Assembly (NCBI GenBank): GCA_964616825.1 | Contig: CAZTSX010000007.1 | Coordinates: forward strand, 40,248-104,247 | Reading direction: 5' to 3' | Origin: an uncultured Prolixibacteraceae bacterium | Lineage (GTDB): Bacteria; Bacteroidota; Bacteroidia; Bacteroidales; FEN-979 | Length of the DNA: 64,000 nucleotides | Part shown: piece after piece, positions 1-64,000 of the stretch | Numbering within the stretch: position 1 is the stretch's first letter | How the letters are laid out: every line of letters starts with the position of its first letter | Program-made: the position numbers and the translations under genes | The notes under the pieces: generated by a model | Database searches by the model: none | Told to the model about the DNA's origin: nothing | Seen by the model: only the letters and a program-made list of their open reading frames with translations

Positions 1-978
1 TAGCTTCATCTTGGCCACCAGATCGCGCATCTCCTGGTTCTGAGGCATGAAACTTCTCGGCCATGTGGGGGTATATTTCACGTAAGGCCGCTTATACGGA
101 ATCTTCTTCTCATTGGAATAACCAATGGCATGTGCAATACCGGAATCGGGGATTCCGGCAACAAAATCGATCTCCACTTTATCCCTTCGTGCCAAGGCTG
201 CTCCGCATCGATACCGGCAAGCTTCCACATTGATTCCTTCATAACATGAACTCGGATAACCATAATAAACCCAGAGAAAAGCACAAATCTGCATCTTTTC
301 ATTGGGCTGTTTACGTTGCTCAAATCCGTCAGCCGTGATAAACAGGATTTCTCCAGGCCCAATATCCTGAACTATCTCAAATCCGAGGTTATCGAATGAG
401 GTGTTCTCTGAACTTACTGCGTATGCTCCCTCTTTCTTCCCCAAAATGATAGGGGTGCGTCCCAATTTGTCCCGAGCCGCATAGATCCCTTTACCAGTCA
501 ACAACAACATTGAACAAGAGCCTTGCACCTTATCGTATACATTTTCAATCCCTTTTTCGAAGGATTCCTCTTCATTGATCAGCATAGCGATTAACTCGGA
601 AGGGCTCGTTCCATTCGAACCTGTCTCAGAGAAGTAGTGATGGCGACTGAGAGCCCGCTCCGTCAACTCTTCGATGTTGTTGATTTTACTGACGGTCACG
701 ATTGCAAATTCACCCAGGTGCGATCGGATAATGATCGGCTGCGATTCTGTATCACTGATCACACCGATGCCACTGTTTCCCTTAAAACCGGGGAGATCCG
801 TCTCAAATTTGGTTCGAAAATATGAGTTCTCGATGTTATGAATCACTTTTTTAAAACTGCTACCGTTGAACACAGTCATCCCACCCCGCCGGGTTCCGAG
901 ATGAGAATTATAATCAGTACCGTAAAAGAGATCGCTCACGCAATCAGTAGTGGAGATGGTTCCAAATATTCCGCCCAT
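1..978 (-). CDS. PurF-family amidophosphoribosyltransferase-like protein; first 326 aa present, 3' end runs off the window
   Basis: My own minus-strand translation from the ATG at 976-978 gives MGGIFGTISTTDCVSDLFYGTDYNSHLGTRRGGM..., an Ntn-amidotransferase-like N-domain. It is followed by the PRTase motif FVAGIPDSGIAHAIGYS. The ORF is missing from the supplied track because it has no stop inside the window. Confidence 0.8.
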   Translation of the reverse strand, partial: MGGIFGTISTTDCVSDLFYGTDYNSHLGTRRGGMTVFNGSSFKKVIHNIENSYFRTKFETDLPGFKGNSGIGVISDTESQPIIIRSHLGEFAIVTVSKINNIEELTERALSRHHYFSETGSNGTSPSELIAMLINEEESFEKGIENVYDKVQGSCSMLLLTGKGIYAARDKLGRTPIILGKKEGAYAVSSENTSFDNLGFEIVQDIGPGEILFITADGFEQRKQPNEKMQICAFLWVYYGYPSSCYEGINVEACRYRCGAALARRDKVEIDFVAGIPDSGIAHAIGYSNEKKIPYKRPYVKYTPTWPRSFMPQNQEMRDLVAKMKL

Positions 979-1019
979 GTAAGTTTATTATTTAGAATTA
1001 TACTTGTTTCCTAATTCAT

Positions 1020-1059
1020 GGTGATGTGGTGACATGGTGATATGGTGAGTTGGTGAGTA
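1020..1059. repeat. imperfect tandem array, 5 x 8 nt (GGTGAnnT)
   Basis: Read directly as ggtgatgt ggtgacat ggtgatat ggtgagtt ggtgagta. It lies in the divergent spacer between the PurF-like and heparinase-like genes. Confidence 0.85.
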
Positions 1060-1167
1060 AGAGATTCAGAAATAACTCACTCGTTTGACGATTCACGATT
1101 CGCAGAAGTAAAACTACAACAAACAGAAAAGAATAGAATGGAATGTTGACAACTTTGGAAAAGTTAA

Positions 1168-1203
1168 GATATAACCTTTTAGATATAACCCGGATTAATA
1201 GGG
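1168..1203 (+). repeat. copy e of the conserved motif ATAACCTTTT-N9-CCGGATTAAT
   Basis: Sequence gatATAACCTTTTagatataacCCGGATTAATaggg. It is followed 8 nt later by only a 12-codon ORF (MKISCIFAKESR), then by the heparinase-like gene. Confidence 0.7.
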
Positions 1204-1225
1204 AAACACTCATGAAAATAAGTTG

Positions 1226-1233
1226 TATCTTTG
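1226..1233 (+). promoter_or_regulatory. candidate Bacteroidota -7 promoter box (TAnnTTTG)
   Basis: TATCTTTG lies 28 nt upstream of the TTG start at 1262. Confidence 0.4.
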
Positions 1234-1261
1234 CAAAAGAAAGTCGTTAATATACAGCTAG

Positions 1262-3931
1262 TTGAGATACAGAATCCTGATAACAATTCTTTTTTGTCTT
1301 AGTTCCATGACAGGATTCTCCCAGGGTTCATGGAATCCGGCCGGAGCTGATCCCTCTTTTCCCCGAACCTTGCTTGATACCACTCAGATCGGCACGATCA
1401 GAAATACCCTGTCGGATACGAAGATTTATGATCTCTATCAGCTGGTATGGGACAACGCCAATAGCGATATTCCAGCAGGAAACACTACCAATGGCGAACG
1501 GGGCACGCGGGCACTGATCGCCAAAGAGGCAGCTTTTGTGGCACTCATGGATAGCAAACCTGTATTTGGAAATATCATTCCGTTAACTATTCAGGAGCGC
1601 GAACAGCTTAAGGTGAAGAGCAAACAATTGCTTGAGGAGATCAATACAGCAGTTGGTTTTCAGTCGGGATGGATCTTTTACCAAGAGTGGCAAAACCGTT
1701 CGAAGGAGCTGATCAACTATTTAATTGCGTATGATCTTTTACAAGCTACCGATTCCACAGTCTTCAGTCTGCAGTCTGCAAAAGATTCGTTGATTACATT
1801 CACCGCCCATCTCTATCACCGGGCAATGGCGACATATACGGTTTATTTCTGGCATTTTAAATTCTTCGAATTTCAGTTCAACAATCATAGCATCATGACA
1901 GCTTCTGCACTTGGACTGGCTGCTATCTTATTCAATGATTACGAAAATCCTGATCCCGACTACCAGCCACAAAACTGGATCGATGCCGGGTTATGGAACC
2001 TCGACAACACGCTCTTTCGTGAAAACGGCATCTATCCAAGATGTTCTGAACCGGATACGATTGCCGGATATGCTGAAGGGCCCGGCTATTTTGAATACGG
2101 TTTTGAGAATGCGTTCCCCTTTATCCGCGCTTTCTGGAATTTTCTCCCTGACGGGTACTATTCGATGACGTTTAATGCCGTAACCCGCGATATTCGAAAT
2201 CCCTGGTATGACCCCAATTATGATAACCTGTATGAGTGGATGAACCTCATCCGGATGCCTGATGGTAGCTCACCGGCTATTCATGATAGTCCGATCGGCT
2301 TCGGGACCAGCATCACTTCTTTGTCCGGAAAAAGTCGTTTTAACATTCCAAACCTCTCCTATCCGCCAACCGATGCCATGTGGCGCACCCAATATATTGC
2401 TTCGAACGTGCCGGAAGGCTCTTTTTCAGACACGCTGTTCAGAGCCCTCCCTGAAGCCGGCTCGGTAATTTTTCGCTCCTCCCACGATCGGGACGCAGTT
2501 TTCATGCACTTCATCGGAAAACATGACATTCCGCTTAGTGGTGCGAAAGCCCATCACCAGGGAGATGCCAGCAGTTTCTCAATCATGGCAAACGGCGAAC
2601 TGCTGGCTGTTGATCCCGGATATTCCGGTTACCAGGAGTCGTTTGCCATTAACCAGGCATCTAACCACAGTCTTGTATTGATCAATGGTTCAGGTCCCTT
2701 GCCACCCATCGGAGAATTTGTTAGCGTTGAAACCAACACCTGCTGGATCGAAAATTTCTTCAACACCCCACTGCTGGATTATGGGGAAGTACGAACCGCA
2801 TACTTTGACGCTGATATCATCCGGAAAAACCTGTTTGTACGGGATCGCTATTTCATCCTCTCCGATTTCCTCTCCTCCCCCGACCTGAATACCTATACCT
2901 TCCAGGTACAGGGAAACGGACTGATCGGAGGAACTCCCGGGACTCCGGAAGGAGTTTTTACGCCCGATTTCACTAACCATCAGGGTATCTATTCCAGGGA
3001 TTCGACACAATTACTCGTCCATACGACTGTTACCGATGGTGCTGATAGCTATACCTATACAATGGATAGCCTGGCCACAGGCACCAGCCAGTACCGTCAT
3101 TACAGCAAAATGCTGGTCCGGAAAGACAGTGTGGAAAACACACAATTCCTCTCCGTCCTGTTCCCGTTTAAACAAACAGAACCCGATGTAGTTACACTGC
3201 AAACACAACCGGGAATCAATGCGATCATGATTGAAGATGGGAATAATCAAGACCTGGCCTTCACACAGGAAGACTCCTCGCTTGTGGAGATCCCGTTGAG
3301 TATCAGCGGATTTCAAAACAATATTAAAGGCAATGGAGCAATGAATTTCATCTCTTTTTACACGAACTCCTTTCACTCGCTTTTTCTGGAGCATGGAGAT
3401 TCAATGATAGTCGGGAGTCATCTCTATATAAAAGCAGATCACCTTATTGATGTTGCATATCAGCACACAAATGATCTGCTGCATCAGGGATATGTGAGTG
3501 ATGCCGGATGGGTCGGATTCAGGACTGCTACCCCAGGGCATTTCATCCCTACTTCAGGAAACATTATCACATATACTTATGATTTCGATAATTCGCTCCT
3601 CATGGTGCTGTTTGGCGGACCGTCGAATTTCATTCTTGAATACTCTACTGGTGAAGGTGATCGCCCTGGAGAGAATCAGAACGATGAGATCCTCATCAAG
3701 AAGCTTGGAAATGGAAACTATGAGATGGTCATCAACAGTGATCGTTCAGAAGATGGGTTGATATCCATCTACGCTGTTTCCGGAAAGAATGTGTTGACAA
3801 GAAACGTTCATCTGTATCCCGGATCCAACAGCTACAGGTTTGATCTTTTCCGGTTTTCTGATGGACTCTACTTGATTTCCATAGCTTCTGACGCAAAGCA
3901 ATTCTCAACAAAACTTATCCACAACAACTAA
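1262..3931 (+). CDS. secreted heparinase II/III-like polysaccharide lyase-family protein with T9SS C-terminal sorting domain
   Basis: 889-aa ORF with a TTG start and signal peptide MRYRILITILFCLSSMTGFSQ. HHQGDASSFSIMANGELLAVDPGYSGY resembles the heparinase II/III C-domain signature. The last ~80 aa (LISIYAVSGKNV...LYLISIASDAKQFSTKLI) look like a T9SS CTD. Confidence 0.6.
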   Translation: MRYRILITILFCLSSMTGFSQGSWNPAGADPSFPRTLLDTTQIGTIRNTLSDTKIYDLYQLVWDNANSDIPAGNTTNGERGTRALIAKEAAFVALMDSKPVFGNIIPLTIQEREQLKVKSKQLLEEINTAVGFQSGWIFYQEWQNRSKELINYLIAYDLLQATDSTVFSLQSAKDSLITFTAHLYHRAMATYTVYFWHFKFFEFQFNNHSIMTASALGLAAILFNDYENPDPDYQPQNWIDAGLWNLDNTLFRENGIYPRCSEPDTIAGYAEGPGYFEYGFENAFPFIRAFWNFLPDGYYSMTFNAVTRDIRNPWYDPNYDNLYEWMNLIRMPDGSSPAIHDSPIGFGTSITSLSGKSRFNIPNLSYPPTDAMWRTQYIASNVPEGSFSDTLFRALPEAGSVIFRSSHDRDAVFMHFIGKHDIPLSGAKAHHQGDASSFSIMANGELLAVDPGYSGYQESFAINQASNHSLVLINGSGPLPPIGEFVSVETNTCWIENFFNTPLLDYGEVRTAYFDADIIRKNLFVRDRYFILSDFLSSPDLNTYTFQVQGNGLIGGTPGTPEGVFTPDFTNHQGIYSRDSTQLLVHTTVTDGADSYTYTMDSLATGTSQYRHYSKMLVRKDSVENTQFLSVLFPFKQTEPDVVTLQTQPGINAIMIEDGNNQDLAFTQEDSSLVEIPLSISGFQNNIKGNGAMNFISFYTNSFHSLFLEHGDSMIVGSHLYIKADHLIDVAYQHTNDLLHQGYVSDAGWVGFRTATPGHFIPTSGNIITYTYDFDNSLLMVLFGGPSNFILEYSTGEGDRPGENQNDEILIKKLGNGNYEMVINSDRSEDGLISIYAVSGKNVLTRNVHLYPGSNSYRFDLFRFSDGLYLISIASDAKQFSTKLIHNN

Positions 3932-3977
3932 CGAATCTGAAAACTGACATAGTCTATCATCTGGTTCGTGAAGCAGC

Positions 3978-4541
3978 TCATTCTTCTAACAGGTACATCT
4001 TCAATCCTTTTTCATCAACCGGTTCGATTAGCATTTTTTTCAGCGTTTCATAACTTCCAAACCGTTCATGAATCTCCTTTTTTGCAATCAGGGTAGGGTG
4101 TGGACTGATCGTGGCCCGGAACGAAGAGTATCGATACCACTCACAATTCGACACGACCCCATGCTTCCTTGGATTCTGATTGATATATCGCATTACATTA
4201 CACAATACTGCCTCACGGCGGATTTCGATCCGTTTTAGCTTGAAACGAAACAATTTCCCTATATGCCCGGTTTTGTTCACAAAACCCTTCGCATATGAGT
4301 TGAAAAGCAGAGCAAATGGCTTGTACGAATTCCCGTTAACCTCCTCTTTCATTCTGATCAGAAAATGAAAATGGTCGTCGAGAATGCAATATGCCCAGGT
4401 GTCGGCTACAGGCACAATATGCCTTTTGTATAGCTTCAGGAAGAAATGATAGTCCTCCTCTTTCGGAAACAATGGGTCCCCGTTTCTTGTCCGGTTATAA
4501 ATGTGATAAAATTTTCCCGGTTCCAGAATAATGGTTTTCAT
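3978..4541 (-). CDS. REP-associated / IS200-like Y1 (HUH) tyrosine transposase, solitary
   Basis: HUH motif DDHFHFLIRM and the Tyr region RYINQNPRKHG are present. There is no adjacent tnpB and I saw no terminal hairpins. Confidence 0.75.
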   Translation of the reverse strand: MKTIILEPGKFYHIYNRTRNGDPLFPKEEDYHFFLKLYKRHIVPVADTWAYCILDDHFHFLIRMKEEVNGNSYKPFALLFNSYAKGFVNKTGHIGKLFRFKLKRIEIRREAVLCNVMRYINQNPRKHGVVSNCEWYRYSSFRATISPHPTLIAKKEIHERFGSYETLKKMLIEPVDEKGLKMYLLEE

Positions 4542-4552
4542 AGCTTTTTTTA

Positions 4553-4587
4553 CCCATTAATCCGGAAAAGAGGCAAAAGGTTATACG
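4553..4587 (-). repeat. copy a of the conserved motif TATAACCTTTTG-N8-CCGGATTAATGG
   Basis: The reverse complement reads cgTATAACCTTTTGcctcttttCCGGATTAATGGg. It ends 11 nt upstream of the transposase ATG at 4541. Confidence 0.8.
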
Positions 4588-4747
4588 TTGTGGCAACGTT
4601 TTTTATTAACAACTTAGGGATTAAAGGCGATCCCGAAGTTTTTATTCATGAACTGTGAGGTGCGAATAGATCCACAATATCAGGCTGGATAGCCTCTGTG
4701 GGATTCAGCTGATTGAATCAGGGTAGAAAAATATTGTTCGGTGCAGA

Positions 4748-5248
4748 TTAATTTTCCCGGAGAATGTGGTCGTCATACTCAATCTCAAAACTGAGTTTAT
4801 GCTTCGACTCCTCCTGAGCCAAGAGAAGAAACATCTCCCGCATTTCGGGCTGTTGAGCCCGGTCGGCCAGAGCCGTATAGAGTTTGAAAGCCGCTTTCTC
4901 TTTCTTCATAACCAGGATCAGGGCCTCTTCATAGGACATATCCGGCCTGTATTTCACATCCACAAGATAGTCAGAAAGTTTCATGTCTACTACTTTCTCG
5001 GTTCCAAAGACGGCAGCGCCATCCGCCTTCACCTCCATAAGCTTGGCTTTATGAGCCATCTCCTCTTTTGCAAACTCATGAAATGCCTTTTTAATACTCT
5101 CATTCTTAGACAGGTTCGCCAGTTTCAGATAAAAATCCACGGCAGCTTGCTCTTCCCCGATTGCAAAATCGAGTACATCATTGATGTTATTGAATTCTTT
5201 CATAGTTATATGTTTGTATTTGTTTGTTGCTGGTTTCTTGTCCCTCAT
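4748..5248 (-). CDS. ferritin-like / rubrerythrin-family diiron four-helix-bundle protein without a rubredoxin domain
   Basis: The helices EEQAAVDFY, AKEEMAHK, KKEKAAFKLY and AQEESKHK give an E...ExxH x2 pattern. No CxxC pair is present. The ATG at 5246-5248 overlaps the upstream stop codon (ATGA). An alternative start is Met16 at 5203. Confidence 0.7.
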   Translation of the reverse strand: MRDKKPATNKYKHITMKEFNNINDVLDFAIGEEQAAVDFYLKLANLSKNESIKKAFHEFAKEEMAHKAKLMEVKADGAAVFGTEKVVDMKLSDYLVDVKYRPDMSYEEALILVMKKEKAAFKLYTALADRAQQPEMREMFLLLAQEESKHKLSFEIEYDDHILREN

Positions 5249-8200
5249 ACCCTTAAACGTTCTTCAAATTCTTCTTCAAACCGCTTCACCAGGTAATCGC
5301 ATCCGTAATCAAATGAACGATTTAGGTTATCCTCCCTGGTATAAACCATCGCGAGGCTCTCTTCGGGCTGGTCCTCCTCAACATGCGGGAGCAACCGGAT
5401 GATCTCGCTAAAGACATCGTTGCGGCTTTCAAGGCCGTTCAGACCAAATCTTTTCAACAGTTCGATGAACTGCATGATGGAAGAGATCTCAATCCGGGAA
5501 GGCAATACAGGTTCAAATTCAAGAATAGCTTTTTGTGTATTTGAAAACGTGCCGCCAATCTCGGTGGGGAAGGAAGCCGGTAATATCAGGTCTGCTTCTT
5601 TTGCTGTGTCGGTCATAAAATAGTCCTGAACCACAATGAAGGGAATTTGTTTGATCAGAGAAGAATAGGTCTGGGTGGTGTCGCAACCAACCGGATCTTC
5701 ACCGAAAATAAACAGGTTCTTCATTATTTTTTTTGATAGCTTCAGTACCAGGCAATCCGCAACAATTCCCGGTATATCCTTAACATTCCACACATCTTTC
5801 AGTTTCTTGACATATGCTTCATCATCAAGAGGAATTCCTCCAACACCTGTACGACGACTGATTCCCATATCGAACAGGCCCTGAGAGTTATTCTTCTCCT
5901 TGAGTGTGATTAGTCCGTTGGCTGTTTTTCCGAGTTTACCGGTAATCATCGCCAGGTTGAACAGTTCCAGGGAGCTGTTGCTGGTGATCTCTTTTTCTGA
6001 GAAGATAGCGATGGCATTCATCTCAGTATTATACTCTTCAGCGAATTTCCTGATAACTTTTGGCAACACACCAGCATTGGATACCAATGTTGCAAAGTCT
6101 TCTTCCAAAATCTGAAGCTGGTACTCATTCTGTCCGATCACACGATCGCGGAGGAATAAATCGTTTTCTAACCCAAAGGTAAGCAGGTAGTGGTTAACCG
6201 CTTTGATGAAGTAATAATACGACTTCACGTGGATCACCTGATCGACCTTGTGAGTCATCGAACTCTCCTCCTTTTCGGTAACCAGAATTACCGGAATACC
6301 CTCTTTGGCCCGGGCATTATTCACCATGAATCCGGCCACAGCGTGATCCATGTTAATATCTGTCCCAATAAGGAAGATCTTCCCGGCTTTTCGGATGCTG
6401 TCAAGGGGTGCATTCTTTTGATGATTGAACCTGTATCCATCACCCCGTGTGAGGTAATGAAATGATCCAATATTGCCTGTCACGACTGCGGCACGTGCCA
6501 GTTTCTGGATCAGGTACATCTCTTCGTTTGTGAGCCTGGCTCCTGCAAAAAAACTATTTTCATCAGGCTTGACAGCACTGATTTTCTCAACGATTAACTT
6601 GAATGCTTCTTCAAAACTGATTTCCTTAAATTTTCCGTTAATCTTTTTTAACGGCCTGACTATCCGGCTCTTATCATTAAGATAAGCGTATCCAAAGCGA
6701 GGATATCTGCAGATATTGCCCTGTTGGTTCACCACTCCTTTGTTTCCGGAAACACTCATCACAAAGCCGTTGACCTGATTCAGCGTGATCGAACAGCCGA
6801 TTGAACAATAATTGCAGATTGCTTCGGATGGAGTTGTCTGAACCGGCCCGGGCTTGAACAGAACGTTCTCGGTGATCGCTCCTGTCGGACATGTTGAAAT
6901 ACACATCCCACATGATTCACAATTAGTATCCTGCAAGGCTTCTCCCATACTGGGTGAGACAAAAGTTTCAAAACCTCTGTTGACCAGTCCCAGGGCATTT
7001 GCGCCAACCACATCCCGGCAAATTCGGACGCAGCGTGAGCAAAGGATGCATTTATTGTTGTCGATCTCGATATATGGATGGCGGAAATCGACAGCATATT
7101 CGTTGAATTCACCAGCGAATCCTTTCTGGTCAGCATTGTATTCTGTCGAATACTTCTGCAGATCACAATTGAAAAAAGCTGTGCATCCGCATTCGAGGCA
7201 ACGTTGTGTTTCGTGAATTGCCACCACTTCATCAGCGTATCCCAACTCAACCTCATGGAAGTTCATCCGTTGATCAGCTTCCAGCACCGGCATCTCTTCG
7301 CGCTCCTGGGCAATAAACAGATCCTGATAATCTTCCTGAACTTGTGTCCTGAAATTATTGCGCCGGCTAATAAAGGGTTGTTTCAACGGTTTGATCTCAT
7401 CGCCCACCAGGTATTGGTGAGCACTATTTGAAGCAATTTTAGCCTGGGCTATCGCTTCGATGATGGTAGCCGGACCGGTAACGCCATCCCCTGCTGCAAA
7501 AACCGATGGAATACCGGTTTGTAATGTCTCTCTGTCGGCATCAATATCAGCCCACTTATTAACTTCAAGCTTATCGCCTTCGGTATTGGCGTTGATATCA
7601 TCGAGGAAATTCACGTCTGTCTTCTGACCAATGGCAGCCAGGACGTAATCTACGTTGAGTTCAAATTCAGATCCTTCGATTGGTACCGGCCTGCGTCGTC
7701 CCGAAGCATCAGGTTCTCCCAGCTTCATTTTAATACAGGTAACTGATTCCACCTCCCCTTTGTTATTCTTGTTGATCTTTTTAGGAAGTGTAAGAAAGAG
7801 ATATTCCACTCCTTCAAGTTTTGATTCATGGATCTCGATGGGATTGGCAGGCATCTCATTCTCTGTACGACGGTAAATCACATAGACGTTATCCGCCTTG
7901 CATCGCAATGATGTACGGCAACAGTCCATGGCCGTATTTCCTCCTCCGATGACAGCAATGGATTTGCCGCGGAAATCATACCGTTGTCCGGTCATCTCCA
8001 TGTTCTTCAGAAAATCGATCCCTGAGAAAACGTTTTCTGCATCATCCCCTTCACACCCTACACCTGTCCCAATCTGAGACCCGATGGTCAATATCACGGC
8101 ATCGTATTTATCTTTCAGCTCTTGATAGCTAAGGTTCTCTCCTAATTTCTGGTTGTAGAATATATTCATACCCAGATCGGTAATATTCTTCACCTCTTTG

Positions 8201-8952
8201 TCAAGGATATCATTCGGAAGCCTGTATTCAGGGATTCCGTAACGGAGCCAGCCTCCTGATTGGGGAGCCGCTTCAAAAATATCTACCTGGTGGCCCTCTA
8301 TCTGCAGGAAATAACCTGCTGAAAGACCGCCAGGTCCTGCACCGATCACGGCCACTTTTTTGCCAGTGGAGGGTTTGATCTCCGGAACAAACTTATCAGG
8401 GGACTCAAGGTCATAATCGGAAGCAAAGCGTTTCAGGTAATCGATACCTACGGGAGCGCTTTCATCCAGCAGGTTGCGACTGCATGCCACTTCACAGGGA
8501 CGAACACAAACCCGTCCGCAGATTGCCGGTAATGGGTTGGTCTCTTTGATGAGAGCCACAGCATCAGAATATAATCCCTTCTCAATCAGGGCGATATATC
8601 CCTGAACATCCACGCCGGCCGGACAGGTTTGCTTGCATGGCCCCAGACAGTCAGCATAGTGATTGCTCAACATCAGTTCCAACGCCATTTGCCGGGATTG
8701 ACGAATTGGTTCATTGTCGGTGACCACCTTCATCCCCTCTTTTATATGGGTGGAGCAAGCAGGCTGGTGTCCGCGCATTCCTTCTACTTCAACCACGCAT
8801 ATATAGCAAGAAGAGAATGGCTCTAGTCGTTCATCATGGCAAAGTGTTGGTATCTTGATGCCTTCCCGGTTAGCCACCTGGAGGATGGTTTCTCCCGGGT
8901 TTCCCTGAACGATCGTTCCGTTAAGAATTACGTTTACATCTTTTTGAGCCAT
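5245..8952 (-). CDS. 1235-aa NuoG-like iron-sulfur protein with an inserted GltD/NfnB-like FAD/NAD(P)H module and a C-terminal molybdopterin-oxidoreductase-like domain
   Basis: N-terminal [2Fe-2S] spacing C38-x10-C49-x2-C52-x13-C66. GltD-like part: CPAGVDV...GRVCVRPCEVAC, KKVAVIGAGPGGL, IAVIGGGNTAMD, GEPDASGRRRP and FAAGDGVTGP. Then come H580-x4-C-x2-C-x7-C, two CxxCxxCxxxC ferredoxin motifs and the MopB-type CNYCSIGC...GNIC cluster motif. The following ~500-aa domain has no obvious catalytic Cys or Sec. Confidence 0.7.
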   Translation of the reverse strand: MAQKDVNVILNGTIVQGNPGETILQVANREGIKIPTLCHDERLEPFSSCYICVVEVEGMRGHQPACSTHIKEGMKVVTDNEPIRQSRQMALELMLSNHYADCLGPCKQTCPAGVDVQGYIALIEKGLYSDAVALIKETNPLPAICGRVCVRPCEVACSRNLLDESAPVGIDYLKRFASDYDLESPDKFVPEIKPSTGKKVAVIGAGPGGLSAGYFLQIEGHQVDIFEAAPQSGGWLRYGIPEYRLPNDILDKEVKNITDLGMNIFYNQKLGENLSYQELKDKYDAVILTIGSQIGTGVGCEGDDAENVFSGIDFLKNMEMTGQRYDFRGKSIAVIGGGNTAMDCCRTSLRCKADNVYVIYRRTENEMPANPIEIHESKLEGVEYLFLTLPKKINKNNKGEVESVTCIKMKLGEPDASGRRRPVPIEGSEFELNVDYVLAAIGQKTDVNFLDDINANTEGDKLEVNKWADIDADRETLQTGIPSVFAAGDGVTGPATIIEAIAQAKIASNSAHQYLVGDEIKPLKQPFISRRNNFRTQVQEDYQDLFIAQEREEMPVLEADQRMNFHEVELGYADEVVAIHETQRCLECGCTAFFNCDLQKYSTEYNADQKGFAGEFNEYAVDFRHPYIEIDNNKCILCSRCVRICRDVVGANALGLVNRGFETFVSPSMGEALQDTNCESCGMCISTCPTGAITENVLFKPGPVQTTPSEAICNYCSIGCSITLNQVNGFVMSVSGNKGVVNQQGNICRYPRFGYAYLNDKSRIVRPLKKINGKFKEISFEEAFKLIVEKISAVKPDENSFFAGARLTNEEMYLIQKLARAAVVTGNIGSFHYLTRGDGYRFNHQKNAPLDSIRKAGKIFLIGTDINMDHAVAGFMVNNARAKEGIPVILVTEKEESSMTHKVDQVIHVKSYYYFIKAVNHYLLTFGLENDLFLRDRVIGQNEYQLQILEEDFATLVSNAGVLPKVIRKFAEEYNTEMNAIAIFSEKEITSNSSLELFNLAMITGKLGKTANGLITLKEKNNSQGLFDMGISRRTGVGGIPLDDEAYVKKLKDVWNVKDIPGIVADCLVLKLSKKIMKNLFIFGEDPVGCDTTQTYSSLIKQIPFIVVQDYFMTDTAKEADLILPASFPTEIGGTFSNTQKAILEFEPVLPSRIEISSIMQFIELLKRFGLNGLESRNDVFSEIIRLLPHVEEDQPEESLAMVYTREDNLNRSFDYGCDYLVKRFEEEFEERLRV

Positions 8953-8989
8953 CAGTTTCTTTTCTTGTTTTTTTGAGAATTCGGAGAGA

Positions 8990-10765
8990 TCATGTTAAAA
9001 CGATGGAATCAAACTTACACTTTGAGTAACAGATGCCACATTTCGTACAAAGATCCTGATGAATCAGATGTGGTTGCTTGCGCTCTCCTGTGATCGCATC
9101 GGAGGGGCAATTTTTCAGACAAACCAAACATCCGGTACACGCCTCCTGATCAACCGTATAGGTCAGTAAGGGCCGGCATACTTTCGCAGGGCATTTTTTG
9201 TCTTTTATATGTGCGATGTACTCATCCCTGAAATATTGAAGAGTCGTCAGAACGGGGTTAGGCGCTGTCTGGCCCAAACCACACAGGGAGTTATCTTTGA
9301 TCTGATATGACAGCTCCTCCAGTTTCTCAATATCTCCTTCTTTCCCTTTTCCATCAGAAATTCGTTCAAGGATCTCCAGCATTCTGATGGTTCCCATCCG
9401 ACAAAACGTACACTTCCCACATGACTCTTTGCACGTGAAATCGAGGAAAAACTTGGCGACATCCACCATGCAGGTACTCTCATCCATCACTACCATTCCT
9501 CCGGAACCCATAATGGCGCCCGTTGCATTTACGGAATCATAATCCACAATTGTATCAGAGAGATGTTCCGGTATACAACCTCCTGAAGGCCCGCCAAGTT
9601 GCACGGCTTTGAATTTTTTATCATCCTTGATGCCTCCTCCCAGTTTCATGATCACATCATTGATTGTGATGCCCATTGGGACTTCCACCAGCCCTGAATT
9701 TTTAATCTTTCCGGCCAGGGCAAAGACTTTGGTCCCTTTACTTCTTTCGGTTCCATAGCTGGCAAATGCGTCGCCTCCGTTAAGTATGATCCAGGGAATA
9801 TTAGCGAATGTTTCGACGTTATTAATATTAGTCGGATTGCCCCATAAACCTTTCTCAGCAGGAAACGGAGGGCGTCTGCGGGGCATCCCTCGTTCTCCTT
9901 CAACCGATGCGATCAGTGCAGTTTCTTCACCGCACACGAAAGCGCCAGCTCCCTCTTTAATGTAGATGTTGAAATTAAAATCTTCAATTCCGAAAGCATT
10001 GTTCCCTAGATACCCTCTATCACGGGCCTGATCAAGGGCAATATTAAGTCGTTTGATCGCAAGGGGATATTCAGCACGGCAATAGATCACACCACCAGTC
10101 GCATCAATGGAATAGGCGGCAATGATCATCCCTTCAATGACGGAATGAGGATCCCCTTCCAAAATGCTGCGATCCATGAAAGCCCCGGGATCGCCTTCGT
10201 CTGCATTACAGATGATATATTTTTCTTTCGACTTATACCCCCGGGCAAATTTCCATTTCATCCCTGTAGGGAATCCACCTCCACCCCGGCCCCGAAGTCC
10301 TGATTTGAGGATTGTTTCGATGACCAGATCGGGAGGGATCTTCTCATCGGCAATCTTCTGAACAGCTTTGTATCCTTTCCGGGCTTCATACTCTTCGATA
10401 GATTCGGGATCAATGTATCCGCAATTTCTCAACACGATCTTTACCTGCGCCGAAATAAATTTATTTTCCGATCCATCAAAGAGATCGGAGTAAACGATAT
10501 AATCACGAACAGGATCCTGTTGATTGATGTGTTTTTCTATAACTTCAATCGCCTGCTCTTCAGTAATGTCACCATACAAATAAGTTCCGGTATTGTCTAC
10601 AATCTCTACCAGAGGTTCCCTGTAACACATCCCGATGCAGCTGGTTTTCCGGAGGTTAAAATCCAGATTATCCGACTGCTTCAACGCTTTGATCTTCTCA
10701 TATGTCTTATTCGCGCCGGCGGCGATTCCACAGCTTCCAAGTCCGACGGTGACGGTAGTGTTCAT
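8990..10765 (-). CDS. NuoF/HydB-like NADH- and FMN-binding subunit (Bfu-type B subunit)
   Basis: Contains GLRGRGGGGFPTGMKWKF, ICNADEGDPGAFMDR and the CGKCTFCRMG cluster motif. It also has an N-terminal thioredoxin-like 2Fe-2S domain (GSCG...SCIGMC) and two C-terminal CxxCxxCxxxC(P) motifs. Confidence 0.85.
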   Translation of the reverse strand: MNTTVTVGLGSCGIAAGANKTYEKIKALKQSDNLDFNLRKTSCIGMCYREPLVEIVDNTGTYLYGDITEEQAIEVIEKHINQQDPVRDYIVYSDLFDGSENKFISAQVKIVLRNCGYIDPESIEEYEARKGYKAVQKIADEKIPPDLVIETILKSGLRGRGGGGFPTGMKWKFARGYKSKEKYIICNADEGDPGAFMDRSILEGDPHSVIEGMIIAAYSIDATGGVIYCRAEYPLAIKRLNIALDQARDRGYLGNNAFGIEDFNFNIYIKEGAGAFVCGEETALIASVEGERGMPRRRPPFPAEKGLWGNPTNINNVETFANIPWIILNGGDAFASYGTERSKGTKVFALAGKIKNSGLVEVPMGITINDVIMKLGGGIKDDKKFKAVQLGGPSGGCIPEHLSDTIVDYDSVNATGAIMGSGGMVVMDESTCMVDVAKFFLDFTCKESCGKCTFCRMGTIRMLEILERISDGKGKEGDIEKLEELSYQIKDNSLCGLGQTAPNPVLTTLQYFRDEYIAHIKDKKCPAKVCRPLLTYTVDQEACTGCLVCLKNCPSDAITGERKQPHLIHQDLCTKCGICYSKCKFDSIVLT

Positions 10766-10780
10766 GTTGATTTCGTTAGG

Positions 10781-11299
10781 TTAGTTTTTTTCTGCCAGCC
10801 TTATATTTTTTATCACTTTCACAGCCTGATTGCCTGTTAATTTGCCATAGGTCTGATCACCGACCATCATCACCGGGGCCAGGGAGCAACAGCCCAGACA
10901 AGCTACCGACTCCAGGGTAAATAGCCTGTCGTCTGTGGTCTCTCCGTCTTTGATCTTCATCGCCTCCTCGAGGGATTCGGTGAGTTCGTTCGCGTTTTGC
11001 ACGTGACAAGCAGTACCGTGGCATACCTTGACTATGTGTTTACCAACAGGGTTCAACCGGAACTGTGCATAGAAGGTAGCAACGCCATACATATCACTGA
11101 GAGGGATTCCCGTTTTGACGGAGATCTTTGTAAAAACAGCTTCAGGGATAAAACCATAAATATCCTGAGCCCCCTGCAATAGTGGGATCACATTTCCCTT
11201 TTTTCCGATATACTTTTCAATCAACGGATCAAGAAGTACGAGATCTACGTCAATGGATTCCTTCTTCTCCGTTTTCGCTTGTAATCGTGGAATGCGCAT
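10781..11299 (-). CDS. NuoE/HydC-like thioredoxin-like [2Fe-2S] subunit
   Basis: VCHGTACH...SVACLGCCSLAPVMMV is the typical 24-kDa subunit signature. Confidence 0.85.
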   Translation of the reverse strand: MRIPRLQAKTEKKESIDVDLVLLDPLIEKYIGKKGNVIPLLQGAQDIYGFIPEAVFTKISVKTGIPLSDMYGVATFYAQFRLNPVGKHIVKVCHGTACHVQNANELTESLEEAMKIKDGETTDDRLFTLESVACLGCCSLAPVMMVGDQTYGKLTGNQAVKVIKNIRLAEKN

Positions 11300-11408
11300 T
11301 AAATAATCTTATTAGAGTAACGACCTTTATTCATGCCAGGTCCTGGTTATCAAGATGTGCATGGAGTAATTTGTTTCGATGTTTGAGTCTGATTCCCTGT
11401 CCCCTGTA

Positions 11409-13211
11409 TCAATCTTTCCGCCTGGTTTTCATTTTCGACAGTTTCTTGTGAATTGCGTTGGCAGCAATTCTTCCGGCGCCCATGGCTTCAATCACAGTAG
11501 CGGAACCTGTTACAATGTCGCCGCCAGCATAGACAAACTCTTTTGAGGTTTCGTTTGTTTTTGGATCTACAACAATATTTCCCCACTTATTAAGCTCTAT
11601 ATCCGGAGCGGTCTGGAATATGATCGGATTGGCATCGTTACCAATAGCCACCACTGCCAGATCGACATCTAATACAAAGTTTGATCCTTCAATCGGAACC
11701 GGTCTTCTTCGGCCGGAATCATCCGGTTCTCCGAGTTTCATTTCGATACACTCCATTGCTTTGAGCGTATTGACATCTGTTCCGAGAAATCTGATTGGAT
11801 AGGTGAGCAACCGGAATTTCACTCCTTCTTCCTCTGCATGAATCACCTCTTCATGACGTGCAGGCAGCTCGGTTCTTGATCTGCGGTAGACGATGGTGAC
11901 TTCAGTTGAACCGGTTCGGATGGCCGTTCTGGCACAATCCATGGCTACATTCCCTCCTCCAATGACAGCGACACGGTTCCCTTTCGGTTTCGGTGTATCA
12001 TATTCCGGGAATCTATAAGCTTTCATCAGGTTCATCCGGGTTAGATATTCATTTGCGGAGAAGACATTCCCCAGGCTCTCCCCTTCAATGTGCATAAACT
12101 TGGGCAAACCGGCTCCCACCGCAATGAAAACTGCATCGAAGTGCTCGAGTAACTCGTCAACCGTATTGATCTTTCCGATAACCTGGTTCAGTTCGATCCT
12201 GACACCCATCTCTTTCAGGTAATTGATCTCAAACTGCACAATGGATTTTGGAAGCCTGAACTCCGGGATTCCATATGTAAGTACGCCACCCGTTTCATGA
12301 AATGCTTCAAAGATCGTCACGGCATATCCGAGGAGTTGCAAGTCGGCTGCAACGGTCAGGCCGGCTGGTCCTGAGCCTACAACAGCGATTCTTTTTCCCT
12401 GTTTTTTCTTGATCACCGGGATGCTTACCAGGTCCATCTTCCGTTCCCAGTCTGCCACAAAACGCTCCAGGTTACCAATCGCGACCGGCGTATCCTTGAT
12501 GCCAACGATACAGATCTCCTCACATTGGTTTTCCTGCGGACATACACGGCCACAAATAGCAGGCAGTACATTTCGCTCCTTTACTTTCTTGATGGATTCG
12601 TCAAACTTCTCTTCAGCAATCAACCTGATAAACTCAGGGATATCTATATTAACCGGACATCCATCGACACATTTCGGTTTTTTACATTGCAGGCAACGGC
12701 CGGCTTCCAACAACGCCAGTTCAGAAGTATAGCCATAAGGGACCTCCTGGTAATTTGCTGTTCTTAGCTTCTGATCCTGAGCAGGCATCTCCTGGCGGGG
12801 TATTTTTAGTTTGATTTTTCGTTCATCTGCCCTGGTCAGGCCATGCCACTCACAGCCGTATTTCATGCAGATGTAAAAGGGAATCAACTTTGAATAGCTG
12901 GAGATCGTTATCTCTCCCAGTGATGATCCACATTCGCCACATTTCTTTTCAGGTATGACAAGGTTGGTTTTGCAAAACGGACATGCAAGTCCGGTTAGAA
13001 TCTTCCCTTCTTCGATCGGAATTGATGATGCAACCTCAAATACATCAAGGTATGGGCTAAGTTTAAGCTGAAAATCGGAACCGTTATAGCTAGCATCAAC
13101 GATGATAGTTTGGGCCTCTTTATCTTCAACATTAAAGCTTTGGTTGCAATGCGGGCAGTAGGTGTTTAGAAAGGTTTTGTACTTTAAGTACTTTACATCT
13201 TGCTCATTCAT
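11409..13211 (-). CDS. nfnB: NfnB / GltD-family NADPH-dependent oxidoreductase beta subunit with a ~135-aa N-terminal Cys-rich ribbon module
   Basis: Contains RCLQCKKPKCVDGCP, GRVCPQENQCEEIC, AVVGSGPAGL, AVIGGGNVAMD and GEPDDSGRRRP. The N-terminal extension has C19xxC22, C77xxC80, C91xxC94 and C115x4C120xxH123. Confidence 0.8.
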   Translation of the reverse strand: MNEQDVKYLKYKTFLNTYCPHCNQSFNVEDKEAQTIIVDASYNGSDFQLKLSPYLDVFEVASSIPIEEGKILTGLACPFCKTNLVIPEKKCGECGSSLGEITISSYSKLIPFYICMKYGCEWHGLTRADERKIKLKIPRQEMPAQDQKLRTANYQEVPYGYTSELALLEAGRCLQCKKPKCVDGCPVNIDIPEFIRLIAEEKFDESIKKVKERNVLPAICGRVCPQENQCEEICIVGIKDTPVAIGNLERFVADWERKMDLVSIPVIKKKQGKRIAVVGSGPAGLTVAADLQLLGYAVTIFEAFHETGGVLTYGIPEFRLPKSIVQFEINYLKEMGVRIELNQVIGKINTVDELLEHFDAVFIAVGAGLPKFMHIEGESLGNVFSANEYLTRMNLMKAYRFPEYDTPKPKGNRVAVIGGGNVAMDCARTAIRTGSTEVTIVYRRSRTELPARHEEVIHAEEEGVKFRLLTYPIRFLGTDVNTLKAMECIEMKLGEPDDSGRRRPVPIEGSNFVLDVDLAVVAIGNDANPIIFQTAPDIELNKWGNIVVDPKTNETSKEFVYAGGDIVTGSATVIEAMGAGRIAANAIHKKLSKMKTRRKD

Positions 13212-13223
13212 AGTAGTATGGGT

Positions 13224-14048
13224 TTAATGGATCGAAAACAACAAACAATCTTTCTCTTCCTTTAGATAGATGGAGTTACGTTTCATCAGTTCATCAAAAT
13301 TCACCTGGTGTCCATCAAAGTCAGGTCCGTCCACACAGGCAAACTTCACTTTATCATCAATGGTGACACGGCATCCCCCACACATCCCTGTTCCATCAAT
13401 CATAATGGGATTCAGGCTGACGATTGTGGGTGTGTCAAACTTCTTTGTAAGGCCACAAACTGTTTTCATCATGATCAGAGGTCCAATTGCATAGACCAAC
13501 TTGATGTCATTTCGTTCCTGGAGATATTTTTCAAGCGGCTGTGTCACAAATCCCCGGGTGCCATAGCTTCCGTCATCGGTTGTCACCACCAATTCATCAC
13601 TGATCATTTCCATCTCTTTCTCCAGTATGACCAGGTCCTTATCCCTGGCTCCGATAATGCTGATCACATAATTGCCGGCTTCCTTGAACGCTTTGGCGAC
13701 ATGATGCAAAATGGCCACACCGGTACCTCCTCCAACCATCACAACGGTTCCTATCTTCTCAACTTCTGCAGGTCGTCCGAGCGGACCAGCAATATCCCGG
13801 ATAAAATCGCCCTCATTCAATGAGCGCATCAATGCAGTAGTTTTTCCTACCACCTGAAAGATGATCGTAATAATCCCTGCGAACTCATCTTTATCAGCAA
13901 TAGTCATCGGAATGCGTTCACCGGTTTCGTTTACTCGTAAGATAATAAATTGTCCTGCCTGCGCTTTTTTTGCAATTTTCGGAGCAATAATGTCAAATCG
14001 TACAATAGTACCTTTAGCTAACTCTTGTTTTCTGCTTATCTGAAACAT
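13224..14048 (-). CDS. nfnA: NfnA / PyrK-like ferredoxin-NADP reductase-type alpha subunit
   Basis: FNR-like fold motifs RIPMTIAD and MVGGGTGVA, with a C-terminal CGGCRV...FACVDGPDF [2Fe-2S] motif. It sits 12 nt upstream of nfnB. Confidence 0.8.
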   Translation of the reverse strand: MFQISRKQELAKGTIVRFDIIAPKIAKKAQAGQFIILRVNETGERIPMTIADKDEFAGIITIIFQVVGKTTALMRSLNEGDFIRDIAGPLGRPAEVEKIGTVVMVGGGTGVAILHHVAKAFKEAGNYVISIIGARDKDLVILEKEMEMISDELVVTTDDGSYGTRGFVTQPLEKYLQERNDIKLVYAIGPLIMMKTVCGLTKKFDTPTIVSLNPIMIDGTGMCGGCRVTIDDKVKFACVDGPDFDGHQVNFDELMKRNSIYLKEEKDCLLFSIH

Positions 14049-14066
14049 AGTATATTTAGTTAATTG

Positions 14067-14942
14067 TTACCATTCCAAGCTATCCTCCAGTTTGATATCC
14101 TGAAGGTCTTCATCACTCAATCCATGCCATTTGCAGCCTTTTTTCGAGCAAAGATAGAAATTAATCATTTTTGTTCTGGCACTGATAAATATTCTTGCGA
14201 TGGGTGAACCACACTCTTCACATGCCTTGTTTGCTGAAATCAAACTGGTGTCACAATGTGGGCAGGAAATATCAGTCACCGGCTTATCTTCCTGAAGATA
14301 CACTGTTGATTCTGAGGTAAATACATTCATATAAGGACTCAAGATCAGAATACCTGATTTCCCATCGGTTGTGATATTTAGCTTCAGGATATCGTGTTCG
14401 ATCAGGCTTTTAAGGCAGTGGGGGCAGTAGGACAACAGGAAGGCTCCGGATTCGATCATCTCTTTCTTCTCATCTTTTTCTGCAGCAGGAGGAGCCGGTT
14501 TTGTTGCCATGGTTTTCCGATGCTCATTGGTGTATTTTCCGGCTAACCCGTAATCCTGATATAATTTACTCAATGCCAGGGAAACATCATCGAATTCTAC
14601 AAAATGATTTCTACACCCGCTTCTTGAACAGATACTGACCCTTCCTCCCATATCCAGGATAAACGGAACCAGTGGGGCGCTACAAATAGAACATGCATTT
14701 TCAGATGTGATCTCAGTCTTACAGTGTGGACATGAAAACTGTGCAATCAGATCAGGGGAGAGTGGAATACTACACCGGTAATTATAACTCCCCCAAATAG
14801 AACTCAGAAAAATGAATGAAGTTTGTTTCTTGGCCTTTATTCCCAGTTTTATACTGGGCTTCTTATCTACAAGTTCTTGATCATCAATGAGGGAGGTATT
14901 GCAGTATGGACAGTTAACAATAAGGGTAATAAAATCATACAT
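14067..14942 (-). CDS. uncharacterised protein made of two tandem 8-Cys/1-His ribbon modules
   Basis: Module 1 has C11xxC14, C71xxC74, C84xxC87 and C105x4C110xxH113. Module 2 has C173xxC176, C227xxC230, C241xxC244 and C265x4C270xxH273. The pattern matches the NfnB N-terminus, and a Pro/Ala/Lys-rich linker joins the two modules. Confidence 0.7.
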   Translation of the reverse strand: MYDFITLIVNCPYCNTSLIDDQELVDKKPSIKLGIKAKKQTSFIFLSSIWGSYNYRCSIPLSPDLIAQFSCPHCKTEITSENACSICSAPLVPFILDMGGRVSICSRSGCRNHFVEFDDVSLALSKLYQDYGLAGKYTNEHRKTMATKPAPPAAEKDEKKEMIESGAFLLSYCPHCLKSLIEHDILKLNITTDGKSGILILSPYMNVFTSESTVYLQEDKPVTDISCPHCDTSLISANKACEECGSPIARIFISARTKMINFYLCSKKGCKWHGLSDEDLQDIKLEDSLEW

Positions 14943-14985
14943 GGCCTGCTCACTTTTCTTTATTCTGGTAACATCTCAGGAGTTG

Positions 14986-14993
14986 CAAAATTA
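14986..14993 (-). promoter_or_regulatory. candidate -7 promoter box (TAATTTTG) for the redox gene string
   Basis: Plus-strand caaaatta, which reads TAATTTTG on the minus strand. It lies 44 nt upstream of the ATG at 14942. Confidence 0.4.
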
Positions 14994-15017
14994 CAATAAA
15001 ATATCTTACAGATTGGA

Positions 15018-18000
15018 TTATCCACCCCATGTAATCACAGAAATTCGTTTTCTTCCATCCATTCTTACGACAAGTGGTTTTACAAAAGAGGAGACAGTAA
15101 AATAGTTATATTCGTAAGTGTGGTTTTGTTGTTTAAGAATATCGTACCTGATAAAGCTTTTTGAGATCTCAGGCTGGACGCACAGATACCCGACATTCAT
15201 GGATGTAACATTATGAAAGAAATGCGATCCGGATGAGGCATCCAGCGGAAAACCTTCCAGGCTGGTCTCCACAATCACCCTGGCATTGGATATTTGAGGC
15301 CATGTAACCGGGATCCCTATCCACCGGTCCCTGGTCCCCCACCGTCCCGGTCCGATCAAAATATACTTTTTGTTCCGGCTGATCATATCGGCATTGATCT
15401 TCTCTATCTCATCAGCCATTGCAACGGTTTGAGATTTGTCAAATGTGTCGGGATCAACATAGACGACATCATAGATGTTATCGATGATACCATTACCCAT
15501 CTCGCGCTCTGAAAAGAGTAAAATTTGCTCCTTCCGGATCTTTTTCATGTTGATCCTGTAATCCTTGGTATTCCCGATCATCGGCTTAACCTGGAGGAGA
15601 TAAAACGTGGCTCTGCCATGCTGATCCTTGGTCAGGTCTACTGCAAACTCGATCTCAACCGGTGAACCCAGCGCCTCTTTCACCACATCAAGAACGACTT
15701 CGATGGTTTTAGCAAGTGGAATATAATTATATTTCAGGATGTCGGCAAAATTGATCACCCGCGGGCCGGCTTTCGTCAGTCCGGGTATGATCTGGTTATC
15801 ATCAGTACTAAAAACCGATGCAATATGGTTGATAGAGCCATGATGTTCAGCTTCGTCGATATCCAGGGTCCTCAATCCGGCTTCTTCACCATCAAGGAGG
15901 TTCAGGTCCTCTTTCTTCAAATCAACAGCATAAAAACGAACCTGACTCCGTTTTAATTGAGTATGTGCGGAACTGATCTCCAGATTTGGATACTGAGGTG
16001 AAAAGCGGAATGTTTTCTCACCTTCAACAACATACTGGCCAAGTCCAAGTGCAATTACAGCAACCCCCTCTTCCGGTTTCATGTGTCCATAGGGATAATA
16101 GTTGTATGAATGAGCAACACCACTGATATGCGGATAGAAAACATCCTCATGTTGGTTTCCTACCACCTCCTGAATCACAACAGCCATTTTTTCCTGGTCA
16201 ATCCGGTAATGCACAGCTTCAAAATATTTTTTCGCTGTTGGAGAATATATCGATGCATATACCAGTTTGATTGCATTTTTTAACTGTTCAAGGCGAACAC
16301 TCGGATCGGGATGGTTATTGGGGATCATGTAGGTTTCAAAGATACCGGCGAAAGGCTGGTTCAGGGAATCTTCAAATAATCCGGAAGAACGGATTGCCAG
16401 GGGTTTGTTGATGTGCTTGATGATCAGTTTTAATTTACTGATTAAGGCTTCAGACTGCTTCCCTTCGATAAACCATCTCTTTAGCTTTTGATAATCGGTC
16501 TCCAACATCACTTTTTCACGCAATTGATTCCGGTCCATGAAAAAATCAAACTCATCTGTTCCGATTATCGAGGTGACCGGTGTCTGGATATTTATATTAG
16601 GAATATGGTGGGAGAAGTCGTAGTTATATATAACTGTGTTACTAAAGGCAAGACCTCGTCCTTTGCCCCCAAGAGTACCTTCCGTCAGGCTAAGGATATT
16701 AGTAGCATCAGTGATAGCCGATTCCTCAAATGGGATTACTTTACCCTTATCCTGTTCGTTCCTGAAATGCGAGATCACCGAGACCAGATACTCGCGCAAA
16801 CTGGCAGCATCTTTAAAATCAGCGACTTTGGCGGGATTCAGGATCTTTGCTGCCTGGATTTCACTCCGTGCCATCAACCAAAGGGAGAAGTGATCTTTGT
16901 GGGCATGGAAAAGAAGTGACTCCTCCGGTATCGTTTTTAATTTGTCTTCAAACTCTTTCAGCGACCTGGCCTGATCAATTTGCTTTCCTTCTTTGTCGCG
17001 GTAGATAAAGTTCCCAAAACCAAGGTAGCGGGTTATGAAACTTCTGAAATCGGCTAGCAGGGTGTCTGAATTTTTGTTGATGAAAGCAGTCTTCATATCA
17101 TCCGCCCAGGAGGTGTTTGAATCGTCGAACGACTGCAGAACGATCGGGAGATCACGGGACTCTTTGCGAATTTGGTTGACAAGAGTGAATCCGGCATTAT
17201 CATTGAGCTTTCCGTCCTTCTTAAACTTGACGTCAGAGATCAGGCAGAGGATAAATTCGTTGTACTTATGAAAGATATATATAGCCTCCTCATAGGTGGA
17301 AGCAAGTAAGATTTTTGGGCGGGCTTTCAATCGGAGAATACGGTACAACTCATCCGTAGTGACATCTTCAATGATATGCTTCGTCTGCTCCAAAACAATG
17401 TTGTAGAGCATAGGGAGGTAGAGCGAGTAATATTGCGGCGAATCTTCAACCAGCAGAATTACCCTGACCATCCCAAGTTTGGTATCATTCTCTATATTGA
17501 TCTTATCTTCCAGGTAATTGATCATGGCAAAAAAGATCCGGGTATCCCCGTTCCAGATGAAGATGCGATCTATCCAGTTTAGCCGTTCTGGCTCCTCTTC
17601 GAAAAGGGCGACGTCGATGTTGCTGTTTAAGAGTAGAAATACAGGGATGTATTGAAATGCAGCCTTAACCTGCTTGCTAAGCTCAACCGGAAATTCCTTG
17701 TCGACACCAAGCATAATAATCACCAGGTCATAGTGCTTGGCATTCAACTGTTCCATGACTTCTTCTTTTGAAGAAACCCCTGTAATACGAGGCATTGTGC
17801 TCAGGCTCAATTGATAATACTCACCCAGCACATGTTCTGAAAAGCGACCCTCCTTTTCAATGCTGTAAGCATCGTACAGATTAGCCACAAGCAGGATTTC
17901 ACGAACCTTGAACGGCATTAAGTCGTGGTAAAGATCCCTGTTGGCATTCGTTCGGTTGAGAAATGACTGCAACAAGTGGCGACTGGAGGTTTCCTGTTCC

Positions 18001-18863
18001 TGGCTCGTTGTTGCCCTTTTTTTCAGGATCGCTTTTCCTTTGATGGAGTTTAAATATCCTGAAATGAGATTAGCCAAGTTGACGATCAGTACCCTCTCCT
18101 CTTCAAGAAAAGGCCCTTCAGAAGCTTCCGGAAATCCTTTCAAATAACAGATATCAATAAATCCTTCCTGGTTATCAATGGTCTCAAATTTCTGAACCTG
18201 CTGCCATTGTGTTTCGCGAAAATTCGGAGTCTGCACAACTATGTTTCCATATCTTATTCTGCTGGCAGTAAACTCCGGATATTGCCATGCACGTGGAAGT
18301 ATCAGGCATATTTGACGCAGAGACTCTTCAGGCGAGGTTCCCGTACGAAGGATGTTTGTAGTCTGATTGATCGCATCGAGTTCTTTCAGATGTTCCCTTG
18401 TGACATACCTGCCTTCCCGACCTTTCATGGCATTCAGATATCCCTCAATCAGGCTGCTAAGGGTATTGAGCAGGCTTTGCTCTTCCTTCAGAAAAGGACC
18501 TTGGTCGGCTTCCGCGAATTTTTTCGTGTAAAAGATCTCAATTGAGCAAACCAGGTTATCAATTGTAGTAAAAACCTGCTCTTGCTTCCACTCCGTCTCA
18601 ACGAACTGGTCACTGACAAACTCCATCTCATCGATTCGTATCCGAGCAACAGTATATCTGGGATATTGCCAGGCTTTCGGCAGAATCTTACAGATCTTTT
18701 GAAGGGTATCTGAAACAGGCTTTCCCTTTTTAATAATTGCAGTCGTTTCATTGATAGCTGCCAGTTCCTTTAGTCGTTCACGATTATCGTAAAGGAGCTT
18801 ATTAAAGTCAGCTTTATCAACATGAGTTTTGCTGTTCCGTTTTCTGTTCTCTTTCCCAGGCAT
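15018..18863 (-). CDS. multidomain sensor enzyme: 2 x GAF-like repeat, pseudo-receiver, receiver, PEP/pyruvate-binding (PPDK/PEP synthase N-terminal ATP-grasp) domain and an unassigned C-terminal domain
   Basis: An internal 129-aa repeat covers residues ~27-147 and ~156-276 (LKEL.AIN.T...ILP.AWQYP...GPFL.EE). The first receiver-like segment has DLVIIMLG, so no acceptor Asp. The second has VEDS...LISDVKF. The TLGGKGRGLAF nucleotide-binding loop is typical of the PPDK_N family. Confidence 0.6.
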   Translation of the reverse strand: MPGKENRKRNSKTHVDKADFNKLLYDNRERLKELAAINETTAIIKKGKPVSDTLQKICKILPKAWQYPRYTVARIRIDEMEFVSDQFVETEWKQEQVFTTIDNLVCSIEIFYTKKFAEADQGPFLKEEQSLLNTLSSLIEGYLNAMKGREGRYVTREHLKELDAINQTTNILRTGTSPEESLRQICLILPRAWQYPEFTASRIRYGNIVVQTPNFRETQWQQVQKFETIDNQEGFIDICYLKGFPEASEGPFLEEERVLIVNLANLISGYLNSIKGKAILKKRATTSQEQETSSRHLLQSFLNRTNANRDLYHDLMPFKVREILLVANLYDAYSIEKEGRFSEHVLGEYYQLSLSTMPRITGVSSKEEVMEQLNAKHYDLVIIMLGVDKEFPVELSKQVKAAFQYIPVFLLLNSNIDVALFEEEPERLNWIDRIFIWNGDTRIFFAMINYLEDKINIENDTKLGMVRVILLVEDSPQYYSLYLPMLYNIVLEQTKHIIEDVTTDELYRILRLKARPKILLASTYEEAIYIFHKYNEFILCLISDVKFKKDGKLNDNAGFTLVNQIRKESRDLPIVLQSFDDSNTSWADDMKTAFINKNSDTLLADFRSFITRYLGFGNFIYRDKEGKQIDQARSLKEFEDKLKTIPEESLLFHAHKDHFSLWLMARSEIQAAKILNPAKVADFKDAASLREYLVSVISHFRNEQDKGKVIPFEESAITDATNILSLTEGTLGGKGRGLAFSNTVIYNYDFSHHIPNINIQTPVTSIIGTDEFDFFMDRNQLREKVMLETDYQKLKRWFIEGKQSEALISKLKLIIKHINKPLAIRSSGLFEDSLNQPFAGIFETYMIPNNHPDPSVRLEQLKNAIKLVYASIYSPTAKKYFEAVHYRIDQEKMAVVIQEVVGNQHEDVFYPHISGVAHSYNYYPYGHMKPEEGVAVIALGLGQYVVEGEKTFRFSPQYPNLEISSAHTQLKRSQVRFYAVDLKKEDLNLLDGEEAGLRTLDIDEAEHHGSINHIASVFSTDDNQIIPGLTKAGPRVINFADILKYNYIPLAKTIEVVLDVVKEALGSPVEIEFAVDLTKDQHGRATFYLLQVKPMIGNTKDYRINMKKIRKEQILLFSEREMGNGIIDNIYDVVYVDPDTFDKSQTVAMADEIEKINADMISRNKKYILIGPGRWGTRDRWIGIPVTWPQISNARVIVETSLEGFPLDASSGSHFFHNVTSMNVGYLCVQPEISKSFIRYDILKQQNHTYEYNYFTVSSFVKPLVVRMDGRKRISVITWGG

Positions 18864-18883
18864 ACCTGAAATGAATAAGCTGT

Positions 18884-18891
18884 CAAAATTA
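18884..18891 (-). promoter_or_regulatory. candidate -7 promoter box (TAATTTTG)
   Basis: Plus-strand caaaatta, 21 nt upstream of the ATG at 18863. Confidence 0.4.
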
Positions 18892-19074
18892 GCACAAAGT
18901 TTCGTGACAGAGAAATAATAAGTAGAAATGACAGCTTGTAAGTGTATTACTGATAGGGGTATAGGTAATCTTCGGATGTTTCTTTACGTAATTCTCGTAA
19001 GTGATTGAGTTATAGCACATGATAAGATAAAAAAAGATAAAAATTTAGTTTTTTTAGAAATCTTTTCTTTAATA

Positions 19075-19092
19075 TTGTGACGAATTTCACAA
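19075..19092. promoter_or_regulatory. perfect CRP/FNR-type palindrome TGTGA-N6-TCACA
   Basis: The sequence ttGTGAcgaattTCACaa reads as TGTGA cgaatt TCACA. It is centred about 36 nt upstream of the gdhA ATG. Confidence 0.45.
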
Positions 19093-19119
19093 TGAATCAT
19101 TTAACTAAAACATTTTTCT

Positions 19120-20478
19120 ATGACAACCAATGCATTTCAACAACAGGTAGATGAGTTCATGGCTAAGATTATAGCCAAGAATCCAGCTGAAACTGAGTTT
19201 CATCAGGCTGTACTGGAAGTTGCCGAAACACTGATTCCTTTCATTGAAGAGAATCCAAAGTACAAAACGACTAAGATTCTTGAACGGATCGCTGAGCCGG
19301 AAAGAGTCATTTTATTCCGTGTTCCATGGCTGGACGACAAGGGTGAGCCACAGGTCAACCGGGGTTTCCGGATTGAGATGAACAGCGCCATTGGCCCATA
19401 CAAAGGAGGCATGCGTTTTCACCCGACTGTGAACCTGGGCATCCTGAAGTTTCTGGCTTTTGAGCAGGTGTTCAAAAATAGTTTGACTACCCTTCCAATG
19501 GGTGGTGGTAAAGGGGGAAGTGATTTTGATCCCAAAGGAAAATCCGATAATGAAGTGATGAAATTCTGCTATAGCTTCATGAATGAACTCTTCCGTCATA
19601 TTGGCGCAAATACAGACATACCAGCCGGTGACATCGGCGTTGGGGGTCGTGAAATCGGCTTCATGTTTGGTCAGTACAAAAAATTGAGAAATGAATTCAC
19701 CGGTGTATTTACCGGTAAAGGTATCGACTGGGGTGGAAGTCTGATCCGTCCGGAAGCTACAGGTTACGGACAGGTTTATTTTGCCGAAGAGATGCTGAAG
19801 ACTCGTGGAATGGACTTCAAAGGGAAAATCTGTACTGTTTCAGGTTCAGGTAACGTAGCTCAGTATGCTACACAAAAAGCTACTGAACTCGGCGGAAAAG
19901 TTGTTACACTCTCCGATTCCCAGGGTTACATTCACGATCCGAAAGGTATCGATGGTGAGAAGCTTGCTTTTGTCATGAATCTGAAGAATGTAAAACGTGG
20001 ACGGATCAAGGAGTATTGCGACAAATATCCTGAAGCCCAATTCTTCCCGGGCATGAGGCCATGGGACGTGAAGTGCGATATTGCTCTTCCTAGTGCTACC
20101 GAGAATGAAGTCAATGGCGAAGAAGCTGAATTGCTGATCAAGAACGGTTGTTTCTGTGTCTCTGAAGGAGCCAATATGCCTTCCACACCGGAAGCTATCG
20201 AAGTATATATAAACAAGAAAATTCTTTATGGCCCAGGAAAAGCTGCCAATGCAGGTGGTGTTGCCACATCTGGTCTTGAGATGTCTCAAAATTCAATGCG
20301 GTTGTCATGGACAAGAGAAGAGGTTGACAGCAAACTTCACGAAATCATGATCAACATCCATAAAGCCTGTGTGAAATTCGGCACCGAATCCGATGGCTTT
20401 ATCAACTACGTTAAGGGTGCCAACATCGGCGGTTTCGTGAAAGTTGCCGATGCTATGTTAGCTCAAGGACTCGTTTAA
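19120..20478 (+). CDS. gdhA: NADP-specific glutamate dehydrogenase
   Basis: 452 aa with KGGMRFHP and PMGGGKGGSDFDPKGKSDNEV, the hexameric Glu/Leu/Phe/Val dehydrogenase signatures. Confidence 0.95.
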   Translation: MTTNAFQQQVDEFMAKIIAKNPAETEFHQAVLEVAETLIPFIEENPKYKTTKILERIAEPERVILFRVPWLDDKGEPQVNRGFRIEMNSAIGPYKGGMRFHPTVNLGILKFLAFEQVFKNSLTTLPMGGGKGGSDFDPKGKSDNEVMKFCYSFMNELFRHIGANTDIPAGDIGVGGREIGFMFGQYKKLRNEFTGVFTGKGIDWGGSLIRPEATGYGQVYFAEEMLKTRGMDFKGKICTVSGSGNVAQYATQKATELGGKVVTLSDSQGYIHDPKGIDGEKLAFVMNLKNVKRGRIKEYCDKYPEAQFFPGMRPWDVKCDIALPSATENEVNGEEAELLIKNGCFCVSEGANMPSTPEAIEVYINKKILYGPGKAANAGGVATSGLEMSQNSMRLSWTREEVDSKLHEIMINIHKACVKFGTESDGFINYVKGANIGGFVKVADAMLAQGLV

Positions 20479-20505
20479 CTGCCAATATTCTATTCTGATT
20501 TGATA

Positions 20506-20540
20506 AGAAGGCTGCCTGTTTTCAGGCAGCCTTCTTTATT
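20506..20540. terminator. bidirectional rho-independent terminator hairpin between convergent genes
   Basis: 13-bp perfect stem agaaggctgcctg / caggcagccttct with loop tttt, followed by ttatttta. The hairpin overlaps the last codons of the minus-strand gene. Confidence 0.7.
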
Positions 20541-21868
20541 TTATTCGAGACTTGCTCCTTCGGTTTATCAATGGAAGAATACCAGAAAAGCACGGCATTA
20601 AAAAAGGCGTAGAAGACGATTCCTGCCTGACACTCGAACATCGACTCCACCAGAATATTCATGCTGACAAGCAGGATGAAGAAGAAGTAGATGTAGTTCT
20701 TCCTGCGGAACGCAAGAATCCCCGGCCAGACCAGCATTGCGACAAGAACGAGAAATCCGATCAATCCAACAGAAAGATAGGTTTGCAGGTATTGGTTATG
20801 GGCATTCAATCTTCGGGAATAGGCATATTTGATCCCCTTGTGGGAGTACTCCTCAAGTAACGCATCCTTCACATCACCGGTTCCTACTCCAAAGAAAGGA
20901 TGCTCCTGAATGATCTGCCACCCGGACTGCCAGACCAGTATCCTTGATCCCGTTGATTCTTTCATATCTGGTCGAATTGCCTCAATATTCTTTACAGTTT
21001 TTGTGGTTGTTTCCAATCGCTCCATTGTTTGAGGGAATAACCATATGAACAGGACTACTGTGGACAGCATTAACAACGGATAAATAGCTTTTTTTGGCGA
21101 CGATTGCCGATAAAAAAATATGAACGCCATCAACAGGTAGATCACAATCAGGCTGATGATGCCCATTTTGGATGACAACAGGACAACCATCAAATTAAAG
21201 AAGACCAGAAGCAACGTGATGAGTAGGAGTTGCCACCTTTTAAACAGATGAAAATTATCGTAGGTCAGAAAGACTATCAGAACAATTGCAAAATTGACAA
21301 ACATAGCCAGGTAACCGGGATGATGAAAAAGGGAGAGTTGTATATAAAAAAATACGCCGGAATCACAGGTATCTCCATACCGGATCATTGCGCTCGTCAG
21401 GCATACGATTGTGGCTGCCAGGCAACCTGCAATATACGTTAGAAAAATATAGTTAATCCGAAGAAATGAAAAAATCCACCCATCGATAGTGGCAAATAAT
21501 ATAGGAAAGACCAGCAGCGAGAGTTTCACCTGGATGTCAAATCTTGCATACTCCATGTTATTCGTATAGAGCAGACCCATCAGATAGACAAAATACAGCC
21601 CTGTAAAAAGAAGCAGATTCTGCCTGTGTCTCTCCTTCACGATCCTTTTCAGCTTTGCCCAGAAACGCAATTCAGCAGCCCAGTTAATCACCAGAAATCC
21701 AATCACCCAGGTAGCGGTGCGGTTTTTGATCGGGATAGCAAATCCCAGTGCAAGAAAAAGCAGGATGTAAACAACCCTGTGAAAAAGGGCGATCCAGTTC
21801 CAGATTACTCCCCAGGTAATCTTACGCGTTTTACTGATGTCTCTTTCACTAGTTTCTCTCAGATCCAT
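20522..21868 (-). CDS. O-antigen ligase / polymerase (Wzy-like) family integral membrane protein
   Basis: 448 aa with about 10-12 hydrophobic helices and a large loop (RLETTTKTVKNIEAIRPDMKESTGSRILVWQSGW). It sits next to glycosyltransferase genes. Confidence 0.6.
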   Translation of the reverse strand: MDLRETSERDISKTRKITWGVIWNWIALFHRVVYILLFLALGFAIPIKNRTATWVIGFLVINWAAELRFWAKLKRIVKERHRQNLLLFTGLYFVYLMGLLYTNNMEYARFDIQVKLSLLVFPILFATIDGWIFSFLRINYIFLTYIAGCLAATIVCLTSAMIRYGDTCDSGVFFYIQLSLFHHPGYLAMFVNFAIVLIVFLTYDNFHLFKRWQLLLITLLLVFFNLMVVLLSSKMGIISLIVIYLLMAFIFFYRQSSPKKAIYPLLMLSTVVLFIWLFPQTMERLETTTKTVKNIEAIRPDMKESTGSRILVWQSGWQIIQEHPFFGVGTGDVKDALLEEYSHKGIKYAYSRRLNAHNQYLQTYLSVGLIGFLVLVAMLVWPGILAFRRKNYIYFFFILLVSMNILVESMFECQAGIVFYAFFNAVLFWYSSIDKPKEQVSNKIKKAA

Positions 21869-22850
21869 ATCCCAAAAATAGAAATTTAATTACTCCAGAA
21901 AGATATCCTAATCCGTAACTCATATGCAGGACAAAGAAAATCACGATAAGGCCCGGAATTTTGCTGATTTGGTGAACCAGGCTAAAAGAGACTATCGACG
22001 CCAGGATAAAGTAGAGACCAATCACACTTAGATACCCTGTCAGGATCCATTGGTTGAAGCAAGATGCGATCGCCCCTACTGCGAGGAAAAGTATAAACAG
22101 AAATGGGACTAGTTGTCTGCTTGTGGTGATGGTGCGGTGTTTCTTATTTACATAAACTTTCCAGAGGCCATATTGAAAATATTGTTTGAAAAGCTTGCCA
22201 AATGAACTCCTGACATGGTATTTTGAAACTACAGATTTATCAAGCCAGAGTTTATACCCATGTTGAAGTACTCTGAAATTGAACTCATCATCTTGATTCC
22301 TCACCAAGGTCTCATCAAAGAGTCCGACCTTCTCAAACACCTCTTTCCGGTATGCGCCAAAGACCACTGTATCGGTATATCCCTCTTTCATACCTGTCCT
22401 GAAGTAGGCATCTCCAACACCAAAAGAGGACGACATGGCATACCCGATTAGCTCTGATACTGGATTCGTAAACTGATTGTCTAAAATCCCCCCTACGCCT
22501 CCCGCTTCCGGATGGGCATGGAGGCTCTCCAGGCAGCGAGTCAGGTAATCGGGAAGCAACTCAGAATGAGCCCCCAGGATGACAATGATATCACCGGAAG
22601 CATGTTTTATCCCCAGATTAAGAGCCTGTGGGGTTGTTTGCCGGTGATTGACTAATTGATGAATAATGGGATATTCCCGGGTAAACTCATTCACGATCTT
22701 TTGAGTCCCATCATTACTCATTCCATCACAAACAAACACCTCAAGCAGTTGAAGTGGATAATCCATGTTAATGATCGACTGCAAACATCTTCCGATATAT
22801 TGTTCCTCATTTCGACATGGAATGACGATAGAAATCCGCTGATCAGACAT
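21849..22850 (-). CDS. family 2 glycosyltransferase with C-terminal membrane helices
   Basis: ISIVIPCRNEEQYIGRCLQS and the CDGMSNDGT (DxD-like) motifs. Confidence 0.8.
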   Translation of the reverse strand: MSDQRISIVIPCRNEEQYIGRCLQSIINMDYPLQLLEVFVCDGMSNDGTQKIVNEFTREYPIIHQLVNHRQTTPQALNLGIKHASGDIIVILGAHSELLPDYLTRCLESLHAHPEAGGVGGILDNQFTNPVSELIGYAMSSSFGVGDAYFRTGMKEGYTDTVVFGAYRKEVFEKVGLFDETLVRNQDDEFNFRVLQHGYKLWLDKSVVSKYHVRSSFGKLFKQYFQYGLWKVYVNKKHRTITTSRQLVPFLFILFLAVGAIASCFNQWILTGYLSVIGLYFILASIVSFSLVHQISKIPGLIVIFFVLHMSYGLGYLSGVIKFLFLGYGSERN

Positions 22851-22855
22851 TCGTT

Positions 22856-23971
22856 CTAAACTTTTGACAAGGATCTCAATATCCTGTTATATATATCAAC
22901 CATCTGTTCAACATTGTTTTTCCAATCGTAGATTTGCTTTACCCTTTTTCTGCCCAATTTGCCCATTTTCTCACCTAACGCTCTGTTATGAACAAGGTAT
23001 TCTATTGCTTTTGCTGCAGCATCAGGATTTTTGGACTCAACTACAATACCAGTCACGCCATCCTCTACAACTTCCGGGAGACCTCCACTATTTGAAACTA
23101 CCACTGGCTTCTCCGTTGCCTGAGCCTCAACAATTGCTACACCAAAACTTTCTTTTATTGATAACGCAACAAAGATGGATATCATATTATAATATTCGGA
23201 TACTTCAATGGGCCTGATACTTCCTGTGAAAACAGTATCGTCATGGATAGAGAGATCTTTGGCTAATTTCTTAAGCTCTTTTTCTTCTGGTCCACCGCCA
23301 ACAACCAAGAGTTTCAATGGCAAATTCTGGTTGTTTTCCTTAACAATTTTAAAGGCTTTAAGAAGATCACGGATTCCATATTTTGGTTCCAACGTTTTCA
23401 CCGTGCCGATGACGACAGCATCATTATCAAATATAGAATCGACAGTTCGTAATTTAAAATGAGCAAGGTCAACGCCAAACGGAGTTACTTCAATTTCCTT
23501 GTTAGTATATTTTTCTGTTTCCCTTGCCATTACATGACTTGTGGATAATATTTTGTCAGCCTTTGCAAGGTTGAATTTGATAATCATCTTATGGACAGAA
23601 GAGATGTTAGGGAAATCAAATATATCTGTACCCCAAACGGATAAGACGAAAGGATGAAACCCGGAGAGGGCACCAAGAAAACCGTAGCTGGAGGCATAGT
23701 GTGTGTGAATAATGTCAGGACGAAAGTCTTTGATGGCTCTCCGAAGGGAAGGAAGTCGCATCAGGTATAATGTTTTTGTAAAAACAGCAGGCAACAATGT
23801 GTCCCATTGCTGCCATCTAGATAAAAAAAGCGGGATTCCATGATCATCACACCAAGGTACTTTCGGCTCCGTGATACTGAATAGACCGGAAACTACCCCA
23901 GCATTTTTCAAAGATACAGCCCACTTCTGAGTGTGAGTGGAATTCACATCTGACAGTAGTAAAACTCTCAT
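22856..23971 (-). CDS. GT-B fold glycosyltransferase (GT4-like)
   Basis: C-terminal ESFGVAIVEAQATEKPVVVSNSGGLPEVVEDGVTG motif (E-x7-E type). Confidence 0.8.
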   Translation of the reverse strand: MRVLLLSDVNSTHTQKWAVSLKNAGVVSGLFSITEPKVPWCDDHGIPLFLSRWQQWDTLLPAVFTKTLYLMRLPSLRRAIKDFRPDIIHTHYASSYGFLGALSGFHPFVLSVWGTDIFDFPNISSVHKMIIKFNLAKADKILSTSHVMARETEKYTNKEIEVTPFGVDLAHFKLRTVDSIFDNDAVVIGTVKTLEPKYGIRDLLKAFKIVKENNQNLPLKLLVVGGGPEEKELKKLAKDLSIHDDTVFTGSIRPIEVSEYYNMISIFVALSIKESFGVAIVEAQATEKPVVVSNSGGLPEVVEDGVTGIVVESKNPDAAAKAIEYLVHNRALGEKMGKLGRKRVKQIYDWKNNVEQMVDIYNRILRSLSKV

Positions 23972-24813
23972 TTGGTGCGTTTAAAACAATGTTGAAAAAA
24001 AACAGAGAGTTGCAATCCAAACCGATGTGGTTCGTTCACAAGGATGTAAAGCAAAAGAATCGGACGAATAATATAATATTCCCAAGCTGCCCCGCGCCTG
24101 GTAAAAAACTGTAAGAACGATCTCTCAATCATTTGAGCTCGTTCGCGTTCATTCCATTTGTGTTTCGAAGATCCCTTTCCGATATGCATAATCCGTGTAT
24201 CAAGATAATGAACCTGAATATTTCGAAGATAGGCCTGATAAAAGAGTTCCATATCCTCTGCATACATAAAAGTATCCTCCGACCAGCCTCCTAATTGATC
24301 AAATATTGATCGGTTCATTAATACGCTAGCTCCTGTGTTCCAGTAGGCCAGATCATTTCTATTTGCCAATCGGTTTATGAAATTTTTTAAGCGCGGGATG
24401 AGGTATTTGTTCTTCAATAGCCTTCCTTCCTGGTCAACTAAACTGGTCACCCAAATACCTTGAATGCTGGTTCTGCTGATTCTCTGATAATCTTTATTAA
24501 GTTCACTGTTGACAATTACATCGGGATTTAGAAAGTGAAGGAATCTGCCACACGATTGCTCTACCGCTTTGTTGTTTGCCTTCGAAAATCCCAGGTTTTG
24601 ATCTCCATTGATAAGAGTCAGTGATAGGGAATCAGGGTAGATATTCTGCACGTTAAGAAAAGAGTCGTCAGAAGAGGCGTTGTCATATACAATCACTTGA
24701 CAGGAGCCATGAATATGATGGAAGATGGAATCCAAGCAGTTCTTCAATAACTCACCGGAGTTGAAGTTCACAATGATGATACTGAAATCTTTTTCTAATT
24801 TCAGGTTTTCCAT
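23968..24813 (-). CDS. family 2 glycosyltransferase
   Basis: FSIIIVNFNSGELLKNCLDS and VYDNASSDDS motifs, with a 4-nt overlap onto the downstream gene. Confidence 0.8.
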   Translation of the reverse strand: MENLKLEKDFSIIIVNFNSGELLKNCLDSIFHHIHGSCQVIVYDNASSDDSFLNVQNIYPDSLSLTLINGDQNLGFSKANNKAVEQSCGRFLHFLNPDVIVNSELNKDYQRISRTSIQGIWVTSLVDQEGRLLKNKYLIPRLKNFINRLANRNDLAYWNTGASVLMNRSIFDQLGGWSEDTFMYAEDMELFYQAYLRNIQVHYLDTRIMHIGKGSSKHKWNERERAQMIERSFLQFFTRRGAAWEYYIIRPILLLYILVNEPHRFGLQLSVFFQHCFKRTK

Positions 24814-24818
24814 ACTGT

Positions 24819-25430
24819 CTAAATCTTTTCAAGTTCAAACTCCAGTTCATAAGCAGGAAAAAGGTAACAAAGCCCCCCTTCATACCACTCCTGCATCAAC
24901 CGGCAAGAATTAAACAGCCAGGTTTGTATCTTTCGGAATACATTTTGGATTAAAAAAGGTGAGTAAAAGATAATTTTTATTTTTTTGATCTTGAAATCAA
25001 GTGAATTATAATGGGATGGGATTCTTCTTTTAAAGGGACTTTCCCGGGAAAAATAACACAAAGTATAGAGTCCAAAGGTTGTTTTATGGGTATAATCGCT
25101 GTAATAATAGGGATTGGAAAAATGAGGCACATGCCCCTTCATCACCCCTCCTTTTTTAAGAACCCGAAAAGACTCAGACATCAACAATTCAATGTTTGAT
25201 ACATGTTCAAGAAAGTGAGAAGAAAACACGACATCCGCACATTGATCAGGAAGGAATGGCAATCCATCTTCCAGATCACAAACGATATCCACACCTGGAA
25301 GATCTACCCTGTCTATGCCAATGGCATCGGGATTCTTTTTGTTCATTCCACACCCCAATTCAATCACTACCCTCTCCATCTTCAGTATCATCTCTAATAT
25401 TGCTGATTTGTCAGGATTTGTCATTATCAT
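24819..25430 (-). CDS. class I SAM-dependent methyltransferase
   Basis: VIELGCGMNKK (motif I) and VVFSSHFLEHV. Confidence 0.7.
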   Translation of the reverse strand: MIMTNPDKSAILEMILKMERVVIELGCGMNKKNPDAIGIDRVDLPGVDIVCDLEDGLPFLPDQCADVVFSSHFLEHVSNIELLMSESFRVLKKGGVMKGHVPHFSNPYYYSDYTHKTTFGLYTLCYFSRESPFKRRIPSHYNSLDFKIKKIKIIFYSPFLIQNVFRKIQTWLFNSCRLMQEWYEGGLCYLFPAYELEFELEKI

Positions 25431-26698
25431 CGCCGGATTGGTTTAGTGAGTGATAGTATCCACAGAATGACTCCGATCGAGTATATGCTCATCAGTACTG
25501 AAAGAATCGTAAATCCGATCAATATGTCCTGGAAAACTATCCCACCCAGACACATCGAAATTACCATAAATAAATTCCCCACAATAGATATATAAAACAT
25601 AGATCGTGTTTTGCGAAGTATCAATGGGATTTGTGCAATTGAATATCGAATGAAATCGAAGAACATCCAGGGAGCTAAAATCCGTGCATAGATTCCAGAC
25701 TCCCTCCAGGTCTCTCCGAAAATCATACCAAATAACCAGGGGCCAGCTATCACAAGAACCAATAAGACCGGCAGGGCTATCAATGAGCTGAGTTTAACAG
25801 TTTTCCATACAAGACCTTTGATCTGCCCGGTCGACCGGTATTGCTCTGAAGCATCTTTATACAAAACCTGTGATAAAGAGGAGCCAATCAGCATCAACGG
25901 AGCCTGAAGGACACGCATCGATAATGAGAACCAACCGATTATTGATGATGTAAAAAAAATTTGAGCCAGGTATACAATCCCGTAGGTTTGCACCATTTCA
26001 CCAATTGCCTGGGGTGAGTTTGATAAAGGCAAATCCCTGTGTCGCTTGGCAAGAGAAGAGAATAAAGAGAAGTTGATATTTTTTAGAGAAGCTCTATCAG
26101 AATATAAAAAAACGATCAGAAAAAACAATGCAAAAAGAAAGTACCCGATCATATATCCGCCAAGCAAACCCCAGACACCTGCTCCAATCAGACCTAAAAT
26201 AAGCATCCCGCCATTGTTCCCTGCCGAGTTTATCACCTTCCCGATTGCTAGTATTGGATATCTGCTTCCCCTGTTAAACCAATTTTGGAAAATATTTCCA
26301 ATTCCGATTAACAGCACAAGGAAAGGTAACAGGAACAACCATTGTTTCATCACCCCGGTCCCTAAGCTATCTGGTAAAAAAAGCGCCCCTGTGGTAACTA
26401 ACAGCAACAGGAAACAACAAATACAAAAACTTATGAGAAGAGAAAGGGACGCCATGTTAACGGCCTGTTTTTCATCTCTCTGAAGAATGATCGCCATCTC
26501 ATATCGCAACGTTGCTATGAGTGCAAATCCCCCTACAATGGAGATAAAAAAGGTGTAAATACCAAACTCAGAGGGTGTATAGAGGCGTGTTAGTATTGGC
26601 GCGATGATCAGTGTTATTGCTTGTCCTATACCTGCACCTACAACCAGTTTCAATGTGTTGGTTAGGAATTTGGATCGGTGAGCAAAGAGATCAATCAT
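25427..26698 (-). CDS. Wzx-like oligosaccharide flippase (MOP superfamily)
   Basis: 423 aa with about 12 predicted TM helices. It is the first gene of the glycosyltransferase string. Confidence 0.65.
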   Translation of the reverse strand: MIDLFAHRSKFLTNTLKLVVGAGIGQAITLIIAPILTRLYTPSEFGIYTFFISIVGGFALIATLRYEMAIILQRDEKQAVNMASLSLLISFCICCFLLLLVTTGALFLPDSLGTGVMKQWLFLLPFLVLLIGIGNIFQNWFNRGSRYPILAIGKVINSAGNNGGMLILGLIGAGVWGLLGGYMIGYFLFALFFLIVFLYSDRASLKNINFSLFSSLAKRHRDLPLSNSPQAIGEMVQTYGIVYLAQIFFTSSIIGWFSLSMRVLQAPLMLIGSSLSQVLYKDASEQYRSTGQIKGLVWKTVKLSSLIALPVLLVLVIAGPWLFGMIFGETWRESGIYARILAPWMFFDFIRYSIAQIPLILRKTRSMFYISIVGNLFMVISMCLGGIVFQDILIGFTILSVLMSIYSIGVILWILSLTKPIRR

Positions 26699-26725
26699 CC
26701 TGTGTCTTCAATTATTGTGGATTCC

Positions 26726-27790
26726 TTAATGGCTCCCGGGAAATTCCTTCAAAAAAAATGACCTCGGCCGTAATACCTTATCGAACGAGAAGTACTGAAT
26801 CAATACGAAATCCTCTCCATCATTAACGAGAGCCCAAAGCCTGTCAAGGTCATAAGGAATAATGTTCCCATCCATGTCAACATCCCCATACCCCTCTTTG
26901 AAATACGTTTTTACAGTGTTGCTGACTCCACTGGTATCCGTCAGTGTAATGATCATGAACGGACTGGATGACAGAATAGAGTCTTTTTTCAACGGATCCA
27001 TGTTGCTCTGGATGGATTCAAAATTCAGGTTACGAAAACCGGTAAGAAAGTTTAATGCCGCCAGGGTATCAAAATCAGGTATAGGTTGATTCTCCGGATA
27101 ACTGTATAGTGATATGGAGGTGTTTCCGTTGTTCGTGATAACAAATGACTCATTCTCTTTACCTGGGACCTCTACCTGAACAGCAGCGATTTCCGGCAGA
27201 CTCTTCCGGAACACCTTATAATCTCTCCATACATTCACCATTGGCATATAACGCGGGGAGACATACCCCCTGAATCCTGGGATAAAGGTGACAAATGGTG
27301 TGCTTGAATTCTCCATCAGCATATATGTTCCCCTGTTGTTCTGGGTGGCACCGCCAACATAATAGACTTTCGTCAGTTTCTCGTGAGGGAACCACCTGAT
27401 GGTGTTAAATAGATCAATCCGGTATACCTTCTGGTAGATCTCAACCTTCACTGAATTGACTGAGAGTTCCCTGATCACGCTGTTATGTGCAGCCAGTGAC
27501 ACAGGTTCTTTCACCGCCAATGTGTGCATCGTCTGCAAAAGCATATCGATGTTTTGTCTGGAGGCGGGATAGTTATTGTTGACAATCCATTGACCGTCTG
27601 CCTTCCGGGTAAGAGTTACAGTATTGTTGTTTTTATCAGCCATAAAGAGCTTGGTCACTGTTGCAGTGTCCTGTATAGCAAATTCGCTCAATGCACCCTG
27701 GAAGGTTTTATTCGATTGAGTAAAGATCAGGACGACAGCCACCAGGGCCAGGATAATGACGATGCTAATGATGATTCGGTTTTTCTTCAT
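26726..27790 (-). CDS. DUF4340-like protein associated with the GldG-type ABC accessory component
   Basis: N-terminal anchor KKNRIIISIVIILALVAVVLIF. It lies directly downstream of gldG with a 4-nt overlap, as is usual for DUF4340 genes. Confidence 0.5.
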   Translation of the reverse strand: MKKNRIIISIVIILALVAVVLIFTQSNKTFQGALSEFAIQDTATVTKLFMADKNNNTVTLTRKADGQWIVNNNYPASRQNIDMLLQTMHTLAVKEPVSLAAHNSVIRELSVNSVKVEIYQKVYRIDLFNTIRWFPHEKLTKVYYVGGATQNNRGTYMLMENSSTPFVTFIPGFRGYVSPRYMPMVNVWRDYKVFRKSLPEIAAVQVEVPGKENESFVITNNGNTSISLYSYPENQPIPDFDTLAALNFLTGFRNLNFESIQSNMDPLKKDSILSSSPFMIITLTDTSGVSNTVKTYFKEGYGDVDMDGNIIPYDLDRLWALVNDGEDFVLIQYFSFDKVLRPRSFFLKEFPGSH

Positions 27791-29526
27791 TTTTTTCTTG
27801 CATATTTTTGCTTACGTAGATAGAATTTAACCAGGCCAAAACCAGCAACCAGCAATATGGGTAATACGATGTTCAGAATCTGCCACAGGGTTCGCTGAGC
27901 AATCACTTTTGTGGGATCCAGCTGCCTCAATTGCAGTTCCCGTGACCGGATCGAAATCAGCCCGGAATCGTCGCAAAGGTAGTTCATGATGTTCAGTAAC
28001 AGATCCTTGTTCCCGAATGTTTGTCCCGTATATTGGTCAAAACCCAGGGGAAGGGGATACTTCTGTGTGATATGAAACTGGTTCCTGGCGATATCTCCAT
28101 CGGCAATGACAACCATTCGGTTAGGTTTGCTTTTCTTCCGAAATCCCAATTCCCGGTTCTGTTCTATCTCAGGAGGTAACCGAAAGAGATATGCGGAGGA
28201 GAATTCACCCTCAAGCAGCACGGCAAGATGCTGAGGTCCACTGCTGTACATTCGCGGATCAGGTTCTTCGCGAAGAATCTCCAGGTCGATTAAGGCGGGC
28301 GCATTCACGGTTCTGGAATAGGGTGATGAAGCCAGCAGGATTACTTTCTCTACGCCTTTTGCCTCCACCGTATCAATACTGCTGATAAACTCGGTCTTGA
28401 TCGCATTCAGTCCGTTGACAATCGGATGTTTTGATGCCGGGGTTGCCAGGGGGAAAAAGTACCACTCGAAAAAATCAAACCGTGGCTGGGATCCCATCTG
28501 ACCTGTTTTGATAGGAATTGGAAGTGCATTCAGATCCACCACCAGGTTCTTGTTCAACCTGACTCCATAATTGAAAAGCATATCGTCGAGATTGATGTCG
28601 TTGGTTAATCCGATGGTAGAACCAAATTCCTGAAGGCTGTCCATCTTAGCAAATACCGGATCAATCATCCACAATATCCGTCCACCCCGCATGATAAACT
28701 GGTCGATCAGAAACTTGTCCTTCTCGGTAAATGGCCTCTCGGGACCTGCAATAATTAATGCTTTATATTTATTCACCAAGGGCGACCCGGAAGAGTCAGT
28801 CTTCAGTCTCACCGTCAGGCTGTTGATCTGGCTATTGATATTGATCCTTTCAACATTGTAATACTCGGAGAGCGCTTCTTCAAAATAGATCATTTCAGGT
28901 TGTGATAATTCCCCTTGTCCTTCCAGGATCGCTACGCGTGGCTTGGTTGTATTGATCAACTTATCAATCGCGTTACTCAGGTTATATTCAAGCGTCTGGA
29001 TCGAGTTGTTCAAAACCTTTTCCGGATCCTGCCCCAGCTGTGTCATCAGTAACTGGACCGGAACCTCACGGCCCCGGTAAACTACAATAGTTCCCGGAAA
29101 AATAATAAGCTGAGAAGATTCCCCTTTACTGGAAATCCTGAGATCAGTTGGTTGAAGACCCTGCTCAGAAAGAAGCCGGTAGGTGTCGTTCCGCTCCTTC
29201 GTATTGGGACTGGCTGAAGGATTGATAAACTCAAAGTGGATGTGATCGCTGTAAGCTCTGAATTCATTGAGCATCTCCCGTGTTTCGTTAGCCAAACGGC
29301 GAAAACCCGGAGGCAAGTCTCCATCCAGATAGACTCGAAAGAAGACATCGTCGTCAAGATTTTTCAGCATATTTTTGGTGACGAGCGAGAGGGTGTACCG
29401 TTTTTCAGCTGTCAGGTCAATCCTCGTAAACACAAAAGAACCTATAATATTGATCAGAATGATGATCACAAGTGCCAGGATCACCTGAAAAATATTGTTG
29501 CGTTTTATGTTCTTCTTACGATTCAC
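27787..29526 (-). CDS. gldG: gliding-motility-associated ABC transporter accessory protein GldG
   Basis: GTG start. RIDLTAEKRYTLS near the N-terminal TM helix, a C-terminal TM helix, and position after gldF. Confidence 0.75.
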   Translation of the reverse strand: MNRKKNIKRNNIFQVILALVIIILINIIGSFVFTRIDLTAEKRYTLSLVTKNMLKNLDDDVFFRVYLDGDLPPGFRRLANETREMLNEFRAYSDHIHFEFINPSASPNTKERNDTYRLLSEQGLQPTDLRISSKGESSQLIIFPGTIVVYRGREVPVQLLMTQLGQDPEKVLNNSIQTLEYNLSNAIDKLINTTKPRVAILEGQGELSQPEMIYFEEALSEYYNVERININSQINSLTVRLKTDSSGSPLVNKYKALIIAGPERPFTEKDKFLIDQFIMRGGRILWMIDPVFAKMDSLQEFGSTIGLTNDINLDDMLFNYGVRLNKNLVVDLNALPIPIKTGQMGSQPRFDFFEWYFFPLATPASKHPIVNGLNAIKTEFISSIDTVEAKGVEKVILLASSPYSRTVNAPALIDLEILREEPDPRMYSSGPQHLAVLLEGEFSSAYLFRLPPEIEQNRELGFRKKSKPNRMVVIADGDIARNQFHITQKYPLPLGFDQYTGQTFGNKDLLLNIMNYLCDDSGLISIRSRELQLRQLDPTKVIAQRTLWQILNIVLPILLVAGFGLVKFYLRKQKYARKK

Positions 29527-29599
29527 GTTTCACATTTCGCTTTGCTTCGTCACTACGTTCCTCGCAATGACATTTTTCGCTTTTCGCTACCTCACTACC
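29520..29599. repeat. degenerate ~7-nt periodic array (TTCAC/TTCGC cores) filling the gldF-gldG spacer
   Basis: Reads gattcac gtttcac atttcgc tttgctt cgtcact acgttcc tcgcaat gacattt ttcgctt ttcgcta cctcact. G-poor on the plus strand. Confidence 0.6.
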
Positions 29600-30331
29600 T
29601 TACCACTTCCTGCTCTCCAGCCTCAACTTTGTCAGGATGATAAACAACGCCATCACACTAACGAAATAGATCAGATCACGGGTATCGATCACACCCCTAC
29701 TCATCGAAGAGTAATGTGCATTTAATCCGAGTGATTGAATCAGCAATCCTACACTGCCTGAAAGGATGAATGTGTAGATAAACTCAAATCCTATATAGAA
29801 AAAGAAGCTGAGAAAGATCGCTATTATGAATGATACAATCTGGTTATCAGACAGCGAGGAGGAGAATATCCCAATCGAAACAAAGGCCCCGCCGAGCATG
29901 ATCAATCCGATATATGATCCCCAGATACTTCCCAGGTCAAGGTTTCCCTGGGGTAAGCCCAGCCGGTAAACGGTATAAACATATATTAATGTGGGTATAA
30001 GTGAGAAGATTACCAGTACGATACCGGCAAAGAATTTCGCCAGGATCACCTGTAAATCGGTAAGCGGTTGAGTCATCAGTAATTCCAGGGTGCCACTCCT
30101 CTTTTCATCGGCAAAGGATCGCATTGTGATGGCTGGGATCAGAAAGAGAAAGATGAAAGGACCCAGGATGAAAAGCCCGTCAACATTGGCATACCCGAAA
30201 TCGAAAATATTAAACTGTAACGGAAAAACCCAAAGGAATAATCCTATGATCAACAGAAAGACCACGATCACAATGTACCCGATCAGCGAGTTCAGAAATC
30301 CGTTGAGTTCTTTTTTGAAAAGGGTATACAT
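29600..30331 (-). CDS. gldF: gliding-motility-associated ABC transporter permease GldF
   Basis: MYTLFKKELNGFLNSLIGYIVIVVFLLIIGLFLWVFP...FLFLIPAITMRSFADEKRSGTLELLMTQP is the typical GldF N-terminus. Confidence 0.8.
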   Translation of the reverse strand: MYTLFKKELNGFLNSLIGYIVIVVFLLIIGLFLWVFPLQFNIFDFGYANVDGLFILGPFIFLFLIPAITMRSFADEKRSGTLELLMTQPLTDLQVILAKFFAGIVLVIFSLIPTLIYVYTVYRLGLPQGNLDLGSIWGSYIGLIMLGGAFVSIGIFSSSLSDNQIVSFIIAIFLSFFFYIGFEFIYTFILSGSVGLLIQSLGLNAHYSSMSRGVIDTRDLIYFVSVMALFIILTKLRLESRKW

Positions 30332-30352
30332 GCAGCTTCCTTAGTGAACCTG

Positions 30353-30360
30353 CAAATTTA
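30353..30360 (-). promoter_or_regulatory. candidate -7 promoter box (TAAATTTG) upstream of gldF
   Basis: Plus-strand caaattta, 22 nt upstream of the ATG at 30331. Confidence 0.4.
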
Positions 30361-30388
30361 AGATTTTATTTGGATGCCGGAGGCCGGA

Positions 30389-31168
30389 TCATTCTACTTC
30401 AATAAGAACGGAGGTATCCGGCTTGAGTCCCAGCAGGCTGCTTGCATTGCCCTGGTTAATAGCGATTTCAAGATACCCGCTTGTACTGAAGAGCGCCAGC
30501 ATCTCTCCTTCGTGTTCGTCCTGGTAAGATTTGCTGATTTCCCGGATCTGGTATGTGGGTGACCGGAAGGTGATCACAAATTTCCGGTTGTTAACAGTCG
30601 CTTTGAACACCGATTCGGTGATATTTGTGAACGCATTCCCATAATGATCTACATAAATCACTTTTCCTTTGATCTGGCCATCGCGGATCACCGGCTGGAA
30701 AGCCATCTTTGTCAGCACCTTTTTTTTAGCCGAACCCAGTTCATCAATTGGTTTCCCTTCTATGATATGACACGCAGCTTTCACAAAGAGATCACGCGTG
30801 GAGAATGTGAAGTAATCGGAATCCTGAATGATATCCAGTTCAACGATCTTTTCCGGTTTTTCATCAAAGATGAGAGAGAAGATACCATTATCAGCTCCGA
30901 TAAAATAGTGCCCATTGTGAAACACAACGGTATGCGGACTTTCAATAGAGGCTTCGGTATTAACGCCTATGATATGGACAGTCCCTTCAGGGAAGCTGCG
31001 GTAAAAATTTCGAATGATGAACGCAGCCTGGTTGAGGTCGAACGGGGGAATGTCGTGGGAGACATCGACAATTACAGCCTCAGGGATCTGGCTGAGAATC
31101 GCCCCTTTTACAGCTCCCTGATAGTGATCTTTCAATCCCCAGTCACTTGTCAGTGTGATGACAGACAT
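30389..31168 (-). CDS. SAM hydrolase / SAM hydroxide adenosyltransferase family protein (DUF62)
   Basis: MSVITLTSDWGLKDHYQGAVKGAILS...DVSHDIPPFD. I chose Met16 of the tracked ORF as the start because the homology begins there. Confidence 0.7.
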   Translation of the reverse strand: MSVITLTSDWGLKDHYQGAVKGAILSQIPEAVIVDVSHDIPPFDLNQAAFIIRNFYRSFPEGTVHIIGVNTEASIESPHTVVFHNGHYFIGADNGIFSLIFDEKPEKIVELDIIQDSDYFTFSTRDLFVKAACHIIEGKPIDELGSAKKKVLTKMAFQPVIRDGQIKGKVIYVDHYGNAFTNITESVFKATVNNRKFVITFRSPTYQIREISKSYQDEHEGEMLALFSTSGYLEIAINQGNASSLLGLKPDTSVLIEVE

Positions 31169-31179
31169 TGAATAATTCG

Positions 31180-31187
31180 TACTTTTG
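31180..31187 (+). promoter_or_regulatory. candidate -7 promoter box (TACTTTTG) upstream of phoH
   Basis: 25 nt upstream of the ATG at 31213, inside a 44-nt divergent spacer. Confidence 0.4.
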
Positions 31188-31212
31188 TGAATCAAAGGTA
31201 TATATTTTTTCA

Positions 31213-32154
31213 ATGAGCGAGAAAATAATCCGGATTGAGTCGGTTGACCCCTTAGAGATTTTTGGCATCAATGATCAGAACCTTGAGGAGGTACGAAACT
31301 TCTACCCGAAACTGAAAATCGTCGCCAGAGACAATGAAGTCAAGGCTATTGGCGAAAAGTCCATTCTCCTGGATTTCGAGGAGAAATTCACAACTTTAAT
31401 TCTCCATCACGAAAACTTCGGAAGGCTGACAAAAGCGGATATTTCATACCTGCTGAGTGCTGATAATGGAGATAAACCTTTGCAGAAGGAGGGGCATCAC
31501 AAGGAGGTGCTTATCCACGGGCGAAATGGGTTGCTGATACGGGCCCGGACTCCCAACCAGCAAAAGATGGTTGAGGCTGTTGATCAAAATGACCTGATGA
31601 TTGCCATTGGTCCGGCCGGAACAGGAAAGACATATACGGCAGTAGCTCTGGCTGTAAGAGCGTTGAAGAACAAAGAGGTGAAGCGTATCATTCTTACACG
31701 TCCAGCTGTGGAGGCCGGAGAAAACCTCGGATTCCTGCCGGGTGACCTGAAAGAGAAACTGGACCCTTATTTACAACCTCTGTACGACGCACTTCGAGAT
31801 ATGCTCCCTACACAAAAGCTTCTCGCATTCCTGGAAGATGGAACAATTGAAGTGGCTCCTCTTGCTTTCATGCGAGGCCGAACCCTGAACAATGCATTCG
31901 CTATCCTCGATGAAGCTCAGAATACAACCCCCGGCCAGTTAAAGATGTTCCTGACACGGATGGGAGCTTCCGCCAAATTCATCGTCACCGGCGACATCAC
32001 CCAGATTGATCTGCCGGAGAAACAGGTATCCGGCCTGATCCAGTCACAAAGCCTGTTGAAAGATATCCCCGGTATCTCTTTCGTCTATCTCGATGAAAAA
32101 GACATCATCCGGCATAAGCTGGTAAGCCGGATCATCAATGCATATGGAAAATGA
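31213..32154 (+). CDS. phoH: PhoH-family ATPase
   Basis: Walker A IGPAGTGKTYTAVALAV, plus ILDEAQN and GDITQIDL. Confidence 0.9.
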   Translation: MSEKIIRIESVDPLEIFGINDQNLEEVRNFYPKLKIVARDNEVKAIGEKSILLDFEEKFTTLILHHENFGRLTKADISYLLSADNGDKPLQKEGHHKEVLIHGRNGLLIRARTPNQQKMVEAVDQNDLMIAIGPAGTGKTYTAVALAVRALKNKEVKRIILTRPAVEAGENLGFLPGDLKEKLDPYLQPLYDALRDMLPTQKLLAFLEDGTIEVAPLAFMRGRTLNNAFAILDEAQNTTPGQLKMFLTRMGASAKFIVTGDITQIDLPEKQVSGLIQSQSLLKDIPGISFVYLDEKDIIRHKLVSRIINAYGK

Positions 32155-32272
32155 TGGTGATGTGGTGATGTGGTGGTATGGTGGTGTGGTGGTATGGTGG
32201 TATGGTGGTATGGTGGTGTGGTGGTATGGTGGTGTGATGGTGCAATGGTGCGATGGTGCAGTGGTGCAGTGG
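32153..32272. repeat. tandem array, exactly 15 x 8 nt (TRTGGTGG drifting to TGCAGTGG)
   Basis: The units were read in register from the phoH stop codon to 5 nt before the four-helix-bundle stop. The first 88 nt contain no C. Confidence 0.95.
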
Positions 32273-32276
32273 TGAG

Positions 32277-32642
32277 TTATTTTTTTAGACTTTTCCGGGT
32301 TTTAGCGAGAACCATTAGAATCCTAAGTGTTTCTTCTTTTAATGGATAAATTGCCTTCTGATCAATCCATCCAGTCTCTTCAATCATCTCTAACCAAAAA
32401 AGGGTTTCATCACATTCCTCAACAACAATACACAACTTTGCATAATGCTCTGCTTTGGATCTGGCCCGGCAAGATGCCCGGAAGTTTGCAGCTACTGAGC
32501 TACTACTACGAATAATTTGTTTCCCGATAATCCGCAACTCTTCTCGATTTTTCATTTTAGCATATAACTTAATAACGTTAATGGCCATCTGCTTTGTTCT
32601 TTTTCTGAACTCATCATTAAACGATTCTCTTACTTGTTCCAT
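32277..32642 (-). CDS. four-helix-bundle protein (23S rRNA intervening-sequence protein family)
   Basis: IIRSSSSVAANFRASCRARSKAEHYAKLCIVVEECDETLFWLEM is typical of the family. Confidence 0.8.
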   Translation of the reverse strand: MEQVRESFNDEFRKRTKQMAINVIKLYAKMKNREELRIIGKQIIRSSSSVAANFRASCRARSKAEHYAKLCIVVEECDETLFWLEMIEETGWIDQKAIYPLKEETLRILMVLAKTRKSLKK

Positions 32643-32651
32643 GGCTTTTCT

Positions 32652-32689
32652 TTATTAATCCGGAAAAAAACAAAAGGTTATATATTCGG
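32652..32689 (-). repeat. copy b of the conserved motif
   Basis: The reverse complement reads ccgaatATATAACCTTTTGtttttttCCGGATTAATaa. It ends 9 nt upstream of the ATG at 32642. Confidence 0.8.
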
Positions 32690-32714
32690 TATAAAAAAAT
32701 CAATATTAGTTTTT

Positions 32715-32745
32715 CACCATGGCTCCATGGCACCACGGCACCATT
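32715..32745. repeat. tandem array, 4 x 8 nt (CACCAYGG), the inverse complement of the 32244-32274 units
   Basis: Reads caccatgg ctccatgg caccacgg caccatt. Confidence 0.8.
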
Positions 32746-32784
32746 AAAATATATATCTTTGCGAAAACAAAATAGCAGACCAAA

Positions 32785-33735
32785 ATGCAGAACGTAATCC
32801 TCAAAACCGAATTCGATTTTCCCGGGCAAAAGAGCCTCTATAAAGGAAAAGTTCGTGACGTATATAACATTAACGACAAATACCTGGTGATGGTCACCTC
32901 AGACAGGATCAGTGCCTTTGACGTGGTCCTTCCAAAAGCGATCCCTTATAAAGGGCAGGTGTTGAACCAGATAGCGGTGAAATTTCTTGATGCTACGGCT
33001 GATATTTGTCCCAACTGGAAGATAGACAGCCCTGATCCCAGCGTTTCGATCGGGAAGTTTTGTACTCCTTTCCCAGTGGAGATGATCATTCGGGGTTACC
33101 TGACCGGAAGTTCATGGCGCTCATATAAAAAAGGAGCCAGGGAGATTTGCGGAGTACCTGTCCCGGAAGGAATGAAAGAGCACGAGCGCTTTCCCAAACC
33201 CATTGTAACACCCACTACCAAAGCTACGATAGGGCACGATGAAGATATCTCCAAAGAGGAAATCATCAGCCAGGGATTGGTTTCAAAGGAGGATTATGAC
33301 CTGTTGGAGAAGTATACCACCGATCTCTTCAGGCGTGGCACCGAAATGGCTAAAAAGAAAGGATTGATCCTGGTAGATACGAAATATGAGTTTGGCAAAG
33401 GTGATGATGGGAGAATCTATCTGATCGATGAGATCCATACGCCCGATTCCTCTCGTTATTTTTACCTTGATGGATACGAAGAGCGACAGGCGAAAGGCGA
33501 ACAGCAAAAGCAACTTTCGAAGGAGTTCGTAAGGGAGTGGCTTATAGATCAAGGCTTTATGGGACATGAAGGGCAACAAGTACCAGAAATGACCGATGAA
33601 TTCATTCAACAGGTATCCGATCGCTACATTGAACTCTATGAAATGATCACTGGTGAGAAGTTTGTAAAAACGGATACGACAGAAGTTATCAAACGCGTTG
33701 AACAGAATATTTTCAACTGGTTATCAACACATTGA
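32785..33735 (+). CDS. purC: phosphoribosylaminoimidazole-succinocarboxamide (SAICAR) synthase
   Basis: YKGKVRDVY and TSDRISAFD motifs. At 316 aa it is the long form common in Bacteroidota. Confidence 0.9.
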
Positions 33736-33749
33736 CAAATAGAACGCGG

Positions 33750-34982
33750 ATGATCTCTTTTTCACCTCCAAGAATGGATAAAAAAATCGTCGATGCTGTT
33801 GTCGACACCCTCTATTCAGGTTGGATCACTACCGGGCCAAAGACAAAGAAATTCGAGAAGATGCTTACCGCTTACGGCAGCCAACAGGCAACCCTCTGTG
33901 TCAGCTCAGGTTCAGCCGGACTCGAATTTGTTCTTCGCTGGTTTGGTGTCCGGGAAGGTGATGAAGTGATCGTGCCTGCTTATACCTATTGTGCAACAGC
34001 AAACGTTGTTCCTCATTGCGGGGCAAAAGTGATTTTTGTGGATGTCGGAGAAGATTTCAACATCTCTGTTGAAGCGATAGAGAAGGCTATCACACCCCGG
34101 ACAAAGGCGATAATCCCTGTTGACGTAGCCGGATTTCCCTGTGATTACAATGAAATCAATGCCCTGGTTAACAGAACGGATATCCGAAAGAAATTCATGC
34201 CTGAAACGAAGGAGCAGAAGGAGCTGGGCCGGATCCTGGTACTTTCTGATGCAGCTCACTCGATCGGAGCCTGGTACCACGGTAAACGAACAGGGTCGCT
34301 TACCGATATAACGGTTTACTCTTTTCATGCAGTTAAAAACCTCACAACAGCCGAAGGAGGAGCGATTTGTTTGAATCTTCCATCTCCATTCGACAATGAA
34401 GCCATCTACCAGAACCTCAATATTAAATCCCTGCATGGACAAACCAAAGATGCGCTGGCCAAAACACAGATCGGAAACTGGCGCTACGACATTATAGAAC
34501 TCGGTTATAAGTTCAATATGACCGACATTCAGGCAGCCATGGGCATAGTGGAACTTGAGCGGAATGATAACGATATGCTGGTCCGCCGAAAAGAGGTCTT
34601 CGATCGCTACACTGCAGCGCTCTCTGCCTATCCATGGGCTCAGCTACCCATTTATGAAACTCTTGAGAAACAATCGTCCTACCATGTTTTTCTCTTGCGG
34701 ATTAATGGGATCAATGAAGAACAGCGGGATGAGATCATCCGGGAGATTTTCAAACGGGATGTGGCTGTGAATGTCCACTTTGTACCTTTGCCGATGATGA
34801 CCTACTACAAAGATGCCGGATACCGGATGCCGGATTATCCGATATCCTATGACAACTATTCCAGGGAGATCACGCTTCCGGTTTATTATGACCTGACAGA
34901 TGAGATGGTTGATGAAGTAGTACGGGCAGTAGTAGAGGCAGTTGAAGAGGTAGTGAAAAAAAAAATTAGCTCCGACATATAA
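33750..34982 (+). CDS. DegT/DnrJ/EryC1/StrS-family PLP-dependent sugar aminotransferase
   Basis: SSGSAGLEFVL, DAAHSIGA and SFHAVKNLTTAEGG (PLP lysine). I prefer the ATG at 33750 over the tracked TTG at 33732. Confidence 0.85.
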   Translation: MISFSPPRMDKKIVDAVVDTLYSGWITTGPKTKKFEKMLTAYGSQQATLCVSSGSAGLEFVLRWFGVREGDEVIVPAYTYCATANVVPHCGAKVIFVDVGEDFNISVEAIEKAITPRTKAIIPVDVAGFPCDYNEINALVNRTDIRKKFMPETKEQKELGRILVLSDAAHSIGAWYHGKRTGSLTDITVYSFHAVKNLTTAEGGAICLNLPSPFDNEAIYQNLNIKSLHGQTKDALAKTQIGNWRYDIIELGYKFNMTDIQAAMGIVELERNDNDMLVRRKEVFDRYTAALSAYPWAQLPIYETLEKQSSYHVFLLRINGINEEQRDEIIREIFKRDVAVNVHFVPLPMMTYYKDAGYRMPDYPISYDNYSREITLPVYYDLTDEMVDEVVRAVVEAVEEVVKKKISSDI

Positions 34983-35009
34983 CCTTTTGGCACTAAACCG
35001 GATTAATGG
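34977..35009 (+). repeat. copy c of the conserved motif
   Basis: Reads atATAACCTTTTGgcactaaaCCGGATTAATGG. It starts on the DegT stop codon and lies 39 nt upstream of the ATG at 35049. Confidence 0.8.
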
Positions 35010-35012
35010 TGA

Positions 35013-35044
35013 GATTATTCAATTATTCATCCATTAATTCTATC
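35013..35044. repeat. degenerate tandem array, 4 x 8 nt
   Basis: Reads gattattc aattattc atccatta attctatc. Confidence 0.55.
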
Positions 35045-35048
35045 AGCC

Positions 35049-35777
35049 ATGAAAAATCCACATTTCATTACCTCCATCTACCATTACTGTGATCGATGGT
35101 GCAGCCGGTGTTCCAAAACGACTCAATGTCGCGTATTTGTTGATAACCAGGAAAAGGAACTTTCTGCTAACGAACAGAATATCCGGAAAGAGGCCTTCTG
35201 GATAAAATTATCTGAAAAACTTCCTGATTTTATTGAGATGCTTGAGAAAAAGTCGTTAGAAATGGGAGCCGATCTGGAAGAACTAATCCCCGGTCCTCCT
35301 TCAACCATTGAATCCGATCACGCTAAGTTGATCGATCAGGCCACCATTTATGGAATCGAAGTGAATCCCTGGATGAATGACCTGTATTTTCGTCTGAAAC
35401 AATCCGGGGAAACTATCGAAGGTAAAAGTGAAGAATCAGTAGATCAAATCATTGAAGCGTTTGAAGTTCTAAGATGGTATAGCCTTCTAATTAGTGTTAA
35501 GATAAGCCGAGCTGCTTATAAAATGAATGATCCCGATGATGAATTAGCAGACTATGACCAGGTCGGTGCAGCAAAAATGGCACTCATCAGTCTGGACCGG
35601 TCCATCGCTGCTTTCACCACAATTTTCAAGGAATTTCCGCAGGAAGAGGATGAAATTTTGATTTTTCTCGCTAAACTTGCAAAAATTAAGCAGGGATTAA
35701 TTCTGGCGTTTCCCGGCGTTAAGTTATTTAAACGCCCGGGATTTGACGATGAGAAAATGAAAGCATTATCGAACTGA
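35049..35777 (+). CDS. hypothetical helical protein with an N-terminal Cx3Cx2Cx5C motif
   Basis: 242-aa ORF beginning YHYCDRWCSRCSKTTQCRVF. I recognised no family. It lies between the aminotransferase and sugar transferase genes. Confidence 0.6.
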   Translation: MKNPHFITSIYHYCDRWCSRCSKTTQCRVFVDNQEKELSANEQNIRKEAFWIKLSEKLPDFIEMLEKKSLEMGADLEELIPGPPSTIESDHAKLIDQATIYGIEVNPWMNDLYFRLKQSGETIEGKSEESVDQIIEAFEVLRWYSLLISVKISRAAYKMNDPDDELADYDQVGAAKMALISLDRSIAAFTTIFKEFPQEEDEILIFLAKLAKIKQGLILAFPGVKLFKRPGFDDEKMKALSN

Positions 35778-35780
35778 CAC

Positions 35781-36392
35781 ATGATCAGAATCTTTGACAT
35801 CCTCTTTTCCTTGATTGGGCTGCTGATCCTATCTCCCACGTTTCTTTTGATCATGTTGCTGATTCCATTGACTTCCATAGGCTCATCTTTTTTCTGTCAA
35901 ACCCGCGTGGGAAAAAACGGGAAAGATTTCCGGCTGATCAAGTTCCGGACTATGGTGAAAGGCGCCGAACAAAAAGGGGGGCTGACTGTTGGCACACGGG
36001 ATAGCAGGATTACGAGGATCGGCTGTTTCCTGCGAAAGTACAAGCTGGATGAGATCCCCCAGTTGATCAATGTACTGGCAGGTGATATGAGCATAGTCGG
36101 TCCACGGCCCGAGATCACGAAATATGTGGAAATGTATTCTGCTGAACAGAAAAAGGTGTTATCGGTACGGCCGGGAATGACTGATTATGCCTCCATCGAA
36201 TACATGAACGAAAATGAGATCCTGGGGATATCTACTGATCCGGAGAAAACCTATATCGAGGATGTAATGCCATCCAAAATTAAACTGAACATGAAATTCA
36301 TCGACAATCCCACGATTGGGAATTACTTTTCCATTATCTGGAAAACCGCGATAAGCATATTCACTTCACGTCTTTACTCCTCTTTTTCATAA
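35781..36392 (+). CDS. PglC/WbaP-type undecaprenyl-phosphate sugar phosphotransferase (small bacterial sugar transferase)
   Basis: FRLIKFRTMV and DEIPQLINVLAGDMSIVGPRP motifs, with one N-terminal re-entrant helix. Confidence 0.85.
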   Translation: MIRIFDILFSLIGLLILSPTFLLIMLLIPLTSIGSSFFCQTRVGKNGKDFRLIKFRTMVKGAEQKGGLTVGTRDSRITRIGCFLRKYKLDEIPQLINVLAGDMSIVGPRPEITKYVEMYSAEQKKVLSVRPGMTDYASIEYMNENEILGISTDPEKTYIEDVMPSKIKLNMKFIDNPTIGNYFSIIWKTAISIFTSRLYSSFS

Positions 36393-37348
36393 ACCCCTTT
36401 CATCACTTTTAACAGCGCATTCAGTTCATCAACTTTCTCCGGATTATTGAGTTGAGTATAGGTAAGGACCATATTATTGATCAGCCGGAGAATGATATCA
36501 ACATTCGTGCAGGGAGTAAAGAAGGAGGGTTCAGGTTTGAGTTTCATCTGGCGGATAAAGAGATCGATCTCCCGGCGGGTAAATACGGCGCCTTTGTTAA
36601 ACGGGTTGATATAAAACAACACATTCTGCTCCCCGGGATGAGGTTGGTGGAGATCTGAAAGGTAGGCCAGGATGAAGTGTTGTGGCAGATTTACTCCCTG
36701 TATCGGGATATTCAGCCGATGGGCAAGAATCATGTATAATATCCCAAGTGTAAGCGGACTTCCTTTCCGGCTCTCAAGGAGTGTATTAATATATTGATTG
36801 GAAGAGGCATAAAGGTTGATGCGGTTACCTTCGAATTTATGCATATCGTAAAGGATATGATTAAGTATCTTGACATTTTCAAGAGCGGTCAGGTTATCAT
36901 TTAGTTCCAGCCAGGCATCCATTTTCATCTGTTCGATCTGGATAGTGATCTCCTCTCCATTCAGTTCAGGATCATCTGTTTTTGATACAAGAAGGAATCC
37001 CTGCAGCAGATCGGAGGAGCTCAATTTCATCCAGTCGATCAAATCATGCTGAATGTTCTGCTGCCGGATCTGGTGAATAATGGCCTTGATCCGCTGCTGC
37101 ACCAAACCATCGTAACTATTCTCCCGGGCTTGTTCCAGTTCAATTATCGCTTCGTCTCCGAACGCAAAGATTTTCTCCTGAATCACTCCGAATGTTCTAT
37201 CATCCGGTTCATCCAGTAAATTGATCAGGGCTGATAACTGGTTTGACTCTGCCATATCAATTGTTCCCGGTTTCATGCTTTCTACAAATATATCAATTTC
37301 ATGGAAAAAGCATAACGATCGTGGAAACTCTGTAATGCTATGAATCAT
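36374..37348 (-). CDS. SirB1-like transglutaminase-fold / TPR protein (UPF0162)
   Basis: LLESRKGSPLTLGILYMILAHRLNIPIQGVNLPQHFILAY. The start is uncertain; Met25 at 37276 or Met32 at 37255 are also possible. Confidence 0.65.
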   Translation of the reverse strand: MIHSITEFPRSLCFFHEIDIFVESMKPGTIDMAESNQLSALINLLDEPDDRTFGVIQEKIFAFGDEAIIELEQARENSYDGLVQQRIKAIIHQIRQQNIQHDLIDWMKLSSSDLLQGFLLVSKTDDPELNGEEITIQIEQMKMDAWLELNDNLTALENVKILNHILYDMHKFEGNRINLYASSNQYINTLLESRKGSPLTLGILYMILAHRLNIPIQGVNLPQHFILAYLSDLHQPHPGEQNVLFYINPFNKGAVFTRREIDLFIRQMKLKPEPSFFTPCTNVDIILRLINNMVLTYTQLNNPEKVDELNALLKVMKGVYEKEE

Positions 37349-37369
37349 TCCATTCCCCGGTTTTATTCG

Positions 37370-37377
37370 TATATTTG
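37370..37377 (+). promoter_or_regulatory. candidate -7 promoter box (TATATTTG)
   Basis: 25 nt upstream of the ATG at 37403. Confidence 0.45.
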
Positions 37378-37402
37378 CTGAAAACCAATAAACTTATTTA
37401 TT

Positions 37403-38239
37403 ATGTCATCAGAAGTAGAAATTAACTGGAAAAAAATCACACCTACCATTTTAATTGTCGTTGGAGTCATTTTACTGATCATCTTCTGGTCAAGAATGAC
37501 GGTCACGGTCGAAGCCGGGCATGGAGGAGTTTTATTCAGAACCTTTGGCGGAGGGGTTGATACGACACGAACATTTGGAGAGGGTTTTCATGTGATCGCT
37601 CCATGGAATAACATGGTTGTTTATGAAACCCGTCAACAGGAGATTGCGGAAGACATGCAGGTGCTTTCGTCAAACGGTCTGGAGATCAAAGTAGATGTTT
37701 CGGCCTGGTATCAGCCGCTATGGGGTGAACTGGGGAAACTTCATGTGAAGATCGGTTCAGACTACCTCAGACGTATCGTCATTCCGGCTATGCGGTCGTC
37801 GGCCCGAACGGTGATCGGCAGATACACGCCTGAACAGATTTATTCGACTAAGCGGGACGCTATCCAGGCTGAGATCTTTGACGAGACAAAAGCGATCCTG
37901 GATGAAAAATATGTCCAGCTGAACCGGGTACTGATCCGTTCTATTATCCTTCCTCCAACTATAAAAACAGCCATCGAAAGCAAACTGAAGCAAGAGCAGG
38001 AAGCACTGGAGTATGTGTTCAAACTTGAAAAAGCCAAACAGGAAGCCGAACGTCAGCGTATTGACGCAAATGGGAAAGCACGCGCCAACCGCATCCTCAG
38101 CGCCAGTCTGACCGATAAGATCTTACGGGAGAAAGGGATCAATGCCACCCTGAAGCTGGCAGAATCATCCAACACCAAGGTTGTTGTTGTTGGTAGCGGT
38201 AAGGATGGCATGCCACTGATCCTCGGAGGCGGGAACTAA
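37403..38239 (+). CDS. SPFH/Band 7 (prohibitin-like) membrane protein
   Basis: N-terminal TM helix, an SPFH core, and a coiled-coil segment KQEQEALEYVFKLEKAKQEAERQRIDANG. Confidence 0.8.
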   Translation: MSSEVEINWKKITPTILIVVGVILLIIFWSRMTVTVEAGHGGVLFRTFGGGVDTTRTFGEGFHVIAPWNNMVVYETRQQEIAEDMQVLSSNGLEIKVDVSAWYQPLWGELGKLHVKIGSDYLRRIVIPAMRSSARTVIGRYTPEQIYSTKRDAIQAEIFDETKAILDEKYVQLNRVLIRSIILPPTIKTAIESKLKQEQEALEYVFKLEKAKQEAERQRIDANGKARANRILSASLTDKILREKGINATLKLAESSNTKVVVVGSGKDGMPLILGGGN

Positions 38240-38262
38240 TATCTGCCTGGTCTGTTAAACTC

Positions 38263-39597
38263 TTACTCAATCAGACTGTATCGTTTTTTAGTAAAACTGT
38301 AGCCGAATTTTTCCAGTTCTTCCAGAACAGGCTTGTACAATTCAGGTAAATTCGGAGGCATCCGAAATCCGGTTGCGACTATTTTTTTCTCGGCAACCAG
38401 CCGTGCAGAAATAGCAGTGGGAAGGGCAACGGCTCTCGACATGGCAGTTTCACCCTCAGGATCGCCTTTTACTACCATCGTAGCCGTTCTTTTTTCTTTC
38501 TTTCCCTGGTTGAACTCAGCAATGACCTCAATGTAAAGAATAATCATGTCTTTTTCTCCCGGAGCATATATCATGCGCTTCAGCATCCGGCTTAGAAGCA
38601 CATCCAAATTGGTACCCTCATCCAGAGGTATCTGCTCTTCCGCAAACAGCCCCAGCCACTTCAGGCGGTGGATGATATCTGCACTCACATCTATCCCCAG
38701 GTAGTCAGCCGCTTTCTTGCCGATATCTCCGGAACACTCTTTCCCGATCAGAGAAGCCGTAAACTCCCGGAATGATCTGTTCGTCCACTTATCCCTCTTT
38801 TCATTGTCAAACAATCCCAGGGCTCTCATATATTTCATGTTGTTGCAATAGCCCGAATAGCGTAAAAGTCCGCGATAGAAAGAGACATTTTCATCCAGGC
38901 CAAACGGTTTGATGTATTTCTCCACATCTTTGTTGGCATAGGTTTCAAAGGTTCCCAGTTCGTCAATCTCCACAAACCAGAAATGTTCGAATAACTTATC
39001 CCCTGGAATAAAGATCCGCTTTCCGTTTTCAATGTATGCTCCGGAAGTCTGGGCCGCAACGAAAACAGTGTATGGATCCCAGCAGAATTTGTATCCGAAT
39101 GGATTATTATTTGACTCAAAGGCCGGGATCCCGCTACCGTATGACTTCAGACTCAGTACATCTCCTCCCTCATGCCGGATTTCGTCAAGCAGCATCTGCG
39201 TTCCAAAATGATCCATCCCGGGAACCTCTCCCAATTCATTCAGTACCAGGATACCTGCTTTTTCAACTTCCTCTTTCAAAGTCATCAGTTCAGGCACTTC
39301 ATACGAAGCAGTGATCATATTTTTCCGGAATTTCAAACAAGATCTTAAAATGTGGATGTGAACCGGTTTCGGTACCATGCTAATCACCACGTCAGCCTCT
39401 TTGACTACCCCATCCAGAATTTCAGGATCATTGTTTTTCCACTCAAGAGCCGTACATTCTGGTCTGTTATTTTTAATCTCAACCGCTTTTTCGACAAACA
39501 TATCCATCAACACAACGCGAAAACCTGCATGGTCAATTAAATAATCGATCATAGGTTTTACCATCAGGCCTGCTCCGATAATTACGATATTTTTCAT
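38263..39597 (-). CDS. saccharopine dehydrogenase family protein
   Basis: Rossmann start MKNIVIIGAGLMVKP. The 79 upstream codons of the tracked ORF are just the translated heptamer array, and they overlap the cinA start. Confidence 0.75.
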   Translation of the reverse strand: MKNIVIIGAGLMVKPMIDYLIDHAGFRVVLMDMFVEKAVEIKNNRPECTALEWKNNDPEILDGVVKEADVVISMVPKPVHIHILRSCLKFRKNMITASYEVPELMTLKEEVEKAGILVLNELGEVPGMDHFGTQMLLDEIRHEGGDVLSLKSYGSGIPAFESNNNPFGYKFCWDPYTVFVAAQTSGAYIENGKRIFIPGDKLFEHFWFVEIDELGTFETYANKDVEKYIKPFGLDENVSFYRGLLRYSGYCNNMKYMRALGLFDNEKRDKWTNRSFREFTASLIGKECSGDIGKKAADYLGIDVSADIIHRLKWLGLFAEEQIPLDEGTNLDVLLSRMLKRMIYAPGEKDMIILYIEVIAEFNQGKKEKRTATMVVKGDPEGETAMSRAVALPTAISARLVAEKKIVATGFRMPPNLPELYKPVLEELEKFGYSFTKKRYSLIE

Positions 39598-39650
39598 GAT
39601 TCCTGCTTTTTTCCAGTAAAAATAAAAATTTACATGAACATATCCTCGTC

Positions 39651-39713
39651 CCACCATCCAATATCCAACATCTAACATCCAACATCTAACATCCGGCATC
39701 CAACATCTCATTT
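39651..39713. repeat. tandem array, 9 x 7 nt (CYAACAT)
   Basis: Reads ccaccat ccaatat ccaacat ctaacat ccaacat ctaacat ccggcat ccaacat ctcattt. Nearly G-free on the plus strand. Confidence 0.9.
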
Positions 39714-39730
39714 TTCTGTACCTTCGTTCC

Positions 39731-41029
39731 ATGAAGATCGAGATCATCAACATCGGCGATGAGATCCTCATTGGACAGGTTGTCAATACCAACGCAGCCT
39801 GGATGGCGGAGGAGCTGAACCGGATTGGGTTCAAGGTGTTTCAGTTCACGGTAATTTCTGATAAGCGTGAACACATCCTTCAGGCTTTGACTGATGCTCA
39901 GAACCGTGCCGATCTGGTCCTGGTCAGCGGGGGTATCGGACCGACCAGAGACGACATCACCAAACAGACCATTTGTGAGTTTTTCGATACAAAACTGGTG
40001 TTCAATGAAGATGCTTTCCGCGATATTGAGACCCTCTTCGGTCAACGGGGATATAAAATCACCGAGGTAAACCGCAAACAAGCTGAGTTGCCAGAAAATT
40101 GTATCTCACTGCCTAACCGAATGGGAACCGCGAGAGGGATGTGGTTTGAGAACAAAATGAAATTCGAAATTCGAAATTCGAAATTTGAAAATAAAGAATC
40201 GTGGATCGCGGATCCCAGATCCCAAATCTTTGTGTTTTTACCAGGTGTCCCGTTTGAAATGAAGGATCTTTTCACCCGTGAGGTCATCCCACGTTTGAAG
40301 GAACGGTTCACTCCACAGGTAATCTATCATAAAACCGTTATGACACAAGGTAAAGGCGAGTCGTTTATGGCTGATATCATAGAGGAGTGGGAGAACAACC
40401 TGCCTGAGCACATCAGCCTTGCTTATCTCCCTCAACCGGGGATTGTCCGGCTCCGGTTTACCGCCGTGGGCGAGCAGCAGGATGAGCTGGAGAAAGAGGT
40501 CGATAACGAGATCCGGAAGTTACACAAACTCATTCCCGATCTGATATTCGGATATGATACGGATACCCTGGAAGCGGTTGTCGGACAGCTCTTAATGGTG
40601 AAAGGTCAATCGCTCGCCACGGCGGAAAGCTGCACCGGCGGATATATTGCTCACCTGATCACATCCATTGCAGGCAGTTCCAGTTACTTTAAAGGATCAA
40701 TAGTCGCTTACTCTAACGAAGCCAAAGAGAATATCCTTTATGTGAAAGAGGATAGCCTGGTCGCACACGGAGCTGTGAGTCAGCAGGTAGTACTTGAGAT
40801 GGCCCTGGGAGCACGGGATCGTTTCAGAACCGATTATTCAATTGCTACTTCAGGGATTGCCGGTCCAACAGGAGGAACCCAGGAAAAACCGGTTGGAACT
40901 GTTTGGATTGCCATTGCCACACCCGAACGGGTTTTTGCTAAGCAATACCTTTTCGGAGATCACCGGGAACGAAATATCAGAAGAACGGCTTTGCAGGCGT
41001 TGAATTTGTTGCGGAAAGAGATGTTGTGA
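39731..41029 (+). CDS. cinA: CinA-family protein (MoCF-like domain plus PncC-type nicotinamide-nucleotide amidohydrolase domain)
   Basis: MKIEIINIGDEILIGQVVNTNAAW..., C-terminal TAESCTGG and SGIAGPTGG motifs. At 432 aa it carries an extra loop segment. Confidence 0.9.
   Translation: MKIEIINIGDEILIGQVVNTNAAWMAEELNRIGFKVFQFTVISDKREHILQALTDAQNRADLVLVSGGIGPTRDDITKQTICEFFDTKLVFNEDAFRDIETLFGQRGYKITEVNRKQAELPENCISLPNRMGTARGMWFENKMKFEIRNSKFENKESWIADPRSQIFVFLPGVPFEMKDLFTREVIPRLKERFTPQVIYHKTVMTQGKGESFMADIIEEWENNLPEHISLAYLPQPGIVRLRFTAVGEQQDELEKEVDNEIRKLHKLIPDLIFGYDTDTLEAVVGQLLMVKGQSLATAESCTGGYIAHLITSIAGSSSYFKGSIVAYSNEAKENILYVKEDSLVAHGAVSQQVVLEMALGARDRFRTDYSIATSGIAGPTGGTQEKPVGTVWIAIATPERVFAKQYLFGDHRERNIRRTALQALNLLRKEML
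40155..40230. repeat. two adjacent heptamer arrays (GAAATTC x4, GGATCNC x3) lying in frame inside cinA
   Basis: Reads aaattcgaaattcgaaattcgaaatttgaaaat...gtggatcgcggatcccagatcccaaatc. It encodes KFEIRNSKFENKESWIADPRSQ. Confidence 0.85.
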
Positions 41030-41110
41030 TAGCCCCTAAATCCCCTAAAGGGGACTTACTGCACCCCTTCCAGGTATGAAAATTAAAAATGTCTATCTTT
41101 CAATTTTTAC

Positions 41111-41118
41111 TATGTTTG
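41111..41118 (+). promoter_or_regulatory. candidate -7 promoter box (TATGTTTG) for the efflux operon
   Basis: It ends 10 nt upstream of the ATG at 41128, which implies a very short leader. Confidence 0.35.
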
Positions 41119-41127
41119 CAAATCGAT

Positions 41128-41535
41128 ATGTTAGATTGGATTAAGAAAGCAGCCTCATTCATCCTAATTCTACCAGTATTTATGCTGGTTTTGCATGATG
41201 TGATACCCCACCATCACCATACGGATGGGATTCATGGGGTGGTATGCTCAAATAACGCAGTCTCTGATTGTGAAGAAGGAGATCATCATGACAATCAACC
41301 TGGTGAATCACATCAGCCATGTGATATTGAGAACTGCGAGGCGTGTCATTTTGCTGATGAATTTGTCATCGACGACACCTATCGGAAATCACTTTCTATA
41401 CTACCTCCGCACACGTTATTTTCATTTCAGCTTGACAATCCAATACAAATTACCCCATCTATACAAACAACCTACCACGAGCGAGTGTGTCTCCTGACAT
41501 TTTATAAACGTGGTCCTCCCACAAAGCTCGCCTGA
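41128..41535 (+). CDS. small membrane-anchored His/Cys-rich protein
   Basis: One TM helix (AASFILILPVFMLVL), then HDVIPHHHHTDGIHGVVCSNNAVSDCEEGDHHDNQPGESHQPCDIENCEACHF. It is the first gene of the RND operon. The start is uncertain; the tracked ORF begins at 41089. Confidence 0.5.
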   Translation: MLDWIKKAASFILILPVFMLVLHDVIPHHHHTDGIHGVVCSNNAVSDCEEGDHHDNQPGESHQPCDIENCEACHFADEFVIDDTYRKSLSILPPHTLFSFQLDNPIQITPSIQTTYHERVCLLTFYKRGPPTKLA

Positions 41536-41600
41536 TCATTCTACTTTATTTTATTTTTTTGCACAAATCAATACTGGTTTATCTCGTTAATTATTTCAAA

Positions 41601-43103
41601 ATGAAAAAGTTATTTACAATTATTGTCGTGCTATCTCTGTTTACCATAGCCTGTCAAAATCATTCAACCCAGTATGCAGCAGCCAGCCAAGACTATGAAA
41701 GTCTCAGTTTTACCATTTTCTCAGAAGATTTGGAGCTATTTGTTGAATTTCCCACGTTGATCGTAGGTGAAACAGCAACTTTCATCACACACTTTACGCA
41801 ACTTAGTGATTATAAACCTCTGCTAAAGGGAGAGTTGACACTTTCGTTGACAGGGCCATCCACTCAATCTGTTGTTGTCGAAGGCCCGGTACGACCCGGA
41901 ATATTTGAACCATCAATTATTCCTGGCTCGTCAGGTGTTTTTACACTGAGTTTTACCATTGAAACAGAAACCCTCATAGTAGAGTTCATCATTGAAGAGC
42001 TGGAGGTATTTGCTGATGATAAAGCAGCGGAGGCACATGCGGCAGAATGTGAAGCTCCTGATCATGGAGACGGTGGCATCAGCTTCCTGAAAGAACAAGC
42101 CTGGAAGATCGACTTCGAAACACAATCGGTGAAGCGATCAGACTACCAGGAGATAATCAAAACGACAGGGAAAATTTTACCGGCCCAGGGAGATGAATAT
42201 ATGATCACGGCCAGCCATGGAGGAATTGTGGTATTTCGGAAAAACAATATCTTTTCGGGGAACAAAGTTCGGAAGGGAGAATTGTTGTTCAATATTTCAG
42301 CAAGTGGATTGGTTGATGACAATATCAAAGAGCAATACCTTCAGGCATTGGCAAAATACGAAAAAAGCAAAGCCAACTACATCCGCAATAAGTTTCTAAT
42401 ACAAGATAAGCTAATCACTGAGAGTGAGTTTCTTGAAAGCAAATATGAGTTCAAGGTCGACAGCAATGCCTTTCAGGTGATCCTGAAAAATTATTCTGAA
42501 GGAGGCGGTGAGGTCAGAGCTGCTGCAAATGGATTTATTCAGCAGGTATATGTATCTGAGGGGGAGTTTGTTGAACAAGGCCAACTCCTGGCCTCTATTT
42601 CATCAAATCAGAACCTCATTATAGAGGCAGATGTCCCGCAGCGATATTTTCACAAACTGGGATTCATCACCTCAGCGAATATCGAGACGCCTTACGACAA
42701 TAAAATCTATGATATTGATAACCTGAATGGTAAGCTGGTCTCCTATGGCAGAAACACAGATCCTTCCGGGCTGTTCACACCGGTCTATTTCCAGATTAAA
42801 AATCCGGGAAAATTAATCCCCGGATCCTTTATCGAAGTCTATCTTAAAGCCAAACCTGTAAGGGATATACTGGTCATCCCACGAAGCGCCCTCATTGAAG
42901 AGTTCGGCAACTATTATGTCTTTATTCAGACCGGTGGGGAATCGTATGCAAAAAGTGAGGTTGCGATCGGGAACGATGATGGAATCCATGTAATGATTCG
43001 CGAGGGTCTTCATGAAGATGACCGAGTGGTTACGAAAGGAGCCTATCGAATCAAATTAGCCTCCATGAGCAGTGATCTTCCATCACATGGTCATGTGCAT
43101 TAA
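41601..43103 (+). CDS. RND efflux periplasmic adaptor (CzcB/CusB, HlyD family) lipoprotein
   Basis: Lipobox-like LFTIAC, the adaptor barrel/lipoyl segments, an extra ~150-aa N-terminal domain and a C-terminal SHGHVH tail. Confidence 0.75.
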   Translation: MKKLFTIIVVLSLFTIACQNHSTQYAAASQDYESLSFTIFSEDLELFVEFPTLIVGETATFITHFTQLSDYKPLLKGELTLSLTGPSTQSVVVEGPVRPGIFEPSIIPGSSGVFTLSFTIETETLIVEFIIEELEVFADDKAAEAHAAECEAPDHGDGGISFLKEQAWKIDFETQSVKRSDYQEIIKTTGKILPAQGDEYMITASHGGIVVFRKNNIFSGNKVRKGELLFNISASGLVDDNIKEQYLQALAKYEKSKANYIRNKFLIQDKLITESEFLESKYEFKVDSNAFQVILKNYSEGGGEVRAAANGFIQQVYVSEGEFVEQGQLLASISSNQNLIIEADVPQRYFHKLGFITSANIETPYDNKIYDIDNLNGKLVSYGRNTDPSGLFTPVYFQIKNPGKLIPGSFIEVYLKAKPVRDILVIPRSALIEEFGNYYVFIQTGGESYAKSEVAIGNDDGIHVMIREGLHEDDRVVTKGAYRIKLASMSSDLPSHGHVH

Positions 43104-43124
43104 TTGAACTAAAAATTTGAAATC

Positions 43125-46100
43125 GTGCTAGATAAAATCATAAAATATTCGCTCAACAACCGGCTTATTATTTTGGTGAGCGGTCTGTTAATCCTATTGG
43201 CCGGATCGTTTATCACCTCCAGAATAGACATTGATATTTTTCCGGACCTGAATGCACCCACAGTTGTTGTGATGACAGAAGCTCACGGGATGGCTCCTGA
43301 AGAGGTGGAAAAGCTGGTCACATTTCCCATAGAAACTGCTATCAATGGGGCGACAGGGATCCGCCGGGTACGCTCATCATCTTCCACCGGATTTTCCATT
43401 GTATGGGCTGAGTTCAACTGGGGAGTTGACATCTATAATGCCCGGCAGATTGTGAGTGAGAAACTGCAAACGATCAATGATGCATTGCCCACAGGAGCCG
43501 GCAATCCCATGCTTGCACCACAATCTTCGTTGCTGGGAGAGATCATGATCTTCAGCATCAGCTCCGACTCCATCGATCCGCTTCAACTGCGCACACTGGC
43601 CGAATGGGAAATCCGGCCTCAGCTTCTTGCTGTTGGAGGTGTAGCCCAGATAACTATCATCGGAGGAGAGTATAAGGAATACCAGATCCTGGCAGATCCT
43701 TATCAGATGAAAAATTATGAAGTGACGATGAATGAACTGCTGGAAGCGAGTCAATCGACCAACGAGAATGCTTCAGGAGGCTTTATCAACGAATTTGGGA
43801 ATGAGTATATCATCAGAGGGATTGCCCGAACTACGGATATCGAGGAGATCGGGAATACAGTGATCAAAATGCGTGAAGGAGCTCCGGTGTTACTGCAAAA
43901 TGTTTGCACGGTAAAAATTGGAGCTGCTCCTAAAATCGGGGATGGATCCTACAGGGGAGAGAGCGCCGTGGTAATCACAGTGAATAAACAGCCCAATATA
44001 AATACCATTGACCTTACCGAAGAGCTGAATACAACGATTAGTGAAATCCAGGAAAAACTTCCGGATTACATCCAGTTCAATAAAGATATTTTTGAGCAAT
44101 CTGATTTCATTGATATTGCCGTAAGCAATGTAAGGAAAGCACTCCTGGAAGGGGCGGTATTCGTGGTTGTTGTTTTGTTTATTTTTCTGATGAGTTTTCG
44201 AACAACAATCATCTCTGTGGTGGCGATCCCCCTCTCTCTCCTCGTCACTATTCTAGCATTGAAGTTATTCGGCTTTACAATAAATACCATGAGCCTGGGT
44301 GGGATGACCATTGCCATCGGCTCCCTGGTTGACGATGCGATTATTTACGTAGAGAATATTTATAAGCGCCTGAAAGAGAATGTTCGAAAAGAGAAATCAA
44401 AGAGGGAGAGTTCTCTTCAGGTAGTACTGGATGCCTCCCGTGAGATCAGGTCATCCATTCTCAACGCCACAATCATCATCATCGTGGCTTTTATTCCATT
44501 GTTTTTTCTGGGTGGCATGGAAGGCAGGATGTTAAAACCTCTGGGGATAGCCTATATCGTTTCTCTCTTTGCCTCCATGATTGTCGCCATGACTGTGACG
44601 CCGGTGCTTTGCAGCTATATGCTCACAAATGAGAAACGACTGATGAAACGGAAAGTAGGCAGCTGGATAACCAGGAATCTGACCTATCTCTATATGGTCA
44701 GTCTCAAGCAATCACTCAGGAAGAAATGGGTTGTTGTTTCTGTTTCTACGATCCTCTTCATTGTGGCCATTATTGTCTTTCTTTCATTCGGACGGACCTT
44801 CCTCCCTCCTTTCAATGAAGGGTCCCTGGCAATCAATATAGCCACAGTTCCCGGAATTTCCCTTGACGAGTCAAACCAGATCGGTGTTGAAGCCGAAAAA
44901 ATACTTCTAACGATTCCTGAAGTGATCACCACATCCCGCAAAACAGGAAGAGCTGAACTGGCGGAGCACTCATTTGGAGTTAATGTGGCTGAGATTGAAA
45001 CTCCTTTTAAGTTACAAGAGCGATCAAGGGCAGCGTTCCTAAAGGATGTGAGGGATAAACTGGGACAAATTCAGGGGATCATTATTGAGGTGGGTCAGCC
45101 AATCACTCACAGGATAGATCACATGCTTTCAGGAACCCGCAGCAATATTGCGATAAAATTGTTTGGCACTGATCTCAGGGAGATGTATTCGCTGGCTATA
45201 GAGATCAGAAACAGTATTGAAAATGTGGACGGGATTGCAGATTTAAATGTGGAGCAACAGGTCGAAATCCCTCAGATCCAGATCAAGCCAAAACGAGATA
45301 TGCTGGCCAGATATGGGATCCCGGTCAGCGATTTTATCCGATTTGTGGATGTAGCTTTTGGAGGAGAGAAGATCTCTGACGTATTTGAAGAGGAACGATC
45401 GTTTGACCTGGTATTACGTTTTGGTGATCCATACAGAGGAAATATAGGGGCTATAAATAATGCACTCATTGACACATATGATGGAAAGAAGATCCCGCTG
45501 GCAACGATTGCTGATATTTCATCTACTTCAGGACCTACCTCAATTAACCGGGAAAATGTGAAACGAAAAATCGTGATCTCAGCCAATATCGCCGGGCGGG
45601 ATCTGCGAAGTGTTGTCAATGATATTCAAAAACATGTCGACGAAGAGATCATTTTTCCGGAAGGGTATTCCATCCAATACGGGGGACAGTTTGAAAGTGA
45701 AGAGAGAGCTTCCCGGATCATCCTGTTTACCTCCCTTGCGGCAATCATTGTCATATTCTTAATCCTCTACCAGGAGTTTAAAAAATCATCCCTGGCATGG
45801 ATTATTTTGCTCAACCTTCCCCTGGCGCTGATTGGTGGCGTAGCCAGTATCTGGCTGACCTCAGGTGTGCTGAGTATTCCTGCCATCATTGGCTTTATCA
45901 CTCTCTTTGGCATTGCTACCCGGAATGGCATTCTACTGGTTTCTAAATACCAGAATCTTGACAAGGAGGGATATCATCTTCACAATACCGTGATCAAGGG
46001 ATCCATGGACCGGCTGAGTCCCATTCTGATGACTGCGTTAACTGCTGCGCTCGCGCTGATTCCATTGGCGATCGCAGGCGACAAACCGGGGAATGAGATA

Positions 46101-46220
46101 CAAAGCCCTATGGCCGTTGTCATTCTGGGAGGATTATTGTCCTCTACCTTGTTGAATGTATACGTTGTTCCGGTAGTTTACACGCTTATGAATTCGAAAA
46201 AAACAAATTATGAAAAATAA
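43125..46220 (+). CDS. CusA/CzcA-family heavy-metal efflux RND transporter
   Basis: 1031 aa with a GTG start and 12-TM RND architecture. Typical N-terminus KIIKYSLNNRLIILV and the DDAIIYVENI motif. Confidence 0.9.
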   Translation: MLDKIIKYSLNNRLIILVSGLLILLAGSFITSRIDIDIFPDLNAPTVVVMTEAHGMAPEEVEKLVTFPIETAINGATGIRRVRSSSSTGFSIVWAEFNWGVDIYNARQIVSEKLQTINDALPTGAGNPMLAPQSSLLGEIMIFSISSDSIDPLQLRTLAEWEIRPQLLAVGGVAQITIIGGEYKEYQILADPYQMKNYEVTMNELLEASQSTNENASGGFINEFGNEYIIRGIARTTDIEEIGNTVIKMREGAPVLLQNVCTVKIGAAPKIGDGSYRGESAVVITVNKQPNINTIDLTEELNTTISEIQEKLPDYIQFNKDIFEQSDFIDIAVSNVRKALLEGAVFVVVVLFIFLMSFRTTIISVVAIPLSLLVTILALKLFGFTINTMSLGGMTIAIGSLVDDAIIYVENIYKRLKENVRKEKSKRESSLQVVLDASREIRSSILNATIIIIVAFIPLFFLGGMEGRMLKPLGIAYIVSLFASMIVAMTVTPVLCSYMLTNEKRLMKRKVGSWITRNLTYLYMVSLKQSLRKKWVVVSVSTILFIVAIIVFLSFGRTFLPPFNEGSLAINIATVPGISLDESNQIGVEAEKILLTIPEVITTSRKTGRAELAEHSFGVNVAEIETPFKLQERSRAAFLKDVRDKLGQIQGIIIEVGQPITHRIDHMLSGTRSNIAIKLFGTDLREMYSLAIEIRNSIENVDGIADLNVEQQVEIPQIQIKPKRDMLARYGIPVSDFIRFVDVAFGGEKISDVFEEERSFDLVLRFGDPYRGNIGAINNALIDTYDGKKIPLATIADISSTSGPTSINRENVKRKIVISANIAGRDLRSVVNDIQKHVDEEIIFPEGYSIQYGGQFESEERASRIILFTSLAAIIVIFLILYQEFKKSSLAWIILLNLPLALIGGVASIWLTSGVLSIPAIIGFITLFGIATRNGILLVSKYQNLDKEGYHLHNTVIKGSMDRLSPILMTALTAALALIPLAIAGDKPGNEIQSPMAVVILGGLLSSTLLNVYVVPVVYTLMNSKKTNYEK

Positions 46221-47385
46221 GATCTTCTTCTTTGTGTTCCTGATGGCACTCTCAGGAAGTACGTGGGCGCAATCATACAACCAGGTCATGCAGATGATAC
46301 AGAAGAATAACCTGTCGATTGCAGCCACTCAGAAATATCTCGAAGCCGAAAAGTACAATTACAAAACCGGCCTTGCCCCGGATGATCCCACGATTGAATA
46401 CGGGCATTTCCCGGGAAATAAATCATCAATCGGGATTAAAAGAACCCTCGATGTGACGATGGAGTTTGAGTTTCCTACAACCTATTTCAACAAACAGAAA
46501 ATCTCGAAAACCCAGGCAGAAAACATGTCTTACCTGACGCAAAACCAGATACAGAACATTCTGCTCAAGGCCAGAGATTATTATTTCGAACTGGTTTATC
46601 TGAATAAATACTATCTGGTGCTTACAAAAAGGAATGACCAGGCCAATACCCTGATGAAGGCATATCAGCAGAAATTCGACAAAGGCGATGCAAATATTCT
46701 TGATCTCAATAAAGCAAAGATGCAACTTGCTGAAGCGGAAAGTCAGCTTCGGCTTAACGTTTCGATGATTGCTATTTATACAGAAAAGCTGAGCATGTTG
46801 AACTACAACAATAAAGTCGTTGTTTTTGATACTCTCTACCCTGTCATCCCGCTGAAAAGCTTTGATTCCCTTTACAATGAACTTGTAGCAAAGCACCCAT
46901 TGTTAAAAAGTTATTCCAAAGAGACAGAGTTGGCTAATCAGCAAATTTCCCTGAACAGATCTGAGTGGTGGCCCGATCTGGAAGTAGGCTACTCCGGAGA
47001 AGATATCCTGGGGGATATTTTTCAGGGGATTAAAGTGGGGATCAGCATTCCCTTATGGCATGACCTGAACAAGGTTCGTTATTCAAAAGTGTTTGCTGAA
47101 TTTGCAAAGCTCAACGAGCAAAGCATGTATAACCAGACTGAATCATGGCTTCAACAAAAATACATGGAAGTGCTGGCTCTGAAACAAAATTATGAAGAGT
47201 ATGAGCAGGTATTAGCTTCATCCAACAATCTGGCCATGCTCGAAAGATCCCTCAAGTTGGGACAAATCTCGTTGATTGAGTATCTTTTCGAAATGACCTA
47301 TTACTACAGGATGTATGACCAATACCTGATTTACGAAAAATCTTACTACCTGGCTCTTTCTGAAATGTATCGATTCAGTTTGTAG
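46210..47385 (+). CDS. TolC-family outer membrane efflux protein
   Basis: Signal peptide and two coiled repeat halves. It overlaps the RND pump gene by 11 nt. Confidence 0.7.
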   Translation: MKNKIFFFVFLMALSGSTWAQSYNQVMQMIQKNNLSIAATQKYLEAEKYNYKTGLAPDDPTIEYGHFPGNKSSIGIKRTLDVTMEFEFPTTYFNKQKISKTQAENMSYLTQNQIQNILLKARDYYFELVYLNKYYLVLTKRNDQANTLMKAYQQKFDKGDANILDLNKAKMQLAEAESQLRLNVSMIAIYTEKLSMLNYNNKVVVFDTLYPVIPLKSFDSLYNELVAKHPLLKSYSKETELANQQISLNRSEWWPDLEVGYSGEDILGDIFQGIKVGISIPLWHDLNKVRYSKVFAEFAKLNEQSMYNQTESWLQQKYMEVLALKQNYEEYEQVLASSNNLAMLERSLKLGQISLIEYLFEMTYYYRMYDQYLIYEKSYYLALSEMYRFSL

Positions 47386-47483
47386 ATACAAGACTTTTTC
47401 GTCAATGGAAATTGACAATTCGTAGAATTTGTTTTTCCTCTGAGAATAATTGCGTTTACTTTCGGGCATCAAAGAAATTAATC

Positions 47484-48551
47484 ATGAAAATGCTAACCAT
47501 GCTACGCTTGAAAAATACCATTCTGACACTGACTCTTATTTTAGGAGTTATGACAACGCTCTCAACATCAATTTATTCTCAGGATCAATCCACGAATAGT
47601 GGTTTCCTGGGTGATAGCTTTATCAACTATATTACATTCAATGGCGAACAAAGCCTGATTGCATATTATGTGCCGGATACTTACGATTCGCTAGTCTCCA
47701 GTAAGATGATCCTGGCATTGCATTACTGTGGCGGCAATGGTCCGAGTGATGCCATAGCCTATCGGAATCTTTTGCGGAATCTTGCTGACCTAATCAACGC
47801 CATTGTTGTGGCACCCTATTGTCATAATACCGGTCCTCCATCATATGTCATACCTGATCCATCTATCATCACAGTGAGCATCGATTCTACGATGGAATTT
47901 CTGAACATCGATCCAGATCACATTTACCTTACAGGGGGTTCCTGCAACGGGCGATCTACCTTTAAGTATGGATTGGATGAGATCTATGATTTTATCGGGA
48001 TCATCCCTTTCCTTGCCTATATGCCCTCTATCGTTCCTGGATATTATAATTTTGATTCCGAGATGCCCAGTTGTGTCTGTTCCGGGACACTTGATCCCAG
48101 CTATTACAATAATGTAAGGATGTATGACAGCCTGGTAGCTCATAACGCAGTAACTCATATGAATTCTATCCCGGGAATCGGACATAACTTTAATTTTCCT
48201 GAATTTACAGAGGAGATGCAGGAGTGTATTGATTTCATCGATTCAGTTGCGCAAATCCCTACATTCACAATTGATTATACCTCTCTGGATAACAGTATTC
48301 TGATCTATCCAAATCCCGTCAAAGAAACTTTGAATATCCAAATGATCTCTAATCGTCCTGGTAACGTTAAAATTGAATTATGTGATCTGACCGGTAGAGT
48401 GTACCAGTCATTATATCAAGGCACGCTGATTGAAGGATCAAACAGGATCAGAATTCAATTACATCCCGGAGAATTCTCTCAAGGCCTGAATATCGTGAGA
48501 ATCTCCACACATAATCAGGTTGCCTATAAGAAGTTGGTTATTGCCTATTAG
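47484..48551 (+). CDS. secreted hydrolase-like protein with T9SS C-terminal sorting domain
   Basis: Signal peptide MKMLTMLRLKNTILTLTLILGVMTTLSTSIYSQ and CTD LIYPNPVKETLNIQM...GLNIVRISTHNQVAYKKLVIAY. The catalytic assignment is weak because LTGGSCNG is not a clean GxSxG. Confidence 0.55.
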   Translation: MKMLTMLRLKNTILTLTLILGVMTTLSTSIYSQDQSTNSGFLGDSFINYITFNGEQSLIAYYVPDTYDSLVSSKMILALHYCGGNGPSDAIAYRNLLRNLADLINAIVVAPYCHNTGPPSYVIPDPSIITVSIDSTMEFLNIDPDHIYLTGGSCNGRSTFKYGLDEIYDFIGIIPFLAYMPSIVPGYYNFDSEMPSCVCSGTLDPSYYNNVRMYDSLVAHNAVTHMNSIPGIGHNFNFPEFTEEMQECIDFIDSVAQIPTFTIDYTSLDNSILIYPNPVKETLNIQMISNRPGNVKIELCDLTGRVYQSLYQGTLIEGSNRIRIQLHPGEFSQGLNIVRISTHNQVAYKKLVIAY

Positions 48552-48591
48552 GGATAATTTCTATCCATACTCCCCCGACTAGTTACACTTA

Positions 48592-48621
48592 GGGTTTCAG
48601 AAAATCTGAAACCCTTTTTTT
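48592..48621 (+). terminator. rho-independent terminator
   Basis: gggtttcag aaaat ctgaaaccc followed by ttttttt, 40 nt after the stop at 48551. Confidence 0.8.
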
Positions 48622-48629
48622 GTGGTGGC

Positions 48630-48709
48630 ACATTCAACCCGGGCAGACCGAGTGGCAGTCGCCTCTGGATCAGTTTCAACCACCCCTTGGCCAATGACAG
48701 TCGCCCCTT
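48630..48709. repeat. two imperfect direct copies of a ~38-nt unit (TTCAACC-N13-TGRCAGTCGCCYCT)
   Basis: cattcaacccgggcagaccgagtggcagtcgcctct compared with gtttcaaccaccccttggccaatgacagtcgcccct. Confidence 0.55.
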
Positions 48710-48733
48710 TTTTAATAATTATTTAGAAACAGG

Positions 48734-48768
48734 GTATAACCTTTTGGCCTGAAAGCGGATTAATGGAA
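48734..48768 (+). repeat. copy d of the conserved motif
   Basis: Reads gTATAACCTTTTGgcctgaaagCGGATTAATGGaag, 82 nt upstream of the inferred higB start. Confidence 0.8.
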
Positions 48769-48797
48769 GAGAAAATAATAACAACGATTAAAGTAAT

Positions 48798-48824
48798 AAA
48801 AAGTTCTCAAAACGAGAACTTTTT
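48798..48824. promoter_or_regulatory. 11-bp perfect inverted repeat, a likely HigA operator (or an insulating hairpin)
   Basis: aaaaagttctc aaaac gagaacttttt, immediately upstream of a -7 box. Confidence 0.5.
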
Positions 48825-48826
48825 AT

Positions 48827-48834
48827 TACTTTTG
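48827..48834 (+). promoter_or_regulatory. candidate -7 promoter box (TACTTTTG) for higBA
   Basis: It ends 16 nt upstream of the CTG at 48851. Confidence 0.45.
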
Positions 48835-48850
48835 TAAAACCAGATCTCTG

Positions 48851-49147
48851 CTGAAACGAATCATTGCAAAGAGAACGCTGAAAGAATTCTGGGAGAAATA
48901 CCCTGATTGTGAACAATATTTAAAAACCTGGCATGAAATAGCAATGGGAGCAGATTGGAATTCTCCAAATGAGATAAAGAATAGTTATGTAAACGCCAGT
49001 ATATTAAAAGGCAACAGAGTGGTATTTAACATAAAAGGCAATTCATACAGACTGGTAGTAAGGTTCAATTATCAAAGACAATGGGCTTTTATTCGTTTTA
49101 TTGGGACCCATTTGGAATACAACAACATAGATGCTGAAACAATTTAA
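48851..49147 (+). CDS. higB: HigB-type mRNA interferase toxin (type II TA); no canonical start codon at the homologous N-terminus
   Basis: In-frame upstream translation gives LLKRIIAKRTLKEFWEKYPDCEQYLKTWHEIAMGADW...RVVFNIKGNSYRLVVRFNYQRQWAFIRFIGTHLEYNNIDAETI, which matches the HigB family over its full length. The frame is open from 48800 but has no ATG, GTG or TTG before the ATG at 48944. Confidence 0.7.
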   Translation: MKRIIAKRTLKEFWEKYPDCEQYLKTWHEIAMGADWNSPNEIKNSYVNASILKGNRVVFNIKGNSYRLVVRFNYQRQWAFIRFIGTHLEYNNIDAETI

Positions 49148-49157
49148 TTAATTAGAG

Positions 49158-49526
49158 ATGGATATTAAACCAATAAAGACAAATTTAGATTATGTAAACG
49201 CTCTTGCTAGACTTGGACAGGTTTTCGATGCTCAAATGGAAACTCCTGAAGGTGATGAAGCTGAAATTCTATCTCTTTTGATTGAGAACTATGAGAATCA
49301 ACATTATTCCATTGAAGCTCCTGATCCTATTGAAGCAATAAAAATCAGGATGGAAGAGATGGCTTTAAAGCAAAAGGATTTAGTAGGTGTAATTGGTGGG
49401 AAAAGTCGTGTCTCAGAAATTCTTAACAAGAAGAAAAGGTTAACTGTTGAGATGATCAGGAATCTGAACGTCAAGCTTAATTTATCCCCTTCAATCTTAG
49501 TAAACAATTACGCCTTATGTGAATAG
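49158..49526 (+). CDS. higA: HigA-type HTH (XRE-like) antitoxin
   Basis: 122 aa, 10 nt after higB, with the C-terminal HTH KQKDLVGVIGGKSRVSEILNKKKRLTVEMIRNL. Confidence 0.8.
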   Translation: MDIKPIKTNLDYVNALARLGQVFDAQMETPEGDEAEILSLLIENYENQHYSIEAPDPIEAIKIRMEEMALKQKDLVGVIGGKSRVSEILNKKKRLTVEMIRNLNVKLNLSPSILVNNYALCE

Positions 49527-49543
49527 AGGAAAAGACCGCCAAC

Positions 49544-49786
49544 CTACCTCACCAAAACCAATTTCTTCGTTGCCGTTTTGTTCCTGGCATTTACCCTGCA
49601 AACATAAACCCCTGCCGATTACGATCCTGCATCCCAAATATACCGGTTTGCGCCTTTATACCCATTGAGAGAAATTTCATCAACAACCTGCCCGAACTGG
49701 TTATATATCATGATCTCCACTTCTCTTGGTTTCTCAAATTCAAACTCAATAGTTGTTGAATAAGAGAATGGGTTCGGATAATTCGC
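49544..49786 (-). pseudogene. orphan 3' remnant of a T9SS-cargo gene (C-terminal sorting domain only, with an internal stop)
   Basis: Minus-strand translation gives NYPNPFSYSTTIEFEFEKPREVEIMIYNQFGQVVDEISLNGYKGANRYIWDAGS*SAGVYVCRVNARNKTATKKLVLVR*. There is a TAA at 49619-49621 and no upstream coding body. Confidence 0.65.
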
Positions 49787-49811
49787 AATTCGTAAATCGA
49801 AAATTGAAATG
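49780..49811. repeat. degenerate tandem array, ~4 x 7 nt (AATTCGN)
   Basis: Reads aattcgc aattcgt aaatcga aaattga. The same unit family occurs in the cinA insert and at 47409-47436. Confidence 0.65.
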
Positions 49812-49873
49812 TCTCTTTCATCGGTTTTTTTGGTCCCGTTCGTCGATTATTTTCAAATTTTTATCGAATTCCC

Positions 49874-49905
49874 TTGACTTTTACGTTTCAATAGTTATAT
49901 ATTTG
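49874..49905 (+). promoter_or_regulatory. candidate promoter (TTGACT-N16-TATATTTG)
   Basis: The -7 box TATATTTG is at 49898-49905, 42 nt upstream of the ATG at 49947. Confidence 0.45.
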
Positions 49906-49946
49906 TAAACTTCATTATTTTTGAAGTATATAAAAAGTTGAATATC

Positions 49947-50759
49947 ATGAGTAATCGATCAAAGTTACGAATGTCAGTTGGGCTATTCTACCCGATAGCC
50001 ATGATCTCCTGCTACATCATTGCCATTGCCGAATGGGGCATCCGATCGTGGCTGATCAGGGATGGAATGGATATCCATAAGATGCCTTTCTTTACCTATT
50101 ATATATGCGGCGCCTTTTTCATCTTCATGGGTCTCTACCAATGGTTCAAATACCGTCTCTGGGTATACCTGGTAATTGGCATCCTGGTGGGATTTTTATG
50201 CGTCCAGATGCCAACCATGATCACCAACACTTACTTCTTTCCCAAAGCATCCTATTTCGTTACGTTCTTTGCCCTGGCCCTCTTTGTGATCCTGAACTGG
50301 TCAACACTGTATGGACAGGAGCGGTATGAGATCAACTCCAGGAGGGTTTTCAAACTGGCAGCAGAATTGATTGTTGAAACAGCCGATGGCTTTACTGACC
50401 GGCCGTTTTCTGCCGGAGAAATTAAGGCCTCGCAGGACGAATTGCTAGGATTTTCAAGGTTCCTGGAAGGCAAATATGTCGCCAGGGTGTTTCATGAAGA
50501 GAAAACAATTTTCCTGACTTTTTCTCTGAACAGAAGCCTAATCACGGTAGTAAATCCTAAAGAAGTGAGTCATATTTCAATCAATGAGTCAGGCATCATG
50601 ACTGTCTTTATCACCGCATCCGATTACCGTCAGTATCGCCGAACATACAACTTCAACCAACTATGTCAATCCATTGGAGAGGTATTCAAGCGATTCATGG
50701 AATATTATCAACAAGGGCTGGAGGCACGGATCATCACAGAGCTAAAAACAGCCAGGTAA
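49947..50759 (+). CDS. hypothetical membrane protein (about 4 N-terminal TM helices plus a ~150-aa soluble C-terminal domain)
   Basis: Long ORF with clear hydrophobic segments. I recognised no family. Confidence 0.55.
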   Translation: MSNRSKLRMSVGLFYPIAMISCYIIAIAEWGIRSWLIRDGMDIHKMPFFTYYICGAFFIFMGLYQWFKYRLWVYLVIGILVGFLCVQMPTMITNTYFFPKASYFVTFFALALFVILNWSTLYGQERYEINSRRVFKLAAELIVETADGFTDRPFSAGEIKASQDELLGFSRFLEGKYVARVFHEEKTIFLTFSLNRSLITVVNPKEVSHISINESGIMTVFITASDYRQYRRTYNFNQLCQSIGEVFKRFMEYYQQGLEARIITELKTAR

Positions 50760-50764
50760 ATGGA

Positions 50765-50799
50765 AAATCACAAATGACAAGTACCAAATTTCAAATAAA
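50765..50799. repeat. degenerate tandem array, 5 x 7 nt (AAATNAC)
   Basis: Reads aaatcac aaatgac aagtacc aaatttc aaataaa, followed by caataacc aggtaacc aaatcagg. Confidence 0.6.
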
Positions 50800-50849
50800 T
50801 TACAATGTTCAAAAAAACAATAACCAGGTAACCAAATCAGGAGGGTATT

Positions 50850-51038
50850 ATGAAATACAAAGTACATCGTTTTGACATCAACATGGAAAGAGATCAGCAC
50901 CAGCTGGAACGGATGCTGAATAGTTTAAAAGGAGAAGTGGTCTCCATCATTCCGAATGTGGCAAAAACCACAATATTCCAGATCTATGGAATTACCAGAA
51001 AAGTAGACTTTCTGTTGATCGTCGAGAAAATAAAATAA
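50850..51038 (+). CDS. small hypothetical protein (62 aa) with a strong Shine-Dalgarno sequence
   Basis: AGGAGG at 50839-50844 lies 5 nt before the ATG. The ORF fills the gap between flanking genes. Confidence 0.45.
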   Translation: MKYKVHRFDINMERDQHQLERMLNSLKGEVVSIIPNVAKTTIFQIYGITRKVDFLLIVEKIK

Positions 51039-51066
51039 CATTAACAATATCAACAAACCAATCAAG

Positions 51067-53484
51067 ATGAAAACATTACAACTAATTGCCTGCGCCATTT
51101 TACTGGCTTTCATCCTTCCAAAATGTGCCAGTGGACAGCAGGACCCGAGCGGCAACGCCGGAGAAAAGACCATTTATTATGGCGTAGAAATCAATGATGT
51201 CCTCTGCGGGTATGCCAGAGTAACATCTATCCTGGAGGAGAAAGAGGGAAAAGAGATCGAAAAACTTGAAGGCAATGTCACAGTCAAACTATCTGTCCTG
51301 GGAGCCGGTGTCGACATGGTTATCACTTACCTCTATCTTACAGATCCAGTGACCGAACAGTTTTTCTACAATGCGACAACCGTGAAAACCGGAGAGACAG
51401 AGATGGAGTTTATCTCAAAAGTAAAAGATGATTCCATCTATTATGAATCTGCATCAGGGTCGGATAAGAAATCGTTCCTCCTGACCCCGGATGTCATTCT
51501 GGAAGGGCCCTTGACGACCATTCATATTGTGAATGATTTTATTAACGGAGATGCTACAGAAAAAGCGTATATGATATACGATCCGGCCCGGGGTGAGATC
51601 TATGAAAAAACCTATACCCGGGTTGGCGAGGAGACTCTGGAATTGGCAGGAAACAGTTACAAATGTCTCGTGCTGGATGAGATGAATCCAAGGTTGGGTG
51701 TGAAAGCAAAGCAGTGGTATGATATTGCCTCCGGGATGAATGTCCAAACCCTGATTGCCAACCGAAGGATCTTTTTAGCAACCCCATCGGTAATTAAACA
51801 AATTACTACGGTGGATATGGATGATGTCCTCTTTGCAAAAGTAAACACCAAGATATCAGATATCCATCATATCGCCTACATGAAGGTCAGGGCAGTGATC
51901 AATTCGGCCGGGGAGCAGCTCACATCTGAAAATCTCAATCACCTCGGGCAGACGTTTGAGGGGACCGTTACCGATAACCTGATTGAAGGAGTATTTGAAA
52001 TACATGCCGACAAATATGACGGCGTTAATGCCCCTCCTTTCCCACCTGATTTCTTGAACGATCCTGAACTGGAGAAATACCTGAAACCAGAAAACCTGAT
52101 TGAATCAGATGAACCGGTATTGATAGAAGAAGCCACAAAAATAACAGAAGGATCGGCAGATTCCTGGGAAGCTGCTAAGCGACTCAGCAAATGGGTGGCT
52201 GAAAACATCGAAGGAGCTGTCCCGGGCGGGACCTCTGCGATCAATACCTATAAAATCCGTCAGGGAGAGTGCGGATCACACTCCCGTTTGCTGGCAGCAT
52301 TCTGCCGTGCTGTTGGTATTCCTGCCAGACTATCAGTTGGGTGCATGTATTCCTCCGTATATGGAGGAAGTTTTGGTCAGCATGCGTGGACGGAAGTATA
52401 CATGGGTGATGCGGGCTGGGTGCCGGTAGATGCCACCGCATTTGAGATTGATTTCATCGACGCCGGTCATATCCGTTTGGGAGAGGGGACTTCGTTCAAT
52501 CCAAAAGAGATGGAGATCCTGGAGTATCGAATGATTGAAGGGACAATCACAGCCGGTGATTCGATCCCTGTAGAGGTTCAACCTTATCTTGGCAAATACA
52601 CCGATTTGAGTAGAAACAGGGTATTTACGGTAGTGTATAAGGATAATTCCGTAGCCGTGGATATACCCGGACAGATGGTTCTGGTGTTAAAAGAGCCGGA
52701 TGAAAATAGCTACTGGTATCCGAAACTGACCCGTCAGCTCTATTTCCAGTTTCCAAAAAATACTGTTGGTACAGTGGAAAAACTACTCGTGACCCAGATG
52801 GTGCCTATTCCAAGAAAGACTGATCTCGACACATTGCCATCCGATGTTCCGAGAATCCTCCTTCCTTACATCGGGATTTATGACTTGCCCCAGGCGAAAC
52901 TGACTGTTCCTGTATCGTTTCAAGAAGGGAACCTTTCTATTCCTGATCTGATAGGCAGAACCAATAAACCAGTGATCCTAGAGGAAAAGGATGGAAAATG
53001 GAATTCTGAAGACGGGAACTATACCATCAGGTTTGAGAAAAATGACACAGGCGCTGTGACCAGGATGGTCGCTGCTATTCACTTTACATTTAACAGGGGC
53101 GAACCTGCTGCGAATATCATCGAAAAGGTTATTGAAGAGGATGGAATCGATGCAGGATTGGAGAGATACCAGGAGTTGAAAACAGAGAACAGGGGAGAGT
53201 ATATCTTCAAGGAGGAGTTACTGAACAGGTTGGGATACCGGTTTCTTTTGAATAATAAACTCCCGGAAGCCATCAAGGTATTCAAACTGAATGCAAAAGA
53301 GAATCCAGATTCATTCAACGTTTACGACAGCCTGGGGGAAGCCTACATGAAAAGCGGGAATAATGCCATGGCGATGAAGAATTATGAGAAGTCACTTGAA
53401 CTGAATCCGGATAATGAGAACGGCAAAAAAATGTTGGAAAAACTCCAGGAAACAGTAAAAGGTCAGCAAAACGATACTCCATGA
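51067..53484 (+). CDS. secreted transglutaminase-like cysteine protease-fold protein with C-terminal TPR repeats
   Basis: Signal peptide, then the Cys-His-Asp core RQGECGSHSRLLAAFCRAVGIPAR ... GQHAWTEVYM ... WVPVDAT. A TPR-like tail is also present (AIKVFKLNAKENPDSFNVYDSLGEAYMKSGNNAMAMKNYEKSLELNPDN). Confidence 0.8.
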   Translation: MKTLQLIACAILLAFILPKCASGQQDPSGNAGEKTIYYGVEINDVLCGYARVTSILEEKEGKEIEKLEGNVTVKLSVLGAGVDMVITYLYLTDPVTEQFFYNATTVKTGETEMEFISKVKDDSIYYESASGSDKKSFLLTPDVILEGPLTTIHIVNDFINGDATEKAYMIYDPARGEIYEKTYTRVGEETLELAGNSYKCLVLDEMNPRLGVKAKQWYDIASGMNVQTLIANRRIFLATPSVIKQITTVDMDDVLFAKVNTKISDIHHIAYMKVRAVINSAGEQLTSENLNHLGQTFEGTVTDNLIEGVFEIHADKYDGVNAPPFPPDFLNDPELEKYLKPENLIESDEPVLIEEATKITEGSADSWEAAKRLSKWVAENIEGAVPGGTSAINTYKIRQGECGSHSRLLAAFCRAVGIPARLSVGCMYSSVYGGSFGQHAWTEVYMGDAGWVPVDATAFEIDFIDAGHIRLGEGTSFNPKEMEILEYRMIEGTITAGDSIPVEVQPYLGKYTDLSRNRVFTVVYKDNSVAVDIPGQMVLVLKEPDENSYWYPKLTRQLYFQFPKNTVGTVEKLLVTQMVPIPRKTDLDTLPSDVPRILLPYIGIYDLPQAKLTVPVSFQEGNLSIPDLIGRTNKPVILEEKDGKWNSEDGNYTIRFEKNDTGAVTRMVAAIHFTFNRGEPAANIIEKVIEEDGIDAGLERYQELKTENRGEYIFKEELLNRLGYRFLLNNKLPEAIKVFKLNAKENPDSFNVYDSLGEAYMKSGNNAMAMKNYEKSLELNPDNENGKKMLEKLQETVKGQQNDTP

Positions 53485-53523
53485 AAAAAACCAAGTGAAC
53501 AAAATCCAATAACTGAATAACAG

Positions 53524-54123
53524 ATGAATTTCAAGCAAGCAGCCATACTGGGTTCTTACATCTCGAAAGACTACGCCGAAGATCTCTTCCGGCTGCTGGC
53601 TACCTATACGAGTATCTCTGCCTCCGAAGCTGCTTCGCGGCTGGACCTGCACATCAAAACTGTTCAGGATTTCCTGGAAGCGATGAGCGACCTGGGATTC
53701 CTGGAGAAAGAGGAGGTGTATGAAAAGAAGCGTCCCTATTTCCGGTATACGCTAAAAAAGAAGAAGATATCCATGGATCTTGATCTGGTTCCTTTATTCC
53801 CGAAAAGCGCAACCGACGACCGGACAGATCTCCAGATCCGGGAGCGAAAGAATGCCGGCGTCCGATTTACCACCTCACGGAATAATCAGTACATCAGCAA
53901 CGTGGTGATCTGGATTGGGCAAGGACGTGAGCGCACGGAGAGACGGATCAACCTGACTATTTCCCAGGGACAGTTTCTGTTTCATCTCCCCTTCCCCAGT
54001 GCAGATTTTCAATCAATCCGGAAGATCATGGAGAAAGCAGAGGTTGATTCTTCAAACCTGTCTGAGATCCTCGATATCGTGGATGCCCTGATCGAATTCA
54101 ACATAATTGAACATGAAAAATAA
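53524..54123 (+). CDS. hypothetical protein with an N-terminal winged-helix (ArsR/MarR-like) DNA-binding domain
   Basis: LLATYTSISASEAASRLDLHIKTVQDFLEAMSDLGFLEKEEV looks like a wHTH. The C-terminal half is unassigned. Confidence 0.45.
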   Translation: MNFKQAAILGSYISKDYAEDLFRLLATYTSISASEAASRLDLHIKTVQDFLEAMSDLGFLEKEEVYEKKRPYFRYTLKKKKISMDLDLVPLFPKSATDDRTDLQIRERKNAGVRFTTSRNNQYISNVVIWIGQGRERTERRINLTISQGQFLFHLPFPSADFQSIRKIMEKAEVDSSNLSEILDIVDALIEFNIIEHEK

Positions 54124-54131
54124 ATATAAGA

Positions 54132-54160
54132 ACACAAATGACACAGATGGACACAGATTA
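54132..54160. repeat. tandem array, 3 x ~10 nt (ACACANATGN)
   Basis: Reads acacaaatg acacagatgg acacagatta. Confidence 0.6.
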
Positions 54161-54174
54161 TAAAAACGAAAATC

Positions 54175-55056
54175 ATGAAAACAAGAAAATTTTTACCCCT
54201 ATTGATTCCGGTTGGGATCTTATTGACAACGGTCTTCATCCTTGCCGGATGTGCATCCAAAAAGAACATCTGGGGGAGTAAAGAAAAAGGGCTGATCCTG
54301 AGTTATCGTTTCCCGGAATCCAACTCTCTCAAGTATATCGCTTCTGGTGATATGGTTCAGAACATGGAGATGATGGGGCAGAAGTTTGAGGTTACCCTGA
54401 AGAACTATCAGGTTTATTCTCTCAAAACAGACGATCCTTCATCAGATCCACTAACCCTGGATATCACTGTTGACACAATGTATCTCAAAATGAAAACTCC
54501 GATGAACGAAACCACCCCGGGAATGGAAGAGGTAATCGGGCGGAATTTTGCCATCAAACTTACACCAATTGGTAAGGAATCGGATTTCTCACAGGCGGAG
54601 GAGATCACCTTTCAACTGGGGGGTGAAACCCGTAGCCTGAGTGCCGAATTCCAGGGATTCTTCCCTGATTTCCCTGCTAACCCGGTAAAGCCCGGAGATT
54701 CATGGAGCTATCAGGATACGATCAAAGAGGAGTCCGGAGGAAACTGGTTGCACCTTTATATCAATTGCACGGCTACTCTTGAAGGGTACGAGACGCTGAG
54801 CGGAAGGGAGTGCGTCCGGGTTACGGTCCATTTCAGTGGTACGTTACTGGGAGAAGGGATTACACGGCAAGTAGAGATGAAAACAACCGGTGATATTTCA
54901 GGCACCGACACCTATTTCTTCGATTACAAGGAAGGGATTTTGGTGAAAATCAGATCAGAAGGAACAGCTTCTTCTGTGACCAAGACCAGCGGTGAAAGAG
55001 AGATGACGATCCCGGCGACGAGAGAGTTTGCGAAGGAGGTGGTGCTGGAAGAGTGA
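54175..55056 (+). CDS. hypothetical lipoprotein
   Basis: Lipobox FILAGCASKK. 293-aa ORF with no recognised family. Confidence 0.6.
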   Translation: MKTRKFLPLLIPVGILLTTVFILAGCASKKNIWGSKEKGLILSYRFPESNSLKYIASGDMVQNMEMMGQKFEVTLKNYQVYSLKTDDPSSDPLTLDITVDTMYLKMKTPMNETTPGMEEVIGRNFAIKLTPIGKESDFSQAEEITFQLGGETRSLSAEFQGFFPDFPANPVKPGDSWSYQDTIKEESGGNWLHLYINCTATLEGYETLSGRECVRVTVHFSGTLLGEGITRQVEMKTTGDISGTDTYFFDYKEGILVKIRSEGTASSVTKTSGEREMTIPATREFAKEVVLEE

Positions 55057-55110
55057 CAAATCAGACAAGTGATCCAGTGACCAAGTAATCCAGGTATGAA
55101 GTGAAGGTTT
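55055..55110 (+). repeat. degenerate 8-nt array (GACAAGT / GATCCAGT units); left copy of a direct-repeat pair
   Basis: Reads gacaaatcagacaagtgatccagtgaccaagtaatccaggtatgaagtgaaggttt and starts on the TGA stop at 55054-55056. Confidence 0.75.
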
Positions 55111-55178
55111 TAATTTTTCCTGACCTTCTTTCCCAAACATCCGTATATTTGCCCCCCAATTAAACTAAACCTCGAACA

Positions 55179-55523
55179 ATGGATGAGACGAAGAAGCTCC
55201 ATGTCTTATGGACCACAGGGGAGAAAGATGTTGCTATCCGGATGATATTTCAGTACCTGATGAATGCCAAAGCCAATGGCTGGTGGGATGAGATCAACCT
55301 GATTATCTGGGGGCCATCTGCAAAGCTTACAGCTGAAGACAAGGAGATCCAGGAAGAGATCCAGATGTGCCTCGACAGCGGGATGACCATTCAGGCATGC
55401 CTCGTTTGCACCGATTCTTATGGAGTTACAAAAAAAATAATCAGGCTGGGTATTGATGTCCGGCTGATGGGAGAACCGTTTACAGAGTATCTGCGTGGTA
55501 AGGATACAGTGATTACGTTTTGA
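55179..55523 (+). CDS. DsrE/DsrF-like family protein
   Basis: 114 aa. KKLHVLWTTGEKDVA...INLIIWGPSAKL...IQACLVCTDSYGV resembles the DsrE-fold small sulfur-relay-like proteins. Confidence 0.55.
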   Translation: MDETKKLHVLWTTGEKDVAIRMIFQYLMNAKANGWWDEINLIIWGPSAKLTAEDKEIQEEIQMCLDSGMTIQACLVCTDSYGVTKKIIRLGIDVRLMGEPFTEYLRGKDTVITF

Positions 55524-55524
55524 T

Positions 55525-55588
55525 GACAGGTTAGACAAGTATCCAGTTATCCAGTTATCCAGTAATCCAGCTATCTGGTTATCCACTC
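55525..55588 (+). repeat. tandem array, ~6 x 8 nt (ATCCAGTT) preceded by GACAGGTTAGACAAGT; right copy of the direct-repeat pair
   Basis: Reads gacaggttagacaagt atccagtt atccagtt atccagta atccagct atctggtt atccactc. The last two units encode the C-terminus (EWITR*) of the convergent peptidase gene. Confidence 0.85.
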
Positions 55589-57091
55589 GATGTATCCTTC
55601 AATATCAAGTCCTTTTCCAGTGAATCGTTTGAGTTTCTCCTGCCAGTGATAATACTCACCGTCTTTGTAGAAGTACTCCTGCATCAGGGCGGCGGTTTCG
55701 GGATTGAAGAGGTAGTCAGTTCCCAGTCTTCTCTCCAGTTCGTTGTGGATCTGCCACTGGATGATCTCGGCGAAGAGGTAGTTGTGGTTGTAAATGGGAT
55801 AGGATACATACATGGAGTTAGCCATTCTGTGTTGCCGCGAGGAAGGTGTGTCAACCAGCAGGTATCGTTTCAACAACTTTGACCGAAGTGAATCCACATC
55901 CAATTCCGGATTGTTGAATATTTCCAGTTCCAGCCACACATTGTAGAGCCAGAAGCGGATGTTGACCGGAGCATATTTCTTGCAGGTCTTGATTTTTTCA
56001 GCAATTTCTTCCCCGGTGAGATCAGTATACTTTTTCATCCACTCCGGGTTCTGAAGGACACCGGCAGCCCACTCAGCCAAACCTTCTGCCATGATCGGAC
56101 TGGTGCCTCCTGCTATCCACTCATACCCCTTTAGTACCGGAGATGAGATACGGGTGTAAACACAGGCCAGACCATGTCCTACTTCGTGAAAGATGGTTGA
56201 TACTCCTACGCTTGGATTCACAACCAACTTGAAGTTGTCGGGAATCCGTACAGAAATTCCCTGTCCTCCCATCGGAGGCGGCAGTTGCATCTCACGTTGC
56301 AGGATCGGCAGCTCTTCATACTTCATCCCTAATCCATTCAGGGTGGAGGAAAGGATGGCCTGGCGTTCCTCTTTCAAAGGTTCTGGTGGTCCACATCGGA
56401 AATAGTTAAAATAGAGCTGGAATATATCCTGAATCCCCACTTCATCGAGTTCATTCTTCTCCTTTAACTCATCAACCATCACCCTGTATGGCTGGATAGT
56501 AAGTGTATCTATCACATGGAGCCAGCGCTGAAATGCTTCGGGCTGAATGCTGTTAACCATCAGGGTCATGTCTATGTAACCGTGAAATCCTAACTCTTTA
56601 GCCGAGATGTTCCGTTTGACCAGCAGCTCTTTTGCCATCTTCTCCAGGTCTTCGCCTGAAGGCTTCCCTTCTACAGTATCGGATGTAACCAGCCATTTTT
56701 CAAGTTCCGACTGCAGCTCACTGATCCCGGGAGCGTCATTGACCTGTGAAGCCGCCATGATATTGTGCCACTGAATCAGCTGACGATGCATCATTGTATC
56801 GGAAATCTTATCCTGTCTCTGCATCCAGTATTGAAGAAGGGCTTCCATACTGTCTTTTTGCACATACCTATCTGCTTTGAGTGTTTCCAGTTCGCCTGCA
56901 TCCTCCAGTACCCCCGAGTAATAGTCGTAATAGGCATCTCCCAAGGCAACAGAATAATCTTCAAACAATTGATCCTGACGGTCGAGGAAGCTCCGGACTT
57001 GATCCTGTTGTATGATCCAGTTTGTCTCCTGAGCCATAATAGCTACAGAAAGACCGATGGTCATGGCAATAATTAAAAAAAGTGGTTTCAT
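55571..57091 (-). CDS. secreted HExxH zinc metallopeptidase (gluzincin; M3/M2-like, family uncertain)
   Basis: Signal peptide MKPLFLIIAMTIGLSVAIMAQ, motif TIFHEVGHGLA, and a downstream Glu in IMAEGLAEW. Confidence 0.6.
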   Translation of the reverse strand: MKPLFLIIAMTIGLSVAIMAQETNWIIQQDQVRSFLDRQDQLFEDYSVALGDAYYDYYSGVLEDAGELETLKADRYVQKDSMEALLQYWMQRQDKISDTMMHRQLIQWHNIMAASQVNDAPGISELQSELEKWLVTSDTVEGKPSGEDLEKMAKELLVKRNISAKELGFHGYIDMTLMVNSIQPEAFQRWLHVIDTLTIQPYRVMVDELKEKNELDEVGIQDIFQLYFNYFRCGPPEPLKEERQAILSSTLNGLGMKYEELPILQREMQLPPPMGGQGISVRIPDNFKLVVNPSVGVSTIFHEVGHGLACVYTRISSPVLKGYEWIAGGTSPIMAEGLAEWAAGVLQNPEWMKKYTDLTGEEIAEKIKTCKKYAPVNIRFWLYNVWLELEIFNNPELDVDSLRSKLLKRYLLVDTPSSRQHRMANSMYVSYPIYNHNYLFAEIIQWQIHNELERRLGTDYLFNPETAALMQEYFYKDGEYYHWQEKLKRFTGKGLDIEGYIEWITR

Positions 57092-57158
57092 GAATGAATG
57101 AGTTTAGTTTTTAACTCATGCAAAGATGAGGATTAATTGGGAACCATATCACCATCCG

Positions 57159-58433
57159 TTAAAGCTTCTGTCTGAACATGTGCTTGTTGTCTCCCTGACC
57201 AGGGATATCGTAAAGGTAAAAAAGGAAGTTATTATGTACGTGAACCTTTTGGGGAAACATATGCTTTGAGCTGGCGATCCTTTTCAGCTCGCCGGTATTT
57301 AAATCGACACGGTAGAGGGTCATCCTGCCGTTTTTGATGAAGGAAGTATAGGCTTTCCGGTCGATGTCGTCGATATAGATCTCGGTGGTCCACCGGCCGG
57401 CATTTGTCTCCTGAACCTGCAACTTCAGCTTGGATGTAAATTCACCCAGCCGCGTATATAGCTCCAGCGTATAATCGGCTGTATTGAACACACATAGCAT
57501 ATCGTCAATCTTATGAAGCGTAGAAGTGTTTGGTTTGTAAAGTACTTTCTTCACCCAATTCCATTGCTGAAAAGCTTCCCGGCCTTCCGGGATCCGCGAC
57601 ATCATCATCAACGCATTGTCGTCTCGGTTTCTTCTCAACATCTTCATCTTTGCTTCATCATTAGCAAATGTGAGATGCTTTTTCTGGCTGGTTTTGCGAT
57701 TGATGTGATAAAATTCAACTCCCAGCTGATTCCGGCTTATCTTCCTGAAGAAAAGCAGATCCCCCGAAGAGGCTACACAATCAAAGAGGGTCTTGCGGAA
57801 GCGGTCGATCTCAGCAGGAAAGATGAGCCGAAGGATAGTAGAGTCTCTGAATACCTGGTATGCTGTATCATGACTGAGCACATGTATATACCCCAGGCAA
57901 TCATGAAACAGTCGTGTCGGACGAAATGGAAGCGAGCCCGAGCCGGATGCTGTATCGCCCGATACCGAAAGACAAAGTAATTCCGATTCAGCTCGCCTGA
58001 ACCTGAAGATCAGCATGTAGACCCGGTTGCTGTCGACCGTATAATCCAGGACCGAATACTGGGTGTCTTTGAAGAAGAGCTCGGGTTCATATTCGGCCTT
58101 GATCTCGACCTCCCTGAGCGTTGTTGCCTGTTGCTTCAACATGACGGTGATCGTTGCCGAGGTGTTATCCAGCCAGATCCGCTGGGTTTCATACCCCAGA
58201 TGGCTTACAGTCATGTATACCGGGATGGTGTCGATGAAAAAAGAGAACTTCCCCTGGATGCTTGTTGAGGTTCCCAGGTCGGTTCCGGTAAAGCTGATAT
58301 TTACCGACGGGACCGGATGCCGGGTCTCGCGATCAATGACCTTCCCATAGAAATAGAAGTTCTGCTCCTGAGCATAGATCAGCTGGGTGGAACAACATAT
58401 CAGAAAGACCAGAAATAATTTCCATCTTCTCAT
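57159..58433 (-). CDS. CarboxypepD_reg-like domain protein, exported
   Basis: I chose Met27 (MRRWKLFLVFLICCSTQLIYAQ) as the start; it overlaps the upstream stop as ATGA. FYFYGKVIDRETRHPVPSVNISFTGTDLGTSTSIQGKFSF is typical of the domain. Confidence 0.6.
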   Translation of the reverse strand: MRRWKLFLVFLICCSTQLIYAQEQNFYFYGKVIDRETRHPVPSVNISFTGTDLGTSTSIQGKFSFFIDTIPVYMTVSHLGYETQRIWLDNTSATITVMLKQQATTLREVEIKAEYEPELFFKDTQYSVLDYTVDSNRVYMLIFRFRRAESELLCLSVSGDTASGSGSLPFRPTRLFHDCLGYIHVLSHDTAYQVFRDSTILRLIFPAEIDRFRKTLFDCVASSGDLLFFRKISRNQLGVEFYHINRKTSQKKHLTFANDEAKMKMLRRNRDDNALMMMSRIPEGREAFQQWNWVKKVLYKPNTSTLHKIDDMLCVFNTADYTLELYTRLGEFTSKLKLQVQETNAGRWTTEIYIDDIDRKAYTSFIKNGRMTLYRVDLNTGELKRIASSKHMFPQKVHVHNNFLFYLYDIPGQGDNKHMFRQKL

Positions 58434-59428
58434 TTGCGGGAAAACTTCAGGAAAAGCCAACGAATGACAATCACTATCGGGGTAAACACAATCAAGATAA
58501 TAAGTACCCATCTCAGGAACACCAGAAAATCAAATGAAACAGGTACCAGGGCTGTCAATGGTGGAAAGATTCCAGCCTCTTTTTGATGTTTTACCCATTT
58601 CTTCTCAACCTCTGCCAAAGGAATCTGAAACACTTTTTCGAATGTTTTCTCCGTACTGAAATTCCAGTGCATCTTCGATCCATACTTGCGGATCTGGTCT
58701 ATTCCGTATTGTGAGATCAGGTACCGGGTAAACTGATATACTCCCCCGTAACCCTTTGCAGCCATCTTCCCATCTTCCATTCTCACCATCGCCTGCCAAT
58801 CCCAGGGATGTTTCAGTGAGGTGACCGTTACCAGCTCCGGGTTCTCTTTCAGGTAATCGTCGAGATGGTTTGCTGCAAAGGAATAGTCCTGCATTACCGT
58901 AGCACATCCTTCGTCGAACCATTTGGGGAGGGTTAACACATAGCAGAGATACGAGAAACGACGACTCATATAAAGATGGCTCATCTCATGAACAAGAGCC
59001 GAATACAACGACATACTTGTTCCAAAACGGTCGGGATTGAGTACAATCCTCCCCATCAAAGCCGATCCCATAGCCCGGTTCCATGTCAGATGATAATATT
59101 GATCAGGCGATTCACATAAAAAAATATTCACCCCTTTCCAGAACTCCTGGTCACTGGTATCATTCCAGAATTTTCGGATAGAATCCTGTGCGATGGACGC
59201 CATGTAGAGAACATCCATGGCCTCAATGATATGGTCACCGGAATAGTAAACGGTATTTGTATAATCCGTTACATTATCATAGGAATCAAGCAGGTAAGGG
59301 AACAGCACCCTCCCGGGTCCAAACATAAAAAAGAAGATGATCAACCAGAAAAACAGGAATAATAAGATCCGGAGAGTCCATTTTCTCACATTACTTCGCT
59401 TTTTTTCTCTGGTAATCGGGTCATTCAT
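58430..59428 (-). CDS. membrane-anchored hypothetical protein with an HExxH motif (putative MA-clan peptidase)
   Basis: N-terminal TM helix, ALVHEMSHLYM, and a C-terminal TM helix. Confidence 0.5.
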   Translation of the reverse strand: MNDPITREKKRSNVRKWTLRILLFLFFWLIIFFFMFGPGRVLFPYLLDSYDNVTDYTNTVYYSGDHIIEAMDVLYMASIAQDSIRKFWNDTSDQEFWKGVNIFLCESPDQYYHLTWNRAMGSALMGRIVLNPDRFGTSMSLYSALVHEMSHLYMSRRFSYLCYVLTLPKWFDEGCATVMQDYSFAANHLDDYLKENPELVTVTSLKHPWDWQAMVRMEDGKMAAKGYGGVYQFTRYLISQYGIDQIRKYGSKMHWNFSTEKTFEKVFQIPLAEVEKKWVKHQKEAGIFPPLTALVPVSFDFLVFLRWVLIILIVFTPIVIVIRWLFLKFSRK

Positions 59429-59540
59429 GGAGATAAAAGTAACAATGAATATTCAAAAATAGGTTTCCAGGCATAGGCAAGCAAAATATATCGATGATCG
59501 AATACAATCTGTCGATAAGCAGCAAGAAAACAAATAGGAG

Positions 59541-62540
59541 TTATTTCTCCAGCTTCACAAGATGTTTAAAGAGGTCTTTGTTCTTTTCGATCTTTCCGGC
59601 ATTTCCATAAACGCAGTAGGCTTTCTGATTCAGCACATCCTGCATCATACTTGAATAGGCCGAAATATCTTCAGCAGAGGTTTCCAGAATCGCATCACGA
59701 TCTTTCTGCAGATCCATTTGAGATGTTTTGGTGAAGTAGTAGTTCACGGCTCGCTCCCCTTTCTGGGAAGGTGTAAGGGGTCTATCCAGTCCTGCAATGG
59801 TTCCGATAATGTACCGTGTCATTGCTGTCTCATCGGCTTCAAAACCATTGAGGTACTCTGGAATACCGGCATAGTTATCCAAAGTCCCTTCCAAATTCGG
59901 ATCCCGGTAGGAGTTAAAGGTCACTATTCCGTAGGGAGTAAAAATGCTGAAACCCCCATAGGCGCCACCCATCACCCGGATCCGTGTCTGCAGATAATCG
60001 GTTGAGAGGATCTGGTTCAATACCCGCAACTTGCCATCCCAGGGGTATCCGAGTGTTTTGAAATCGGCTCCTTCAATTACATACTGTACTTTGGAAGGAG
60101 TCAGAATCCCTTCATTTTTACTTGTTGGATCGAGCGCCCAGTCTTGCAATGTAACGGCTTCATCCGGAAGCGTGGCAACGAACGTGGTCAGCCCTTCGGT
60201 AAAAAGCTTCATCTGGTCATTCTGGCAGGTGGTGGTTGCGATCAGGTTTTGCTTGCTAAAAAGTATGGTAGCCACCTTGGCAAGCATTTCGCACAATTTC
60301 TCGGGATTCTCATCATACTTCTTAGCGATGTCGGAAACAAACCAGTAGTAATCGAGTCCTCCGGTCAGCTCACGGAACATGCCACGGTTAGAGACATACG
60401 ATGACTGGCGACGGGAAGCATATCGGTATCCGTTTCGCTTCACAGATCCATCAAGTTGGGCCTGATGCTTATCGATCACCGTTTTTAGTCTCTCCACATC
60501 GCAATAGAGCGTATTATTCAATACCTCTCCGGTTAGCTCAAACATCCTGGCTACTTTATCTCCCATGGCTTTGGATGTGACCTCAAATTTCGGGATCAAT
60601 TTACTGTCATCAGAATCTTCCAGGTAAGAGGGAAGGGAGACGTTGAACATCCCCGTATTGATATTGAGCGCTTTATTTAACTCGCCATAGGTGTAATTCT
60701 CTGTATTGAGTAAACTGAGAATATTTGAAAGCAGGGAGGCGTATGGGATCAGTTCCTGAGGTAATACGCGGAGATCGAACATGAGGTTCATATAGACCAC
60801 ATTGTTGGTAAACTGATCACAATGGAGTACCGGTACTCCTGCGACCTCTGTCTCTTGTATGGCAAACCACTCAGCCTTGGGGTTAATGTCATCGATATCA
60901 AGCAACGGAATGGTAGCCAGTGCTTCAGGTGTATCTTCGCGTTCCTGATATTCAATCAGTTCGTTGGTCTCAGCGACTAACTCTTCCATCTGCTCTTTTG
61001 TCAGAGAAGCCTGGTAAGCTTTCAACACCTCCTGTGTCTCCGCGATGTTTTCTTTTTCTAATCCCGGTTTTGGTTCCAATATAAGTTCCAGTGTATGAGG
61101 ATTATTCAGGAAATATTTTGTAATGACAGATTCAAGATAATTCCCGTCTATCCCCTTTTTCAAAGCTGCCAGTGGCTTTTCCCACTCAAGTGTCAGGAAT
61201 GGGTCATCGGCAAAGAACCAACCGGCGAGGGACTGGAATCCATAAATCAGCCCTTTCTGAGCATTATCGCCTTCACGCAACTGGAACTCAATCCGGTTCA
61301 ACACACCTTTAACCTCTTCTTTATCGACGCCTTCTTCAGCCACTTCTTTAAGGGTATTTGTGATCACCTCCAGGAATTTCTCGCTATCCTGAGAATTTGC
61401 ATTTTGCACAATAATCTGAACCACATTCTGGTTGTAGCTGGAAGATGATGCATAAACATCCTGACCGATCCCGGCTTCCTGGAGAGCCAGGCGAACGGGT
61501 GCCGATTCCTGGTTGACGAGTACATCACAAAGGATATCCAATCCCCATGAAAGTTCCTGGTCGGTATTGTGACCGGCAACGAAACTATAGGAGAGGAATG
61601 TCTGATTTTCGGTTTTGGATCCCTCCAACACTGGATAATAAGCCTTAGCTACTTTCATCAACTCAAACGGAGTCTGATCGGTGATAGTAACCGGATTGTC
61701 GCTCCGCTCATAGTTGGCCAGGTAAGCCGAATCGATAAACGCCAGCTCCTTCTCGAGGTCGGCATCGCCATACAACACAATGTAGCTGTTATCAGGATGA
61801 TAATAGCGTTTATGATAGTTTAGAAAAGCCTCTTTTGTGAGTGTGGGGACTGCAGAGGGATAACCTCCCGACTCAAATCCGTAAGGATTACCTGGAAAGA
61901 GATTTTTGTAGATCTCATAATTCAGCACGCGGTTCGGATTGGAGAATGATCCTTTCATCTCATTGTAAACAACACCTTTGTAAACAACAGGACTCTTTGC
62001 ATCTTCCAGTTCATAATGCCAACCTTCCTGTTTCAGAATCCGGGGATCGTCATAGATCAACGGATTAAAAACAGCATCGAGGTAGACGTGCATCAGGTTG
62101 AAATAGTCTTTGTCGTTCATGCTTGCTACGGGGTACATGGTCATATCTTTCCCGGTAAACGCATTGATAAACGTGTTCAGCGATCCTTTTTGAAGAACAT
62201 CAAAGGGACTCTTCACCGGAAAATTCTTTGATCCGTTCAGTACCGAATGCTCCATGATATGCGGTGTGCCTGCATCGGAGTCCGGGAAGGTTTTAAACGC
62301 GATGGCGAATGTTTTGTTCGGGTCGTCCGAGTCAATCTTCAGAAGGTGAGCGCCACTCTTTTCATGTTCGTAGAGGTAACATTCGGCATTCAACTCCGTG
62401 ACAAATCGTTTTTCAACTAGTTTAAATCCGTGCATGTCGTGCTTTTTACATCCTGTAAGGATGAGAGCTGACAAAATTACACAAACAAAAGCAGAAAAGG
62501 CCAGGCGCGGCCATTTCAGAGATCTGGTAGGTTTTTCCAT
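59541..62540 (-). CDS. M16-family (insulinase / PreP-like, M16C) zinc metallopeptidase lipoprotein
   Basis: Inverted zinc motif HIMEHSVLNGS (HxxEH) and lipobox LILTGCKK, about 1000 aa. I chose Met17 of the tracked ORF as the start. Confidence 0.8.
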   Translation of the reverse strand: MEKPTRSLKWPRLAFSAFVCVILSALILTGCKKHDMHGFKLVEKRFVTELNAECYLYEHEKSGAHLLKIDSDDPNKTFAIAFKTFPDSDAGTPHIMEHSVLNGSKNFPVKSPFDVLQKGSLNTFINAFTGKDMTMYPVASMNDKDYFNLMHVYLDAVFNPLIYDDPRILKQEGWHYELEDAKSPVVYKGVVYNEMKGSFSNPNRVLNYEIYKNLFPGNPYGFESGGYPSAVPTLTKEAFLNYHKRYYHPDNSYIVLYGDADLEKELAFIDSAYLANYERSDNPVTITDQTPFELMKVAKAYYPVLEGSKTENQTFLSYSFVAGHNTDQELSWGLDILCDVLVNQESAPVRLALQEAGIGQDVYASSSSYNQNVVQIIVQNANSQDSEKFLEVITNTLKEVAEEGVDKEEVKGVLNRIEFQLREGDNAQKGLIYGFQSLAGWFFADDPFLTLEWEKPLAALKKGIDGNYLESVITKYFLNNPHTLELILEPKPGLEKENIAETQEVLKAYQASLTKEQMEELVAETNELIEYQEREDTPEALATIPLLDIDDINPKAEWFAIQETEVAGVPVLHCDQFTNNVVYMNLMFDLRVLPQELIPYASLLSNILSLLNTENYTYGELNKALNINTGMFNVSLPSYLEDSDDSKLIPKFEVTSKAMGDKVARMFELTGEVLNNTLYCDVERLKTVIDKHQAQLDGSVKRNGYRYASRRQSSYVSNRGMFRELTGGLDYYWFVSDIAKKYDENPEKLCEMLAKVATILFSKQNLIATTTCQNDQMKLFTEGLTTFVATLPDEAVTLQDWALDPTSKNEGILTPSKVQYVIEGADFKTLGYPWDGKLRVLNQILSTDYLQTRIRVMGGAYGGFSIFTPYGIVTFNSYRDPNLEGTLDNYAGIPEYLNGFEADETAMTRYIIGTIAGLDRPLTPSQKGERAVNYYFTKTSQMDLQKDRDAILETSAEDISAYSSMMQDVLNQKAYCVYGNAGKIEKNKDLFKHLVKLEK

Positions 62541-62688
62541 AATGATGTGCTTATTTATTGATTTGGCGCTCAAAATACAAGGAATCATTGAGACCGGAAA
62601 GGAAAATCGATAATAACGGTGATTTTGTCGATTTTTGGTTTAAAACATAGGACATGGGTGGGAAGAGGTGAGCATTATTGTTTAATGA

Positions 62689-62720
62689 TTTGTAAATTTG
62701 AATTAATACGTGTATTTTTG
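62689..62720 (+). promoter_or_regulatory. candidate promoter: -33 TTTG (62689-62692) and -7 TATTTTTG (62713-62720) for rpmB
   Basis: Both elements are read directly. The -7 box lies 40 nt upstream of the ATG at 62761. Confidence 0.5.
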
Positions 62721-62760
62721 CACTCCATTTTGAAGAACCAATTATTTTAAGATTACAGCA

Positions 62761-63003
62761 ATGGCAAGGATTTGCGAAATTACGGGCAAGACATACATGA
62801 CTGGAAACAAGGTTTCTCACTCCCATAAGAAAACCAAGCGGGTATTCAAACCCAACTTCCAGATAAAAACGTTTTACATCCCGGAAGAGGATCGGTCCAT
62901 TACCATCAGGGTTTCAACAGAAGGGATTCGGAACATCAATAAAAAAGGGATCTCTGCTTGTCTAAAAGAGGCTCGCGAGAAAGGATTTCTGAAGAAAAAG
63001 TAA
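62761..63003 (+). CDS. rpmB: 50S ribosomal protein L28
   Basis: MARICEITGKTYMTGNKVSHSHKKTKRVFKPN is the typical bL28 N-terminus. Confidence 0.95.
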   Translation: MARICEITGKTYMTGNKVSHSHKKTKRVFKPNFQIKTFYIPEEDRSITIRVSTEGIRNINKKGISACLKEAREKGFLKKK

Positions 63004-63064
63004 GGGCATCCGGACCGGGTGCCCATACAATCCACAACGGATGTCCTTACATATATAACACCAC

Positions 63065-63094
63065 GCTGTTACACTGATGTAGCAGCATTTTTTT
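63065..63094 (+). terminator. rho-independent terminator after rpmB
   Basis: gctgttaca ctga tgtagcagc (one G-U pair) followed by attttttt. Confidence 0.7.
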
Positions 63095-63164
63095 ATCCTC
63101 GCCAGCAGAATAAATTCCTCCCGGATTCGTTGATAAACCATTGAATTCTCGTAATTTTACCTCC

Positions 63165-63818
63165 ATGAAAATGTGTTTGCCCCTTTCTCTCCTGCTAACA
63201 GTGTCACTGCTGAATTGCATCCCGGGACAGACGCAAAACAGTGATGAGGATCTGGTTCAGTTTACAGGGATCACGATTACGGCTGACAGCCTTTCTTCCG
63301 TTCCATTTACCAGAATCATGGTTAAAACCACCCGTGAAGGGACCACAAGTGATGTGATGGGTTACTTCTCATTCGTAGCCCATGTCGGAGATACGATCCT
63401 CTTCAACGCTTTGGGTTATAAGCCCACCTCTTTTATCATCCCCGATACGATCAAATTCAACCGTTACTCCCTCATCCATCTGATGACAGCCGATACGCTA
63501 ACCCTGGCAGCCGCGATTATCTTTCCCTGGCCGACCTACGAAGATTTCAAAGAGGCTTTTCTCAATATCCGGATACCCGACGATGAACTGGAGATTGCCC
63601 GGAAAAACCTGGCAGCAGCCAAAATCCAGATGATGGCCAAGGAATACTCAATGGACGGCCGGATGAACTATAATAACTACATCGAAAACCAAACAAGCAA
63701 ACTATACTATTTCGGTCAACAACAACCTTTTTCGATTTTCAATCCCTTTGCGTGGGCACAGTTCATCAAAGCCTGGAAAGAGGGAAAGTTCAAGAAAAGA
63801 GAGAACCGGGATGATTAA
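63165..63818 (+). CDS. CarboxypepD_reg-like domain protein, exported
   Basis: Signal peptide MKMCLPLSLLLTVSLLNC, then LVQFTGITITADSLSSVPFTRIMVKTTREGTTSDVMGYFSF. I prefer the ATG at 63165 over the tracked TTG at 63141. Confidence 0.6.
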   Translation: MKMCLPLSLLLTVSLLNCIPGQTQNSDEDLVQFTGITITADSLSSVPFTRIMVKTTREGTTSDVMGYFSFVAHVGDTILFNALGYKPTSFIIPDTIKFNRYSLIHLMTADTLTLAAAIIFPWPTYEDFKEAFLNIRIPDDELEIARKNLAAAKIQMMAKEYSMDGRMNYNNYIENQTSKLYYFGQQQPFSIFNPFAWAQFIKAWKEGKFKKRENRDD

Positions 63819-63827
63819 CTTTCTCAT

Positions 63828-64000
63828 ATGCTGAAACGGGCCCTGATCATTACCGGATTTATCTTCCTGGCTATCTGGAACTCCTTCTCCCAGACAGGGG
63901 TGGTGAAGGGATATGTGAGCAACGAGGAGCAAACGCCTGTTGAATACGTCAACCTGGCGGTGAAAGGAACCACCAAAGGGACTACCACCGACAAACAGGG
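63828..64000 (+). CDS. 5' part of an exported protein starting with a CarboxypepD_reg-like domain (possibly a TonB-dependent receptor); runs off the window
   Basis: My own translation from the ATG at 63828 gives MLKRALIITGFIFLAIWNSFSQTGVVKGYVSNEEQTPVEYVNLAVKGTTKGTTTDKQ. Confidence 0.5.
   Translation, partial: MLKRALIITGFIFLAIWNSFSQTGVVKGYVSNEEQTPVEYVNLAVKGTTKGTTTDKQ

What the first reader, a model, noticed from the sequence alone, without database searches (positions are those of the whole stretch)
4553..4587. A conserved ~35-nt motif (TATAACCTTTTG-N7-9-CCGGATTAATGG) occurs five times, four of them just upstream of unrelated small accessory genes
**Copies seen.**
- 4553-4587 (minus strand), 11 nt before the Y1 transposase ATG.
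- 32652-32689 (minus strand), 9 nt before the four-helix-bundle ATG.
- 34977-35009 (plus strand), starting on the DegT stop and 39 nt before the Cys-motif hypothetical gene.
- 48734-48768 (plus strand), 82 nt before higB.
- 1168-1203 (plus strand), followed only by a 12-codon ORF and then the heparinase-like gene.

**Other observations.**
- The orientation relative to the downstream gene is always the same.
- The two conserved blocks are nearly invariant while the spacer between them varies.
- The motif is not palindromic.
- None of the ~45 housekeeping genes in the window has it.

**Inference.**
- It may be a shared promoter/leader or transcription-factor site for a class of selfish or accessory single-gene cassettes.
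- It may instead be the conserved 5' boundary (integration or homing site) of such cassettes.
- The copy at 1168 could be an emptied or decayed cassette.
- I cannot match the motif to a known RNA family, an attC site or an IS end.
Basis: seen in the sequence. Interest (0 to 1): 0.7.

Follow-up and report, generated by a model that had tools for sequence, protein, structure and literature searches.

The report
Alternative sigma-factor promoter in Bacteroidales
The repeated 32-base motif is most likely the promoter read by one specialised (ECF-type) sigma factor of a group of uncultured Bacteroidales. It switches on the sigma factor's own gene, DNA-recombination genes (recA, ssb, comM, radC) and many small nuclease-like accessory genes, so it is an ordinary kind of element marking a regulon I found no description of.

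Summary
All five copies of TATAACCTTTTG-N7/8-CCGGATTAATGG are real (0 expected by chance) and share one orientation relative to the downstream gene.

It is not an RNA, a MITE/IS end or a cassette boundary. It has the geometry of an ECF sigma-factor promoter (aTAAC-N15-CGG, the same spacing as GTAA-N16-CGT), preceded by an A/T tract.

- **Spread.** Exact copies occur 48 times in 11 Bacteroidales/Prolixibacteraceae MAGs. In 32 of 53 copies an ATG lies within 30 nt downstream, against 1 of 53 in reverse orientation.
- **Targets.** They include an ECF sigma gene (four MAGs, always 17 nt upstream) that heads a sigma / anti-sigma-like / TPR-CHAT protease operon. Others are recA, ssb, comM, DUF2851, integrases and many small nuclease-like or four-helix-bundle genes.
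- **Independent tests.** Sigma, ComM and RecA orthologues found by protein similarity carry the motif or a lineage-specific variant. One contig has the same variant before sigma, a Y1 operon and radC.

The "emptied cassette" guess for copy 1168 is supported: a relative has a DUF559 gene there. I rate it a new member of a known kind. No transcription data exist.

The parts
4554..4604 (-). Promoter copy 1. A-tract 4599-4604, -35 block TATAACCTTTTG 4574-4585, 8-nt spacer, -10 block CCGGATTAATGG 4554-4565.
   Evidence: Exact match. The same arrangement lies 14 nt before the orthologous gene in 6 other MAG loci.
3978..4541 (-). 187-aa HUH/Y1 (RAYT-like) gene driven by copy 1. Conserved, low-copy and syntenic.
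   Evidence: NCBIfam REP_Tyr_transpos 46 bits, below the cut-off of 80. About 60 homologue clusters are nearly all 185-187 aa, each on few contigs. Synteny with the rubrerythrin and 1235-aa neighbours is kept in L026, L027, L041, L129 and L131.
32652..32699 (-). Promoter copy 2. T-tract 32693-32699, block 1 32671-32682, 7-nt spacer, block 2 CCGGATTAATAA 32652-32663.
32277..32642 (-). 121-aa four-helix-bundle gene (23S_rRNA_IVP / TIGR02436); ATG 9 nt after copy 2.
   Evidence: Pfam 2e-14, NCBIfam 4.7e-22. The same family follows the motif in L006, L018, L022 and L023.
34956..35009 (+). Promoter copy 3. A-tract 34956-34965, block 1 34978-34989 (overlaps the DegT stop codon TAA 34980-34982), block 2 34998-35009.
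   Evidence: Exact match.
35049..35777 (+). 242-aa Cys-rich hypothetical gene, 39 nt after copy 3.
   Evidence: ORF. No hit in Pfam, NCBIfam, PADLOC or PHROGs.
48735..48766 (+). Promoter copy 4 (block 2 GCGGATTAATGG). No ORF directly behind it.
48790..48832 (.). Perfect 19-bp inverted repeat with a 5-nt loop, between copy 4 and higB. It is followed by a housekeeping-type -7 box TACTTTTG (48827-48834). It may be a terminator or the HigA operator.
   Evidence: Read from the sequence.
48851..49526 (+). higB-like reading frame (no ATG at its start; ATG-started part 48944-49147) and higA-like gene 49158-49526. They probably have their own sigmaA promoter.
   Evidence: Pfam HigB_toxin 2.3e-26, profile positions 15-74. 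PADLOC PD-Lambda-2_B 8.7e-41 and a PHROG transcriptional regulator for the 122-aa protein.
1170..1201 (+). Promoter copy 5 (TATAACCTTTTA-N8-CCGGATTAATAG). It is an orphan, followed by a 12-codon ORF (1213-1251) and a sigmaA-type -7 box TATCTTTG (1226-1233).
   Evidence: The orthologous copy in L027 (3327-3360) drives a DUF559 gene that the window lacks.
1262..3931 (+). Heparinase-II/III-like T9SS-secreted protein. It probably has its own sigmaA promoter and possibly receives read-through from copy 5.
   Evidence: Weak Pfam matches: Hepar_II_III_C 6.6e-4 (19.7 bits, cut-off 24) and Por_Secre_tail 1.3e-5 (25.9 bits, cut-off 27). A signal peptide is encoded from TTG 1262.

Best explanation
The motif is the -35/-10 promoter recognised by one ECF-type alternative sigma factor of this Bacteroidales clade.

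**Proposed parts (inferred).**
- Block 1 (TATAACC) is the -35 element, carrying the AAC core that sigma region 4 reads.
- Block 2 (CGGATTAAT) is the -10 element plus the discriminator.
- The A/T tract 14-19 nt upstream acts as an UP-like element.
- Transcription should start within about 10 nt after block 2. That would give very short, A-rich leaders (about 5-17 nt), as suits Bacteroidota, which (own knowledge) make little use of Shine-Dalgarno pairing.

**The sigma factor.** Its gene is not in the window. In related genomes it heads an operon of sigma, a membrane anti-sigma-like protein and an exported TPR-CHAT caspase-like protease. The same motif sits 17 nt before its ATG, which implies positive autoregulation.

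**Proposed control (inferred by analogy).** A signal sensed by the TPR-CHAT protein leads to loss of the anti-sigma and release of sigma. All motif-bearing genes are then co-induced. These include recA, ssb, comM, radC, DUF2851, integrases, large T9SS-secreted proteins and a cloud of small nuclease-like or four-helix-bundle genes. In the window the targets are the Y1-like gene, the four-helix-bundle gene and the 242-aa gene; two further copies are orphan or tandem promoters.

**Shown versus inferred.** Shown: motif anatomy, its position and orientation, the gene set, the link to the sigma gene, and variation across lineages. Inferred: which element contacts which sigma region, the start site, and the inducing signal.
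For: 1. **Geometry.** ATAA-N16-CGG has the same spacing as the GTAA-N16-CGT pattern used to find promoters of the ECF sigma DdvS. The 15 nt between AAC and CGG (14 in the 7-nt-spacer copies) falls in the 14-17 bp spacer range given for ECF promoters (PMC6061681). The spacer between the 12-mers is 8 nt in 48 of 53 copies and 7 nt in 5.
2. **Position and orientation.** An ORF of at least 60 aa starts within 30 nt downstream in 32 of 53 copies, against 1 of 53 for the reverse orientation. The commonest distance is 14 nt.
3. **No other promoter nearby.** The clade's housekeeping -7 box TAnnTTTG precedes 13 of 39 long ORFs in the window, against 4% of random 120-nt windows. It is near only 3 of 32 short-distance motif copies.
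4. **Autoregulation signature.** The motif lies 17 nt before a 194-aa sigma gene in 4 MAGs. That protein scores 61 bits on TIGR02937 sigma70-ECF (cut-off 42.9) and hits Pfam Sigma70_r2 and r4_2.
5. **Independent test on sigma homologues.** Sigma homologues were fetched from metagenomes by protein similarity alone.
   - 76-100% identity: the same motif, with one or two block-1 substitutions in L050 and L053.
   - 46-50% identity (L054, L056, L057, L059): GTAT(T/G)AC(C/A)TTTTC-N8-CCGATTAATG, and a more diverged second block in L055.
   - About 40% identity: GTATTACCTTTTA-N8-TGGATTAAGG.
   - About 28% identity: GGTTAC-N18-TACTAAT, which recurs at a second gene 1.4 kb away.
6. **Variant shared within one contig.** On contig Ga0268284_1000044 the sigma gene (L058), a Y1 operon and radC (L129) all carry TTAC...CGGATTAA(G/A)C instead of TAAC...CGGATTAATG.
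7. **Regulon members confirmed by protein-first searches.** ComM orthologues carry the motif in L133, L134 and L136. RecA orthologues carry block 1 plus CCGGATATAGAG in L138 and L139.
8. **Conserved operon.** The sigma / anti-sigma-like / TPR-CHAT order holds in L001, L007, L013 and L049-L059.
9. **Not an RNA.** RNAalifold predicts 0 pairs over 53 copies. A hand-drawn hairpin does no better than shuffles (219 of 500). Rfam gives nothing meaningful.
Against: - No transcription start sites, expression data or sigma-DNA binding data exist for these uncultured organisms.
- The -10 block reads CGG where classical ECF promoters read CGT. In recA promoters the ATTAAT part is replaced by ATATAG, so which bases sigma region 2 reads is uncertain.
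- The motif is more strongly conserved (about 21 near-invariant bases, a partly conserved C-rich spacer and a downstream A-run) than most ECF promoters. Part of this comes from the exact-pattern search and from orthologous copies, but a second bound factor cannot be excluded.
- The putative anti-sigma matches no family model. Its role is assigned from position, a membrane segment and an N-terminal sequence typical of anti-sigma domains (own reading).
- The sigma gene could not be looked for in the window's own genome. It is present in the closest MAG, NIOZ-UU56 (L013). That MAG's L041 is 92% identical to the window.
- Motif variation tracking sigma divergence would also arise if another lineage-specific regulator bound the site.
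Confidence: 0.8

Rival explanations
1. The motif is an operator for a sequence-specific repressor or activator (for example an SOS-like or competence regulator). It overlaps or replaces the promoter, and the sigma gene is merely one of its targets.
For: - The motif is unusually long and invariant, with a partly conserved spacer.
- The targets recA, ssb, comM and radC resemble SOS or competence regulons, which other bacteria control with DNA-binding proteins (own knowledge).
- recA and ssb also have housekeeping -7 boxes next to the motif.
Against: - The motif is not palindromic and not a direct repeat, unlike most operators.
- 29 of 32 close-range copies have no other recognisable promoter, and there is no room for one before the ATG.
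- Its geometry equals that of ECF promoters.
- It precedes a sigma gene in every close orthologue and varies with that sigma family down to 28% identity.
Confidence: 0.08
2. The motif is the conserved 5' end or the integration target of mobile single-gene cassettes. Small selfish genes insert immediately downstream of it or carry it with them.
For: - Window and L027 are syntenic up to about 6 nt after the motif. L027 then has a DUF559 gene plus repeats that the window lacks.
- Many downstream genes belong to families that occur as scattered small genes: 23S_rRNA_IVP, PDDEXK_3, GIY-YIG, DUF559.
- Several are bracketed by inverted tandem-repeat arrays.
Against: - The same motif precedes core genes (recA, ssb, comM, radC, sigma) at fixed positions in several genomes.
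- There is no shared 3' motif and no conservation beyond about 55 nt.
- The Y1 gene is syntenic and vertically inherited.
- No recombinase is linked to the small-gene copies. The integrase genes that do follow the motif (L009, L028, L031) appear as downstream targets, not as neighbours of such cassettes.
- There are 0 hits in viral contigs.
- At best this is a secondary phenomenon, namely gene capture behind an existing promoter.
Confidence: 0.05
3. The motif is a structured or protein-bound 5' leader RNA element, transcribed from an upstream promoter and acting on translation or stability.
For: - It lies directly before start codons.
- A T-run in block 1 and an A-run after block 2 could pair.
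Against: - RNAalifold finds no consensus pair in 53 copies.
- The candidate helix shows no covariation above shuffles: paired cells 68.4% against a shuffled mean of 68.1%.
- Single-sequence folds are not better than shuffles (z from -1.95 to +0.78).
- Rfam gives nothing at the gathering threshold and only chance-level matches at E up to 1.
- An upstream housekeeping promoter is usually absent.
Confidence: 0.03
4. The motif is a strong variant of the housekeeping Bacteroidota sigmaA promoter (-33 TTTG / -7 TAnnTTTG).
For: - Block 1 ends in TTTTG.
- A TT lies 11-13 nt upstream of block 1.
Against: - Block 1 does not fit TAnnTTTG in any register.
- The final G is an A in 14 of 53 copies.
- The upstream TT is about 14 nt away, not 19-21 (own knowledge of the consensus).
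- The invariant block 2 has no counterpart in sigmaA promoters.
- Only 5 of roughly 50 genes in the window carry the motif, while canonical -7 boxes are common there.
Confidence: 0.03

Closest known systems
ECF (group 4) sigma-factor promoters and their autoregulated sigma/anti-sigma operons
   Same: - A bipartite, non-palindromic motif with an AAC-containing -35 element and a CG-starting -10 element.
- 15 nt between AAC and CGG, within the 14-17 bp spacer range cited for ECF promoters.
- High information content.
- A copy before the sigma gene itself, with an anti-sigma-like gene next to it.
   Different: - The -10 element reads CGGATTAAT rather than CGT(C/A).
- Conservation extends through the presumed start site.
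- A conserved A/T tract lies upstream.
- The ATG follows only 11-17 nt after the motif in most targets.
DdvS/DdvA of Myxococcus xanthus: an ECF sigma with a transmembrane anti-sigma carrying a periplasmic TPR-CHAT domain, controlling a CBASS-CRISPR defence island (PMC11506125, PMC6061681)
   Same: - An ECF sigma genetically coupled to a TPR-CHAT caspase-like protein outside the cytoplasm.
- An autoregulated promoter with identical spacing (GTAA-N16-CGT against ATAA-N16-CGG).
- A regulon of nucleic-acid-directed functions.
   Different: - Here the anti-sigma-like protein (260 aa) and the TPR-CHAT protein (837 aa) are separate genes.
- The anti-sigma-like N-terminus has no Cys/His zinc motif.
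- The CHAT domain keeps His (HLATHG) and Cys (LSTCS) motifs.
- The targets are scattered genome-wide rather than in one island.
- The targets are recA, ssb, comM, radC and small nuclease-like genes rather than CBASS and CRISPR.
- That paper reports DdvA-like proteins only in Myxococcota and one Comamonas species.
Type III-E CRISPR Craspase: the TPR-CHAT protease Csx29 cleaves Csx30, which is linked to an ECF sigma RpoE (PMC10028731)
   Same: The same logic: a TPR-CHAT protease coupled to control of an ECF sigma factor.
   Different: No CRISPR genes lie next to the sigma operon in the loci examined, and the protease here appears to be exported. This is an analogy only.
Competence regulons with dedicated promoters (ComX cin-box in streptococci; Sxy/CRP-S in Haemophilus and Vibrio)
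   Same: The gene content overlaps. recA, ssb, comM and radC are classic members of those regulons (own knowledge), and all four carry the motif here.
   Different: No DNA-uptake genes (comEC, comF, dprA, pilus genes) were seen among the motif-linked genes sampled. The regulator type differs. No experimental link to transformation exists in this clade.
REP/RAYT systems and IS200/IS605 ends
   Same: One copy sits next to an HUH/Y1 gene that some sources label RayT.
   Different: - The motif is not a hairpin.
- It does not flank the gene on both sides.
- It occurs mostly at unrelated genes.
- The Y1 gene is single-copy and syntenic.

Membership tests
ECF sigma-dependent promoter | Bipartite -35/-10 motif with an AAC core in the -35, a CG(T) core in the -10, and a spacer of about 14-17 bp | tested here: met
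   The motif is TATAAC-C-TTTTG-N8-C-CGG, so AAC and CGG are 15 nt apart (14 in the 7-nt-spacer copies). The spacing equals that of GTAA-N16-CGT. One deviation: CGG instead of CGT.
ECF sigma-dependent promoter | Lies upstream of genes, in the same orientation, at promoter distance | tested here: met
   32 of 53 copies have an ATG within 30 nt downstream, against 1 of 53 in reverse orientation. 48 of 53 are within 200 nt.
ECF sigma-dependent promoter | A copy lies upstream of the cognate sigma gene (autoregulation) and changes as the sigma diverges | tested here: met
   The motif is 17 nt before the sigma ATG in 4 MAGs and in 5 metagenome orthologues found by protein search. Graded variants appear at 50%, 40%, 30% and 28% identity. 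The same variant precedes sigma, the Y1 operon and radC on one contig.
ECF sigma-dependent promoter | The cognate factor is a two-domain (regions 2 and 4) sigma with an adjacent anti-sigma | tested here: inconclusive
   The sigma passes: TIGR02937 61 bits (cut-off 42.9), Pfam r2 2.3e-6 and r4_2 9.8e-5. The downstream 260-aa membrane protein matches no family. It is called an anti-sigma only from its position and sequence features.
ECF sigma-dependent promoter | Transcription starts just downstream of the -10 and depends on the sigma factor | not testable with these tools
   No expression or 5'-end data are available for these uncultured genomes.
Bacteroidota housekeeping (sigmaA) promoter | -7 box TAnnTTTG with a -33 TTTG 19-21 bp upstream | tested here: not met
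   Block 1 fits TAnnTTTG in no register. The last G is an A in 14 of 53 copies. The upstream TT is only about 14 nt away. Canonical boxes are common elsewhere in the window.
Structured cis-regulatory RNA or known Rfam family | A conserved secondary structure supported by covariation, or a match to a curated model | tested here: not met
   0 consensus pairs in 53 copies. The candidate helix is no better than shuffles. Rfam gives 0 hits at the gathering threshold and only chance-level hits at E up to 1.
MITE, IS terminus or REP element | Terminal inverted repeats or a hairpin; conserved element body; copies flanking the transposase; no fixed relation to host genes | tested here: not met
   Conservation ends about 20 nt upstream of the motif and about 10 nt downstream. 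There is no inverted partner and no 3' motif. The relation to downstream ATGs is strict.
Integron attC or gene-cassette recombination site | An imperfect palindrome at the 3' end of cassettes, arrays of cassettes, and a linked integrase | tested here: not met
   The motif is 5' of genes, non-palindromic and dispersed. No integrase adjoins the window copies.
DdvS/DdvA-type system | A single transmembrane anti-sigma with a zinc-binding N-terminal domain fused to a periplasmic TPR-CHAT domain | tested here: not met
   The anti-sigma-like protein and the TPR-CHAT protein are separate ORFs (L001 2049-2831 and 2828-5341). No Cys/His zinc motif occurs in the first 80 residues. CHAT 4.2e-41 plus TPR repeats. 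It works like the DdvS/DdvA system but is not a member.

The most novel reading that the evidence does not exclude
The motif defines an undescribed Bacteroidales stress programme. An exported TPR-CHAT protease senses a signal, possibly phage attack, DNA damage or foreign DNA, and frees an ECF sigma. The sigma then co-induces the DNA-processing core of a competence- or SOS-like response (recA, ssb, comM, radC, DUF2851). It induces together with them dozens of small orphan genes: four-helix-bundle/Avd-like, GIY-YIG, PD-(D/E)XK, DUF559, HUH/Y1, Bro-N, ORF6N, integrases.

This would give those enigmatic multi-copy families their first shared regulatory context. It also suggests that they spread by landing just behind existing copies of this promoter (promoter capture), as at window 1170 compared with L027.
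Probability: 0.3. Interest if true: 0.7.

Novelty: new member of a known kind. Interest (0 to 1): 0.5.

Why it matters
- **A readable regulon in uncultured bacteria.** Bacteroidota carry dozens of ECF sigma factors whose targets are mostly unknown. This one can be read from sequence alone because its promoter is so information-rich.
- **What the regulon links.** It joins recA, ssb, comM and radC, a gene set that marks competence or DNA-damage responses elsewhere. No regulator of that set is known to me in this clade. It also includes small nuclease-like and four-helix-bundle gene families that are abundant but functionally obscure.
- **A wider distribution for a control logic.** The sigma operon extends the TPR-CHAT-protease / ECF-sigma arrangement to Bacteroidota in a split-gene form. 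That arrangement is so far characterised only for DdvA/DdvS in Myxococcus, with a parallel in type III-E CRISPR.
- **Practical use.** The motif is a ready-made search pattern for enumerating the regulon in any genome of the clade, and a candidate orthogonal promoter/sigma pair.

Tried and rejected
- **Structured RNA.** Single-sequence folds, RNAalifold on 53 copies, a hand-drawn hairpin around block 2 and Rfam at two thresholds were all negative.
- **MITE, IS end or REP.** Flank alignments, position-wise conservation and a k-mer search for a shared 3' boundary among 29 small downstream genes showed nothing shared beyond the roughly 55-nt element.
- **Phage origin.** The exact pattern has 0 hits in the viral contig collection.
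- **Housekeeping promoter.** The motif does not fit the -33/-7 consensus.
- **Literature.**
  - Searches for the motif strings returned only chance hits such as primers and mitochondrial genomes.
  - Searches on ECF/recA/comM, on the small gene families and on TPR-CHAT with Bacteroidota found no description of this motif or regulon.
  - A search on CHAT domain, anti-sigma and ECF found only the Myxococcus DdvS/DdvA and type III-E analogues.
  - The B. thetaiotaomicron iModulon paper matched only through the word "recall".
  - The dCas12f-sigmaE paper is unrelated, because no Cas12f gene adjoins this sigma.
- **Function of window genes.** PADLOC and PHROGs scans of the window's motif-driven genes gave nothing for the Y1, four-helix-bundle and 242-aa proteins.
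- **Failed or negative look-ups.** One RecA look-up (P0192) was not on record. RecA of the 5.27-Mb genome (L137) and ComM of a widespread lineage (L135) have no motif within 115-190 nt.
- **Sigma gene in the window.** tblastn found no homologue there.
Full report
**1. The observation**

The window contains five copies of the two-block motif: 4554-4585(-), 32652-32682(-), 34978-35009(+), 48735-48766(+) and 1170-1201(+).
- The exact pattern TATAACCTTTTG-N5-12-CCGGATTAATGG matches twice, with 0.00 expected from shuffles. The other three copies differ at 1-2 of 24 positions.
- A relaxed scan found no further copy in the window above chance level.
- The window is from a Bacteroidota genome: T9SS sorting domains are present, and it is 92% identical over 1.6 kb to MAG NIOZ-UU56.

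**2. The motif elsewhere**

One scan of the species-representative genome collection with TATAACCTTTTR-N6-10-CGGATTAAT returned 48 loci.
- They come from 11 Bacteroidales, Prolixibacteraceae or Bacteroidota MAGs, with up to about ten exact copies per MAG.
- The viral contig collection gave no hit.

Across the 53 copies, conservation extends only a little beyond the two blocks.
- An A/T-only tract sits at -19 to -14, TT at -13 to -11 and AAcR at -4 to -1, all relative to the first T of the motif.
- The spacer is C-rich, and G(G/T)NN-AAAAA follows block 2.
- Further out there is no similarity, so the motif is not part of a longer repeat element.
- The spacer between the 12-mers is 8 nt in 48 copies and 7 nt in 5.

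**3. Position and orientation**

- An ATG-initiated ORF of at least 60 aa begins within 30 nt downstream in 32 of 53 copies. The commonest distance from TTAAT to the ATG is 14 nt.
- For the reverse orientation the figure is 1 of 53.
- Some copies are orthologous to each other, so they are not independent. Even so, about 30 unrelated protein clusters are represented.

**4. Genes that follow the motif**

| Gene or family | Loci |
|---|---|
| 194-aa ECF-type sigma factor | L001, L007, L013, L024 (always 17 nt) |
| RecA | L020 |
| SSB | L043, L048 |
| ComM/YifB | L010, L011 |
| DUF2851 | L008, L025 |
| 821-aa G8-domain secreted protein with a weak T9SS-tail match | seven loci |
| LTD-domain T9SS protein | L021 |
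| Tyrosine recombinases | L009, L028, L031 |
| Bro-N | L004 |
| ORF6N | L016 |
| 187-aa HUH/Y1 protein | seven loci, including the window |
| A second Y1_Tnp protein | L045 |
| Four-helix-bundle 23S_rRNA_IVP proteins | window, L006, L018, L022, L023 |
| PDDEXK_3 | L002, L036 |
| GIY-YIG | L030, L040 |
| DUF559 | L027, behind a relaxed copy |

The motif is therefore not specific to selfish cassettes.

**5. Link to a sigma factor**

- The sigma passes the NCBIfam sigma70-ECF model (61 bits, cut-off 42.9) and hits Pfam regions 2 and 4_2.
- It is followed by an overlapping 260-aa ORF with one membrane segment and an anti-sigma-like N-terminus. No family model matches this ORF.
- Next comes an 837-aa protein with an N-terminal hydrophobic segment, TPR repeats and a CHAT domain (4.2e-41). 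The CHAT domain keeps His and Cys motifs.
- This gene order is conserved in all close orthologues.

As an independent test, sigma homologues were fetched from metagenomes by protein similarity only. Their upstream regions show the following.

| Identity to the sigma | Upstream motif |
|---|---|
| 76-100% | Same motif, still 17 nt before the ATG; L050 and L053 have one or two block-1 substitutions |
| 46-50% (L054, L056, L057, L059) | GTAT(T/G)AC(C/A)TTTTC-N8-CCGATTAATG; L055 has a more diverged second block |
| About 40% | GTATTACCTTTTA-N8-TGGATTAAGG |
| About 30% | GGGTGACCTTTT... |
| About 28% | GGTTAC-N18-TACTAAT, again after an A-tract, and repeated before a second gene about 1.4 kb downstream |

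A motif that stays in front of the sigma gene and drifts as the sigma drifts is the usual signature of an autoregulated ECF promoter.

**6. Variation across the whole regulon, and protein-first confirmation**

- **Y1 family.** Homologues of the window's Y1 protein led to contig Ga0268284_1000044, which also carries sigma homologue L058.
  - On that contig the sigma gene has CATTACCTTTTC-N8-CGGATTAAAC.
  - A two-gene Y1 operon has TACTACCTTTTA-N8-CCGGATTAAGCA, 15 nt before its ATG.
  - radC has TATTACCTTTTG-N8-CCGGATTAAGCA, 13 nt before its ATG.
  - A 3.55-Mb genome (L131) shows the same variant at the Y1 operon and at radC.
- **ComM.** Orthologues chosen by protein similarity carry the motif in three of four lineages: L136, L133 and L134, but not L135.
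- **RecA.** Orthologues carry block 1 plus CCGGATATAGAG in L138 and L139, and nothing within 190 nt in L137.

**7. Why a promoter and not something else**

- **Geometry.** ATAA-N16-CGG has exactly the spacing of the GTAA-N16-CGT pattern used for promoters of the ECF sigma DdvS. That paper describes AAc and cGT as the cores shared by ECF promoters and gives a spacer of 14-17 bp (PMC6061681).
- **No competing promoter.** The clade's housekeeping -7 box TAnnTTTG is common in the window: 13 of 39 long ORFs, against 4% of random windows. It accompanies only 3 of 32 short-distance motif copies, and there is no room for another promoter before the ATG.
- **Dual promoters at housekeeping targets.** Where the motif is farther from the gene (ssb, window higB, window heparinase-like gene), a canonical -7 box lies between them. 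For recA in L020 a -7 box lies just upstream of the motif. This suggests that housekeeping targets have two promoters.
- **Not an RNA.** RNAalifold finds no consensus pair, a candidate hairpin is no better than shuffles, and Rfam has no match.
- **Not a mobile-element end.** There is no extended conservation, no inverted partner and no common 3' motif.

**8. The five window copies**

- **Copies 1-3** directly precede the HUH/Y1 gene (3978-4541), the four-helix-bundle gene (32277-32642) and a 242-aa Cys-rich ORF (35049-35777).
- **The Y1 gene** is a conserved, low-copy family with preserved neighbours (rubrerythrin and a 1235-aa Fer2/molybdopterin protein) in several lineages. It is a resident gene, not an active transposase.
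- **Copy 4** is followed by a perfect 19-bp palindrome (48790-48832) and then a sigmaA-type box before higB. The higB frame has no ATG at its start.
- **Copy 5** is followed by a 12-codon ORF and a sigmaA-type box before the heparinase-like gene.
  - In syntenic L027 the orthologous copy drives a DUF559 endonuclease gene plus 57-nt repeats that the window lacks.
  - Homology between the two loci breaks about 6 nt after the motif.

**9. Proposed mechanism**

The following is inferred by analogy, not shown.
- The anti-sigma-like membrane protein holds the sigma inactive.
- The exported TPR-CHAT protease responds to an unknown signal and triggers loss of the anti-sigma.
- The freed sigma directs RNA polymerase to the motif, raising its own synthesis and that of the regulon.

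The closest characterised analogue is DdvS/DdvA of Myxococcus xanthus. There the TPR-CHAT domain is fused to the anti-sigma, and the regulon is a CBASS-CRISPR defence island (PMC11506125). Type III-E Craspase, Csx30 and RpoE offer a further analogy (PMC10028731).

The target set of recA, ssb, comM and radC resembles competence or DNA-damage regulons of other phyla (own knowledge). No DNA-uptake genes were seen among the sampled targets, so the physiological role remains open.

**10. Novelty and limits**

- Five literature searches found no description of this motif, sigma operon or regulon in the held library.
- The kind of element, an ECF sigma promoter, is well known. The member and its regulon appear to be new.
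- Everything rests on comparative sequence analysis of uncultured genomes.
- Copies were first collected with an exact pattern, which overstates the motif's invariance.
- Several copies are orthologous to each other.
- The sigma gene could not be looked for in the window's own genome.

Noticed in passing
window 32154-32274 and 32715-32744; also window 1017-1056; loci L018, L022, L023, L026, L027, L036, L048: Small motif-driven genes sit between inverted arrays of 7-8-nt tandem repeats. In the window, TGGTGGTG x15 and CACCATGG x3.8 bracket the four-helix-bundle gene and its promoter (30-nt arms, 80% complementary, 448 nt apart). L022 has (GAGACGT)n upstream and (ACGTCTC)n downstream. An ATGGTGAT x4.9 array lies about 110 nt upstream of orphan copy 1170. 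This recalls the stem that encloses ORFs in 23S rRNA intervening sequences (own knowledge); its function is unknown.
   Followed up: partly
window 39651-39707, 40159-40190, 55540-55585: Further short-period tandem arrays (CCAACAT x8, GAAATTC x4.6, TATCCAGT x5.8), found by Tandem Repeats Finder. Their relation to neighbouring genes was not examined.
   Followed up: no
window 48790-49147: The higB-like frame matches HigB_toxin only from profile position 15, and its N-terminal extension has no ATG (LLKRIIAKRTL...). It may be a decayed toxin or use an unusual start. A perfect 19-bp palindrome with a 5-nt loop lies just upstream.
   Followed up: partly
L027 3820-4010: Downstream of the DUF559 gene that the window lacks, there are about three tandem copies of a 57-nt unit (cacccctccttgagaaggaggggaaataattcacttcaacttctgtgttcgtga). 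Each contains a small hairpin.
   Followed up: no
L129 9569-10564; L131 9564-10564: In more distant lineages the 187-aa Y1-like gene is the second gene of a two-gene operon, behind a 141-146-aa canonical Y1_Tnp gene. The window lineage has only the 187-aa gene. Neighbours are conserved throughout.
   Followed up: partly
L082, L090, L091, L100, L101, L107, L108 (about 1.4 kb downstream of the sigma start): In the distant sigma group, the second GGTTAC-N18-TACTAAT copy is followed 8-15 nt later by a conserved CAGTTCTTTGAAAG-like sequence, with no ATG-started ORF of at least 50 aa called within 300 nt. It could be a small RNA or a gene with a non-ATG start.
   Followed up: no
L137 810-1000: The region upstream of recA in the 5.27-Mb genome is built almost entirely of consecutive heptamer arrays, (GGTCAGA)n, (GGATAGA)n and (GCCCGAA)n, and lacks the motif.
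   Followed up: no
L020, L043, L048; window 48827-48834 and 1226-1233: Housekeeping targets appear to have tandem promoters. A canonical Bacteroidota -7 box (TACTTTTG, TAATTTTG or TATCTTTG) lies next to the ECF-type motif at recA, ssb, higB and the heparinase-like gene.
   Followed up: partly
L077-L127: Even sigma homologues of only 25-30% identity (mostly from soil metagenomes) have a CHAT-domain gene within about 3 kb, on the opposite strand. The sigma-CHAT linkage is therefore much older than the window's clade.
   Followed up: partly

Follow-up and report, generated by a model that had tools for sequence, protein, structure and literature searches.

In an uncultured Bacteroidota bacterium, one conserved gene string holds what are, by sequence, two known and mutually unrelated enzymes with the same job, the balancing of NADH, NADPH and ferredoxin. 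The string also encodes a new element, a ~125-aa all-beta module with eight Cys and a His, which occurs in two subtypes. The window (the whole 64,000-nt stretch analysed) has seven ORFs at 4748-14942, all on the minus strand, as described in an earlier sequence-only reading of this DNA, and Pfam and NCBIfam profile matches bore out the domain content given there. The features of the string and its flank are as follows.

4748..5248, minus strand: Cys-less di-iron ferritin-like ('erythrin'-type) protein, 166 aa (PF02915, E 2e-13)
5245..8952, minus strand: NfnA (BfuA/StnC), 1235 aa (PDB and Pfam matches)
5488-6822, minus strand: Fdh/NuoG-like domain of NfnA, without the pterin-binding C-terminal part
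7441-8643, minus strand: NfnL/GltD-like FAD-NADPH domain of NfnA
8990..10765, minus strand: NfnB, NuoF-like subunit, 591 aa (PDB and Pfam matches)
10781..11299, minus strand: NfnC (BfuC/StnA), thioredoxin-like [2Fe-2S] subunit, 172 aa (PF01257, E 3e-49)
11300..11408, minus strand: 109-nt spacer between the NfnSL and NfnCBA units
11409..13211, minus strand: NfnL (NfnB), large subunit of NfnSL with an N-terminal type-B ribbon module, 600 aa
12822-13211, minus strand: type-B ribbon module on NfnL, 130 aa (homology to ribbon module 2)
13224..14048, minus strand: NfnS (NfnA), small subunit of the NfnSL transhydrogenase, 274 aa (PDB, motif and NCBIfam matches)
14067..14942, minus strand: 291-aa 'ribbon' protein, A+B (ORF)
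14070-14450, minus strand: type-B module of the ribbon protein, aa 165-291
between the A and B modules, minus strand: linker of the ribbon protein, predicted to be disordered, aa 132-164
14550-14942, minus strand: type-A module of the ribbon protein, aa 1-131
14986..14993, minus strand: TAATTTTG, match to the Bacteroidetes-type -7 promoter motif TAnnTTTG; the ribbon start codon lies 51 nt downstream
15018..18863, minus strand: 1281-aa protein with PPDK_N (ATP-grasp) as its only recognisable domain (Pfam)
19120..20478, plus strand: gdhA (glutamate dehydrogenase; Pfam ELFV_dehydrog), divergent from the PPDK-like gene

Two transhydrogenases in one string

NfnS has NAD_binding_1 and DHODB_Fe-S_bind domains (Pfam), a match to NCBIfam NF004862 (397 bits) and the ERIPMT and DGTGMCGGCR-x10-CV motifs, in agreement with PMC6405883. 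In the PDB it matched P. furiosus NfnI-S (5jca_S, E 7e-96) and 4ylf_A (E 2e-80), and the NfnII small subunit 5vj7_B scored far lower than NfnI-S. NfnL carries Fer4_20 and Pyr_redox_2 (Pfam) from about aa 140, after a 130-aa Cys-rich extension; its core (aa 140-591) matched T. maritima NfnB (4ylf_B, E 3e-164) and P. furiosus NfnI-L (E 6e-150), and both [4Fe-4S] Cys motifs were invariant among 60 homologues. With its cofactor motifs intact and its weaker match to NfnII, the pair reads as a bona fide NfnSL (NfnAB).

NfnC is NuoE-like (2Fe-2S_thioredx, Pfam), and its closest PDB entries came from all three solved NfnABC/Stn complexes, whose C subunits are 9bov_C, 8oh5_A and 9n5u_C. NfnB, which has the partial N-terminal thioredoxin-like 2Fe-2S domain and the two C-terminal Fer4 motifs previously claimed for it (Pfam), aligned over its full length with 8oh5_B, 9bov_B and 9n5u_B (~E 1e-260). 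In NfnA, Pfam found Fer2_4, Fer4_20, Pyr_redox_2, Fer4_Nqo3, Molybdop_Fe4S4 and Molybdopterin, the N-terminal domain being of the [2Fe-2S] type, and no PF01568 domain. NfnA matched 9bov_A (E 1e-233), 8oh5_C (E 6e-213) and 9n5u_A (E 8e-189), and it has >120 full-length homologues with an identity of >=67% in Bacteroidota; Nfn-Bfu had previously been catalogued in Bacteroidetes. Since all three subunits are, over their full length, closest to the solved complexes, the 1235-aa protein is an ordinary NfnA/StnC subunit and the trio, by sequence, a standard NfnABC (Stn, Nfn-Bfu type 1) transhydrogenase. The locus had been said to add protein parts foreign to both systems; ribbon modules and di-iron protein are such parts, but the 1235-aa fusion was ruled out as one. 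Its three domains are arranged as in two solved counterparts, Caldicellulosiruptor NfnA (1178 aa) and Sporomusa StnC (1172 aa), in both of which the pterin site is inactive.

PDB and Pfam matches thus agree with the proposal that a Bfu-type trio is joined here with a classical NfnAB/NfnSL pair, which gives the locus two GltD-type NADPH sites. In the literature, NfnSL and Nfn-Bfu types are described as almost mutually exclusive, and the linkage seen here is contrary to this. By homology, both enzymes would catalyse NADH + reduced ferredoxin + 2 NADP+ <-> NAD+ + oxidised ferredoxin + 2 NADPH, with bifurcation predicted at the FAD in NfnL for NfnSL; in NfnABC/Stn, NADPH would enter at the GltD-like domain of NfnA and bifurcation would take place at the NfnB-NfnC FMN/cluster site. 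Two isofunctional enzymes in one operon are odd; for this reason, one of the two may work with another partner or run in a different direction.

Conservation of the string and its seam

The arrangement of the window was found again in many genomes and metagenome contigs (beyond chance), labelled Bacteroidales as well as Ignavibacteriae. The intergenic gaps of 18, 12, 109, 15 and 37 nt are as first described. The 4-nt overlap of the NfnA and di-iron genes holds for the annotated start; the more probable start of the di-iron gene is Met16 (position 5203), which is near-invariant, relatives being annotated at 151 aa, and the overlap would then become a 41-nt gap. The 109-nt gap, previously singled out as the exception, is the seam between two units: in relatives the NfnL-NfnC spacer has a median of 440 nt (range 12-4299), whereas the within-unit medians are tight (NfnS-NfnL 17, NfnC-NfnB 65, NfnB-NfnA 38 and NfnA-di-iron 28.5 nt). 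Neither a terminator-like hairpin nor a TAnnTTTG motif lies in this spacer, and no terminator-like sites were found between the string genes in the window.

The conserved string probably starts one gene earlier, at the 1281-aa PPDK_N protein, for which a PDB sequence search gave no match. In 33 loci its gene stands directly before NfnC, with a median gap of 38 nt. TAnnTTTG lies <=150 nt upstream of the PPDK_N gene in 26 of 40 loci, the background rate being 0.07 per 150 nt. In the 15.5-kb region of the window, the motif occurs eight times on the minus strand, two of these sites being intergenic, upstream of the PPDK-like and ribbon genes; upstream of the ribbon gene it is kept in only 6 of 21 loci and is therefore weak evidence. 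gdhA was correctly placed near the string, and it has the same divergent position in five loci. One of these, L081, has a wider synteny with the window (ABC_transp_aux, glycosyltransferases, Wzy_C, gdhA and the PPDK-like gene); its string includes two AhpC/TSA genes.

NfnC-B-A was never separated among the loci surveyed, and ribbon-NfnS-NfnL is likewise a fixed unit, with the two-module ribbon gene just upstream of NfnS. Co-occurrence of the two, suggested as a check by the sequence-only reading, depended on the seed: ribbon-NfnSL adjoins NfnCBA, in several orders, in seven of the eight ribbon-seeded long contigs; among 80 NfnA-seeded genomes it does so in only 13, and the other 67 have NfnCBA without it. 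At least four linked arrangements were seen, and in L063, L078 and L090 the order is NfnCBA-ribbon-NfnS-NfnL-di-iron. Two loci have the ribbon gene immediately before NfnC with no NfnSL nearby, three have unrelated opposite-strand genes between the two units, and in one closed genome the units are 110 kb apart. Because the seam varies, NfnCBA often stands alone and the units can be split or 110 kb apart, we consider it fairly likely that the string encodes two separable, co-regulated complexes, presumably co-transcribed in a redox-balancing operon of anaerobic Bacteroidota/Ignavibacteria, and not one obligate machine. NfnSL and NfnABC would each be complete and sufficient alone, and both would feed or drain NADPH, which is consumed by, among others, the glutamate dehydrogenase encoded nearby.

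Some of the conservation may reflect synteny by descent, given the neighbourhood common to L081. It seems quite improbable to us that housekeeping redox genes are neighbours here through inherited synteny and nothing else, with a ribbon protein that serves only NfnSL, as a structural Zn accessory, and a di-iron protein unrelated to both enzymes. This reading would accord with the extent of that neighbourhood, with a variable seam that at times holds unrelated genes and with the 67 loci lacking ribbon-NfnSL. However, the linkage survives rearrangement, with ribbon-NfnSL upstream of NfnC or between NfnA and the di-iron gene, it is common to Bacteroidales- and Ignavibacteriae-labelled contigs, and independent fusions connect the module family with Bfu C subunits.

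Ribbon modules and the di-iron protein

The ribbon protein gave only sub- or near-threshold Pfam matches, all to Zn-ribbon families, and no match in an NCBIfam search; its 636 homologues are from Bacteroidota/Ignavibacteriae, and the named ones are all 'hypothetical'. AF2 predicted two all-beta modules joined by a disordered linker, and a PDB fold search with the modules gave no match. The eight Cys and the His of each module are invariant or near-invariant (61 homologues), and each module probably holds two tetra-Cys metal sites. Three homologous copies lie in the window, two in the 291-aa protein and one on NfnL, and typing cleanly separated subtypes A and B. The claim that one module is shared therefore stood for module 2, which is of the NfnL type (B; 38-45% identity to the NfnL extension), and failed for module 1, a different subtype (A). 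Type B is the module fused onto the NfnL N-terminus, and every ribbon-linked NfnL seen has this extension. Type A is found on the C-terminus of PF01257 Bfu C subunits in other lineages (31 metagenome loci, with NfnB-like genes also present); it is not Bfu-specific, because fusions with cyclase, Mur-ligase-like and CBS proteins were seen as well.

Type B is tethered at the NfnL N-terminus beside the ferredoxin-side [4Fe-4S] domain. With two separable complexes, the A+B protein would most likely be an accessory that docks on NfnL via B-B contacts, its A module possibly docking on the Bfu core. The AF2 model of NfnL (pTM 0.53, Fe-S domain pLDDT below 50) is too poor to place the module on it. A ribbon-mediated physical or electronic link between the enzymes is possible. 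A single NfnSL + NfnABC assembly, possibly including the di-iron protein, in which the ribbon protein is an adaptor (B to the B module of NfnL, A to the NfnC/NfnB core) and low-potential electrons are channelled or shared, is in our view unlikely. Rosetta-stone logic argues for it, type A being fused to Bfu C subunits, type B to NfnL and both to each other in the ribbon protein, as do the two loci with the ribbon gene directly before NfnC and the adjoining units in ribbon-seeded contigs. Against it, most NfnCBA loci have no ribbon-NfnSL nearby, the units are separable, type A also occurs on unrelated proteins, and coupling the ferredoxin ends of isofunctional enzymes has no obvious net chemistry.

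In the di-iron protein, E33, E62/E63, H66, E117, E146/E147 and H150 are invariant and Cys is absent in 54 of 54 homologues; its nearest structures, with weak similarity (E 2e-7 to 6e-5), are the ferritin-like 2fzf (P. furiosus) and TM1526 (1vjx). Its gene lies <=300 nt after NfnA in 46 of 69 loci, stands at the string end regardless of the preceding enzyme (~1 nt after NfnL in L063, L078 and L090), and is missing where ribbon-NfnSL is solitary (L085, L171). This Cys-less four-helix bundle thus accompanies mainly NfnABC, and would most likely be a protective oxygen/peroxide or iron-handling partner.

Modelled on the NROR-rubredoxin-rubrerythrin chain and the predicted Rub-Bfu, the tetra-Cys sites might instead hold rubredoxin-like iron, the ribbon protein and NfnL extension relaying electrons from NAD(P)H or ferredoxin to a di-iron protein that reduces O2 or H2O2; we give this little credence. 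It would suit a di-iron protein without the rubredoxin domain that is the electron entry of true rubrerythrins, a gene always last in the string and the AhpC/TSA genes of L081. A rubrerythrin route tied to Bfu is among the predictions of Schut et al., and the Csac paper raises the idea that the dead-end A2-A4-A5 branch in NfnA might serve as an 'overflow'. However, the di-iron gene is mainly found with NfnCBA where no ribbon gene is nearby (46/69 vs 13/80) and is missing at solitary ribbon-NfnSL, the modules match Zn-ribbon families only, and their sole likeness to rubredoxin is one CxxCG knuckle (hhalign probability 1%).

Comparison with known systems

The trio has the subunits, the order C-B-A and the NfnA plan (N-terminal, NfnL-like and Fdh/NuoG-like domains) of NfnABC/StnABC (Nfn-Bfu type 1) from Caldicellulosiruptor saccharolyticus (9bov), Sporomusa ovata (8oh5) and Thermococcus sibiricus (9n5u). 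What sets it apart is the linkage to NfnSL and, usually, a PPDK_N gene ahead of it and a Cys-less di-iron gene behind it; the publications consulted on the solved enzymes mention neither a rubrerythrin nor an Nfn neighbour. The pair resembles NfnAB/NfnSL of Thermotoga maritima (4ylf) and Pyrococcus furiosus (NfnI, 5jca) in subunits, cofactor motifs and core sizes, but NfnL has a 130-aa N-terminal type-B module and the ribbon gene is always just upstream of NfnS, an architecture outside the four Nfn patterns (A-D) of a 2019 review.

As in Rub-Bfu, the predicted type 4 Bfu that is without BfuA and has a rubrerythrin gene after BfuB (Schut et al. 2022), a rubrerythrin-family gene closes the Bfu cluster, which suggests a link to peroxide or oxygen chemistry; here, however, NfnA is full and the di-iron protein is without Cys. 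Like the NROR-rubredoxin-rubrerythrin chain of anaerobes (PMC9304861), the string combines genes for NAD(P)H-linked flavoenzymes, Cys4 modules and a di-iron protein; these modules, however, are no rubredoxins but all-beta domains of ~125 aa, each with two putative sites. The di-iron protein shares its duplicated E...ExxH bundle with TM1526 and 2fzf, themselves uncharacterised ferritin-like proteins. Neither solved enzyme system includes ribbon modules or a di-iron protein of this kind; what is new is the modules with their fusions, the Cys-less di-iron protein at the string end and the linkage itself.

Enzymes encoded by the string

In the window, the seven co-directional minus-strand open reading frames of the sequence-only reading (a 291-aa ribbon protein, NfnS, NfnL, NfnC, NfnB, the 1235-aa NfnA and a di-iron protein) were all present where it had placed them, with spacers of 18, 12, 109, 15 and 37 nt and one 4-nt overlap as claimed, and the domain content was borne out by Pfam and NCBIfam. 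The nearest genome was the MAG NIOZ-UU56, with proteins 94–99% identical along the string. T9SS sorting domains elsewhere in the window, like this nearest genome, point to an uncultured member of the Bacteroidota as its source.

NfnL (the large subunit of NfnSL) matched T. maritima NfnB (4ylf_B) over aa 140–591 with an E value of 3e-164, and NfnS (the small subunit) matched P. furiosus NfnI-S (5jca_S) with an E value of 7e-96. For both subunits, NfnII (5vj7) gave lower bit scores than NfnI and T. maritima NfnAB did (large subunit, 464 vs 504–551; small subunit, 195 vs 273–324), a ranking that is by itself no proof of substrate use. NfnS is an FNR-like protein whose diagnostic motifs are ERxPxT on the FAD strand and DGTGMCGxCR-x10-CV at the [2Fe-2S] cluster, with its Asp ligand (PMC6405883); the window translation carries ERIPMT and DGTGMCGGCRVTIDDKVKFACV. 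Both [4Fe-4S] Cys motifs of NfnL were present, together with its FAD and NADPH Rossmann domains, and the cysteines were invariant in 60 homologues. These matches and motifs identify the pair as a bona fide NfnSL.

The three subunits of the trio, encoded side by side as C (NuoE-like), B (NuoF-like) and A, had as their best PDB matches the corresponding chains of 9bov (Caldicellulosiruptor saccharolyticus, Csac, NfnABC), 8oh5 (Sporomusa ovata Stn) and 9n5u (Thermococcus sibiricus), over essentially the full length of each protein (NfnC, 172 aa, E 1e-54; NfnB, 591 aa, E ~1e-260; the 1235-aa protein, E 1e-233 against 9bov_A). NfnB had Pfam matches at aa 24–78, 153–324, 435–519 and 536–587, and its aa 5–589 aligned with StnB 3–582, with a Cys pattern common to both. 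The 9bov_A alignment covered aa 13–1048 and 1072–1184 of the 1235-aa protein, in which Pfam identified an N-terminal [2Fe-2S] domain, an NfnL/GltD-like FAD-NADPH domain and an Fdh/NuoG-like domain, and no PF01568 domain. The Csac paper divides NfnA into N-terminal, NfnL-like and Fdh/NuoG-like domains and reports an incomplete pterin site, which probably leaves the A2-A4-A5 side branch non-functional; the Stn paper describes the domain plan and pterin site of StnC likewise. Because the 1235-aa protein shares this published plan and is without PF01568, the 'NuoG-like/GltD fusion' is the normal third subunit, and we infer that pterin is absent from it. The joining of a classical NfnSL to a Bfu-type trio, as originally interpreted, thus stands, but the fusion is no new or added part: the PDB matches and published descriptions identify it as a standard NfnA/StnC. 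An active formate dehydrogenase in the C-terminal domain of NfnA was also rejected, given the lack of PF01568 and the solved homologues without pterin. [quoted passage not shown] Nfn-type BfuB in Bacteroidetes had already been recorded by Schut et al., and the NfnA homologues comprised >120 cluster representatives at identities of at least 67%, the named ones being labelled Bacteroidales or Bacteroidota.

The di-iron protein contains E...ExxH twice, with E33, E62/E63, H66, E117, E146/E147 and H150 invariant in 54 sequences, and its closest structures were uncharacterised ferritin-like proteins. None of the homologues (54/54) contained a cysteine, indicating that there is no rubredoxin-like Fe(Cys)4 domain; a true rubrerythrin was therefore rejected, although the motif of a di-iron four-helix bundle is present. 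Membership in Rub-Bfu (type 4 Bfu) was rejected as well: that type is without BfuA and has its rubrerythrin gene directly after BfuB, whereas in the window a full NfnA stands between NfnB and the di-iron gene. The 4-nt overlap with NfnA is true of the annotated ATG (window 4748–5248, minus strand), but the real start is probably at 5203, leaving a gap of 41 nt, because Met16 is near-invariant and gene calls in relatives give 151 aa.

The ribbon module and its fusions

NfnL residues 1–130 and both halves of the 291-aa protein were mutually homologous, each containing four conserved CxxC-type knuckles (8 invariant Cys) and one conserved His. The same ribbon module had been read on both proteins; the homology held, but only the second half of the 291-aa protein is of the NfnL subtype (B), the first half being subtype A. 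For this typing, a profile built on the three copies in the window was searched against 1.84 billion representatives and found 305 proteins, which HMMs built from homologues of the window modules separated cleanly into type A (like the N-terminal half of the 291-aa protein) and type B (like its C-terminal half and the NfnL extension). The 291-aa family had 636 members, of which the named ones were 'hypothetical' proteins from Bacteroidota or Ignavibacteriae, and NfnL proteins of ~600 aa with the extension were as common, one being labelled candidate division KSB1.

AF2 predicted all-beta modules joined by a disordered linker (module 1, pLDDT ~90). Searched against the PDB with Foldseek, the ribbon model gave no match better than E 0.1 (TM at most 0.15), Pfam gave only sub- or near-threshold Zn-ribbon families and NCBIfam none, and the module profile aligned to rubredoxin in hhalign with a probability of 1%. 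The AF2 model of full-length NfnL (pTM 0.53; Fe-S domain pLDDT <50) was unusable for placing the module relative to the clusters. No description of the module was found in the literature searched, an absence limited to the literature covered.

Fusion to NfnL involved type B. Type A was found at the C terminus of PF01257 NuoE/BfuC-like proteins (P0463, P0464, P0499, P0502 and P0508 among the module-bearing proteins), and also fused to a cyclase, Mur-ligase-like proteins and a CBS protein. A metagenome scan with P0499 as the query recovered the full BfuC-A fusion in 31 loci, in which an NfnB-like gene (47–51% identity) was next wherever the contig extended far enough, followed by a GltD-like domain in 11 of the 31; in one locus (L117), this domain was fused into a 1043-aa protein. 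The independent fusions B-NfnL and BfuC-A therefore tie the module family to each of the window's two types of bifurcating enzyme. With A on BfuC and B on NfnL, this pattern lends plausibility to a ribbon-mediated link between NfnSL and NfnABC, which we still rate as unlikely.

The BfuC-A loci (L091–L120 and L133) are themselves unusual clusters, seen in detail in L117 (7955–14633) and L113 (4792–13366). One type consists of BfuC-A, the 1043-aa NuoF-GltD fusion, a small Fer2_4+Fer4 protein and a Glu_synthase-domain protein; the other consists of BfuC-A, BfuB and a small BfuA beside a type III glutamine synthetase. These clusters may represent a Bfu-type glutamate synthase.

Linkage, transcription signals and flanking genes

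Co-occurrence and gene order in relatives, on which the sequence-only reading had made its case depend, were kept in part. In a survey of 80 species-level genome loci (±10 kb around NfnA), NfnC-NfnB-NfnA was intact in essentially all loci where the contig allows, and the di-iron gene followed NfnA within 300 nt in 46/69. Ribbon and/or NfnSL genes were found within ±10 kb in only 13 of these 80 NfnA-seeded loci, whereas among 8 long ribbon-seeded contigs, selected on length alone, ribbon-NfnS-NfnL formed one unit in all 8 and was adjoined by NfnCBA in 7. In the closed genome OY760934.1, ribbon-NfnSL and NfnCBA were ~110 kb apart. The spacer statistics describe two tight units with a variable seam between them.

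Position of the ribbon and NfnSL genes (L-numbers, loci of relatives)
Ribbon-NfnSL directly upstream of NfnCBA: window, L001, L004, L041, L051, L062, L066
Ribbon-NfnSL upstream, with 3–4 kb of unrelated genes between, mostly on the opposite strand: L043, L049, L064
Ribbon-NfnSL between NfnA and the di-iron gene: L063, L078
Ribbon gene alone before NfnC: L073, L077

The di-iron gene tracked NfnCBA, not ribbon-NfnSL, and was always the last of the string, even behind NfnL (L063, L078 and L090). An iron-based relay to the di-iron protein appears to us quite unlikely, and less likely than the ribbon-mediated link.

Several additional genes were observed in relatives. An apparent remnant of a ribbon-type NfnL (N-extension plus a fragment corresponding to aa 295–452) lies ~7 kb upstream of NfnC in L042 (87–976); it may have arisen by decay of a copy or as an artefact of assembly or masking. 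In L081 (13803–14944), two AhpC/TSA (peroxiredoxin/thioredoxin-like) genes between NfnL and NfnC hint at an oxidative-stress theme. Small PF05635 (23S rRNA intervening-sequence protein) ORFs lie between Nfn/Bfu genes in several relatives. In others, the ribbon gene is preceded by a second, divergently transcribed BfuB/BfuC pair (~52% identity to the window NfnB), which in the JGI contig is part of a HydABC-type [FeFe] hydrogenase cluster that also includes sensory hydrogenase-like and response-regulator genes.

Additional genes in relatives
PF05635 ORFs: L083 13738–14115 and 16664–17050; L088 14428–14838; L089 14464–14880 and 16719–17078
Second BfuB/BfuC pair: L041 118–2395; L051 1220–3494; L064 7–258; one JGI contig

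Two further genes of the window recur beside the string in relatives.

Neighbouring genes in the window
15018–18863, minus strand, PPDK-like gene; also in L002–L040, L081, L085, L087–L089 and L171
19120–20478, plus strand, gdhA; also in L081, L085, L087, L088 and L089

No terminator-like hairpin was detected on the coding strand between any string genes in the window. Bacteroidetes-type -7 motifs occurred 51 nt before the ribbon start (TAATTTTG) and 28 nt before the PPDK-like gene, with none in the 109-nt gap. Counts of the TAnnTTTG motif were used in place of a sigma-70 scan, which had returned 33 sites against 26 expected and concerns the wrong promoter type for Bacteroidota. Across loci, the -7 motif was strongly enriched ahead of the PPDK-like gene (26 of 40 loci; background, 0.07 per 150 nt), and the median gap was 38 nt in the 33 loci where this gene directly precedes NfnC, which makes it the probable first gene of the string. 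The motif, terminator and spacing data are consistent with co-transcription of the string, though no proof of it. The PPDK-like protein (1150–1281 aa) has a PPDK_N ATP-grasp as its sole recognisable domain and had no match among PDB sequences. A paralogue (37–40% identity) lies behind the di-iron gene in 26 loci, and where ribbon-NfnSL is unlinked from NfnCBA, the PPDK-like gene remains with ribbon-NfnSL.

Across distant relatives, gdhA is divergent and upstream of the PPDK-like gene; this NADPH consumer therefore belongs to the conserved neighbourhood and is no chance neighbour. Beyond gdhA, window 20522–31213 contains polysaccharide-synthesis, Wzy_C and ABC_transp_aux families that L081 (58% identity in the ribbon protein) also carries on the upstream side of gdhA, indicating that part of the neighbourhood conservation is inherited synteny. 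Pure inherited synteny of neighbours, which these flank genes favour, is in our judgement a rather improbable explanation. Just downstream of the string lies a REP-associated tyrosine-transposase-like gene (window 3978–4541, minus strand; NF047646, E 4e-12, under the curated cut-off), which recurs near the string in L001, L002, L023 and L033.

Two transhydrogenases in one string

The best-supported interpretation is that the string encodes two complete, separable transhydrogenases under common regulation, plus lineage-specific accessories. A bolder reading, which we think doubtful, takes the A and B modules as a domain family, so far unrecognised, through which bifurcating Fe-S flavoenzymes dock or relay electrons; in these Bacteroidota the A+B protein would then couple NfnSL to NfnABC physically, possibly together with the di-iron protein, and the resulting assembly of two bifurcases would have a net reaction that is regulated or new. 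Should the modules dock or relay electrons, they would provide a new handle on the wiring of bifurcating enzymes to their partners and point to a use for the 'dead-end' cluster branch of NfnA; should they be no more than structural Zn sites, what remains is a useful annotation correction. An unannotated Cys-rich domain family also comes to light here, fused to the N terminus of NfnL and the C terminus of the Bfu C subunit. At present, the ribbon-bearing NfnL is labelled 'NADPH-dependent glutamate synthase', and NfnA 'formate dehydrogenase major subunit' or 'molybdopterin-dependent oxidoreductase'.

NfnSL and NfnABC/Stn are the two ways known in which anaerobes couple their NADH, NADPH and ferredoxin pools, and their presence in one string in a widespread group of environmental Bacteroidota and Ignavibacteria raises the question of whether they are truly redundant. 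No description of an NfnSL-NfnABC operon was found in the literature searched, an absence that extends as far as that literature. Since the two types are, according to the literature, almost mutually exclusive in acetogens and Thermococcaceae, their conserved linkage is unusual. The large subunit is ~470 aa in the four published Nfn architectures (patterns A–D), whereas the window NfnL has 600 aa with an N-terminal ribbon module, a pattern that is not among A–D of the Nfn review; the window NfnSL is thus an architectural variant, still within the enzyme family.

Follow-up and report, generated by a model that had tools for sequence, protein, structure and literature searches.

The large subunit of the Nfn-Bfu (Stn) transhydrogenases, variously named StnC, NfnA(Bfu), or NsoC, has an architecture that has been purified and assayed (PMC7483475, PMC9304861) and that is represented by three cryo-EM structures in the PDB (8oh5, 9bov, and 9n5u). 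Its formate-dehydrogenase (Fdh)-like domain was published as inactive for StnC and NfnA (PMC10482914, PMC11829005), and mutation of the A7-type Lys ligand (K170 in Sporomusa ovata, K165 in Thermococcus sibiricus) abolished activity (PMC10482914, PMC12018979). The homologous enzyme of Thermococcus litoralis was originally reported as an NADPH sulfur/oxygen oxidoreductase (PMC7483475), and Nfn-Bfu was previously reported in Bacteroidetes (PMC9304861).

The stretch of DNA analysed here (the window; 64,000 nucleotides) carries on its minus strand genes for a NuoE-like protein, a NuoF-like protein, and a GltD/NuoG fusion, in that order and separated by 15 and 37 nt. The top PDB matches of all three products are the same three complexes (9bov, 8oh5, and 9n5u), and comparison of the sequences indicates that the genes very probably code for subunits C, B, and A, respectively, of an electron-bifurcating transhydrogenase of the Nfn-Bfu / Stn type. 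These genes and the one that follows them are:

10781..11299, minus strand: probable nfnC/stnA, NuoE-like [2Fe-2S] subunit with C93, C98, C134, and C138 (PDB matches)
8990..10765, minus strand: NuoF-like subunit, probable NfnB/StnB (PDB matches)
5245..8952, minus strand: probable nfnA/stnC, Nfn-Bfu (Stn) transhydrogenase large subunit, 1235 aa (PDB sequence matches)
4748..5248, minus strand: small gene for a ferritin-like diiron protein of the rubrerythrin family, next after nfnA (Pfam Rubrerythrin)

Domain layout and cluster ligands of the large subunit

The open reading frame at 5245..8952 comprises 1235 codons, and its sole in-frame stop is the terminal TGA, in agreement with an earlier sequence-only reading of this DNA, whose coordinates and motifs were all recovered in this frame. 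In the PDB sequence search the product matched Caldicellulosiruptor NfnA (9bov_A, E 1e-233), S. ovata StnC (8oh5_C, E 6e-213), and T. sibiricus NfnA (9n5u_A, E 7.5e-189), far above the chance level. Over residues 1-720 the identity was 46% to C. saccharolyticus NfnA and 42% to S. ovata StnC, and the alignment with 9bov_A was colinear over query residues 13-1048 and 1072-1184. The Pfam domains (Fer2_4 at 4-80, Fer4_20 at 104-183, Pyr_redox_2 at 198-504, Fer4_Nqo3 at 626-694, Molybdop_Fe4S4 at 711-759, and Molybdopterin at 763-1155) follow the order of the known large subunits, from an N-terminal [2Fe-2S] domain through an NfnL/GltD-like FAD/NADPH module to a NuoG/Fdh-like region. Judged from its sequence, the protein is a Bacteroidota version, so far uncharacterised, of the NfnA/StnC large subunit; the enzyme to which this subunit belongs is already known, bifurcates electrons, and connects NADPH, NADH, and ferredoxin. 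The sequence-only reading had known of no characterised enzyme with this domain order and had named the existence of one as grounds for giving up that view; since StnC/NfnA structures already exist, the seemingly new order is the solved one, and the claim falls. The parts of the protein are as follows:

8668..8952, minus strand: N-terminal [2Fe-2S] domain, aa 1-95, with C38, C49, C52, and C66 (Pfam Fer2_4 at 4-80)
7318..8670, minus strand: inserted GltD/NfnL-like module, aa 95-545 (Pfam Fer4_20 and Pyr_redox_2)
7153..7317, minus strand: linker and post-insertion motif C585-x2-C588-x-C590-x5-C596, aa 546-600 (alignment)
6871..7077, minus strand: ferredoxin-like 2x[4Fe-4S] domain, aa 626-694 (Pfam Fer4_Nqo3)
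6676..6822, minus strand: MopB-type [4Fe-4S] site with C713, C716, C720, and C748 (Pfam Molybdop_Fe4S4)
5248..6666, minus strand: degenerate formate-dehydrogenase-like domain without Mo/W ligand and without domain IV (FdhH alignment, Pfam)

The cofactor ligands were compared across 120 relatives. The N-terminal C38, C49, C52, and C66 were invariant in all 120, as were the eight ferredoxin-type Cys (C635/638/641/645 and C678/681/684/688). The MopB-type motifs, CNYCSIGC (713-720) and GNIC (745-748), supply C713, C716, C720, and C748, which align with FdhH C8, C11, C15, and C42. The insert holds a hybrid motif, H98-x3-C102-x3-C106-x3-C110-P, and a second set of Cys (C145/149/153/157), followed by Lys174, the FAD motif GAGPGG (204-209), R244, the NADPH motif GGGNTAMD (336-343), and GEPDASGRRRP (412-422); GAGPGG, GGGNTA (336-341) with YRR, and R244 were all invariant. 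In total, 31 cluster Cys, H98, K174, R244, and the FAD and NADPH glycine motifs were invariant in 120 of 120 relatives, and the 31 Cys together with H98 and K174 provide for one [2Fe-2S] and six [4Fe-4S] sites.

The insert on its own scored 422, 416, and 383 bits against T. sibiricus, C. saccharolyticus, and S. ovata NfnA, respectively, compared with 326 for Thermotoga maritima NfnB, 280 for Pfu NfnL, and 207 for GltD. Its C110, C149, C153, and K174 align with C. saccharolyticus C108, C147, C151, and K170; K174 also aligns with the Lys ligand of S. ovata (K170) and T. sibiricus (K165), and R244 with S. ovata R239. The window protein thus has the three Cys and one Lys of the A7 cluster, which has Glu in classical NfnL (PMC11829005). 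Glu occupies the Lys174 column in T. maritima NfnB and in the NfnL encoded elsewhere in the window. Classical NfnSL (NfnAB) was rejected as an identity for the insert on this residue and on the higher scores to NfnA-type modules. Points that weigh against the assignment as a whole include the identity of only 42-46% to characterised enzymes, the Val that occupies the S. ovata C114 position, as it does in T. sibiricus, and the first description of the T. litoralis homologue. The S. ovata C114A substitution reportedly halves activity.

At the junction, C585, C588, C590, and C596 were invariant in the 120 relatives and align with the CLECGC...C motif of the three solved enzymes. The sequence-only reading had described a His/Cys motif here; H580, C585, C588, and C596 are present, but C590 had been overlooked and H580 is not conserved. 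Its column contains H in 100 relatives, Q in 12, N in 2, E in 1, and others in the rest, and the three solved enzymes show R, A, and T there. PF10588 matched only residues 87-103, corresponding to model positions 1-17, ahead of the insertion, and the NuoG-type His is, from these alignments, the invariant H98 and not H580 as had been proposed. Therefore, the GltD module, correctly recognised in a NuoG-like scaffold, appears to sit inside the His-cluster motif and not cleanly between two clusters. The pairing of residues with clusters at the junction is putative.

Partner subunits, predicted reaction, and neighbouring genes

The NuoF-like protein matched 8oh5_B (E 3e-260), 9bov_B (E 5e-260), and 9n5u_B (E 4e-258) and was colinear over residues 5-589. 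Full-length alignment with StnB/NfnB showed the thioredoxin-like N-terminus, the FMN/NAD loops (GLRGRGGGGFP and TGAIMGSGG), C449/452/455/495, the Zn linker (CPAKVC), and the C-terminal 2x[4Fe-4S] domain with both CxxCxxCxxxC motifs (C543-553 and C573-583) of a Bfu-type B subunit. The NuoE-like protein matched 9bov_C (E 1e-54) and 8oh5_A (E 4e-48) and has the ligands of the gating [2Fe-2S] cluster, C93-x4-C98 and C134-x3-C138. The NuoF-like gene lay upstream of nfnA in 76 of 76 related loci and the NuoE-like gene was present in 71 of 72. Marine metatranscriptome contigs tile the gene cluster.

The most likely function is transhydrogenation between NADPH, ferredoxin, and NAD+, with bifurcation in the NuoF/NuoE-like core. 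From the observed homology, domain order, ligand conservation, and operon structure, we infer the activity and its direction, and each step of the mechanism is proposed by homology with the solved Nfn-Bfu/Stn enzymes. Bound NADPH would reduce the FAD of the GltD-like module, from which single electrons would pass via the Lys-ligated cluster (C110, C149, C153, and K174) to the other cluster of this module, then to the one that follows the insertion, and on to those of NuoG type. They would then arrive at the site composed of FMN, [4Fe-4S], and [2Fe-2S] in the NuoF/NuoE-like core, where they would be bifurcated, with NAD+ receiving a hydride and ferredoxin being reduced via the 2x[4Fe-4S] domain at the C-terminus of the NuoF-like subunit. 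The two clusters of the C-terminal Fdh-like domain would form a dead-end branch. The reaction is expected to be reversible, and in a fermenting Bacteroidota cell the most likely direction would be from NADH and reduced ferredoxin to NADPH. The earlier placement of the NADPH/FAD chemistry in the inserted module appears right, but bifurcation, the step that is special in energetic terms and belongs to the adjacent subunits, had been missed.

A PPDK_N giant lies upstream, and a glutamate dehydrogenase is also near the NfnCBA genes. The window further contains a classical NfnSL upstream, with NfnS at 13224-14048 and NfnL at 11409-13211, the latter with Glu in PVAIGNLERF; the pair (11409-14048) has the features that define classical NfnSL and also carries a Zn-ribbon module. 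Since this pair is immediately upstream, the two enzymes may be redundant, or the role of NfnABC may differ.

It is conceivable, if unlikely, that the enzyme is, instead of or in addition to a bifurcating one, an NADPH-driven reductase whose acceptor is the ferritin-like diiron protein or sulfur/O2. In the former case it would reduce peroxide or O2 and combine features of Nfn-Bfu with those of the predicted Rub-Bfu; the latter would resemble the activity first reported for T. litoralis Nso, a homologue (PMC7483475). The ferritin-like gene, which probably starts at M16 (nt 5203) and whose product has weak PDB matches to 2fzf and 1vjx, follows on the same strand, no more than 300 nt away, in 45 of 68 related loci, Rub-Bfu complexes have been predicted (PMC9304861), and the transhydrogenase role could be filled by the classical NfnSL of this cluster. 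However, the BfuBC core is whole, including its ferredoxin-reducing C-terminal domain, the diiron protein has neither a rubredoxin domain nor a Cys for electron receipt, its gene is missing from about one third of the loci, and the predicted Rub-Bfu lacks BfuA altogether. For the bifurcating transhydrogenase, the conserved diiron gene after the operon means that a further or different acceptor is conceivable.

A bolder proposal, to which we give little credence, is that Bacteroidota NfnCBA belongs to a larger conserved operon (PPDK_N giant, nfnC, nfnB, nfnA, and the ferritin-like gene) in which the diiron protein, perhaps together with the ATP-grasp giant, acts as a functional partner, and into which a classical NfnSL with a previously undescribed 8-Cys Zn-ribbon module was recruited in a minority of lineages, including that of the window. 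If true, a four- or five-component system would couple an NAD(P)H/ferredoxin bifurcating core to peroxide/oxygen reduction or to an ATP-dependent regulatory step. To our knowledge, a system of this kind would be new among Bfu enzymes.

The formate-dehydrogenase-like domain and other assignments

That the protein is a true Mo/W dehydrogenase of formate or another substrate, fused to an NADPH module, is highly improbable. Such a reading is suggested by the Pfam Molybdopterin and Molybdop_Fe4S4 domains, by the label 'formate dehydrogenase major subunit' that some sources give to relatives, and by the C-terminal fragment alone, which matched real formate dehydrogenases with E 2e-49 compared with E 4e-34 for the C. 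saccharolyticus or S. ovata C-terminal domains. Against it, FdhH Sec140, His141, Arg333, and Lys44 align with T835, R836, K1018, and Y750. Among the 120 relatives the Sec140 column was G, N, D, or T and never Cys, the His141 column R or Q, the Arg333 column K in 96 and R in 24, and the Lys44 column Y or F. The alignment stops near FdhH residue 579 of 715, so that the last ~135 residues are missing, and Pfam gave no match to PF01568 (Molydop_binding, domain IV). The window protein thus lacks three features of a Mo/W-bisPGD formate dehydrogenase (Sec/Cys with His, Arg with Lys, and domain IV). No formate activity was seen with the S. ovata enzyme (PMC7483475), and in C. saccharolyticus the pterin site is incomplete and no metals other than Fe and Zn occurred in significant amounts (PMC11829005). 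The C-terminal MopB-like domain is, on these alignments, a non-catalytic structural remnant. The sequence-only reading had anticipated this and had pointed out the lack of Cys in NIGSFHYLTRG (827-837).

Equally far-fetched is an assignment to complex I (as NuoG), to a hydrogenase (as its diaphorase subunit), or to glutamate synthase (as an electron donor of the small-subunit type): the partial NCBIfam matches that suggest them, to PRK12814 ('putative NADPH-dependent glutamate synthase small subunit'), NuoG, HoxU, and FeFe hydrogenase, all fall under the curated cut-off (e.g. 633 vs 916 bits for PRK12814), and the 64-kb window has no gene for the large subunit of glutamate synthase (GltB), for a membrane subunit of complex I, or for a catalytic hydrogenase subunit. 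NuoG was rejected on the lack of Nuo membrane genes in the window, the truncated PF10588 match, and a TIGR01973 score of 267 bits against a cut-off of 470.

Comparison with known systems

The top match for the large and small subunits was C. saccharolyticus NfnABC (PDB 9bov/9bp5; PMC11829005), which resembles the window system in its three-gene set, domain order, seven Fe-S sites, A7 cluster with three Cys and Lys, and incomplete pterin site. Its NfnA is 1178 aa long compared with 1235 aa, has C114 where the window protein has Val, and has lost the ancestral Cys of the CGRVC motif that the window protein keeps (C145). The host is a thermophilic Firmicute, in contrast to the marine Bacteroidota of the window, and ferritin-like or PPDK_N neighbours were not reported.

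S. ovata StnABC (PDB 8oh5/8oh9; PMC7483475, PMC10482914) has the same architecture and cofactor sites, with an inactive Fdh-like domain and StnAB as the bifurcating module. The stn genes of this acetogen adjoin Wood-Ljungdahl pathway genes, whereas those of the window adjoin the PPDK_N giant, glutamate dehydrogenase, and classical NfnSL. T. sibiricus NfnABC and T. litoralis NsoABC (PDB 9n5u; PMC12018979) share the subunit set, the Lys-ligated A7, and the Val at S. ovata C114, and T. sibiricus NfnA gave the top score for the insert alone. However, T. sibiricus NfnA (963 aa) is ~270 residues shorter, monomeric, and without the A4 cluster, whereas in the window protein the two ferredoxin-type motifs are complete, with eight Cys between them.

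Classical NfnSL/NfnAB (PDB 4ylf, 5jca) catalyses the same overall reaction and has a GltD-like FAD/NADPH module that also contains two [4Fe-4S] clusters; in NfnL, however, the FAD itself bifurcates, Glu replaces the NfnA Lys as a ligand of the proximal cluster, and the partner is NfnS and not NuoE/F-like subunits. The NAD-dependent formate dehydrogenase FdsABG / Rhodobacter capsulatus formate dehydrogenase (PDB 6tg9) and complex I NuoEFG share with the window system the NuoE/NuoF/NuoG-type electron-input scaffold and a C-terminal domain of MopB fold, but are without the GltD insertion, and the formate dehydrogenases have a Cys/Sec Mo ligand and a C-terminal beta-barrel domain.

Identity and domain order of the large subunit

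The open reading frame at 5245-8952 (minus strand) encodes NfnA (StnC), the large subunit; it has 1235 codons and one TGA, which is terminal. Each motif listed in the sequence-only reading was found at the residue reported, and domain annotation with Pfam returned the same order of domains: Fer2_4 (residues 4-80), Fer4_20 (104-183), Pyr_redox_2 (198-504), Fer4_Nqo3 (626-694), Molybdop_Fe4S4 (711-759) and Molybdopterin (763-1155). Pfam gave no match in NfnA to PF01568, the pterin-capping domain. None of the NCBIfam models reached its curated cut-off with NfnA and all matches were partial, which is consistent with the generic names of close relatives in public sources ('formate dehydrogenase major subunit', 'molybdopterin-dependent oxidoreductase' and 'FAD-dependent oxidoreductase').

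A PDB sequence search with NfnA returned three near-full-length matches. These were 9bov_A (1178 aa, E 1e-233), the large subunit of C. saccharolyticus NfnABC (Csac; PMC11829005); 8oh5_C (1172 aa, E 6e-213), that of S. ovata StnABC (Sov; PMC10482914); and 9n5u_A (963 aa, E 7.5e-189), that of T. sibiricus NfnABC (Tsi; PMC12018979). Two genes lie directly upstream of nfnA in the same orientation, separated by gaps of 15 and 37 nt:

8990-10765, minus strand, NuoF-like gene (nfnB/stnB)
10781-11299, minus strand, NuoE-like gene (nfnC/stnA)

For this pair, the top PDB matches are the partner chains in those three entries (9bov, 8oh5 and 9n5u). The NuoF-like protein is colinear with 8oh5_B across residues 5-589 (E 3e-260), and the NuoE-like protein matches 9bov_C with an E value of 1e-54.

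In the S. ovata papers, StnC is described as a NuoG-like protein into which a GltD NADPH-binding domain (aa 102-565) is fused, with a [2Fe-2S] cluster in the N-terminal ~100 residues and a catalytically inactive C-terminal FdhF-like domain. Kremp et al. (PMC7483475) credit earlier Nso work with the idea that GltD became part of a protein resembling NuoG and describe the motifs left by this event, HxxxCxxxCxxxCP and CxxCxCxxxxC (PMC7483475). NfnA carries both (H98...C110-P and C585...C596). Because the architecture and both integration motifs match, the domain order is not unprecedented; it had been thought absent from any characterised enzyme, and it is instead the arrangement that defines a family already named, assayed and solved structurally. 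The matches to solved structures are decisive for identifying NfnA, and on sequence grounds the protein adds a new Bacteroidota member to the known Stn/Nfn-Bfu transhydrogenase family.

Cluster ligands and the inactive C-terminal domain

Conservation was determined with an alignment of the best 120 relatives (67-100% identical, 1202-1274 aa), which share, without exception, 31 cluster Cys, H98, K174, R244 and the glycine motifs for FAD and NADPH. The large subunit is predicted to hold one [2Fe-2S] and six [4Fe-4S] sites, like StnC and Csac NfnA. The published ligands of Csac cluster A7 (C108, C147, C151 and K170; PMC11829005) align with C110, C149, C153 and K174, and K174 and R244 fall at the positions of Sov K170 and R239. 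The inserted GltD module (aa 95-545) was placed by ranked bit scores and a Lys/Glu signature. When the insert was searched alone, NfnA-type modules led at 422, 416 and 383 bits, followed by T. maritima NfnB (326), P. furiosus NfnL (280), GltD (207) and DPD (137). The Lys/Glu position splits the two types, being Glu in T. maritima NfnB and in the window's own 600-aa NfnL-like protein.

Pfam PF10588 matches NfnA residues 87-103 with model positions 1-17 of 40, and in the PDB search complex I 75-kDa subunits align with NfnA 4-103 and pick up again at ~593; the GltD module therefore lies inside the His-cluster motif. H98 and C102 double as the first two positions of the GltD CxxCxxxxCxxxCP motif. 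The sequence-only reading had placed the NuoG-type His at H580, in a His/Cys motif after the insert. Residue 580 is H in 100 of the 120 relatives, with Q, N or E taking its place in some of the rest, and its equivalents are R in Sov, A in Csac and T in Tsi. Being variable, it is not a conserved ligand, and a role for it as a NuoG-type cluster's His ligand was rejected; the NuoG-type His is H98. We propose that A7 would be ligated by C110, C149, C153 and K174, A6 by H98, C102, C106 and C157, and A3 by C585, C588, C590 and C596, an assignment that uses every one of the 12 conserved positions and was made from sequence.

To compare the C-terminal domain with a formate dehydrogenase, NfnA residues 700-1235 and eight relatives were aligned with E. 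coli FdhH (from NC_000913). The four [4Fe-4S] Cys are kept, while FdhH Sec140, His141, Arg333 and Lys44 are replaced by T835, R836, K1018 and Y750. NfnA stops level with FdhH residue ~579 of 715 and therefore has no domain IV. In the 120 relatives, the Sec/Cys column is occupied by G, N, D or T, and in none of them by Cys. This explicit alignment rules out a true formate dehydrogenase, and the suggestion that the domain is non-catalytic held up. The loss agrees with the absence of formate activity in Stn (PMC7483475), with the incomplete pterin site of Csac NfnABC, where Fe and Zn were the sole metals at significant levels (PMC11829005), and with a published note that NfnA is without the beta-barrel domain retained by Nqo3 and FdsA.

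Gene neighbourhood, distribution and possible expression

Three further features surround the nfnCBA genes:

4748-5248, minus strand, ferritin-like diiron (rubrerythrin-family) gene; its product has two E...ExxH halves and lacks both Cys and a rubredoxin domain
11409-14942, minus strand, trio of Zn-ribbon protein, NfnS and NfnL, between the PPDK_N gene and nuoE
15018-18863, minus strand, PPDK_N giant of 1281 aa with PPDK_N (730-1108) as its sole clear domain

A small Cys-free ferritin-like diiron gene lies within 300 nt 3' of nfnA in 45 of 68 related Bacteroidota loci. The ATG annotated for it shares bases with the nfnA stop (ATGA), but relatives of 151 aa make M16 (nt 5203) the more likely start. 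The PPDK_N giant has a weak receiver-like match at aa 506-583 and nothing among PDB sequences at E <= 1e-3. Since a giant of ~1280 aa adjoins nuoE in 30 of 60 loci (with a gap of 17 nt in the related locus L001), the gene and nfnCBA are probably transcribed together. In some relatives (L001, L003) a second, ~990-aa paralogue of the giant follows the ferritin-like gene.

NfnS (274 aa) passes NF004862, and NfnL (600 aa) passes TIGR01316 and has the Glu ligand. The 291-aa protein that precedes them consists of two 8-Cys Zn-ribbon modules, and the first ~136 residues of NfnL are homologous to these two repeats (43% identity, E 1e-32). The trio is present at variable positions in 11 of 79 related loci. 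With the classical NfnSL (11409-14048) beside nfnCBA, two unrelated Nfn types thus occur in one gene cluster. The diiron gene, the PPDK_N giant and the Zn-ribbon NfnSL leave the family assignment unchanged; they are side observations and the basis of a low-probability novel reading, and are the only parts that might merit experiments.

Scans over 3800-19300 were at chance for sigma-70 promoters (33 vs 26.4±5.1), a model that does not cover Bacteroidota promoters, and for intrinsic terminators (13 vs 14.8±4.1), and both are uninformative for this operon. A 187-aa ORF at 3978-4541 (minus strand) has a sub-threshold match to REP-associated tyrosine transposases (46 bits, cut-off 80), and its homologues occur in a few related loci at variable positions. 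An ordinary polysaccharide-biosynthesis cluster (20522-27790, minus strand, and 33732-36392, plus strand) encodes a Wzy-type polymerase/ligase, GT2 and GT4 glycosyltransferases, a flippase, a methyltransferase, a DegT aminotransferase and a sugar transferase, and is followed by ABC-2 transporter genes.

Members of the family are plentiful in Bacteroidota. Among species-representative genomes there were 284 related stretches, nearly all with a Bacteroidales or Bacteroidota label. The closest such genome, the uncultured 'Bacteroidetes bacterium NIOZ-UU56' MAG, is 95% identical with the same gene order, and a T9SS sorting domain in an adjoining gene fits the phylum. The DNA was found in marine and seawater metagenomes. 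In two marine metatranscriptomes (X21, X22), contigs of a ~95-97% identical strain together extend over the entire cluster (3900-19000), and one contig of 2386 nt (12683-15068) runs through NfnL, NfnS and the Zn-ribbon gene and into the end of the PPDK_N gene; these are assembled contigs, in which DNA carry-over is possible. The sole Bacteroidota-specific item that a search of the Stn/NfnABC literature returned was a one-line mention by Schut et al. (PMC9304861), who include Bacteroidetes among Nfn-Bfu hosts.

Proposed mechanism and comparison with known systems

By homology to the solved enzymes, NADPH would reduce FAD inside the GltD insert, where the NADPH/FAD chemistry had rightly been located. 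Single electrons would travel A7-A6-A3-A2-A1 to the FMN/[4Fe-4S]/[2Fe-2S] site of the NuoF/NuoE-like core, and would bifurcate there to NAD+ and, via the NuoF-like C-terminal clusters, to ferredoxin. The MopB-side clusters would be a dead-end branch. The reaction is expected to be reversible, and NADPH production is likely the favoured direction in a fermenter. A Glu/Leu/Phe/Val-type (glutamate) dehydrogenase gene (19120-20478, plus strand) is divergent from the operon, a layout shared by 28 of 80 related loci. The enzyme may draw on NADPH in connection with the transhydrogenase, and its gene is compatible with NADPH production without proving anything.

A NuoG that carries a GltD module was already a familiar design from the Nso and Stn work, three cryo-EM structures now represent it, and the discovery value is small. 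Overall, the sequence-only reading stands in its observation, in the inactive, Mo-less domain and in the NADPH/FAD insert, and fails on novelty and on the His motif. Misleading names such as formate dehydrogenase would misdirect metabolic reconstructions of marine and sediment Bacteroidales; these Bacteroidota genes are probably better read as NADPH/NADH/ferredoxin transhydrogenase.

Over residues 1-720, NfnA shares 46% identity with Csac NfnA and 42% with Sov StnC, inside the 31-51% range of the Stn homologues accepted by Kremp et al. (PMC7483475). C145 (nt 8518-8520, minus strand) is a Cys from the ancestral GltD 'CGRVC' motif that all 120 Bacteroidota relatives have, as does T. maritima NfnB; it is missing in all three solved NfnA/StnC proteins. 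The position of Sov/Csac C114, in contrast, is always Val in the Bacteroidota relatives. The MopB-like fragment alone (5248-6855, minus strand; aa 700-1235) matches genuine formate dehydrogenases (7qv7_S and 9t1s_L, E 2e-49) better than the same domain of Csac and Sov NfnA (E ~4e-34). The Bacteroidota domain has therefore diverged less from formate dehydrogenase, and yet it lacks every catalytic residue.
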